From an uncultured Candidatus Saccharibacteria bacterium (GTDB lineage Bacteria > Patescibacteriota > Saccharimonadia > Saccharimonadales > AWTP1-31): a DNA stretch of 24,000 bases. The stretch lies in the NCBI GenBank assembly GCA_903946795.1, contig CAJAXB010000090.1:11640-35639 (forward strand). The letters are read 5' to 3'. The notes under the pieces were generated by a model. The model saw only the letters and a list, made by a program, of their open reading frames with translations. It was not told the origin of the DNA and did not search any database. The position numbers and the translations under genes are program-made. Of this stretch, positions 1 to 24,000 are shown piece after piece; position 1 is the stretch's first letter; the number at the start of each line of letters is the position of its first letter.

Positions 1-501
1 CACAAATGCTGCACTGAGGAAAAATGCCAGTGCTAGCGAAAATACATATAGCTCCAATACCAATAACGGGAATATTAGGGCGACCATTCGGACATCAACT
101 TTATTTAAATACATAAATATAAATACGATTGTGAGATTAAGAAAGAGGTTTATTAATGCAGAGATAGAAGTAGCTAGAATTATGACGTATTTAGGGAAGT
201 TTATCTTGCGAATAAGATCTCCTTTAGCAACGATCACACTCACACACCCCATGGTAACCTCTACAAAAAAGTTCCATATTACTATTCCTAACAATAAATA
301 TATCGGATAGTGGGGAACTCCCTCACCTATTTTTAGAAATTTTGTAAAAACAACGTATAGAATTGCAAAGATCGCTAATGGTCTTAATAATGACCACATA
401 TAGCCTAAAAAAGATCCTTGGTATCGTAATTTAAAATCAGACTTAACGAGCTGTTTTAGCAGAATGAATGAATATTTATAGCGTTGTCTAATATTTTGCA
501 C
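1..501 (-). CDS. ABC-2 type polysaccharide/teichoic-acid export permease (Wzm/TagG-like); the 3' end runs off the window
   Basis: Absent from the ORF track because no stop lies inside the window. My reverse-strand translation from GTG (499-501) reads MQNIRQRYKYSFILLKQLVKSDFKLRYQGSFLGYMWSLLRPLAIFAILYVVFTKF... This carries the DFKxRYxGSxLGxxWxxLxP signature typical of the N-terminus of ABC-2 glycan exporter permeases, followed by hydrophobic helices. An in-frame TGA immediately upstream limits the start. Confidence 0.75.
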   Translation of the reverse strand, partial: MQNIRQRYKYSFILLKQLVKSDFKLRYQGSFLGYMWSLLRPLAIFAILYVVFTKFLKIGEGVPHYPIYLLLGIVIWNFFVEVTMGCVSVIVAKGDLIRKINFPKYVIILATSISALINLFLNLTIVFIFMYLNKVDVRMVALIFPLLVLELYVFSLALAFFLSAAFV

Positions 502-528
502 TTCGTCTCATTTTATAGTTTTTTGCCC

Positions 529-558
529 TATACAGCAACGTTAAGTTACCCCTATAAT
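529..558 (+). promoter_or_regulatory. Candidate sigma70-type promoter for the rmd-like gene, leaderless geometry
   Basis: Perfect TATAAT at 553-558. There is a 4/6 match to the -35 hexamer (TATACA, 529-534) with an 18-nt spacer. The A of the ATG at 565 sits exactly 7 nt after the last T of the -10, and there is no Shine-Dalgarno sequence in between. Confidence 0.4.
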
Positions 559-564
559 GTTCGT

Positions 565-1503
565 ATGGCTAAATCTATACTGGTCGCAGGAATTAATGGG
601 TTCGTAGGAAAGCATCTCGCCAAGGAACTTCATTCATGTGGATACGAAGTGTTCGGTACGGGAATGGATGAAAACATATCACCCGAGATAACCAAAGAGG
701 TCAAGCAATATATAAAGTGCGATCTTACAAGCCCTAAAGATATAGAGAAACTACCCTTAAGTGATATCAATGCCGTGATAAACCTTGCGGGGTTGGCACA
801 AGTAGGAACCTCATTTGGAAAAGAAGATTTGTATAACAAAATAAATGTCGAGGTGCACTCCTTAATAATAGAACGTATCCAGCAATTAAACCTGAATGTC
901 CGAATACTTGTAATTAGTACCGGCGCAGTCTATGACAATAACCAAGAAATGCCCCTGACAGAAAGTAGTCCATTCATAAATGGAGGCTCACCATATGCAG
1001 CGAGCAAAGTTTTACTAGAAAAAACTCTTGAGAAATATATAGAAGATGGGATGGACATAATAATCGCCAGGCCCTTCAATCATACGGGGCCGGGACAGCT
1101 TGACGGATTTATCGTTCCTGACCTAACCTCAAAAATATTAATTCAAGATGAAATAACTGTCGGACCGTTAAATACAAGTCGTGATTACACCGACGTTAGA
1201 GACGTTGTACGAGCCTATCGTATGATAATTGAAAAACCTGAGCGGTCTTCTCATAGAGTCTATAATGTCTGTTCAGGAGTACCTACTTCAAGAGATCAAA
1301 TCATCGAAAAGATCAAAGCTGCAACAGGCAAAGAGACATTGGAAGTAAAAGTAGACGAAGCATTAGTACGTCCAAACGACGCTCTATTAATATACGGGAG
1401 CAACAATCGTATAGGTAAAGATTTTGGATGGCAACCTTCTATTTCAATAGACAAAACCATTAAGGACTTCGTCGATTGGAAGAAAAATTTAAGTATTAGC
1501 TAG
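565..1503 (+). CDS. rmd: NAD(P)-dependent SDR epimerase/reductase, most likely GDP-4-dehydro-6-deoxy-D-mannose reductase (Rmd-like)
   Basis: Starts MAKSILVAGINGFVGKHL (Rossmann GxxGxxG). Has the YAASK catalytic YxxxK, plus ARPFNHTGPGQ, SRDYTDVRDV and YNVCSG blocks that I recognise from Rmd-type reductases. It converges on and overlaps gmd by 8 bp. I trimmed the track ORF (TTG at 484) to the ATG at 565. Confidence 0.7.
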   Translation: MAKSILVAGINGFVGKHLAKELHSCGYEVFGTGMDENISPEITKEVKQYIKCDLTSPKDIEKLPLSDINAVINLAGLAQVGTSFGKEDLYNKINVEVHSLIIERIQQLNLNVRILVISTGAVYDNNQEMPLTESSPFINGGSPYAASKVLLEKTLEKYIEDGMDIIIARPFNHTGPGQLDGFIVPDLTSKILIQDEITVGPLNTSRDYTDVRDVVRAYRMIIEKPERSSHRVYNVCSGVPTSRDQIIEKIKAATGKETLEVKVDEALVRPNDALLIYGSNNRIGKDFGWQPSISIDKTIKDFVDWKKNLSIS

Positions 1504-2491
1504 TCTTTTGGTCCGACTCAAGCTCTAGATCGTATTCAACCATTTTTTTAACGAGTCCTGGGAAATCTACCTTGCGCTTCCAGCCAAGCACTTTCTCTGC
1601 CTTAGTTGGGTCACCTAATAGCAAATCTACTTCTGCAGGCCTCATAAATGCTGGGTCTTGCTTTACGTAAGGCTTCCAGTCATCAATCCCAATCTCTTTA
1701 AACGCAAGAGTCAGAAATTCCTCAATAGAGTGTGTCTCTCCTGTTGCCAATACGAAATCATCAGGCTTATCTTGTTGCAACATGCGCCACATTCCTTCAA
1801 CGTAATCGCCTGCATATCCCCAGTCACGTTTTGGCCAAAGATCACCAAGAACGATATGATCCTGTTTACCAAGTTTAATCCTGGCTACAGCGTTACTGAT
1901 CTTTCTGGTAACAAACTCGAGTCCTCTGCGCTCCCCTTCATGATTAAAGAGAATGCCGCAGCTGACAAACATACCGTAGCTCTCGCGGTAATTCGTTGCT
2001 ATCCAGTGACCATACAGTTTAGCGACGCCGTAGGGACTTCTTGGATGAAATTTCGACTCTTCAGTATAACCATTCTTGGGCCGGTTATATTCAAGGCCTC
2101 CATACATTTCAGAAGTTGATGCCTGATAAAAGCGAACTGTCTTTTCACCACCTGAAAGTCGAATCGCCTCGAGCATATTAAGTACGCCCTTGCCCGTAAC
2201 ATCTGCGGTAAGGATTGGATTCTTGAACGAATAGCCTACATGGCTAATAGCAGCCAGGTTATACACTTCCTGAGGCTTTGCAGTTTCCATCGCTCTCACT
2301 AATGAAGAAAGATCGCTCAAATCGGCTTCAATAATATTCACATAAGGAAGTTCTGTTTCTACATTTTTACGTCGAGGGTTTTGTTGCGCCCTCATTATGC
2401 CATATACCTTGTAGCCTTTTTCGTGTAATAGCTGTGCAAGATGGTATCCATCCTGTCCTGTGATTCCTGTAATTAGTGCTGTTTTTGCCAT
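1496..2491 (-). CDS. gmd: GDP-mannose 4,6-dehydratase
   Basis: MAKTALITGITGQDGYHLAQLLHEKGYKVYGIMR..., STSEMYG and YGVAKLY motifs, 331 aa. This is classic Gmd sequence and length. Confidence 0.93.
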   Translation of the reverse strand: MAKTALITGITGQDGYHLAQLLHEKGYKVYGIMRAQQNPRRKNVETELPYVNIIEADLSDLSSLVRAMETAKPQEVYNLAAISHVGYSFKNPILTADVTGKGVLNMLEAIRLSGGEKTVRFYQASTSEMYGGLEYNRPKNGYTEESKFHPRSPYGVAKLYGHWIATNYRESYGMFVSCGILFNHEGERRGLEFVTRKISNAVARIKLGKQDHIVLGDLWPKRDWGYAGDYVEGMWRMLQQDKPDDFVLATGETHSIEEFLTLAFKEIGIDDWKPYVKQDPAFMRPAEVDLLLGDPTKAEKVLGWKRKVDFPGLVKKMVEYDLELESDQKTS

Positions 2492-2500
2492 TTTTTTTCC

Positions 2501-2686
2501 TTACTCTTGATTAAACGATATTCTTACTTGGTGCTCAATAACACCGGATTCCTGCATCTTTTCGCGAATCTTATAGTAGTTTTCAGTAAGCGCTTCGCTA
2601 TATAATTCTAGCGCTTCATTACTTCTTGGATCCATGCCAAGTTCTTGTGAAAAATCATTAAGACTACCTAGTTTTTTTTCAGACAT
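2501..2686 (-). CDS. Small hypothetical protein (61 aa), co-transcribed upstream of gmd
   Basis: The ORF ends 9 nt before the gmd ATG, and an AAGGA ribosome-binding site lies in the gap. The sequence is acidic and looks helical. I recognise no family. Confidence 0.45.
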   Translation of the reverse strand: MSEKKLGSLNDFSQELGMDPRSNEALELYSEALTENYYKIREKMQESGVIEHQVRISFNQE

Positions 2687-2728
2687 TCTTACCCCATATT
2701 CTTATGTCTTATTATTATACAAAACCTG

Positions 2729-4036
2729 TTACGTATTTTTCGTTGTAATATTCTTAGATTTGTTTACGATCAATGCGATGGTAATGCCCGCAAGAATCCA
2801 CCATTGTGCAGCTACAGCTTCATTCGTCCAAAGATGCATGAGCATACTCAAGGCAAGATAGGCTATCGCACTCGCCATAAGACTCGAGGCAAGAATTCCC
2901 TTTTGCTTCTGTAGAACGTAGAGAATGTATCCCCAAATACTCAAGAAGAGTATGAGCCCAACAATACCAACCTCGTAGCTAATTTGCACATAATAGTTTT
3001 CGGTTAGTGTACCGCCGCTAGGATTTTGAATCGATACAATACCTGCAGTTCCCGGCCCATGCCCCTCAGGCGTCTTAATTGAGGCTATGGCACCCTCTTT
3101 CGCGAGTCGTATATGGAGTGCATTTGAATCTTCGCTTGCTTGGGTACTTTCGTCGCTGTGAAGAATAAGATTCTGCACTATATATTGGTCTCTCAATATA
3201 TAGCCACCAACTCCAAGCACTAAGAATCCCGACACAAGCGATACGGTAATTATCTTCATGTGCTTATGAATCCAGCTTCTGAAGTGGAGAGCTAACAGAG
3301 CACTAACCGCAATTATCGCGCCAAGCCATCCACCTCGAGAAAATGTGAGAAATAGAGCAAGTACTTGCATGCAGAGCGCACCAATGTATATCTGTTTATT
3401 TTTCTTATTCGTAAATAACAGGCTAATTGTTAGACAAATTGGAACCAGTAAATAGACTGCGAGTGAGTTAGGGTCTCTTAACGTCGACATTACTCTTGGA
3501 AGATTAACTTTATCGTCAATGAAGAAGGCTGGTTTTACTCCACGCGCTACGCTATATCCAAAGTGAGTCAGAATATCCTTAGGTAAAAAGTATTGAATAA
3601 CTCCTAGAGCAGCGACTATCGTGCCAGCTATAACGACAAGTTTAATCACTCGCTTCTGCGTAATATAGTTTGGAGCCAGTAGTGCAGCACCCATTCCTAA
3701 GACCGCAAAGAGCACGACGCGGGTATTGTAGACTGTGCCCAATATCGCAGTAGGCCTGTAGATATCTGGACGCATAAACCAGACCAATAGATGTTGTAGT
3801 CCATACGCAATCGCGAGCACCGTCAGTAACGTAAAGATCTTGTTCTGCTTCTTGTTGACATAGACAAGAAATATCGTCAAAAGAACGGCTAGGCCTAAGA
3901 AAACGTCTTTAGCGGCCTTCCATACGCTCAGACCACCAGTTAGAAGGCTCAGTGATTGCGTTAAGAAAATATGAAAGGGCATATATGCCAGTAGTAGGTA
4001 GGTTGCTTTAGCTGGTAGGCGTTTTATGTCATTCAT
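2729..4036 (-). CDS. O-antigen ligase / O-antigen polymerase family polytopic membrane protein (Wzy_C-type)
   Basis: 435 aa with about 10-12 hydrophobic helices. A central FSRGGWLGAIIAVSALL block matches the Wzy_C/O-antigen-ligase loop motif, and a larger loop follows it (HSDESTQASEDSNALHIRLAKEG). Confidence 0.7.
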   Translation of the reverse strand: MNDIKRLPAKATYLLLAYMPFHIFLTQSLSLLTGGLSVWKAAKDVFLGLAVLLTIFLVYVNKKQNKIFTLLTVLAIAYGLQHLLVWFMRPDIYRPTAILGTVYNTRVVLFAVLGMGAALLAPNYITQKRVIKLVVIAGTIVAALGVIQYFLPKDILTHFGYSVARGVKPAFFIDDKVNLPRVMSTLRDPNSLAVYLLVPICLTISLLFTNKKNKQIYIGALCMQVLALFLTFSRGGWLGAIIAVSALLALHFRSWIHKHMKIITVSLVSGFLVLGVGGYILRDQYIVQNLILHSDESTQASEDSNALHIRLAKEGAIASIKTPEGHGPGTAGIVSIQNPSGGTLTENYYVQISYEVGIVGLILFLSIWGYILYVLQKQKGILASSLMASAIAYLALSMLMHLWTNEAVAAQWWILAGITIALIVNKSKNITTKNT

Positions 4037-4058
4037 CTTATAATTGTACTATTACTTT

Positions 4059-5183
4059 ATGAAACAGTCTCAAAAACACATTGTCATAGATGCACGAATT
4101 CGGAGAGCTAGTACTGGTCGCTATGTCGATAGGCTCATAGAACACCTGCAGGACATTGATTCTGAAAACAACTACACGATACTCTTGCAACCGGACGACG
4201 ACTGGAAACCACGAAAGGATAACTTTTGCAGTGTTCCGTGTAAATATAAACAATTTTCCTTTAATCCAATCGACCAAATAGGGTTCGCGCATCTCCTATA
4301 CCGACTACGGGCAGATTTGGTGCATTTCCCTCTGAATCAACAGCCTTTGTTCTACTTCAGACCTGTCGTTACATCCACACTTGATCTGACAATGCTACGT
4401 TTTACTCGAGCAGGGAAAACACCTTTGCCTATTTTTTGGATAAAAATGGCAGCCTACCGTTTCCTATTTTGGTATAGCAACAAAAAGTCCAAAGCTATTA
4501 TTACGATAAGTAACTATGTTAAAGATGATCTCGCTAAAAATTATCCCTTCACCAAAGACAAAACAACGACAACGTACTGTGCAAGTGAACCTCCCCTTTC
4601 TGTGGCAGCTGCGCAGCCCAGCTTTATTGGTAGTAAAGATCAGTTCCTGCTCTACATTGGTACTGCATTTCCTCACAAGAATCTCAGCTCCCTTGTTAGG
4701 GTTATGCCTGAGATACTAGAGAAATACCCTAACATTAAGCTCGTCCTGGCTGGCAAAAAAGAACAGTATTACGAGAAGCTTACTAAGGTAGTTTCTAAGC
4801 TTGGTTTATCTGACCACGTTATAATTCCGGGCTTTGTATCGGATGCTGAGCTCAAATGGCTATACACTCATTGTCAGGCATATGTATTCCCTTCTCTTTC
4901 AGAAGGATTTGGTTTGCCAGGTCTAGAAGCTATGGTGCATGGAGCGCCAGTGGTTAGTAGTAACGCGACCTGTCTACCTGAGATATATGGTAATGCAGCC
5001 TTATTCTTTAATCCAGAAAATGTAGAGGACGTGTCGCTAAAAATAGAGCGGATTCTCAGCGATACTGAGCTTCGTAAAGAATTGATTAAAAGGGGATATT
5101 CTCAGGTTAAAAAGTACTCTTGGAAAAATATGGCAAGCCAAACCCTGGAAGTATATAAATCGGTCCTGAAAAATAGAAGTTAG
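4059..5183 (+). CDS. Glycosyltransferase family 4 (GT-B, WbpX/Y/Z- or mannosyl/rhamnosyltransferase-like)
   Basis: C-terminal FPSLSEGFGLPGLEAMVHGAPVVSSNATCLPEIYG is the GT4 EX7E region. The N-terminal half begins IVIDARI...TGRYV. I moved the start from the track's TTG (4044) to ATG 4059 (MKQSQKHIVIDAR). Confidence 0.85.
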   Translation: MKQSQKHIVIDARIRRASTGRYVDRLIEHLQDIDSENNYTILLQPDDDWKPRKDNFCSVPCKYKQFSFNPIDQIGFAHLLYRLRADLVHFPLNQQPLFYFRPVVTSTLDLTMLRFTRAGKTPLPIFWIKMAAYRFLFWYSNKKSKAIITISNYVKDDLAKNYPFTKDKTTTTYCASEPPLSVAAAQPSFIGSKDQFLLYIGTAFPHKNLSSLVRVMPEILEKYPNIKLVLAGKKEQYYEKLTKVVSKLGLSDHVIIPGFVSDAELKWLYTHCQAYVFPSLSEGFGLPGLEAMVHGAPVVSSNATCLPEIYGNAALFFNPENVEDVSLKIERILSDTELRKELIKRGYSQVKKYSWKNMASQTLEVYKSVLKNRS

Positions 5184-5187
5184 CGTC

Positions 5188-5216
5188 TTGACGCTTAAGC
5201 GTTTAAGCGCTATACT
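5188..5216 (+). promoter_or_regulatory. Toxin-antitoxin promoter with an embedded operator-like repeat
   Basis: -35 TTGACG (5188-5193), 17-nt spacer, -10 TATACT (5211-5216). The spacer contains the 10-bp palindrome CGCTTAAGCG (5192-5201). It also contains a direct repeat of TTAAGCG (5195-5201 and 5203-5209). The ATG at 5224 lies 8 nt after the -10 and has no SD. Confidence 0.55.
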
Positions 5217-5223
5217 TACAACC

Positions 5224-5457
5224 ATGAGTACAAACGATACTAAAACTACACTTTATTTAAGTCCAAGTGTGCGTCGTGCACTAAAGCGTCGCATTATTGA
5301 AACGAACCAGACGATGTCTCAGTATGTTGACCGTGCAGTCGCCGAATCCCTTGCTGAAGATTTGGAAGATATTGAAGCTATTGAAAAGCGAAGAAATGAA
5401 CCAACCGAAAATCTCGAAGACTTTATAAAAGCTATAAAAGCCGATGGCCTTATATAA
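5224..5457 (+). CDS. Type II antitoxin, ribbon-helix-helix (RelB/ParD/CopG-like)
   Basis: MSTNDTKTTLYLSPSVRRALKRRIIETNQTMSQYVDRAV has an RHH beta-strand plus helix pattern, and the tail is acidic. It overlaps the downstream RelE/ParE toxin gene by 14 nt. The start was trimmed from TTG 5188, which is the -35 element. Confidence 0.75.
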   Translation: MSTNDTKTTLYLSPSVRRALKRRIIETNQTMSQYVDRAVAESLAEDLEDIEAIEKRRNEPTENLEDFIKAIKADGLI

Positions 5458-5704
5458 AATCGAAATAAATAAGAAAGTCCGTAAAAAAGACTTGGTCGCA
5501 ATTCCCCCTAAAGACGTAAAGAGAATCATTGAAAGAATAAAAAAACTAGCAGTTGACCCTTTTCCTATTGATGCAGTGCAATTAAAAGGCAGAGTCGAGT
5601 GGAGAGTTCGTCAGGGAGACTATCGAATACTGTACGTGGTCGACGAAGATATAATAACTATCTACGTAATAAAAATTGGACACCGTAAAAGCATCTACAA
5701 GTAG
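5444..5704 (+). CDS. Type II toxin, RelE/ParE superfamily
   Basis: 86 aa. WRVRQGDYRILYVVDEDIITIYVIKIGHRKSIY is the characteristic RelE/ParE C-terminal pattern (R.G.YR..Y......I.I..IGHR...Y). Confidence 0.85.
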   Translation: MALYKIEINKKVRKKDLVAIPPKDVKRIIERIKKLAVDPFPIDAVQLKGRVEWRVRQGDYRILYVVDEDIITIYVIKIGHRKSIYK

Positions 5705-5705
5705 A

Positions 5706-6167
5706 TTATTCTTTTGCTGGAGTTTTTAACACGATATGACGGTCTCGTCCTTCGCCAACTGATTCAGTTTGAAGCCCGTTGTCTCCGGCAAGCTTGTGAA
5801 CTGTTCTACGGTCTGCTGCATTCATTGGCTTTAAGTGCATGTCTTCATTAGTTTCTTTAACTTTTGCGATCCATTCTTCTGCAGTCTGAGCTAAACGATC
5901 TGATCGTGCTTTTTTGTAATCGGCAACATCAACATTAACACGCGTAACCGGGTAGTCATTATTTTTTAAGGCATTACTAACAATAAATTGTAGAGCACGA
6001 ACTGTATCACCATGCTGGCCAATAAGAAAGCCGTTTAGATGAGTTGATGGAATATTAAGTTCAATGACTTCGTCATCACTGTTATGTGCAGTAACAACCG
6101 TATTTAAACCAAAGAATGATAGAAGATCCTCAAGATACTTCTTAGCATAGATGATTGATTCGTCCAT
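5706..6167 (-). CDS. jag: Jag/KhpB-type RNA-binding protein (KH + R3H domains)
   Basis: C-terminal MNAADRRTVHKLAGDNGLQTESVGEGRDRHIVLK is an R3H motif. It lies immediately downstream of yidC, which is the conserved yidC-jag pairing. An AAGGAG RBS is embedded in the yidC 3' end. Confidence 0.85.
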   Translation of the reverse strand: MDESIIYAKKYLEDLLSFFGLNTVVTAHNSDDEVIELNIPSTHLNGFLIGQHGDTVRALQFIVSNALKNNDYPVTRVNVDVADYKKARSDRLAQTAEEWIAKVKETNEDMHLKPMNAADRRTVHKLAGDNGLQTESVGEGRDRHIVLKTPAKE

Positions 6168-6170
6168 ATT

Positions 6171-7094
6171 CTAACTCCTTGTTTTATTAGATCCCTTCTT
6201 TGGAGCCTTCTTTTTTGGTTTTTTGTTTTTAGGAGGAATAATCTCTGCTTCTATAACTTTCTTACTGCCGGTTGTCGCGGTCGTCATTTCAGTCTTATCC
6301 TGCCCAAGAACTTTAGCTTGCTGGATAAACGCTACGATTCCACTCGTAAGCCAGTAGAGCGATAGGGCAGAGGCTATATTAACTGTAAAGATAAATATAA
6401 ATATCGGAAGGATAAATTTAGTACTCCTCCCAACAGCTGCGCTAACTTCTGCTTGGTCTGCCTGCTTACCTTCTCCTGCTTGTCCAAGAATTTGTCGCAG
6501 TGTTTTCTTATCCCTATCGTCTGGCATGAGCTGTTTCGCTTGGTAGTATTGCATTATGGCACTGGCAACTACAATAATCATTGCTGGCCAATATATAACG
6601 CCTCCTTTTTCTATGGCAGCTTTCGTAAGGTCTACGACTCCAAGCAGAGTACTGTCGAATTTGGATGGGTCAGCAGCCAATGTCTTAATCCAAGGAAGTT
6701 TAGCTATGAAAGGATATGAAAAATCGATAATCGCACCTTGATCCTTAACAATTCTATTGAGACCACTATAAAGTCCTAAGAAAATCGGTATCTGCACAAT
6801 GAGTAGGCCAATGCTCGAGAATGGATTAATCTCTCGTTCTTTATAGAGCTCCATCATCATCATAGATTCTTTTTGACGATCGCCTTTTGCGGCAAGTTTA
6901 ATGCGCTTTAGCTCTGGTTGCAGCTCACGCATAGCTTTTGCCTGGTGCAATTGCTTTTTGATGAGTGGCCACATGAGCAGACGAACGAGAATCGTGAATA
7001 AGATAATAGCCAATCCGAAGTTGTGGCCTGGAATGATTGCATAGATAAGAACCAGAAGGTTAAAAATAGGTTTAACAATAAGTGCAGTAAACAT
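6171..7094 (-). CDS. yidC: Membrane protein insertase YidC (short, monoderm type)
   Basis: LAIILFTILVRLLMWPLIKKQ, MRELQPELKRIK, NPFSSIGLLIVQIPIFLGLY and ALSLYWLTSGIVAFIQQ blocks, with a basic Lys-rich C-terminal tail. It sits in rnpA-yidC-jag synteny. Confidence 0.93.
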   Translation of the reverse strand: MFTALIVKPIFNLLVLIYAIIPGHNFGLAIILFTILVRLLMWPLIKKQLHQAKAMRELQPELKRIKLAAKGDRQKESMMMMELYKEREINPFSSIGLLIVQIPIFLGLYSGLNRIVKDQGAIIDFSYPFIAKLPWIKTLAADPSKFDSTLLGVVDLTKAAIEKGGVIYWPAMIIVVASAIMQYYQAKQLMPDDRDKKTLRQILGQAGEGKQADQAEVSAAVGRSTKFILPIFIFIFTVNIASALSLYWLTSGIVAFIQQAKVLGQDKTEMTTATTGSKKVIEAEIIPPKNKKPKKKAPKKGSNKTRS

Positions 7095-7201
7095 ACGAGC
7101 TCCTCTATATGTAGGTTAGTATTGGACTCTTTGTAGGAAAGCTATTAAACTCACGCCAAAAGCTACAGTTATAATACCATGTTTATCACTGTTACGCAGG
7201 G

Positions 7202-7543
7202 TTATTTTTGGGATTGTTGCAGGAGTTTAAGAATCGTTTCTTCAAGCTCGTTAGCCGGCATGATTACGACTTGGTCACTATAGACGGTTACGACGATATC
7301 GAGATGCTTTACTATTTCAGCTTCATTCTTTCGAATAATTTCATATATACGTCGTCGCATCCGATTACGTTTTACTGCAGATTTACTCACTTTCTTACTC
7401 ACGACCACAGCACAGCGATAATCAGTAGTCCGTGAGTTAATTGCAATACGCACTGCGAGGAAAGTAGAACGATACGTTTTTCCATTGGCATACACAAATC
7501 TCAGACTATTACGTCCGTGAAACCGATGTTTATAAGAAATCAT
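7202..7543 (-). CDS. rnpA: Ribonuclease P protein component
   Basis: 113 aa and basic. VVVSKKVSKSAVKRNRMRRRIYEIIR is the RNR motif region. It lies directly downstream of rpmH. Confidence 0.9.
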   Translation of the reverse strand: MISYKHRFHGRNSLRFVYANGKTYRSTFLAVRIAINSRTTDYRCAVVVSKKVSKSAVKRNRMRRRIYEIIRKNEAEIVKHLDIVVTVYSDQVVIMPANELEETILKLLQQSQK

Positions 7544-7575
7544 AATACTAGTATAAGATTTTCTTGAAGAAATCT

Positions 7576-7713
7576 TTAGTGAGTTAGTCGTGCGCGACCT
7601 TTGTTTCGTCGTGCGCGTAAAATGTTACGACCGGCTTTTGTTGCCATTCGTTTTAAGAATCCGTGTTCGCGTGCGCGATGTCGTTTCTTAGGTTGGTATG
7701 TTCGTTTTGGCAT
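7576..7713 (-). CDS. rpmH: 50S ribosomal protein L34
   Basis: Below the ORF-track length cutoff. My translation of the reverse strand is [45 protein letters not shown], then TAA (45 aa). This is an unmistakable L34 sequence. Confidence 0.93.
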
Positions 7714-8044
7714 GGTATTACTGTATCCTTATTTGCTTAGTTATCCAAGTTTAGTGTCAACTGTAAAGTCACTGTTGTACTAAAGTACATTGATCTGTGA
7801 CAAATATTACTACGTAGTAGCGTCAAATTGACAATATTTAACCCACTAATTCTATCAAGTTTTCCACCATACTCCAAGTCTTTTCCACAGATTACTAGAG
7901 AGAGCGTTCCTATGTGCACAAGTTTATACCTGTTTGCAAGATTTTTTATATACGACCTCTAAAAGAATTTCGAGCTTGTGGAAAACTCAGTCCTTTTTGT
8001 ATAGAATACCTTTATATCAATTAGGTGAAGTGGTAGTGAGGGTT
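7714..8044. promoter_or_regulatory. oriC left part / dnaA promoter region: DnaA-box cluster between rpmH and dnaA
   Basis: Near-consensus DnaA boxes (consensus TTATCCACA) are:
- TTTTCCACA, 7881-7889
- TGTGGAAAA (reverse complement TTTTCCACA), 7977-7985
- TTTTCCACC, 7860-7868
- TTATCCAAG, 7741-7749
There is a 12-bp palindrome TACTACGTAGTA at 7808-7819 and an AT-rich run at 7940-7970. A possible dnaA -10 (TAGAAT, 8002-8007) has its -35 position overlapping the box at 7977-7985. Confidence 0.7.
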
Positions 8045-9415
8045 ATGAAAGATAGTCTATGGCAGGCAGTACTAGGTGAAATAGAACTTACTGTTTCGCG
8101 TGCCAGCTTTATTACCTGGTTTAAAAACACTGAGCTGCTAACCAACAAAGACGGGGTTCTTGTTGTTGGTGTGCCGACCGTCTTCGTAAAGAATCAGCTT
8201 GAACGAAAGTTTAATGAACTAATTGTCGACACTTTAAAGAAAAACGGTATTGAGCCGACTAAAGTTGAATATAAGATTCATACAAAAGGAAAAAGCACGC
8301 TTCATAAAAGGCCTAGGGAAGAAACCGTCATGGTTGTTGCGCCCCAACAACAAACAGAAGCAAAGCCTAAATCCAGCTCCAGTGTTCGTCATTCATACAG
8401 ACAAGGCCTAAACGAAAAGTATACGTTCGAAAACTTTATAGTTGGGTCAGGTAATGAACTCGCTTATGCGGCATGTCAGGCAATTGCGAGTGCACCAGGA
8501 ACTCGATATAACCCATTATTCTTATATGGTGGTGTGGGGATCGGAAAGACCCACCTTATTCAAGCTGTTGGAAATGCAATTCTTGCAAAAGATCCTAAGG
8601 CTCACGTTGTCTATATTTCTTCTGAACAATTCGTACAAGAGTTTCTCGATGCGATTCGCTATAAAAAGAATACGGACTTTGCAGGTTTTTATAGAAGTGC
8701 GGACGTTCTTATAGTTGACGACATGCAATTCATAGCAGGAAAGGAGAAAACTCAAGAAGAATTTTTCCATACATTTAATGCACTCCACCAGGCTAATAAG
8801 CAGATTATTATTAGTAGTGATAAACCTCCAAAAGACATTCCTACATTAGAGGAGCGACTACGTTCGCGTTTCAACTGGGGAATGAGTATCGATATGCAAA
8901 TTCCTGATTTTGAAACTCGCTGTGCCATTATTCAAACTAAAGCAACAACGCACGGTATCACACTAGACCCTGGAGTTGTTGAATATCTTGCTAACCATGT
9001 TCAGACAAATATTCGTGAATTAGAAGGGGCATTAAATCAATTACTCGCATTTTGTGAAATGAGGGGCTTACAACCCGATATACAAATCACCACGAGCTTA
9101 CTTGGATCGAGTAAAGTGCGTCCTAAACATATAAATGCAAAACAAATTATAGAAAAAACTGCAAAGCACTATGCGGTAAGTGTTGAAGATATTATGGGAC
9201 CAAAGCGAGATAAAGATATTGTTGTACCACGACAAATCGCAATGTTCATGCTTAGAAGCGAACTTCACTTAAGTTTTCCAAAAATTGCGAGGGAACTTGG
9301 TCGCAAGGATCATACGACCGCAATTCATTCAGTCGAAAAGATAGCTAAAGAAAGTGCGCTCGATGCAGATATGCGAACAGCAATTTCAGAGATTAAGGAT
9401 CGATTGTATGCCTAG
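8045..9415 (+). CDS. dnaA: Chromosomal replication initiator protein DnaA
   Basis: MKDSLWQAVLGEIELTVSRASFITWFKNT N-terminus. Walker A GGVGIGKTHL, Walker B VLIVDDMQF, sensor and box VII regions, and a C-terminal HTH with DHTTAIHSVEKI. I trimmed the track's TTG (7934), which lies inside the DnaA-box region, to ATG 8045. Confidence 0.95.
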   Translation: MKDSLWQAVLGEIELTVSRASFITWFKNTELLTNKDGVLVVGVPTVFVKNQLERKFNELIVDTLKKNGIEPTKVEYKIHTKGKSTLHKRPREETVMVVAPQQQTEAKPKSSSSVRHSYRQGLNEKYTFENFIVGSGNELAYAACQAIASAPGTRYNPLFLYGGVGIGKTHLIQAVGNAILAKDPKAHVVYISSEQFVQEFLDAIRYKKNTDFAGFYRSADVLIVDDMQFIAGKEKTQEEFFHTFNALHQANKQIIISSDKPPKDIPTLEERLRSRFNWGMSIDMQIPDFETRCAIIQTKATTHGITLDPGVVEYLANHVQTNIRELEGALNQLLAFCEMRGLQPDIQITTSLLGSSKVRPKHINAKQIIEKTAKHYAVSVEDIMGPKRDKDIVVPRQIAMFMLRSELHLSFPKIARELGRKDHTTAIHSVEKIAKESALDADMRTAISEIKDRLYA

Positions 9416-9703
9416 TATTAATATGTTGCAGTATTGTGGACAAGCTGTGCAACGAGCTCGGATAGAGCGTAGGATAACTCAAAGCTTTATCCCCTTCCCT
9501 TTTTTTTGCACACATTTTGTGCGCAACGTGTGGGTAAATATACTGCTTTTTACACGATTTATACCTGGGTCTTTTCCACGTATATTAAGCGTCTTACCCC
9601 CTGTTAATCAATACTTATACTCATTACCCACAGGCCTTACTATAAGTACTACATTTCTAAATAAGAATTCATTTAATAATAAGAACGAAGTCAGGAGCTG
9701 TGT
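9416..9703. promoter_or_regulatory. oriC right part: DnaA-box cluster plus AT-rich candidate unwinding element between dnaA and dnaN
   Basis: DnaA boxes are:
- TGTGGACAA, 9435-9443
- TTATCCCCT, 9487-9495
- TGTGGGTAA, 9529-9537
- TTTTCCACG, 9572-9580
- TTACCCACA, 9624-9632
The last box is followed by GGCC, then TTA CTA TAA GTA CTA CAT (9637-9654), then an AT-rich stretch (9655-9690). The dnaN RBS AGGAG is at 9693-9697. Confidence 0.7.
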
Positions 9704-10795
9704 ATGAAACTACAAGTAACTCAAGAAAATCTCAATAAAGCTCTATCAAGTGTTGCACGTATAGCCAATACAAGAGGAACACTCCCTATCCTTGCGAATG
9801 TCGTACTTAGAACAGTTGGAACACGGTTAACTATCGCTGCAACCAACTTAGATATTGCTATTACGCACTACATTGGATCAAAAGTCAGTGAAGAAGGAAG
9901 TATTACAGTCCCTGCCCGACTCATGCAAGATTTCGTCAACAGCTTACCGAGTGGAGTTATTGAACTGAAGCTCGATGATTATAAGCTTCACATAACAACA
10001 GACCAATACAATTCTGTGATTAATGGTGTCTCTGCAGAAGAATTTCCAGTTATGCCGGCAATCTCAGAAGGCAAAACATGGAATATACCGGCGAAGGTTT
10101 TCAAAAAAGGACTTCAACAAGTTCTTGTTGCTGCTAGTAATGATGAGGCTCGACCAGTATTAACCGGACTCTATATCCATACGTCTGGGGATAAATTATA
10201 TATTGCTTCTACAGATAGTTATCGACTCGCTGAAAAAGAAATTATGCCGCTTAAAGAAGATATTAGTCTTCTTGTTCCAGCAAGCTCTATGCAAGAGCTC
10301 CTTCGTGTTGTTGGGGATCAAGAAACGGATATTGAGATTATTCATGACGACCAGCAAGTACTCTTTAAGGTTGGTGAAGTTGAGCTTATGACTCGTCTCA
10401 TTGACGGCACCTACCCCGATTACAAAAAGCTAATACCGACTGAATTCGCCGTAACAGCTACCTTAAAACGTGCTGATTTTGTGAACATTACTAAAGTTTC
10501 GAGTCTGTTTGCAAAAGAAAGTGCAGGAAGTGTCACGATACACGTTAATCCAGATACGAAATCGGTAAGTATTCGTTCTGTTGCATCTCAACTTGGAGAG
10601 AACACTGCTCAGGCAGAAGCTGAAGTGACTGCCGAAGGATCGATAACCTTAAATTCTCGCTATCTACTCGATGCACTTGGAACATTAAATAGCGATACTG
10701 TTATGCTCTGTTTTAATGGTAAACTTGAACCCTGTGTCTTAAAAGAAGCAAAAGCAACCGATTATATACATGTGATTATGCCACTCAAGAGTTAA
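9704..10795 (+). CDS. dnaN: DNA polymerase III beta sliding clamp
   Basis: MKLQVTQENLNKALSSVARIANTRGTLPILANVVL..., ATDSYRLA and LIDGTYPDYKKLIP motifs, 363 aa, in dnaA-dnaN-recF synteny. Confidence 0.95.
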   Translation: MKLQVTQENLNKALSSVARIANTRGTLPILANVVLRTVGTRLTIAATNLDIAITHYIGSKVSEEGSITVPARLMQDFVNSLPSGVIELKLDDYKLHITTDQYNSVINGVSAEEFPVMPAISEGKTWNIPAKVFKKGLQQVLVAASNDEARPVLTGLYIHTSGDKLYIASTDSYRLAEKEIMPLKEDISLLVPASSMQELLRVVGDQETDIEIIHDDQQVLFKVGEVELMTRLIDGTYPDYKKLIPTEFAVTATLKRADFVNITKVSSLFAKESAGSVTIHVNPDTKSVSIRSVASQLGENTAQAEAEVTAEGSITLNSRYLLDALGTLNSDTVMLCFNGKLEPCVLKEAKATDYIHVIMPLKS

Positions 10796-10804
10796 AGTAG
10801 AAGT

Positions 10805-11863
10805 ATGATTACTGACTTACGGCTTCAAAGCTATCGCTCATATGACGATGCTACGTTTGAATTTGGGAAAGGAGTTAATATTATCGTTGGCCCAAATGCG
10901 AGCGGCAAAACGAATCTCCTTGAAGCAATACTTGTTATTTGTCGGGGTTCCTCCTATAGAGTTAAAGATATTGATCTTATAGCATTTCAGGAACCGTGGC
11001 TACGGCTTGATGCGTCTTCAAGTGAAGGTGCACGGAGTGTTATTTTAGAACGTAAAGAACTCGGCACTGAAAAAAAATACATTATTCACTCAGTTCCTTT
11101 AAAACGTTTAGTGCTGACAAAAACAATCCCTGTTGTTGTCTTCGAACCAGATCACCTTCGCCTGCTAAGCGGTGGACCTGAAAGACGTAGAGAATATATA
11201 GACAGTATTCTTGAGCAAACCATTACAGGATTTTCTAAATTACGTCGTGATTACAAAAGAACTCTTGCACAGCGTAATAGGTTACTAAAAAATAGTCTTG
11301 TTCGCTCAGACGAAATGTTTGTATGGAATGTTAGGCTCAGTGAGCTGGCAGGTCAAATCGTTTCATACCGAACGATATTACTTAATAAACTCAATACGGA
11401 TATCCAGACCATTTATCAATCTTTATCACAGACAAGTACAAAGATATCAATTAGTTATGTAAGTCACTGTAAAATTGAAAACTATTCATCTGATCTTTTG
11501 AAACGATTAGAAGCGTGCCTTGATGAAGATAAAACACGCGGTTTCACGTCATATGGACCCCATAGAGACGACATTTTAGTAGAAATAGATAATCACCCTG
11601 CTGCGGTAAGTGCATCACGAGGGGAAAGCCGTACGATCTTATTAACGCTCAAAATATTAGAGCTTAAAATTATAGAAAAAAGCCGTAATAAGAAACCACT
11701 TTTTCTGCTTGATGATGTCTTTAGTGAACTTGATGGTTCACGACGGAAAGCCCTTACAAATTACTTACAGGACTATCAGACGTTCATTACAACGACAGAT
11801 GCCGATATTGTTATTCAACACTTTATTGATAAGTGTACGATTATTCCAATGAATGCAACTTAA
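10805..11863 (+). CDS. recF: DNA replication and repair protein RecF
   Basis: LRLQSYRSYDDATFEFGKGVNIIVGPNASGKTNLLEAI (Walker A), an SMC-type signature region SRGESRTILLTLK, and Walker B LFLLDDVFSELD. Confidence 0.93.
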   Translation: MITDLRLQSYRSYDDATFEFGKGVNIIVGPNASGKTNLLEAILVICRGSSYRVKDIDLIAFQEPWLRLDASSSEGARSVILERKELGTEKKYIIHSVPLKRLVLTKTIPVVVFEPDHLRLLSGGPERRREYIDSILEQTITGFSKLRRDYKRTLAQRNRLLKNSLVRSDEMFVWNVRLSELAGQIVSYRTILLNKLNTDIQTIYQSLSQTSTKISISYVSHCKIENYSSDLLKRLEACLDEDKTRGFTSYGPHRDDILVEIDNHPAAVSASRGESRTILLTLKILELKIIEKSRNKKPLFLLDDVFSELDGSRRKALTNYLQDYQTFITTTDADIVIQHFIDKCTIIPMNAT

Positions 11864-12516
11864 TACGCTCTTAGATTGAGAGAGTTTGCTATATCAAGTG
11901 GTATATCAGGATAATCCTTTTGGCTGACAATAAGTGACGGAGGACGAGTAACGATCTTCCAATTCGTTCCCTCTTTCTTCATTACTACCAGTAATGAATC
12001 TGCGTTGTTCCGATCAGTGCCAACATATTTGAGGGTAGCTCCATACCAATCTCCAAAATGAAAGAGTTTTTCATCTTCAAATATATATCTCCCAGTAATT
12101 CTTGGATATGCAGACGTTGCAGCAGATTGAATAGCGCTTTTTTGTGGTTCAAGTAAAGTTTTTAGTTTTGACTCTGAAAAATAAGGCTCCACGACACTAT
12201 TCGTATTTCCTTGATACAGACTAACCTTTTGATTAAAAGGCTCGTAAGTATCATTTTTCCTACTAACAACACTGTAGCCTCCCTTTTTTAGACGTATCTT
12301 TTGCTTTGAGCTAATATTACTAGCAACTAAATTTTTCTCAGTCAGTTGTTGTGCTTCATTGACGGTATCAGGGCCTGAATTATAGACATCAACGATTAAC
12401 CCGGGGCTTTTATCGGAAAATTCAATAGTAAGGGTATTGAATGTACGCAAGTACATGGTAATACCAATGGCTCCTGCAATTAAGACAGTCCCGATTATAA
12501 TTAGTGTCTTTTTCAT
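11860..12516 (-). CDS. Membrane-anchored/secreted hypothetical protein, last gene of the T4SS-like operon
   Basis: 218 aa with an N-terminal hydrophobic anchor (MKKTLIIIGTVLIAGAIGITMYL). The rest looks beta-rich. The start lies 1 nt after the stop of the upstream gene, with a GGGGGTGA RBS. I recognise no family. Confidence 0.6.
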   Translation of the reverse strand: MKKTLIIIGTVLIAGAIGITMYLRTFNTLTIEFSDKSPGLIVDVYNSGPDTVNEAQQLTEKNLVASNISSKQKIRLKKGGYSVVSRKNDTYEPFNQKVSLYQGNTNSVVEPYFSESKLKTLLEPQKSAIQSAATSAYPRITGRYIFEDEKLFHFGDWYGATLKYVGTDRNNADSLLVVMKKEGTNWKIVTRPPSLIVSQKDYPDIPLDIANSLNLRAY

Positions 12517-12517
12517 A

Positions 12518-13138
12518 TTATTTCACCCCCAAGGGATTAGCGAATTCTGTAAAAATAATTGTATAAAGCGACGGATCATAACCCCAATCTTTAATCTGAG
12601 CGATCGCATACTGTCTGTCTAACGCAGAGGGAGCTTTTATATATAATATAAGATCATCTGGATTCGTTTTTGATATCCCATAGTCAATATTAAAAATAAG
12701 ACTTCGGTATGGTAACTGAGAAGTAATTTTATTTGTATTTCTAAAACGATCGCCTTCAGAACGCGCCTCTTCTCCTGCCAGGCGTTCCCTATTTTTTATA
12801 ATGTCTGGATTTGCAGCGGCCCACTGTAAAGCACTATCTGAATCAGGGTTAGGAAAGACAGTTATCTTTTTAATTGGTGCATTATCTTGTATCGTAACCA
12901 TCTTCTTGACCGTTTCAAAACCTTCGGCACTACCCTCTATTTCATGTACGCCTGGTGATAAATTGATTTTGCCTGCCTTTACATTTTTTCCATCAACTGT
13001 GACTTTTGTAAAATTTGGGATAGTTATAATATCAGCAGTATATTTTCTCGTTGCAGAATAAATTGAATAGATGATTAAGTAGACACTTGCGATAACTGCC
13101 AGAATAATGAATAGTCGCGTTCTTTTTTGTTGGTCCAT
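12518..13138 (-). CDS. Membrane-anchored protein with a PEGA-like beta-sandwich segment (hypothetical)
   Basis: 206 aa with an N-terminal TM (RLFIILAVIASVYLIIYSIY). VTVDGKNVKAGKINLSPGVHEIEGSAEGFETVKKMVTI resembles a PEGA domain. An AGGAG RBS lies 9 nt after the hydrolase stop. Confidence 0.55.
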   Translation of the reverse strand: MDQQKRTRLFIILAVIASVYLIIYSIYSATRKYTADIITIPNFTKVTVDGKNVKAGKINLSPGVHEIEGSAEGFETVKKMVTIQDNAPIKKITVFPNPDSDSALQWAAANPDIIKNRERLAGEEARSEGDRFRNTNKITSQLPYRSLIFNIDYGISKTNPDDLILYIKAPSALDRQYAIAQIKDWGYDPSLYTIIFTEFANPLGVK

Positions 13139-13147
13139 TACATACTC

Positions 13148-15190
13148 CTACTTTTTTCTATACCATCTCGCTTGATTATCTACAGGACTTTCTTTTCCTG
13201 CCATTGGTGCTCTACCACATAACGAAGCTGAGGCTATTTCAGAATTAAAGCCCGCGATTTTACCAGCATACATATATGTATGTCCGGGTGTAAACGCCAC
13301 GTCACCTGGTTGCAAATCAGCAGTGCTATTGACCGTCAAGAGTTGCCAATTTTCTCTTGTCCATCGTTCTTGGCTTGTTGTATTTCCGCCTTTACCGTCA
13401 TAGTTATAGCGAGGATCAAAACCACTATCTATAATTACACGACTTACAAATGCTCCACAGTCGACTCCATCACAACCACCAATATATTGAGATTTTGATT
13501 TTGCGGCAGTAATTGCTGTAGCATATTCTGGTTTTCTATCTGTAGCGCCGGAAGTTCCTTTTGCTCTGTATTCAGGCCAAGCGTAACTTAAAATAGTATT
13601 TGTAATACCATCAGTGTTACCACTCGCAGTATTTTTCGAAACCGGACATCCGATAGATGGAATACTAGCCGGTGTAACTGGTAAGGCTCGTTTAATACCG
13701 TTAGCAATTCCAGCAGCATACTTTAGTTTTTGCTCGGGAGTTAAACCACCACTTCCTGTAGGGGATCCAGCTTCGTTATAGACCCAAGGCACAGAATCTG
13801 ACCAGAGTTGTACTAATGAAAGATTACCCCAGCTTGGAAGACCCCTAGACTGGGGGAAGTATTTCGCTTGGTCCGTATTAACTTTAGTGATTCCTTTTCC
13901 ACCGCGCTCAGCCTTGTCTCTTTCTTCATTAATAATATTGGCATAGGTGGCGCTTTTTTGGGCGGTTTCTTGGTTAGAGAAGCTTACTTTGACCGCTGGA
14001 TTGTCTTGAGACTGACGATAATGACCAACAACTTGCGGCCAGGTCTCTCCCCAATTTTCAAAGGCACCCGAGCCGCTATCGGTATGAATACTGACGGCAA
14101 TTGCAGCACCGGCATTTTTTGCTGCATCTACACGTTGACGTTTACTTACAGAATCATTTGTATTCGTTTTTAACATTACGACCTTATATCCTGCCGTTTC
14201 CAATACGGTTTTTAGAATATTTGAAACGTCTTGCACACTTGTTGCTTCAGGTTCGTTCACGTACTCTAAGTCACCTAAGCCTGTAACTGGATCTATATAC
14301 TGATTCACAACTCCTCCGTGCCCCGGGTCGATCGCAACAACTGGGCCTGTAGGGGTGGTTCCTTCTTGTGCGGTTGAGGTTCCACCGGTGCTCGGTGTAG
14401 CAGTGCCTTTTTTAGTGATATCAATAGCATCGCCCGCTTTTTCTACAATTTGATTAGTAATTTTTGTAACATTTTCAATGTAAACCGGAAGATTATTCTC
14501 AAAAGCTGGTGCATATGCTGGTTTACCTTCAGCACCGTTTAAGTAGCCCTGTAAGCCGGAGTCGAGTGCAAAAACCTCTGAAATATACTGAAACCAATCG
14601 TTAGGTTGACCAACCCGACCGCTAGAAGGATATGTTTTGGCATAGATACTCTCTTGAAAACTTGGCCATTGATACCACTTTCTTGTTCCCTTAAAAACAC
14701 CGGGTTGCCTGTCGGATGCGGTTCGTCCGAAGGCATTGTTGGACCCTTTATCTATCCCACCACTATTTGGAGCGGTACCCATTTGGGATTCCATGGTTGC
14801 CTGTGCGACTGCAAGTATTGGATTTATTCCTGCTCGCATTCCCCCTTGTACAAAATACTTGCCCATACCAACAAACGGTGAGTTACTCTTATAATTAACG
14901 GTATAGTCATCGATTGCTTGCGCTAGCTTAGCTGCATCTTTAATGTATGGAACACGTATAGGGTAATCATTTGCGGCATCGCCAGCAGTATTAGCGTTTG
15001 CGCCACCTGCATCGCCCTCGTTTTTACACGCTTCACTCTCATCATAATAAGCTGTATTGTTCTGAATAGCATCAAAATCTTGTTGAGTAAGAGCGTACGC
15101 TAATCCTGTATTTGATAGCGTAATAGCAAAAATAATAATCAACAATTGAAAGAGTTTAATTACCGAGCGGAAGTATTTAGATGATTTCAT
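13148..15190 (-). CDS. Secreted multi-domain peptidoglycan hydrolase: glucosaminidase/muramidase-like + N-acetylmuramoyl-L-alanine amidase (amidase_3) + NlpC/P60 endopeptidase
   Basis: - **Signal peptide:** MKSSKYFRSVIKLFQLLIIIFAITLSNTGLAYA.
- **Domain 1 (about 14420-14905):** GINPILAVAQATMESQMGT...SNNAFG.
- **Linker:** Thr/Ser/Gly-rich.
- **Domain 2 (about 13670-14341):** VVAIDPGHGG...AIAVSIHTDS.
- **Domain 3 (about 13151-13570):** GGCDGVDCGAFVSRVI...LQPGDVAFTPGHTYMYAG (Cys/His pair).
I chose ATG 15190, which has GGAGG 5 nt upstream, over the track's ATG at 15202. Confidence 0.8.
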   Translation of the reverse strand: MKSSKYFRSVIKLFQLLIIIFAITLSNTGLAYALTQQDFDAIQNNTAYYDESEACKNEGDAGGANANTAGDAANDYPIRVPYIKDAAKLAQAIDDYTVNYKSNSPFVGMGKYFVQGGMRAGINPILAVAQATMESQMGTAPNSGGIDKGSNNAFGRTASDRQPGVFKGTRKWYQWPSFQESIYAKTYPSSGRVGQPNDWFQYISEVFALDSGLQGYLNGAEGKPAYAPAFENNLPVYIENVTKITNQIVEKAGDAIDITKKGTATPSTGGTSTAQEGTTPTGPVVAIDPGHGGVVNQYIDPVTGLGDLEYVNEPEATSVQDVSNILKTVLETAGYKVVMLKTNTNDSVSKRQRVDAAKNAGAAIAVSIHTDSGSGAFENWGETWPQVVGHYRQSQDNPAVKVSFSNQETAQKSATYANIINEERDKAERGGKGITKVNTDQAKYFPQSRGLPSWGNLSLVQLWSDSVPWVYNEAGSPTGSGGLTPEQKLKYAAGIANGIKRALPVTPASIPSIGCPVSKNTASGNTDGITNTILSYAWPEYRAKGTSGATDRKPEYATAITAAKSKSQYIGGCDGVDCGAFVSRVIIDSGFDPRYNYDGKGGNTTSQERWTRENWQLLTVNSTADLQPGDVAFTPGHTYMYAGKIAGFNSEIASASLCGRAPMAGKESPVDNQARWYRKK

Positions 15191-15201
15191 GTGTACCTCC
15201 A

Positions 15202-18200
15202 TTATCTACCATCCACTGACCAATGCCATGTTTCTGATGGTAAATTTTTTAGGCCAAAATTCTGAGCGTTATTTTTTAACCATTTATAGCAAGCTGTTGA
15301 GGCATTACCACAACTACCAAAATCAAGCGCAAGCCCCATCTGGTGATTAGAATAGCCTGGGCGTGCAGTGGGAGGACTACATTGATCGGAAGGTTTTTGA
15401 TATATGTCATTTTGCGAGTCTCCACAATGTTTGCGCCTTAAGTCAATCTGAGAGTCCATAGACCTAAAGGAACTTCCAGATAGATTTACGCCATCTGCGC
15501 GTGCCGCATTCAGAAGATCATCCACATTCTTAGCAATCTGTGCATTCACCTGTCCCATGTTTTGCACTGAGCATACCCGTATTTTAAATAATTGACCGTT
15601 TTGATATCCATCCACAACACCTGCGTCAGTACCGGCAGTACACGTTAAGTTTGATGTATCACCCGCTGTGACAGCAGCTCCTGCAACTGCAGCGGTTTGT
15701 GGTTGTTCTGTAGTGCTACTTTGAGGTCCATTTTGTATATCAATCAACTGGTTTTGTACACTTGTATTACGCTTTGCAAGTCTCCATCTGAAAACAAGAT
15801 CGTTATATTGAGGGTTATTAATACCAAGATTCTGAGGTGAGCAATCACCCGCCGCAGTATTTACTTGGCCGTCTTGCTCTCTTTGTATGTCTCCGGATGA
15901 AAGTAAAGTACCCATTGTACTGCTATAGCATTTGGAGTACTTCCCTTCTATTTCTTCATACTTACCACTAGCTTCAAGTATTAGTTCATTTTCAATAGGG
16001 AAATAATCGGCATTATTTTGAATAATTGACTCTTCATCATTTGACCAACCCCATTGGACGATATTGTATTCCCCTGCACCACTTACTGACGCAGCCCTTA
16101 CTTTGCTTTTGTTTAAAATATTGACAAATATATTACCTGGTACAGACTTAAGCGATGTCAAGATTGAAGAAAACATTTTATCAAAAGCACCCTTTGTATT
16201 AAGGGTAGAAGATAAGGTCGTTGCAGAGCGAGCAATAAGGCTGTTAGGATTTGTTATCGCTAAATATTTTTCACTGAATGGTAGTTGACTATTCTTTTCC
16301 TGGATATAAGCAAGGTCGCTCATGTTTGAAGATAATACCTCTGGCTGGGTCATTGGTCGGCCGTATAATAGTTTTTGATTATTTTGCTGAGCGTATAAAT
16401 TTCCTCCCATATCTACTTGGTTGGCTATAGTTTCGCCCGTCTCAAGCCCATTATTTTGAGCATTAGAATAATTAAGCACCAGCATTTTAGCCAGTTCGGT
16501 TGCCCCAAGAATTAATACGCCATCCCGAAGTATTTTTTTAAAAAAAGATCCACCCGCGGACGCAACTTGCTTACTAATTACTTTTGCTGCAGCACGTCTA
16601 CTACCCGCTTCACCAACTACTCTCTCTAATTTACCTACTGTTTGCTTTGCTAAAAATTCTCCCAATTCCTTGACGCCACCTCCAGCAGCGGTCTTTAAAG
16701 CTCCTGGTGTTCCACCTCCCAATACAGTGAGTGCAACCTCGATGACTCCAAATGCTACACCAACACGAACATCAGTTACGACCTGACAAACGGAGCTAGC
16801 ATTATCAGTAAAGCTTTGAATGATATTAGGAGGCACAAATCCTCCCAAGACAACATTAAACAAACTAAAATTTCCCGTTGCTGTAGCTTGAGGAAGCGCA
16901 GCTGCATTAATCTCATTTGTAGGATCAATATTCTCACCACTTGCTCTACGTAATGGGACCGAGTCAGAAATGTCGCCGAGCTTACCATTAAGACCACCAA
17001 CAGCTTCGACTGTGGTTGCTCCAGCCTTTTGTTGGTCAGCGGCTGAACGCACCATCATATAATTACTGATTAGAGATGATTCTTTTACGTCAGTAGTTTT
17101 AGAGCTGTTTTCTATTGACCCATCAAATATTAGGCACAGCGGGAGCGCAACTGCGTAGACTGTTGAAACTGCACCAGTAACTGTCTTAAAGGCAGACGTA
17201 GGTTTTGATACTTCTTCATCAAACACTGTTGCTGCTTCTTCTTTGAGCTGTTCAGCATTTAATGTTTCGGATCCTTTATCATCAACTTTTTTCTTTATCT
17301 CTTCTTCAACTCGTTTTGCGTCAGTGCAAGTATCTGCGGATGCGCAATTAGAGTAATCAGGTTTAGTGCTTCTCTCAAAAGCTTTTTTTGATTCAAGATA
17401 TTCAGCGAATTGTTGCTTAATCCCCTGATATGTACTTCCTCTTTTTTCCCACCAATATAACTTGACACCTCTTTCACTGAGGATTTGTCTCATTACTTTA
17501 CCGCGGACAAGGCTATTGGTTCCTTTAAGTTCGGTTTCTAGCGTAGACTCTAGCTCGGCTGCGAAACGTAGTTTTTCCTTATATCCCTGTATAGGCTTAT
17601 ACCACTTAGTGTCGGTGGGCTCTAAAAGAGCACCATTTGGTAATTCCCAACCTTTAAAAACCTGTCTATTGCCGGGTAAAAAACGTCTCGGGGGGCCTTC
17701 TTCAAAGACAGGCGTTATTTTGCTATTAACCTCTTGATAAACTTTTTTTGGCCTTAGATTATTGTATCGATCAAGAGTAGACTTAACACTTGATTCATTC
17801 CACCGTTTTGACATAGCCGCAAATCCGGATTCGGTCAACGCTGCTGATTCTATACTTGATGCCATGTTTTGTGTGCTTGCAGATCTGAATGTTCGGGCCG
17901 TTCGAGCCATATTCCAAACAGTTACGTTTTCTGCTAAGTGTATGATTTTAGCACTGCTTAATGTAGATAAAAGAATTAATGCCAGTATAAGTACTCCACC
18001 ACCTGCACTACCTAAAAGAATGAGTGATTTACCTGAAAGCTTGCCAGAACCCTTCTTTTTAGTGGGTGTCTGTTTATAAGTAAAATTACCGTCGTCTTCT
18101 TGTTCTTGATTTACCAGCTTCTTTTCGCTTGTTTCAGCTGCAGAGCTCTGTGTAGATGAAGACCCCTCTTCTGCTTTTTTTAATTCTGAAGCAGAACTTT

Positions 18201-18297
18201 CTTTATTCTTGACAGGGGGCTGGTCCGACTCTTCATCGTATACTGAATGATAATACTGTTCATCATTATCAGGCTCTAGTTCTGTCATTGTCGGCAT
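15202..18297 (-). CDS. Large (1031 aa) T4SS-associated membrane protein in the VirB6/ConG/Orf15 position, with a C-terminal VanY-type (peptidase M15, LAS-fold) domain
   Basis: - **N-terminus:** acidic, Ser-rich, about 85 aa.
- **Hydrophobic helices:** SLILLGSAGGGVLILALILLSTL, GAVSTVYAVALPLCLIF and VRVGVAFGVIEVALTVLGG.
- **C-terminus (about 15205-15660):** LLNAARADGVNLSGSSFRSMDSQIDL...PGYSNHQMGLALDF...SETWHWS. This matches the SxHxxGxAxD and (E)xWH(W) Zn-ligand motifs of VanY/M15 peptidases.
Assignment as a channel subunit rests on gene order only. Confidence 0.6.
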   Translation of the reverse strand: MPTMTELEPDNDEQYYHSVYDEESDQPPVKNKESSASELKKAEEGSSSTQSSAAETSEKKLVNQEQEDDGNFTYKQTPTKKKGSGKLSGKSLILLGSAGGGVLILALILLSTLSSAKIIHLAENVTVWNMARTARTFRSASTQNMASSIESAALTESGFAAMSKRWNESSVKSTLDRYNNLRPKKVYQEVNSKITPVFEEGPPRRFLPGNRQVFKGWELPNGALLEPTDTKWYKPIQGYKEKLRFAAELESTLETELKGTNSLVRGKVMRQILSERGVKLYWWEKRGSTYQGIKQQFAEYLESKKAFERSTKPDYSNCASADTCTDAKRVEEEIKKKVDDKGSETLNAEQLKEEAATVFDEEVSKPTSAFKTVTGAVSTVYAVALPLCLIFDGSIENSSKTTDVKESSLISNYMMVRSAADQQKAGATTVEAVGGLNGKLGDISDSVPLRRASGENIDPTNEINAAALPQATATGNFSLFNVVLGGFVPPNIIQSFTDNASSVCQVVTDVRVGVAFGVIEVALTVLGGGTPGALKTAAGGGVKELGEFLAKQTVGKLERVVGEAGSRRAAAKVISKQVASAGGSFFKKILRDGVLILGATELAKMLVLNYSNAQNNGLETGETIANQVDMGGNLYAQQNNQKLLYGRPMTQPEVLSSNMSDLAYIQEKNSQLPFSEKYLAITNPNSLIARSATTLSSTLNTKGAFDKMFSSILTSLKSVPGNIFVNILNKSKVRAASVSGAGEYNIVQWGWSNDEESIIQNNADYFPIENELILEASGKYEEIEGKYSKCYSSTMGTLLSSGDIQREQDGQVNTAAGDCSPQNLGINNPQYNDLVFRWRLAKRNTSVQNQLIDIQNGPQSSTTEQPQTAAVAGAAVTAGDTSNLTCTAGTDAGVVDGYQNGQLFKIRVCSVQNMGQVNAQIAKNVDDLLNAARADGVNLSGSSFRSMDSQIDLRRKHCGDSQNDIYQKPSDQCSPPTARPGYSNHQMGLALDFGSCGNASTACYKWLKNNAQNFGLKNLPSETWHWSVDGR

Positions 18298-18306
18298 GGT
18301 AGTACC

Positions 18307-20220
18307 CTATGACCCCGGCCTTAAACGGTTCGTTAAATCGATCGTCCCTTCACCATTTTCGATAGCTCCCTGCTGCTCAATAGCCTGTACCTGAGCTGGG
18401 TTTGTAGTAATGAGACTTGTCTCAGTAGGACTTGCACTTATCTGTATGTGTACGTGGTTTTGTCCAGCAAAGAATAAGCCCTGGCCAATTGGGAATTGAC
18501 TTAAGCGTTTACGCTCTTCGCTGGTTAATTTAAAGACATCCGCAAGTACATCAATTGCTGATGCGGACTGTTTTAATAACAACTGCATGCTCGCGTTAGC
18601 AACAATAGCGCGACCCATTCGACTGCCCATAAAATCTTCAACATCTTGACTAATAGTTGTTATACCAAGATTGTATTTACGAGAACGCTTTGCCATGCTG
18701 AACATGAAACTGGCTGAATCTTCATATTTAAGAAGTTGCCACGCCTCATCAATAATAAGAATACGACGTTGTTTATCAGTTTTTGTCTTGTTCCAAATAA
18801 AGTTCAAAACAATATACATTGCAACAGGCCGAAGTTCATCTTCTAGATCACGAATATTGAACACCACCATAGGGTTATTTATATTCGTATTAGATTGTTG
18901 GCTGAATATGCCCGCAAAGGTCCCTGTAGTGTATTTCCTGAGTCTTTGAGCTAATTGCGGGCCCGTACCTCCCATATGAAGCAATACATCATAAAGATCA
19001 ACAATTGTTGGGGGCTGTGCATTATGCGTCAATGGATCATTTGTAATCCCTGCCTTTGCATACGTTTCAATGAGAGCAGCATCAAGATCGGACTCCTCTA
19101 CAGGACTGAGCGCGGGTAGAGCTGCAGCATTACCACCAACCATCTGTGCTTGCGCGCCGCCCATCATGAGCCTCAGTAGGCCGTGCAAAGTAATGATATT
19201 GCTACGTAATGCATTGTCTGCCTCGTCACTATCTACCACTTTAGGTAGATCAAAAGGATTAATTCTTGTCGTAGAATTAAGGCTTAGTCGAACGTATGCT
19301 CCACCTACAGCTTCACACATTCTCTGATATTCATTTTCAGGGTCTATAATAAAAATTTCAGTGCCAAACATGAGGCTACGCAGGGCTTCAAGTTTAACTG
19401 CAAAAGACTTACCTGCACCAGATTTAGCAAACACAATAGAATTTCCGTTCTCAAGACTAAATCGGTCAAAAATAACCAAGCCCGAGTTATGCATATTAAT
19501 GCCGTATAGAATACCGTTATCTTGCGTTAGTTCTGCGCTTGTAAATGGAAAACTTGTGCTAATAGCACCAGTGTTCATATTGCGCCGAATAAGAAGTTGA
19601 TCGGTAAATTGAGGCACTGTGCTATTAAAGGCCTGCTCTTGTTGAGAGGTGGCAACCTTTGAATATACTAGTTGCTGACCAAGTACAGACTCGATCTTAT
19701 GCGTCACAAACTCCAATTCGTCCATACTGGAAGTATAAATAGTGAAATACATACCAAATCTAAAGAACCGTTCTTCACCAACTTGTAGTTTGTCGCGCAT
19801 TTCTTCGGCATCTTGGATTGCTGCCTGCTTTCCAGGGTCTCGAGTCCGTCCTTTTTCTGCATCTATCTGCAATCCTGCTTCAAGTTGGGTAACTTTTTTT
19901 CTGAGATTTTCTAAGACAATCTGGCTTTCAACTGGATATATATAAAGTGAGAGATCCATGACCTCGTCCATATTCACCATACTACTTAACCAGCCGGTGT
20001 AGACCTGTCTTGGATAGCCATAAACGTAAAAGGTTCTCGCGAATCGTGTCCCTAGATGAAATAAGCCATTTTCGTATACTAATGAACTTGGGGCAATAAA
20101 GTCTCGGAGTGCAGTGATACCTTTCTGAAAAGCCTCTTGTACCTCTTTTTCCTCCTGAGCTCTTTGGGCCTGTGCTGCAGCAACTGGATCATTTGGTTGT
20201 TTGTTTTTTCCAAATGCCAT
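18307..20220 (-). CDS. virB4: Type IV secretion ATPase, VirB4 family (Gram-positive PrgJ/ConE/Orf16-like)
   Basis: 637 aa. The N-terminal domain reads IAPSSLVYENGLFHLGTRFARTFYVYGYPRQVYTGWLSSMV. Walker A is VFAKSGAGKSFAVK (about 19405-19428). Walker B is RRILIIDEAWQLL (about 18736-18768). ITTISQDVEDF lies downstream. The start overlaps the upstream stop (TAATG at 20220). Confidence 0.9.
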   Translation of the reverse strand: MAFGKNKQPNDPVAAAQAQRAQEEKEVQEAFQKGITALRDFIAPSSLVYENGLFHLGTRFARTFYVYGYPRQVYTGWLSSMVNMDEVMDLSLYIYPVESQIVLENLRKKVTQLEAGLQIDAEKGRTRDPGKQAAIQDAEEMRDKLQVGEERFFRFGMYFTIYTSSMDELEFVTHKIESVLGQQLVYSKVATSQQEQAFNSTVPQFTDQLLIRRNMNTGAISTSFPFTSAELTQDNGILYGINMHNSGLVIFDRFSLENGNSIVFAKSGAGKSFAVKLEALRSLMFGTEIFIIDPENEYQRMCEAVGGAYVRLSLNSTTRINPFDLPKVVDSDEADNALRSNIITLHGLLRLMMGGAQAQMVGGNAAALPALSPVEESDLDAALIETYAKAGITNDPLTHNAQPPTIVDLYDVLLHMGGTGPQLAQRLRKYTTGTFAGIFSQQSNTNINNPMVVFNIRDLEDELRPVAMYIVLNFIWNKTKTDKQRRILIIDEAWQLLKYEDSASFMFSMAKRSRKYNLGITTISQDVEDFMGSRMGRAIVANASMQLLLKQSASAIDVLADVFKLTSEERKRLSQFPIGQGLFFAGQNHVHIQISASPTETSLITTNPAQVQAIEQQGAIENGEGTIDLTNRLRPGS

Positions 20221-21164
20221 TACTGCATTTCCCTTTCTAATGAAGGTTGAGGTGCCTGACCTATACCTTTCGTTACCACATCGGCTGTAACCGCGCTAAA
20301 ATTTTTCATTTTTTGTCGGGTTGCAGTATCAGGATTGTAACTATCGTAGTATAGCTCAATCAATTCTTGCGTATCGAGCGGTAGGCCTTGTACTCCGCAT
20401 TGCATCAAGCCACCAAGTACCGCCTGAACTCTGTTGCGCAGCTCATCTTTTGCCTTGTTTAAGTCATTTTCGTTGATAGTAATTTGTTTTTGTCCTTTTT
20501 TGCTAAATAGTGCTTGCACACCTGTAAACAAGCCCTTACTTGCAGTTAAGGGGTTTTGAATATCGATAGTGGGATAATAAGGAATGACTACAAAAAATTG
20601 TTTATCCATGATGTTAACTTGTTGTCCTATGGTAACCATATAGTTTATATAGTCTTCCATTAAAACGGCAAGCAACATATTATCATGCTCAGTGCGTATC
20701 TTATCGAGTTTAGTAATATATGGTGTAAGGTCAACTTTCTTAGAGCGAATATTTATTTGAATTGGAAAATAGAGAGAATTGAGAAAACCTTGATAGCTAA
20801 ATTCAACAGCTTCTCTTTCCTCAGGGCTCATAAGATCAAAGTTAATTGCCCGCGTCTGGATTACTGAGCGGTAGCTGCCGTCATTCATAATAACGATGCC
20901 GTCACGTATTTCGGCTATCTGCAGTGCATTTTGCGTGCTGTTGGGGTTTGACTTAGGTGCGTCCTGTAATCCAGCTCCTGCAGCTGCTGTACTTTGACGA
21001 GCTTGGGGATCGTATGCACTACCCGGAACATTTGTAACTGGTACGGCGCCTGGCATAGGGTTAGCTTGAGAAGCGATACCTGAAGCTGGCCTACCCGGAA
21101 CACTTCCCTGCGGCATTGTAGGATTATTGAAAGGACCTGATTGTTGATTATAAGAAGGATTCAT
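20220..21164 (-). CDS. T4SS-associated hypothetical protein; disordered Pro/Gln/Asn-rich N-terminus plus a domain resembling a stand-alone VirB4/TraC N-terminal domain
   Basis: 314 aa. After about 80 low-complexity residues comes IAEIRDGIVIMNDGSYRSVIQTRAINFDLMSPEEREAVEFSYQGFLNSLYFPIQINIRSKKVDLTPYITKL. I recognise this pattern from the N-termini of Gram-positive VirB4-type ATPases. It has no Walker motifs. It is translationally coupled to virB4. Confidence 0.5.
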   Translation of the reverse strand: MNPSYNQQSGPFNNPTMPQGSVPGRPASGIASQANPMPGAVPVTNVPGSAYDPQARQSTAAAGAGLQDAPKSNPNSTQNALQIAEIRDGIVIMNDGSYRSVIQTRAINFDLMSPEEREAVEFSYQGFLNSLYFPIQINIRSKKVDLTPYITKLDKIRTEHDNMLLAVLMEDYINYMVTIGQQVNIMDKQFFVVIPYYPTIDIQNPLTASKGLFTGVQALFSKKGQKQITINENDLNKAKDELRNRVQAVLGGLMQCGVQGLPLDTQELIELYYDSYNPDTATRQKMKNFSAVTADVVTKGIGQAPQPSLEREMQ

Positions 21165-21187
21165 GTATTTTTTCCACCCACAATGAA

Positions 21188-22207
21188 CTAATGTAGTGAA
21201 ACAATGACTTCGTCTTGATCTTGATTGTCGTGAATTTGATTGATCTCACGAGCAATACTGTCAATGCTGCGATCGTTGTTCCTGGCAAGTTCAATTGTAG
21301 CAGGATTAACGGGTGCTGTCACTTGTGAAGAAGGTTGCTTTTTGCTCTTTTGCTCAGAGGCAGGAACAATAATTTTGTGATTATGAAAGGACTCTTCTTG
21401 GAGATGTTTCTTTTCATTCAAACTACTTAACACGGCACTCTCTTCTTGGTCTAATGGCTGTTTGTGGCTCGAGAACGTGCTAGATAATAGATTGCCATCA
21501 TACTGATCACCCGAATTGCTTTTATCTGTATTGAGGAACCATTGTTGCTCGTTTTGATCAGTCCTAGTTGTTTGTTTTGTTGCATCGATCTTAGCCTCTC
21601 GAGTTCGTTGCTGCAACTGCGATTCTACTATTTGCATTTTTGCATCATCGAAAATATCATTACCGTCATCGGCATCTAACGTTGTACTCACATTTGGAAG
21701 AATAGATGGCTGCACAAGCCTGTCCGATGCTGTAATATCCACAAGATTTGCACTAGTATTTTCATATAAATTTTTTGATATGTTTTTGATTGCCCAGCCA
21801 CGAGTGTCTACAGTAGTTGCAAGCGCTTGAAGCCTACTTTGAACTTCACCTTGAGTTAAGTTGTCTCCAGTGTATAAAATAACTTTTTTTGGAACAGTTA
21901 TTTTTACAAGCTCTTGAATGCCTGTTTGGTTCCAAACTCTTTTGCGAGGTTTGAAAAAATAACGTAACTTTGCTAGAAGCCAAGTTTCGGTAGGCTGATC
22001 TTTACCCCAAGGAAAAGCAAGAAAACCTGAAACAAAAGCTACTGGTGCTAGAAAAATTACTAAAAGACCGAGACCTTTGGTTAAAAATAAAAAGCTTAAA
22101 TAAAGACATACAATTGTGATAGCGCCAAAAATAAACTGCTTTAAGGTTAGAGGACCTAAAAAGGTATCCTCCGCTTCAATATCTTGAATTACTTTATAGG
22201 TAGCCAT
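21188..22207 (-). CDS. PrgI-family (VirB3-like) T4SS membrane protein with a long C-terminal extension
   Basis: N-terminus MATYKVIQDIEAEDTFLGPLTLKQFIFGAITIVCLYLSFLFL plus a second helix LGLLVIFLAPVAFVSGFLAF. This is the PrgI/TcpE pattern: an acidic motif, GP(L/I)TxxQ, then a two-TM hairpin. It lies upstream of virB4, as in Tn916 orf17-orf16 and ICEBs1 conD-conE. The C-terminal roughly 200 aa is Gln/Asp/Ser-rich. Confidence 0.7.
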   Translation of the reverse strand: MATYKVIQDIEAEDTFLGPLTLKQFIFGAITIVCLYLSFLFLTKGLGLLVIFLAPVAFVSGFLAFPWGKDQPTETWLLAKLRYFFKPRKRVWNQTGIQELVKITVPKKVILYTGDNLTQGEVQSRLQALATTVDTRGWAIKNISKNLYENTSANLVDITASDRLVQPSILPNVSTTLDADDGNDIFDDAKMQIVESQLQQRTREAKIDATKQTTRTDQNEQQWFLNTDKSNSGDQYDGNLLSSTFSSHKQPLDQEESAVLSSLNEKKHLQEESFHNHKIIVPASEQKSKKQPSSQVTAPVNPATIELARNNDRSIDSIAREINQIHDNQDQDEVIVSLH

Positions 22208-22255
22208 TACCTATATAGTATATGAAATTATAGACAAGAGAAAGCTCAAATAACT

Positions 22256-22960
22256 TTAACTTAAGCCCAACTTTTTCTTGTATTTAGCATGTTTTTTCTG
22301 CAGCTTATTTATTTTTTTTGTTCTTCGTTTTCCTAAAAATGTTTCACCACTTGCTCTTGTGTCAATTTTTTGAAGCACCTGTTCCTTTTTTTTCTGCAGC
22401 TTCTCATATCTTTTTTCGGTACGTTTTCTAAGTGCTAGTGTCTTTTTTGATTCCCTGACGTTATCAGCTGGTTTTTTGAAATTTACAATCAGCTCTGAGT
22501 CCTTTTTTGCTTTCTTTTTGGCAGCTTCAATGACTCTCCCTCTTGCTATGTCTGAAAAAGGATTTTTTTCTGGTGCTGCTATACCTGCTTGAGTATGAGA
22601 AGGCTCAGGTTTTTGGCCCCAGAATTGTGTAATTTCGTGCAATTGCCTATTAATCCTAATAAGCTTACGTACTTTAAAACCAATCATGCTAGACTCAATA
22701 CGTTCGGGATACGTATCAGGCTCTTCAGGTGGAGGGGTTTTAATTCCGAATCCTCTTGGCGAAAGGGCATGTCGGCCTGCGGTACGCACAAATCTCTCAG
22801 TTTCCTGTAGTTGATGAATTTTTTCTTCCGCATTTTCATATAATTTTTTAAAAATCACGCGACATATCCCATTGACAGCTATTGCTTGCGGATCAACTAC
22901 GATATGCGCAGGTGACTCAGGATTGTTGTCAGGATTGTTTTCAGGATGTGTTGTCATCAA
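22256..22960 (-). CDS. Highly basic, Lys-rich hypothetical protein (234 aa), no TM segment
   Basis: A long ORF in the operon orientation. The C-terminal third is mostly K/R (KKKAKKDSE...RKRTEKRYEKLQKKKEQ...KRRTKKINKLQKKHAKYKKKLG). I recognise no family. Confidence 0.5.
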   Translation of the reverse strand: MMTTHPENNPDNNPESPAHIVVDPQAIAVNGICRVIFKKLYENAEEKIHQLQETERFVRTAGRHALSPRGFGIKTPPPEEPDTYPERIESSMIGFKVRKLIRINRQLHEITQFWGQKPEPSHTQAGIAAPEKNPFSDIARGRVIEAAKKKAKKDSELIVNFKKPADNVRESKKTLALRKRTEKRYEKLQKKKEQVLQKIDTRASGETFLGKRRTKKINKLQKKHAKYKKKLGLS

Positions 22961-23019
22961 ATATACAATAGAACTTTACTTAGTATAAGTCAATAACGAT
23001 TAGCGTTAATCAGCTAACC

Positions 23020-24000
23020 CTATAAGCCAGGAGGATTTAGTTGGGGCCCCACTGTGCCGCTACCTGCGTCCCTTGCGTTTTGTTCAGCAAACTGTTGTCC
23101 TCCCGCTTGCTCATAGGAGCCAGCTCTACTACGTACTTCTGTTGATAATACATCAGCATCCGCTCCCGTACTCCTAGATAATTGAGCACCAAGCTGCCGG
23201 TCTGTAGTTAGTTGAGAAGATGTATCGATTCCAACACTACTGAGCATATCAGTAATAGCAACTCGATTGTCTGAAGAAGCACCTCCCATGCTCGTGCGTA
23301 AAGATACCATTTGTGCTGCTATTGTTGTTGCGCTATCTGCAGCCTGATTTGCTTCTACTGTAAGTCTATTGGCATCGGCTTGATTTCCGGCCTGTCGCGC
23401 AGCTTCTGCTTGATGCTGTAATTCTCGAGCTCTATTACTATTGCCTCGATAATCTTGCGCTAGCTGAGTCGTCATTGTCCTAAAAGGATCTGCTTTCATG
23501 CTGAGCATCGCTCCAGGTCCGCCTTGTTCAAATGCTAATTGACGCATATTTTCGTTCGTCTGAGCGTCGGTAACATCTCCAGCTTCAAGATTCTGCATCG
23601 CATCAAACATAGCGGTATGGCTTGGTGTTCCCAGATCAGTTCTTCCTGCCTGATTAGACGCTGATTTTGCTGATGCAATCATTGCATTTCTTACTGCGAC
23701 ATCATCTGAGGCACCTGCTATTTCTCTTAACATATCGGCGTGAGTATCGTAGCCAGTTCCTGTACGTGCGCGGCCTAATGCAGATGCAATATTAACCGCA
23801 TCCCTCGAGCCACTGTTCTGTGCTGCTTGGACCATGCCCACCGCGCCTGCTAATTGATCATCACGGTATCTACCGGTCGCTCGTAGTCGTCTTTCAATGT
23901 CTTGAGCGCTCGTGCCATACCTGGCAGCTTCCAACATATGATCATCATTGGCAATTGCCCGAAAGGCCTCATTCTTTTCTAGAAGCTCTTGACCTTGTCG
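23020..24000 (-). CDS. C-terminal part of a larger Ala/Gln/Arg/Gly/Ser-rich hypothetical protein; the ORF stays open to the window edge
   Basis: The track starts it at Met 23937, but the frame has no stop through 24000 (my translation upstream reads RQGQELLEKNEAFRAIANDDHM). It has no TM and no nucleotide-binding motif in the visible part. It is noticeably more GC-rich than its neighbours. Confidence 0.55.
   Translation of the reverse strand, partial: RQGQELLEKNEAFRAIANDDHMLEAARYGTSAQDIERRLRATGRYRDDQLAGAVGMVQAAQNSGSRDAVNIASALGRARTGTGYDTHADMLREIAGASDDVAVRNAMIASAKSASNQAGRTDLGTPSHTAMFDAMQNLEAGDVTDAQTNENMRQLAFEQGGPGAMLSMKADPFRTMTTQLAQDYRGNSNRARELQHQAEAARQAGNQADANRLTVEANQAADSATTIAAQMVSLRTSMGGASSDNRVAITDMLSSVGIDTSSQLTTDRQLGAQLSRSTGADADVLSTEVRSRAGSYEQAGGQQFAEQNARDAGSGTVGPQLNPPGL

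Follow-up and report, generated by a model that had tools for sequence, protein, structure and literature searches.

A chromosomal, origin-adjacent T4SS of Saccharibacteria with a replaceable cassette of wall-degrading domains and a probable role in host interaction

Introduction

A block of T4SS-like genes lying against a chromosomal origin raises the question of whether it is a conjugation module or an apparatus directed at another bacterium. The window (the whole stretch of DNA analysed, 24,000 nucleotides) comes from an uncultured member of the ultra-small Saccharibacteria, a Patescibacteria epibiont lineage, and is Saccharimonas-type, which agrees with the Patescibacteria-like epibiont expected from the letters alone. 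That sequence-only reading proposed a non-conjugative, host-directed apparatus, and named profile searches, the sequence beyond base 24000 and synteny in related genomes as the means of checking it. Gene content, gene order, conservation and the nearby absence of DNA-processing genes were determined here, while essentiality in co-culture is taken from published work. With a probability of about 0.8, the locus is the chromosomal T4SS that Saccharibacteria inherit vertically, the counterpart in position and domain content of SEML1_0004-0019 of Southlakia epibionticum (Se) ML1, serving host interaction and not conjugation.

Results

Gene organisation and origin context

ORF calls on the window showed nine co-directional, tightly packed minus-strand ORFs at 11860-24000 (Table 1). 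The intergenic gaps were 59, 48, 23, -1, 9, -1 (11 with a later ATG), 9 and 1 nt, so small that about 99% of this region is coding, and the nine genes with gaps of -1 to 59 nt described earlier were borne out. The coupled TAATG at 20220 (cagTAATGgca, through which the 314-aa gene's stop is coupled to the start of VirB4) and the 1-nt gap reported at 12517 (TAA-T-ATG at 12516-12520) were both present. Promoter-like sites (40 versus 30.9 +/- 4.9 in shuffles) and terminator-like sites (12 versus 11.0 +/- 3.4) were not enriched within 11860-24000, which fits a single operon.

The operon end abuts recF-dnaN-dnaA at the chromosomal origin, as had been claimed, with rpmH-rnpA-yidC-jag on the far side of dnaA and near-consensus DnaA boxes at 7881, 7977, 9435, 9529 and 9624. 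In 99.7%-identical contigs, the sequence upstream, beyond base 24000, carried six PF18895 VirB2-like pilin genes and HSP20; the pilin array is divergent to the operon and lies just past the window end, and is thus not visible within it. A tRNA-Ser was found upstream of the T4SS module.

Pfam matches to a relaxase, coupling protein or integrase, and an att-like repeat of the nearby tRNA-Ser, were absent from the about 42 kb inspected, which extends to the sequence beyond base 24000 what had been read from 12 kb. Such genes are recognisable when present, since a T4CP and a relaxase-like gene directly follow virB4 in an actinobacterial plasmid relative. A VirD4-like gene may lie elsewhere in the genome, outside these 42 kb.

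Table 1. Features of the window and their coordinates
Feature	Coordinates	Strand	Remarks
jag, yidC, rnpA, rpmH (minus) / dnaA, dnaN, recF (plus)	5706..11863	.	Origin context; ORF calls, profile matches
218-aa N-terminally anchored protein	11860..12516	-	Last gene, converges on recF
206-aa N-terminally anchored protein, putative PEGA/Ig-like domain	12518..13138	-	PEGA E 8.8e-4, just below cut-off
Predicted peptidoglycan hydrolase, GH73 + Amidase_3 + NlpC/P60, N-terminal anchor/signal	13148..15202	-	Pfam, AF2, orthologue transfer
1031-aa membrane protein with C-terminal VanY/M15B zinc peptidase head	15202..18297	-	VanY at 916-1017
VirB4 ATPase, 637 aa, without own N-domain	18307..20220	-	NF045971
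TrsD/TraD-type free-standing VirB4 N-domain, 314 aa	20220..21164	-	Stop overlaps virB4 start
PrgI/VirB3-like, 339 aa	21188..22207	-	PF12666 at residues 5-92
233-aa highly charged protein, no TM segment	22256..22957	-	Between VirB6-like gene and PrgI; lineage-specific insertion
VirB6/TrbL-like polytopic protein, last 326 codons of 991-aa gene	23020..24000	-	Cut by window end

Core T4SS proteins

Profile searches upheld the VirB4 and PrgI assignments. The VirB4 scored 350 bits on NF045971 (CD1110 family; cut-off 325) over model positions 178-735 of 752, matched P-loop_TraG and AAA_10 in Pfam, and its translation shows Walker A (SGAGKS) and Walker B (LIIDEAW). The PrgI protein passed the curated cut-off of PF12666 (42.8 bits, cut-off 27, E 7.8e-11), with N-terminal TM segments at 17-35 and 46-64 followed by a hydrophilic tail of ~245 aa. 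The same VirB4 scored 243 bits on the Mbov_0397 model; Mycoplasma ICEs move DNA without a classical relaxase.

The 314-aa protein matched four VirB4 models at their N-termini, among them CD1110 at model positions 4-74 (4.1e-5), and NF041427 TrsD at 2.1e-5, a score of 24 bits that is far below the family cut-off of 200; all 74 orthologues tested matched both the TrsD and CD1110 models, and a precomputed PF26593 TraC-like match was recorded. The stand-alone VirB4 N-domain seen earlier is therefore real but has precedent among Gram-positive systems, being of the TrsD/TraD type of pGO1, pSK41 and pIP501. Together, the predicted proteins support a Gram-positive-type, MPF_FATA-like module.

The first ORF had no in-frame upstream stop up to base 24000, and the full gene was visible in the 99.7%-identical contigs, where its product has a precomputed PF19590 TrbL_3 match. 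This match was not reproduced in Pfam, NCBIfam and PDB-profile scans; PF04610 was matched at about 2e-3 by 3 of 43 orthologues. A signal/TM segment, four TM segments at 359-536 and a long hydrophilic C-terminal extension were found, and this truncated first gene may be the VirB6 of the system. The neighbouring 233-aa protein gave no match in Pfam, NCBIfam or PHROG, yielded no more than 8 representatives in a set of 1.84 billion proteins and was not found in the 80 other species loci compared.

Predicted wall-degrading and anchored proteins

Four peptidoglycan-cleaving domains (VanY, GH73, Amidase_3 and NlpC/P60) were predicted, the number given by the sequence-only reading. In the 1031-aa protein, VanY (Pfam E 5.9e-13) was matched by VanY/LdcB chains of the PDB, the VanY chains at about 6e-9, and the motifs SxHxxGxAxD and ExxH were present. 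Its plan is a conserved scaffold of ~850 aa with about three TM segments (at 92, 373 and 506), a linker and the VanY head; the AF2 model was poor (pLDDT 49.6). The scaffold was detected in 63 of 64 species by iterated HMM, and appears to be a Saccharibacteria-wide family distinct from the ICE VirB6 homologue. The VanY/M15 domain placed earlier on a VirB6-position protein thus stands, but the protein is not demonstrably a VirB6, the VirB6-like gene being the truncated first ORF.

The three catalytic domains claimed for the hydrolase were recovered as Glucosaminidase (116-191) and Amidase_3 (289-440) by Pfam and as a putative NlpC/P60, transferred from orthologue P0009, whose C-terminus (PF00877 at 587-683, 30.3 bits, cut-off 23) is 50% identical to the window hydrolase (E 1e-55). 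The putative catalytic Cys of the NlpC/P60 domain was nearly invariant in the alignment. The AF2 model showed three folded blocks (pLDDT 81.6), and Foldseek matched it to Amidase_3 structures (E about 1e-8) and, at rank 39, to LytB GH73.

The 206-aa protein has a TM segment at 9-27; six positional counterparts matched PEGA (best 2e-8), and its Se counterpart, SEML1_0005, is annotated PEGA (PMC10633639). The 218-aa protein, with a TM segment at 5-23, had no family match in Pfam, NCBIfam or PHROG, and the Se gene in the corresponding position, SEML1_0004, is essential (PMC10633639).

Conservation across Saccharibacteria

At least 575 species-level genomes contained a relative of this VirB4. Among the best 80 of these, VirB4 was 80-89% identical with conserved synteny, and the order HSP20 - pilins - VirB6-like - PrgI - TrsD - VirB4 - large protein - hydrolase - small proteins - recF - dnaN - dnaA recurred in most loci. 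The T4SS module adjoined recF in 66 of the 80. VirB4 was better conserved than DnaN in 57/59, DnaA in 37/40 and RecF in 62/62 same-genome comparisons. These results support a T4SS fixed in the chromosome and inherited vertically.

The virB4-recF segment is a replaceable cassette; from one related species to another, its wall-degrading domains are reshuffled. Near relatives (VirB4 89% and DnaN 93% identical) had entirely different enzyme sets, and some heads, for example alginate lyase, tyrosine phosphatase and Exo_endo_phos, do not belong to the wall-remodelling domains.

Comparison with known systems

Matched by position and domain content, Se ML1 SEML1_0004-0019 (PMC10633639) keeps this gene order to either side of virB4. 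From dnaA-dnaN-recF it runs through two small exported proteins, one of them PEGA, a multi-domain lysozyme/cysteine-peptidase enzyme, an about 1100-aa protein ending in M15 (Hedgehog/DD-peptidase), VirB4, a ~290-aa protein and PrgI to VirB6-like protein(s), six pilins in divergent orientation and Hsp20. Both loci are without relaxase or T4CP. In the hydrolase, the central domain is Amidase_3 in the window and a phage-tail lysozyme (PF18013) in Se ML1. Se ML1 also encodes two large VirB6-like proteins, their genes separated by a non-essential NTF2-like gene, whereas one VirB6-like gene and the unrelated 233-aa gene were found here. By Tn-seq, the Se T4SS is essential for growth on the host bacterium (Wang 2023, PMC10633639), with "ES" for SEML1_0004-0011 and 0013-0019, and these counterparts were judged unlikely to move DNA.

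The locus also shares the traits of the Patescibacteria-clade T4SSs surveyed by Quinonero-Coronel 2025 (PMC12102498): VirB4 is MPF_FATA-related and has TrsD most often as its partner, VirB3 is of the PrgI type, VirB2-like pilin genes come in arrays, peptidases and lysozymes are encoded downstream of virB4, relaxases are nearly absent, and dnaA, dnaN, rnpA and rpmH lie close by.

The pGO1/pSK41 Trs and pIP501 Tra systems (MPF_FATA, TrsC-TrsD-TrsE...TrsG) share the succession VirB3-like, TrsD/TraD, VirB4, multi-domain wall hydrolase, with TrsD as the defining oddity common to them and this locus; unlike it, they are plasmid-borne, with relaxase, oriT and T4CP and without a pilin array. The order likened earlier to Tn916 orf17-13 and ICEBs1 conD-conE-conG-cwlT holds for the VirB3-like protein, VirB4, large membrane protein and hydrolase (two domains there, with an NlpC/P60-type peptidase). 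In those elements, VirB4 is followed by the VirB6 homologue; here it is followed by the scaffold family, and the VirB6-like gene is found upstream of PrgI. The ICEs also carry integrase, relaxase and T4CP. Among the matches listed, the closest non-Patescibacteria VirB4 (36.5% identity) was on the Pontibacillus sp. ALD_SL1 megaplasmid (NZ_CP062975.1, 351-361 kb), typed non-mobilizable. Its module runs in the same order. A pair of pilin-like genes, which match the pilins of this species at E about 1e-10, is followed by genes for a 9-TM and a 2-TM protein, a TrsD-like protein (E 2e-30), VirB4 and an M23 peptidoglycan peptidase of 1050 aa. Unlike the locus here, it belongs to Bacillota, is not origin-linked and has a single hydrolase gene.

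Discussion

A conjugative or DNA-exchange machine, either an old ICE with its DNA-processing genes elsewhere or relaxase-independent transfer like that of mycoplasma ICEs, is very improbable. The VirB4 does belong to conjugative families (CD1110, Mbov_0397), the plasmid-borne proteins most closely related to it are VirB4s from Bacillota and Actinomycetota (29-37% identical), conjugative plasmids made up 3717 of the best-scoring 5000 matching records, the upstream tRNA-Ser is in keeping with it, and distant t4cp homologues are reported as common in Patescibacteria (PMC12102498). Against this stand the recF-linked chromosomal site, the 42 kb without DNA-processing genes or att repeat, and a VirB4 conserved above the replication proteins, a pattern unlike that of an element in decay; in Se the t4cp homologue is dispensable and the T4SS genes are essential (PMC12102498, PMC10633639). 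Slimmer still is the chance that the locus serves DNA uptake (competence) in the manner of ComB or Ced, importing host DNA as a nucleotide source. Such a role would suit a T4SS without relaxase in an organism unable to make nucleotides, but the weak CedB and CedD matches (8e-15 and 2.4e-5, far below cut-off) were confined to the shared P-loop region, and deletion of comEC in Se ends transformation, not viability (PMC12857230), so that the essential role of the Se T4SS is not transformation-type uptake.

The machine might also be cell-autonomous, with hydrolases opening the epibiont's own wall (VirB1 role), a pilus acting as adhesin, and a cassette reflecting relaxed constraint and not host targeting. 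CwlT, PrgK and TraG, the VirB1-type hydrolases of Gram-positive T4SSs, cut the donor wall, and both enzymes of this locus carry an N-terminal anchor that fixes them to the producing cell; multi-domain hydrolases are common beside virB4 (PMC12102498). This explanation is nevertheless unlikely. The different enzyme sets of near relatives are hard to explain if the own wall is the sole substrate, and the non-remodelling heads also speak against it.

The preferred reading remains a T4SS serving host interaction. The pilus-biogenesis subset of Gram-negative T4SSs is VirB2, VirB3, VirB4 and VirB6 (R388 structure, VirB4-dependent pilin dislocation). Here, the TrsD-like protein would supply the N-domain in trans to the VirB4 ATPase, which would dock, in the epibiont membrane, on PrgI/VirB3 and the polytopic VirB6-like protein. 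The six VirB2-like pilins would be extracted and polymerised, presumably into a wall-spanning filament or conduit, and the anchored scaffold with its VanY head and the GH73/amidase/NlpC-P60 enzyme would open peptidoglycan at the assembly or contact site, in a wall whose owner we can only infer. The machine would then serve interaction with the host bacterium by protein export or molecular exchange, with a substrate whose nature is presumed.

The match to Se ML1 and the absence of DNA-processing genes from the 42 kb support the non-conjugative, host-directed apparatus first proposed, a function that we infer as the literature does. It is not new, because the Se locus match and the surveyed traits are already published; all five differences from Tn916 and ICEBs1 listed by the sequence-only reading are in PMC10633639, PMC12102498 and PMC12857230. 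The domain-shuffled cassette between virB4 and recF, which the sections of the survey (PMC12102498) consulted do not describe, is an additional finding.

Gene content of the origin region

The nine minus-strand ORFs reading from 24000 to 11860 were tightly packed and co-directional, with gaps of -1 to 59 nt, and the two coupled junctions that the sequence-only reading had pointed to, an overlapping TAATG at 20220 and a gap of 1 nt at 12517, were both present. The last gene of the operon was convergent with recF. Scans of the stretch showed no excess of internal promoter-like and terminator-like sites of the operon over shuffles, and the Rfam scan of the window produced no match. The left half of the window contained polysaccharide genes and a ParE toxin pair, followed by a minus-strand group of jag, yidC, rnpA and rpmH that faces the plus-strand genes dnaA, dnaN and recF. 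The rpmH-dnaA-dnaN-recF surroundings are a classical origin neighbourhood, and near-consensus DnaA boxes were found both about the start of dnaA and within the spacer that separates dnaA from dnaN. A 117-aa ORF (99 aa in public contigs) covering this spacer and three of the near-consensus boxes had no family match and is probably not a gene. The ParE-family toxin (86 aa) was located between glycosyltransferase genes and jag, and the overlapping upstream ORF of 89 aa is probably its antitoxin.

Transcription of the operon runs towards recF and dnaA (dnaA at 7934) and would be head-on to a fork leaving an origin at dnaA, and this orientation was kept in related loci and in Southlakia epibionticum ML1 (Se ML1). 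For an essential operon this is an uncommon arrangement, and it qualifies the gene-dosage argument made in the literature.

PrgI, TrsD-like, VirB4 and VirB6-like proteins

Profile searches bore out the PrgI/VirB3 assignment (PF12666 at 42.8 bits, cut-off 27) and the VirB4 assignment, the 637-aa protein matching NF045971 (CD1110-type) at 350 bits (cut-off 325) over model positions 178-735 only. The Walker motifs visible in the translation were intact, and the protein was of the MPF_FATA/CD1110 kind. The TrsD-like gene directly upstream overlapped the virB4 start by 1 nt. Its 314-aa product matched TrsD/TraD as well as four different VirB4 models over their first 70-180 positions, and all 74 collected orthologues matched both TrsD and the N-terminus of the CD1110 VirB4 model; VirB4 is therefore split, as in pGO1, pSK41 and pIP501. 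The TrsD-family profile had no match in the PDB.

The first ORF of the operon had no stop before the window end. In contigs 99.7% identical to the window, the full gene encoded a polytopic protein of 991 aa with five hydrophobic segments and a precomputed TrbL_3 (PF19590) match, which Pfam and NCBIfam scans of the protein of the window species did not reproduce. PF04610 was weakly matched by 3 of the 43 orthologues, and the profile of these 43 sequences gave only noise against the PDB (influenza HA2 at E about 0.05). The VirB6 identity of the 991-aa protein is thus weakly supported. The nearly identical contigs place the VirB6-like gene upstream of PrgI and not downstream of VirB4; the earlier identification of the VanY protein as VirB6, made from its position alone, was rejected. 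A Peptidase_S74 domain (endosialidase/tail-fibre chaperone) ended 3 of the 43 VirB6-like orthologues (alignment A6), so the C-terminal extension of this protein also varies. In the public scaffold L002 the VirB6-like gene looks broken, which is the effect of a 100-N gap and not biology.

Just beyond base 24000, outside the window, the same contigs contained six divergent PF18895 VirB2-like pilin genes, all above the cut-off, followed by HSP20 and then tRNA-Ser. In L001, L005, L009, L040 and L047, as in Se ML1, the module was bordered on its outer side, immediately upstream of HSP20, by one or two tRNA-Ser genes. An upstream 544-aa protein had no match in the PDB. A charged protein of 233 aa, encoded between the VirB6-like gene and PrgI, was missing from the 80 other species loci, and 1.84 billion proteins yielded no more than 8 representatives of it; the lowest G+C of the window (0.363, at 22001-23000) fell in the stretch of its gene.

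Distribution and conservation

Relatives of this VirB4 were found in at least 575 species-representative genomes. The best 80 of these were all Saccharibacteria/Saccharimonadales MAGs (80-89% identity). Synteny, which the sequence-only reading had named as a check, held among them, the order HSP20, pilins, VirB6-like, PrgI, TrsD, VirB4, large protein, hydrolase, one or two small proteins, recF, dnaN and dnaA recurring, and the module adjoined recF in 66 of the 80 species loci. Identity to the window had a median of 83% for VirB4, against 72% for DnaA, 67% for DnaN and 54% for RecF of the same genomes, a margin that may be inflated because the 80 loci were chosen by VirB4 similarity.

Wall-degrading and anchored proteins

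Peptidase and lysozyme-type genes lay directly downstream of virB4, and the count of four wall-cleaving domains (VanY; GH73, Amidase_3 and NlpC/P60) was correct. The 1031-aa large protein had about three hydrophobic segments and a C-terminal VanY/M15B domain with intact zinc motifs; its AF2 model (12-sequence alignment, mean pLDDT 49.6) was too poor for a fold search. In the 684-aa hydrolase, Pfam placed GH73 and Amidase_3 behind an N-terminal anchor, and the C-terminal domain was 50% identical to that of P0009, an orthologue scoring above the NlpC/P60 cut-off. The AF2 model of the hydrolase (pLDDT 81.6) showed three folded blocks, and Foldseek returned Amidase_3 structures, with the LytB GH73 lower in the list. 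PHROGs produced an endolysin match on the amidase domain and nothing else. The two last proteins of the operon were N-terminally anchored, and one was PEGA-like.

Variability of the virB4-recF segment

DNA similarity between the window and L005, the nearest locus in the set (VirB4 89%, DnaN 93%), ended at the virB4 stop and returned at the recF stop. In L005 the large protein carried GDSL and M23 at the C-terminus in place of VanY, the hydrolase consisted of Phage_lysozyme2 and Peptidase_C39_2, and a single small gene followed. The wall-degrading domains of the segment likewise differed between species. The N-terminal scaffold of the large protein (about 850 aa) was present in 63 of 64 species by iterated profile, and the C-terminal heads were counted by scanning the 64 large-protein sequences. 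In several species (L009, L023, L027 and L056) the large protein was headless, ending 18-30 residues past the conserved junction motif, and within the closest subfamily the head was present, replaced or absent at one single junction. The alternative heads of L044 and L064 had no match in the PDB. The features and domain counts are shown in the table.

Table. Positions of the features and occurrence of the domains (L001, L002 and L005, other loci or contigs; L085, Pontibacillus plasmid)
Feature	Position	Loci or count
VirB4 conservation comparison	window 18307-20220 against 7934-11863	80 loci
virB4-recF segment	window 11860-18297; L005 11917-17345	compared also with 63 other loci
Hydrolase gene	window 13148-15202	
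233-aa charged protein	window 22256-22957	
ParE-family toxin with 89-aa ORF	window 5188-5704	
117-aa ORF	window 9354-9707	
tRNA-Ser upstream of HSP20	L001 553-642	
Scaffold gap	L002 about 6570-6669	
Pontibacillus module	L085 9483-19036	
C-terminal head, VanY		20 of 64
C-terminal head, GDSL		5 of 64
C-terminal head, M23		2 of 64
C-terminal head, Amidase_2		2 of 64
C-terminal head, Exo_endo_phos		2 of 64
C-terminal heads alginate lyase, tyrosine phosphatase, M14, CHAP, Amidase_3, M74		1 each of 64
Hydrolase position, Phage_lysozyme2		37
Hydrolase position, M23		12
Hydrolase position, GDSL		11
Hydrolase position, Peptidase_C39_2		9
Hydrolase position, CHAP		7
Hydrolase position, GH73		6
Hydrolase position, Amidase_3		6
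Hydrolase position, NlpC/P60		5
Hydrolase position, Amidase_2		4
Hydrolase position, SLT		4

Comparison with mobile elements

The possibility that the locus is an integrative and conjugative element (ICE) of the Tn916/ICEBs1 type was weighed over about 42 kb, comprising the window and flanks of 9 kb and 8.5 kb. Within this stretch there was no match to a relaxase or integrase family and no VirD4/TcpA-type coupling ATPase, and no copy of at least 13 nt of the tRNA-Ser region, as an att-like repeat, was found in the following 20 kb. The absence of DNA-processing genes first seen in the window holds over about 42 kb, and an ordinary ICE just outside the window, which the sequence-only reading had set against its own hypothesis, did not appear in the flanks beyond both ends. 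The positive control, an Embleya plasmid with a VirB4 36.6% identical, contained a coupling protein (T4CP) and a replication-relaxation gene straight after virB4. The distribution was not the patchy one of a mobile element, as most of the 80 species loci had the same site and order, and the divergence of the T4SS loci followed the flanking housekeeping genes. The fixed site across species and the conservation ranking argue against a mobile or decaying element, and the ICE reading was rejected on the genes missing from about 42 kb and the repeats missing from the searched 20 kb, together with the fixed site.

Comparison with published systems

The Southlakia epibionticum T4SS was described by Wang et al. 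2023 as SEML1_0006-0019, with pilins noted and without a relaxase or coupling protein (PMC10633639). The tables for that organism show the same gene series and domain types after dnaA-dnaN-recF, nearly all essential by Tn-seq (PMC10633639). The present locus shares with it VirB4, the TrsD-like protein, PrgI, the pilin array, downstream peptidase/lysozyme genes, the origin-proximal site and the lack of a relaxase and T4CP. The Patescibacteria-wide survey by Quinonero-Coronel et al. 2025 gives TrsD as the commonest partner and reports pilin arrays, almost no relaxases and nearness to dnaA, dnaN, rnpA and rpmH (PMC12102498), and a 2025 review again puts forward a pilus-like conduit leading to the host (PMC12857230).

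The system is thus already known, and the locus is another environmental instance of it, not a new system. A non-conjugative, host-directed apparatus, as proposed from the sequence, is supported and already in print (PMC10633639; PMC12857230; PMC12102498). The five differences from Tn916/ICEBs1 that had been listed were all published before; two assignments among them need correction, namely VirB6 and the novelty of a stand-alone VirB4 N-terminal protein, which is of the TrsD/TraD type known from pGO1, pSK41 and pIP501.

The nearest VirB4 found outside the Patescibacteria was on a non-mobilizable Pontibacillus megaplasmid (L085, NZ_CP062975.1), where the genes ran in the same order, from pilin-like genes through those for a polytopic protein, a 2-TM protein, a TrsD-like protein and VirB4 to that for a large M23 peptidase. 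A layout with pilins thus occurs outside Patescibacteria as well. The two pilin-like genes of this module, which lies beside flagellar genes, were homologous to Saccharibacteria pilins and bear on whether Patescibacteria co-opted pilins separately.

A possible wall-breaching cassette

As judged from the gene and domain comparisons, the virB4-recF segment behaves as a replaceable cassette. Its variability is the basis for a tentative reading, to which a probability of about 0.3 is given, that this segment of 5-8 kb is a recombining "wall-breaching cassette" fixing host specificity. Under the cassette reading, the membrane-anchored scaffold of about 850 aa may bear an exchangeable C-terminal enzymatic head, next to a hydrolase with a domain set that is reshuffled between species. 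The heads may target the host envelope, by analogy with phage tail lysins and evolved T6SS spike proteins, and the scaffold would either form the distal end of the T4SS, in contact with the host, or be cargo of the system. No description of the pattern was found in the cited accounts of Saccharibacteria and Patescibacteria T4SS (PMC10633639, PMC12857230 and the available text of PMC12102498).

Few machines are known to be essential to the epibiotic life of Patescibacteria, and the Saccharibacteria T4SS is one of them, a requirement known for Se ML1 alone, by Tn-seq (PMC10633639). With an ATPase core conserved more strongly than the replication proteins and adjacent wall-degrading genes swapped as a block, the cassette is a place to seek host-range determinants.

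Follow-up and report, generated by a model that had tools for sequence, protein, structure and literature searches.

A conserved Saccharimonadales protein family encoded in a T4SS operon carries interchangeable C-terminal modules, here a VanY-type carboxypeptidase domain

The 1031-aa protein encoded in the window (the whole 24,000-nucleotide stretch of Candidatus Saccharibacteria DNA analyzed here) is a conserved scaffold with an interchangeable, optional C-terminal enzyme module that is exchanged between species. Its body is a conserved family of its own, separate from VirB6, and in this member the module is a VanY/LdcB-type domain (Table 1). The protein is probably a membrane-anchored accessory of the origin-adjacent, Gram-positive-type Saccharibacterium T4SS, displaying an envelope-modifying enzyme outside the cell, rather than VirB6. 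The exchangeability of the C-terminal module is newly described here, and the end of the protein appears as a plug-in site for diverse envelope-active enzymes on a scaffold that is restricted to Saccharimonadales among the sampled genomes.

Table 1. Coordinates of the 1031-aa ORF, its segments, and its operon neighbors in the window
Feature	Position	Strand	Description
ORF	15202..18297	-	1031 aa (P0001), stop-free translation; Saccharimonadales-wide family, T4SS operon
aa 1-91	18025..18297	-	Acidic disordered tail, Lys-rich at its end (KKKGSGKLSGKS); predicted cytoplasmic
TM1, aa 92-114	17956..18024	-	Sole strong transmembrane helix; predicted
aa 115-372	17182..17955	-	Charged, mainly helical; small beta hairpin; Cys318/Cys324; no fold assigned
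Hydrophobic segment 2 (VALPLCLIF), aa 373-391	17125..17181	-	Conserved; invariant Cys388
aa 392-509	16771..17124	-	Conserved, K/R-poor (SAADQQKAG...RASG); invariant Cys504
Hydrophobic segment 3, aa 510-530	16708..16770	-	Conserved
Loop, aa 531-588	16534..16707	-	Gly/Ala/Lys/Arg-rich, low confidence; predicted cytoplasmic
Hydrophobic segment 4, aa 589-611	16465..16533	-	Conserved; last candidate span
aa 612-852 (YNIVQWGW...FRWRLAKRN)	15742..16464	-	Most conserved part of the family; helical
Linker, aa 853-880	15658..15741	-	Low-complexity Gln/Ser/Thr/Ala; junction where relatives' tails diverge
VanY/LdcB-type zinc carboxypeptidase domain, aa 881-1031	15205..15657	-	MEROPS M15B, LAS fold (predicted)
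Arg945 of SGSSFRS (aa 940-946)	15463..15465	-	Aligns with SGYRT arginine of VanY-B
His985 to Asp992, SNHQMGLALD (aa 983-992)	15322..15345	-	First two predicted zinc ligands
Glu1022 to His1025, ETWH (ETWHW, aa 1022-1026)	15223..15234	-	Predicted catalytic residue (E1022) and last zinc ligand (H1025)
VirB4-type ATPase, C-terminal part, 637 aa	18307..20220	-	Upstream; NCBIfam conju_CD1110, 2e-104; Pfam TraG P-loop
314-aa protein	20220..21164	-	Weak TrsD / VirB4 N-terminal similarity
PrgI (VirB3-like), 339 aa	21188..22207	-	Pfam PF12666, 7.8e-11
VirB6 candidate, C-terminal 326 residues (666-991)	23020..24000	-	Rest on contig C22
Secreted wall hydrolase, Glucosaminidase + Amidase_3	13148..15190	-	Downstream neighbor

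Judged by both sequence and the AlphaFold2 model, aa ~881-1031 are a genuine VanY/M15B domain with the full predicted catalytic set (R945, H985, D992, E1022, and H1025). This agrees with a preliminary description of the DNA, which had assigned the C-terminal ~150 aa to the VanY/M15 (LAS) peptidases from their zinc-ligand motifs and an SGxRS block; all three motifs listed in Table 1 were located, and the His/Asp/His triad is complete. Pfam VanY (PF02557) matched aa 916-1017 at 49.2 bits (E value, 5.9e-13; gathering score, 25), and the best NCBIfam matches were VanY-B/G and LdcB, far under their equivalog cut-offs (39.5 versus 400 and 32.3 versus 275 bits). A phmmer search of PDB sequences recovered VanY-B (5hnm, 5zhf, and 6a6a; E value, 6e-9), with the SxHxxGxAxD and SGxR blocks aligned, and Foldseek matched the model to VanY-B and LdcB (5hnm, 5zhf, 6a6a, 4mph, and 4oxd) with a probability of 1.00. 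The modeled domain has a pLDDT of ~84-95, save for one loop block at 67, and contains three Cys pairs (886/909, 958/973, and 996/1003). Over ~150 residues, VanY-B and LdcB (DacB) have the same fold, and with it the SxHxxGxAxD and ExxH motifs and the arginine of the SGxR block. Those enzymes, however, are ~180-280 aa long with a signal peptide or single anchor, whereas the domain described here is the tail of an 880-residue secretion-operon scaffold and has a shorter loop from the last helix to ExxH.

The E..H pair is retained in 21 of the 27 family tails that bear the SxHxxGxAxD motif, and in close relatives the identity of the tail exceeds that of the body (95 versus 84% in one case and 63-75 versus 41-53% in six others), with the tail less conserved only in relative P0010 (39 versus 46%). 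This generally higher identity of the tail speaks for a working enzyme. The same genome encodes an ordinary stand-alone VanY of 240 aa, which adjoins a 432-aa ORF resembling a DD-carboxypeptidase; as this stand-alone copy is only 31% identical to the fused domain, the fused copy is an extra, specialized one. No SLT, lysozyme, or muramidase glycan-cleaving domain was found in the 1031-aa protein by Pfam or Foldseek, and the neighboring gene has one.

The rest of the protein had been described as a membrane-protein body with an acidic disordered N terminus, three or four hydrophobic helices, and a fold without a match, and this picture is borne out. In the AlphaFold2 model, pLDDT is <50 over aa 1-100, and the strong helix TM1 is followed by the weaker segments 2 to 4 and by a faint hydrophobic stretch at aa 471-496, inside the K/R-poor region. 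TM1 has a Kyte-Doolittle value of 2.59 (family average, 2.44) and a summed Hessa-scale value of -2.5, compared with a family-averaged hydropathy of 1.56 and a summed Hessa-scale value of 4.1 for segment 3; segment 2 could cross the membrane or be a helix buried in the fold. The mean pLDDT for the whole protein is moderate (68) and is low precisely around the candidate spans and in the linker (<50 at aa 853-875). It exceeds 90 at aa 740-850, within the region that is best conserved across the family (aa 612-852), where the invariant residues are Y678, S686, Q748, E755, N770, C790, C819, R837, and R839. Foldseek found no match for the body, and no solved fold matched aa 612-852.

The distribution of charge suggests how the protein is oriented. 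In the family average, the 15 residues before TM1 hold 5.4 K/R, compared with 1.0 after it; the loop at aa 531-588 has 11 K/R versus 4 D/E, and the basic flank of segment 4 is on its N-terminal side. Only 3- or 5-span topologies comply with the positive-inside rule at both TM1 and this loop, and both put the C terminus outside. The conserved Cys pairs fall in the predicted ectodomain and tail, and most of the attached tail domains belong to families acting on envelope components. These three lines of evidence favor a location of the C-terminal enzyme outside the membrane. If instead all of the family-conserved hydrophobic segments crossed the membrane, giving four spans, the C terminus would be cytoplasmic.

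The body family comprises 505 representative clusters at E<=1e-30, with all alignments spanning aa ~20-860. In a sample of 301 genomes of the phylum, body matches were confined to the order Saccharimonadales, where 71 of the 81 genomes matched. A VanY-like match within an ORF of at least 800 aa was found in at least 24 of these 81 genomes. The fusion, which the preliminary description had taken to be undescribed, is thus not peculiar to this genome; it is not discussed in the main texts of the literature searched. In 19 of 19 loci from different Saccharimonadales species, the gene order is TrbL-like, PrgI, TrsD-like, VirB4, and body family, the TrbL-like head protein being conserved in the 13 loci whose flank reaches it. 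The order proposed for the window itself (PrgI, split VirB4, the 1031-aa ORF, and a glucosaminidase plus amidase_3 hydrolase) likewise stands. In 11 of the 19 loci, the ORF downstream of the body family gave a BLASTP match to the wall hydrolase of the window, and a convergent recF-dnaN-dnaA cluster lies beyond it in those loci whose contig extends there. In the window, this hydrolase likely starts at the ATG at 15190, with GGAGG ahead of it; its C-terminal 221 aa have no Pfam match, and the entire protein has no PDB sequence match. The VanY-type activity had been counted as a fourth wall activity of the operon. The VanY assignment holds, and the neighboring hydrolase has only two confirmed Pfam domains.

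A census of the tails of 141 representatives, cut at aa 860, showed that 60 (43%) are tail-less and 77 have a tail of at least 100 aa. The tail domains include VanY, other LAS, M23, M14, GDSL/SGNH, EEP, and GH16 families, together with phospholipase-C-like (PF04185 phosphoesterase), tyrosine phosphatase, and beta-lactamase-like domains. When mapped on the body tree, tail type requires 58 changes, compared with 74 for shuffled labels, and the VanY tail alone requires at least 17. Downstream of tail-less members no separate LAS gene is present, which, together with the high proportion of such members, indicates that the enzyme is dispensable for the core role of the scaffold. A limited check of the 19 loci, 11 of them with an identified downstream ORF, revealed no tail-linked immunity gene and no small variable downstream gene. 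The family resembles polymorphic toxins (Rhs, LXG, and evolved VgrG) in having a conserved body, of ~860 residues, with unrelated tail enzymes that switch between close relatives. It differs from them in its membrane-anchored body, in the absence of an observed tail-linked immunity gene, in its tail-less members, and in tails that are mostly envelope-remodeling enzymes rather than classical toxins.

A likely counterpart has been studied in Southlakia epibionticum ML1. SEML1_0007 encodes a 1113-aa protein annotated as "hypothetical," with a C-terminal "Hedgehog/DD-peptidase" ECOD domain (Wang et al. 2023, Cell; PMC10633639, Tables S1/S2). It follows SEML1_0008, which encodes VirB4, precedes SEML1_0006, which encodes a three-domain hydrolase, and lies next to dnaA. 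Its best Foldseek neighbors bear the names "Peptidase M15B domain-containing" and "Peptidase M23 domain-containing" (PMC10633639), which is the pattern expected of the body family. By position, size, architecture, and the names of its Foldseek neighbors, we regard SEML1_0007 as the counterpart of the 1031-aa protein. Its peptidase domain is listed in supplementary Table S2 and is not discussed in the main texts of the literature searched, and the scaffold and exchangeable tail go undescribed there. SEML1_0007 has Tn-seq classes GD/ES/ES and is essential for epibiotic growth (PMC10633639), as is the T4SS locus SEML1_0006-0019, which is without a coupling protein and relaxase; the Saccharibacteria T4SS was the first T4SS found to be required for the growth of the bacterium that encodes it. 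One essential gene of this T4SS has until now carried only the label "hypothetical," and the genetically tractable relative offers a testable handle on the epibiont-host interface.

Under the favored reading of a membrane-anchored T4SS accessory, the acidic N-terminal tail would remain cytoplasmic, and TM1, together with two to four of the weaker hydrophobic segments, would form a membrane anchor. Next would come the conserved, cysteine-bearing helical ectodomain without a fold match, from which the flexible linker of ~30 residues would hold the VanY/LdcB-type carboxypeptidase outside the membrane. The module would most likely trim terminal D-Ala (or act as an LD-carboxypeptidase) on stem peptides beside the secretion machine and would cooperate with the adjacent glucosaminidase/amidase hydrolase, such that an opening made in the wall, be it for the apparatus or where epibiont and host meet, could not then be re-cross-linked. 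Membership in the operon suggests a physical association with the secretion machine. The substrate of the carboxypeptidase is inferred, and the wall that it cuts may be the bacterium's own or that of the host; the EEP, phospholipase-C-like, and tyrosine phosphatase tails do not fit a purely self-wall-remodeling role.

These ill-fitting tails bring in a host-directed alternative, which we consider possible but rather unlikely. The body might dock in or beside the T4SS and reach across the epibiont wall, so that a swappable enzyme would attack the host envelope (peptidoglycan stems, lipids, glycans, or phosphoesters) and open or maintain a feeding or secretion contact. The family would then be a T4SS-coupled carrier of interchangeable "warheads" presenting a host-tailored enzyme, and, just as tentatively, the tail might help to set which hosts can be parasitized, its turnover perhaps mirroring adaptation to differing host envelopes. 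Consistent with this suggestion, the scatter of tail types on the body tree is nearly that of shuffled labels, GDSL lipase and GH16 tails join those above in lacking an obvious self-wall role, a housekeeping VanY is already present in the genome, and the S. epibionticum T4SS is required for epibiotic growth while being devoid of the coupling protein and relaxase. However, the protein is anchored in the producer's membrane, with no cleavage or release signal identified; a VanY carboxypeptidase alone does not lyse walls; nearly half of the members carry no tail; and no tail-linked immunity gene was seen, the downstream gene being the conserved wall hydrolase in the 11 loci where BLAST identified it.

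It is improbable, in our estimation, that the protein is instead a highly divergent VirB6/ConG channel subunit with an acquired C-terminal peptidase. The preliminary description had placed it in the "VirB6/ConG slot," and as a statement of gene position, after virB4 and before a wall hydrolase, this stands. The gene order in ICEBs1 is conE-conG-cwlT, which the slot parallels, and, like "extended VirB6" proteins, the product is a large membrane protein of a T4SS operon with big hydrophilic parts. As a statement of identity, however, it fails. The TrbL (PF04610), TrbL_3 (PF19590), and VirB6 profiles gave no match to the body at E<=1 in Pfam and none in NCBIfam, so the search for TrbL in the body suggested in the preliminary description came back empty; precomputed Pfam annotation of the homologues covers tail domains only. 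An hhalign comparison of the body family with the operon's polytopic TrbL_3-type family gave a probability of 0.4%, and solved T4SS subunits were absent among the Foldseek and hmmsearch matches of the 1031-aa protein. Nor does it have a polytopic core of at least five hydrophobic helices: one is strong, three are conserved but marginal, and one is faint, far fewer clear spans than in VirB6/TrbL/ConG. The operon also has its own TrbL_3-type protein, a 991-aa VirB6 candidate with a signal peptide, polytopic core, and precomputed TrbL_3 annotation that heads the same operon, as such a protein does in every locus whose flank extends far enough. The VirB6-like annotations of S. epibionticum sit elsewhere, at SEML1_0011 and SEML1_0013. 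The 1031-aa protein is therefore not a VirB6 homologue, and the VirB6/ConG reading is positional only, which corrects the subunit assignment for such operons.

Although VanY/LdcB proteins are common housekeeping enzymes and the catalytic set is canonical, it is very improbable that this is an ordinary wall-maturation carboxypeptidase lying by chance near secretion genes and functionally unlinked to them, given a conserved 850-residue body in the same operon position in 19 species loci, the absence of the peptidase from many members, the separate canonical VanY beside its DD-carboxypeptidase-like neighbor, and a positional counterpart that, along with its whole locus, is essential only for epibiotic growth.

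The T4SS operons of Gram-positive conjugation systems also encode membrane-anchored or secreted proteins that cleave peptidoglycan, namely, PrgK (pCF10), CwlT (ICEBs1), TraG (pIP501), and TcpG. These combine a glycosidase (SLT or muramidase) with CHAP or NlpC/P60 and are without a large conserved scaffold, whereas here the corresponding hydrolase is a separate gene (Table 1), and a stem-peptide carboxypeptidase is not among the activities described for them in the literature searched. PrgK in addition has an M23/LytM-type domain, as do some relatives of the 1031-aa protein.

The minus-strand ORF that follows the VirB4 gene translates into 1031 residues. Pfam VanY (PF02557) matched residues 916-1017 with an E-value of 5.9e-13 and 49.2 bits (gathering score 25), and no other Pfam model matched the protein at E<=1 beyond a chance 15-residue match. 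The top NCBIfam matches were VanY-B/G, LdcB and VanY-A, all far under their equivalog cut-offs, and Pfam, NCBIfam and PHROGs searches of the full protein returned VanY-type matches only. Using phmmer against PDB sequences, VanY-B (5hnm, 5zhf, 6a6a) was recovered at an E-value of ~6e-9, in an alignment that covers both the arginine and the His/Asp blocks. An AlphaFold2 model built on a 39-sequence alignment had a mean pLDDT of 68 and a pTM of 0.59; block means within the VanY domain were ~84-95, except for a single loop block at 67, and Foldseek assigned the domain to the fold of VanY-B, BaLdcB, pneumococcal LdcB/DacB and VanXYc with probability 1.00. Taken together, these searches therefore confirm the VanY/M15 domain that the preliminary description had read from motifs at the C terminus: M15/LAS profiles match, and the His/Asp/His triad is present.

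The gene lies in the replication origin region, where rnpA, yidC and jag stand on one side and dnaA, dnaN and recF on the other, and the minus-strand secretion operon converges on recF. This operon is of the same T4SS locus type as SEML1_0006-0019, which is essential for epibiotic growth of Southlakia epibionticum (Wang et al. 2023, PMC10633639). Saccharibacterial T4SSs are related to monoderm conjugation machinery and are often origin-adjacent (Quinonero-Coronel et al. 2025). The genome itself comprises 767 kb in 95 contigs and is ~95% complete.

Features of the secretion operon, motifs of the 1031-aa protein and stand-alone enzymes elsewhere in the genome
Feature	Position	Strand	Remark
Truncated ORF at window edge	23020-24000	-	First in the window's operon order
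Basic, Lys-rich protein, 234 aa	22256-22960	-	After the edge ORF
PrgI/VirB3-like protein, 339 aa		-	After the 234-aa protein
Weak TrsD/VirB4 N-terminal similarity, 314 aa		-	After the PrgI-like protein
VirB4, 637 aa		-	conju_CD1110, 2e-104
1031-aa protein	15202-18297	-	Directly after VirB4
Glucosaminidase + Amidase_3 hydrolase, 684 aa		-	After the 1031-aa protein
Two small proteins		-	Last in operon order, past the hydrolase
SGSSFRS	aa 940-946		1031-aa protein
SNHQMGLALD	aa 983-992		1031-aa protein
ETWHW	aa 1022-1026		1031-aa protein
Stand-alone VanY/LdcB, 240 aa	1228-1950 of locus L002	+	Own genome (G000), contig C73
ORF resembling a serine DD-carboxypeptidase (judged by eye), 432 aa	1954-3252 of locus L002	-	Own genome (G000), contig C73

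The stop codon of the 1031-aa ORF (TAA, 15204-15202, minus strand) overlaps an ATG at 15202, and a GGAGG at 15200-15196 on the same strand is followed five bases on by an ATG at 15190, from which the downstream hydrolase more likely starts. No Pfam model matched the last 221 residues of this hydrolase (13151-13813, minus strand) at E<=0.1, the whole protein had no match among PDB sequences, and a third, NlpC/P60-like domain was not confirmed by either search.

Outside the VanY domain, the protein bears no relation to VirB6. Its body (residues ~1-860) matched neither TrbL, TrbL_3 nor VirB6 in Pfam and NCBIfam, nor any PHROGs family, and tblastn against 72,556 plasmids gave no match. A profile of the family searched against PDB sequences found VanY/LdcB only and nothing for the body; likewise, Foldseek of the full model against the PDB found only the VanY domain, the best non-VanY match having an E-value of 0.6. 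The 1031-aa family and the family of the operon's polytopic protein were unrelated by hhalign (probability 0.4%). In S. epibionticum, too, the VirB6-like structural annotations sit on SEML1_0011 and SEML1_0013 (Wang et al. 2023, PMC10633639), not on SEML1_0007, the counterpart of the 1031-aa protein by position and architecture. VirB6 identity is accordingly rejected, given also that the genome has a separate VirB6 candidate, and the "VirB6/ConG slot" in which the gene had been placed is thus a resemblance of position only; that earlier interpretation is supported in part, the VanY domain included.

The separate candidate heads the same operon. A six-frame search of the genome with PF04610 gave one weak match of nearly full length (E 0.036, positions 4-201 of 215). 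It falls on the small contig C22, where the matched ORF encodes a Cys-rich ectodomain and a series of very hydrophobic helices, together with a signal peptide. The window ends exactly where its contig, C90, ends, and the open ORF at the window edge begins with the same 46 residues that end the C22 ORF. A database copy of the whole polytopic protein (P0164, 991 aa) lies on a 67-kb contig; the edge ORF corresponds to its C-terminal third (residues 666-991, 326/326 identical), and its first 712 residues are found on the 2.5-kb C22 (locus L001 of the same genome). The operon therefore begins upstream of the gene for the 234-aa Lys-rich protein. Precomputed Pfam PF19590.5 (TrbL_3) annotates nearly all of the 120 homologues listed (P0164-P0283), but the older local PF19590.4 matched neither these relatives nor anything in the genome itself, and NCBIfam and PDB profiles likewise gave no TrbL_3 match on the polytopic protein. 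This disagreement looks like a difference between model versions, one that affects VirB6 calling in Saccharibacteria. Since TrbL_3 was not reproduced in these searches, we rate the polytopic protein as probably, though not provenly, the VirB6 (TrbL_3-type) of this genome, on the basis of precomputed PF19590.5, the weak PF04610 match, the protein architecture and the literature.

The body of the 1031-aa protein defines a family of its own. Searched exhaustively with phmmer, a set of 1.84 billion representatives returned 505 clusters at E<=1e-30 that align across residues ~20-860, with lengths of ~370 to 1710 aa, the shortest being fragments; a second, word-indexed search using the alignment added almost nothing. 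All named homologues belong to Candidatus Saccharibacteria/Saccharimonadales. A pattern scan in which each GTDB species was represented by a single genome yielded 19 loci, all from Saccharibacteria, and in all 19, as far as the contigs reach, VirB4 is followed by the family gene and then by recF-dnaN-dnaA on the opposite strand. PrgI and a TrsD-like gene are visible in 15 of these loci and a TrbL-like gene in 13, and in 11 the ORF after the family gene matches the window's wall hydrolase by BLASTP. Body matches were confined to the same order in a 301-genome sample of the phylum. Within the order, 71 of 81 sampled genomes (~70 families) match the body, and at least 24 of the 81 have a VanY-like match within an ORF of 800 aa or more; the fusion of scaffold and VanY is therefore old and common and no quirk of this genome. 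Three family genes carry a single in-frame stop (TAG in G233:C6:142581-145190, TGA in G301:C16:5026-7707 and TAA in G360:C37:382-3036); pseudogenization, sequencing error or gene splitting could each explain this. The genes recF at locus L006 (13822-15206) and dnaA at locus L022 (15275-16172) are each represented by two adjacent ORFs, probably through frameshifts or assembly errors in those metagenome-assembled genomes.

Invariant or nearly invariant residues of the body gather in 612-852 (Y678, S686, Q748, E755, N770, C790, C819, R837 and R839), and Cys388 and Cys504 are likewise invariant. Residues 740-850 are modeled as a compact helical domain with pLDDT above 90, for which Foldseek found no solved analogue in the PDB; folding the ectodomain alone (residues 596-862, 17 sequences) gave a poorer model (pLDDT 57), again with no PDB match. 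When the full model was searched against BFVD, phage M15B proteins were matched, as was a 776-aa protein named "putative hydrolase" from an uncultured marine phage, the best viral match (333 columns aligned, E 7e-7). The VanY domain is about half as long as this alignment, so phage lysins may, on this model comparison, also contain part of the conserved ectodomain.

The protein has one strongly hydrophobic helix (TM1, 92-114), three segments that are conserved in the family but marginal in hydrophobicity (373-391, 510-530 and 589-611) and a faint one at 471-496. On family average, TM1 is flanked by 5.4 K/R on its N-terminal side versus 1.0 on its C-terminal side; the loop 531-588 is strongly basic (11 K/R versus 4 D/E in the 1031-aa protein, 15% K/R across the family), and the region past 611 is poor in K/R. 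Both charge constraints, on the TM1 flanks and on the basic loop, are satisfied only by three spans (TM1, 510-530 and 589-611) or by five (adding 373-391 and 471-496). Under either, residues 612-1031 would lie outside the membrane, as judged from charge distribution. With four spans, which is also a possible arrangement, the enzyme would be cytoplasmic. In the three-span version, all twelve cysteines would be extracytoplasmic, including the invariant Cys388 and Cys504 and the pairs 790/819, 886/909, 958/973 and 996/1003. AlphaFold2 confidence is low exactly in 522-594.

The C-terminal enzyme is an exchangeable module on this conserved body. Among 141 representatives cut after query residue 860, 60 are essentially tail-less, and the tails of 77 reach at least 100 aa. 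VanY tails (Pfam) occur in 20, the 1031-aa protein among them; 20 carry a second, LAS-like group with SxHYxGxAVD, lacking ExxH and any Pfam match; and 21 have M23 and/or Exo_endo_phos (EEP) tails by Pfam. Weak M23, M14 zinc carboxypeptidase, Beta-lactamase2 and GH16 tails were also identified by Pfam, together with GDSL+VanY at locus L015 and GDSL alone in genome G356, whose family member has 1106 aa counted from its first start codon (1113-aa frame). The M23/EEP group includes EEP+M23, EEP with a PF04185 phosphoesterase (of the phospholipase C/acid phosphatase family) and two EEP domains with a tyrosine phosphatase. Four relatives with these multi-enzyme tails, P0072, P0096, P0097 and P0110 (1290-1710 aa), form one well-supported clade in a FastTree phylogeny of the body alone (752 columns). 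On this tree, tail type requires 58 changes, versus a shuffled mean of 74 and a possible minimum of 14; the VanY tail alone requires at least 17 changes for its 20 rows even when only well-supported branches are counted, and many supported sister pairs have unlike tails. Tail-less loci have no separate LAS-motif ORF downstream.

Within the clade of the 1031-aa protein, conservation is higher in the tail than in the body for seven of eight close relatives: 95 versus 84% in the closest one and 63-75 versus 41-53% in six others, the sole reversed case being P0010 (39 versus 46%). This conservation speaks for a functioning enzyme as far as sequence comparison goes. A recent insertion of the tail was rejected, its base composition being unremarkable.

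The 1031-aa protein is best filed as a T4SS-associated wall enzyme borne by a conserved, novel scaffold that takes plug-in tails. We propose that it serves the Saccharibacterial T4SS as an accessory scaffold anchored in the membrane, in which the conserved ectodomain would have an essential role and a flexible linker of ~30 residues (853-880, pLDDT below 50) would bear an optional envelope-active enzyme. In this organism, a VanY/LdcB-type carboxypeptidase would trim stem peptides in the vicinity of the machine and thereby limit re-crosslinking of wall opened by the adjacent glucosaminidase/amidase. The substrate could be either the wall of the epibiont itself or, where the two cells touch, that of the host. 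Relatives with lipase, phosphoesterase, EEP, phosphatase or GH16 tails, and the scatter of tail types over the body tree, which is close to random, point towards action on the host, a reading to which we give a low probability.

SEML1_0007 (1113 aa) is listed as "hypothetical," with "Peptidase M15B domain-containing" and "Peptidase M23 domain-containing" proteins as its best Foldseek neighbours and an ECOD Hedgehog/DD-peptidase domain at 951-1105 (PMC10633639, Table S2), and its Tn-seq class is GD/ES/ES (Table S1). A supplementary table had thus already recorded the peptidase domain. Neither a carboxypeptidase nor this scaffold is mentioned in the main text of Wang et al. (2023), in Quinonero-Coronel et al. 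(2025), in the 2025 T4SS nomenclature review or in the TM7x transcriptome preprint, and a full-text literature search yielded nothing further. As far as the literature was searched, the separation from VirB6, the definition of the family and the polymorphism of its tail are undescribed.

The genome also encodes a canonical stand-alone VanY/LdcB with SGYRS, SEHQTGYAFD and EPWH, which shares only 31% identity with the fused VanY domain. It is arranged tail to tail with the 432-aa ORF, and the two are probably a housekeeping pair for stem-peptide trimming.
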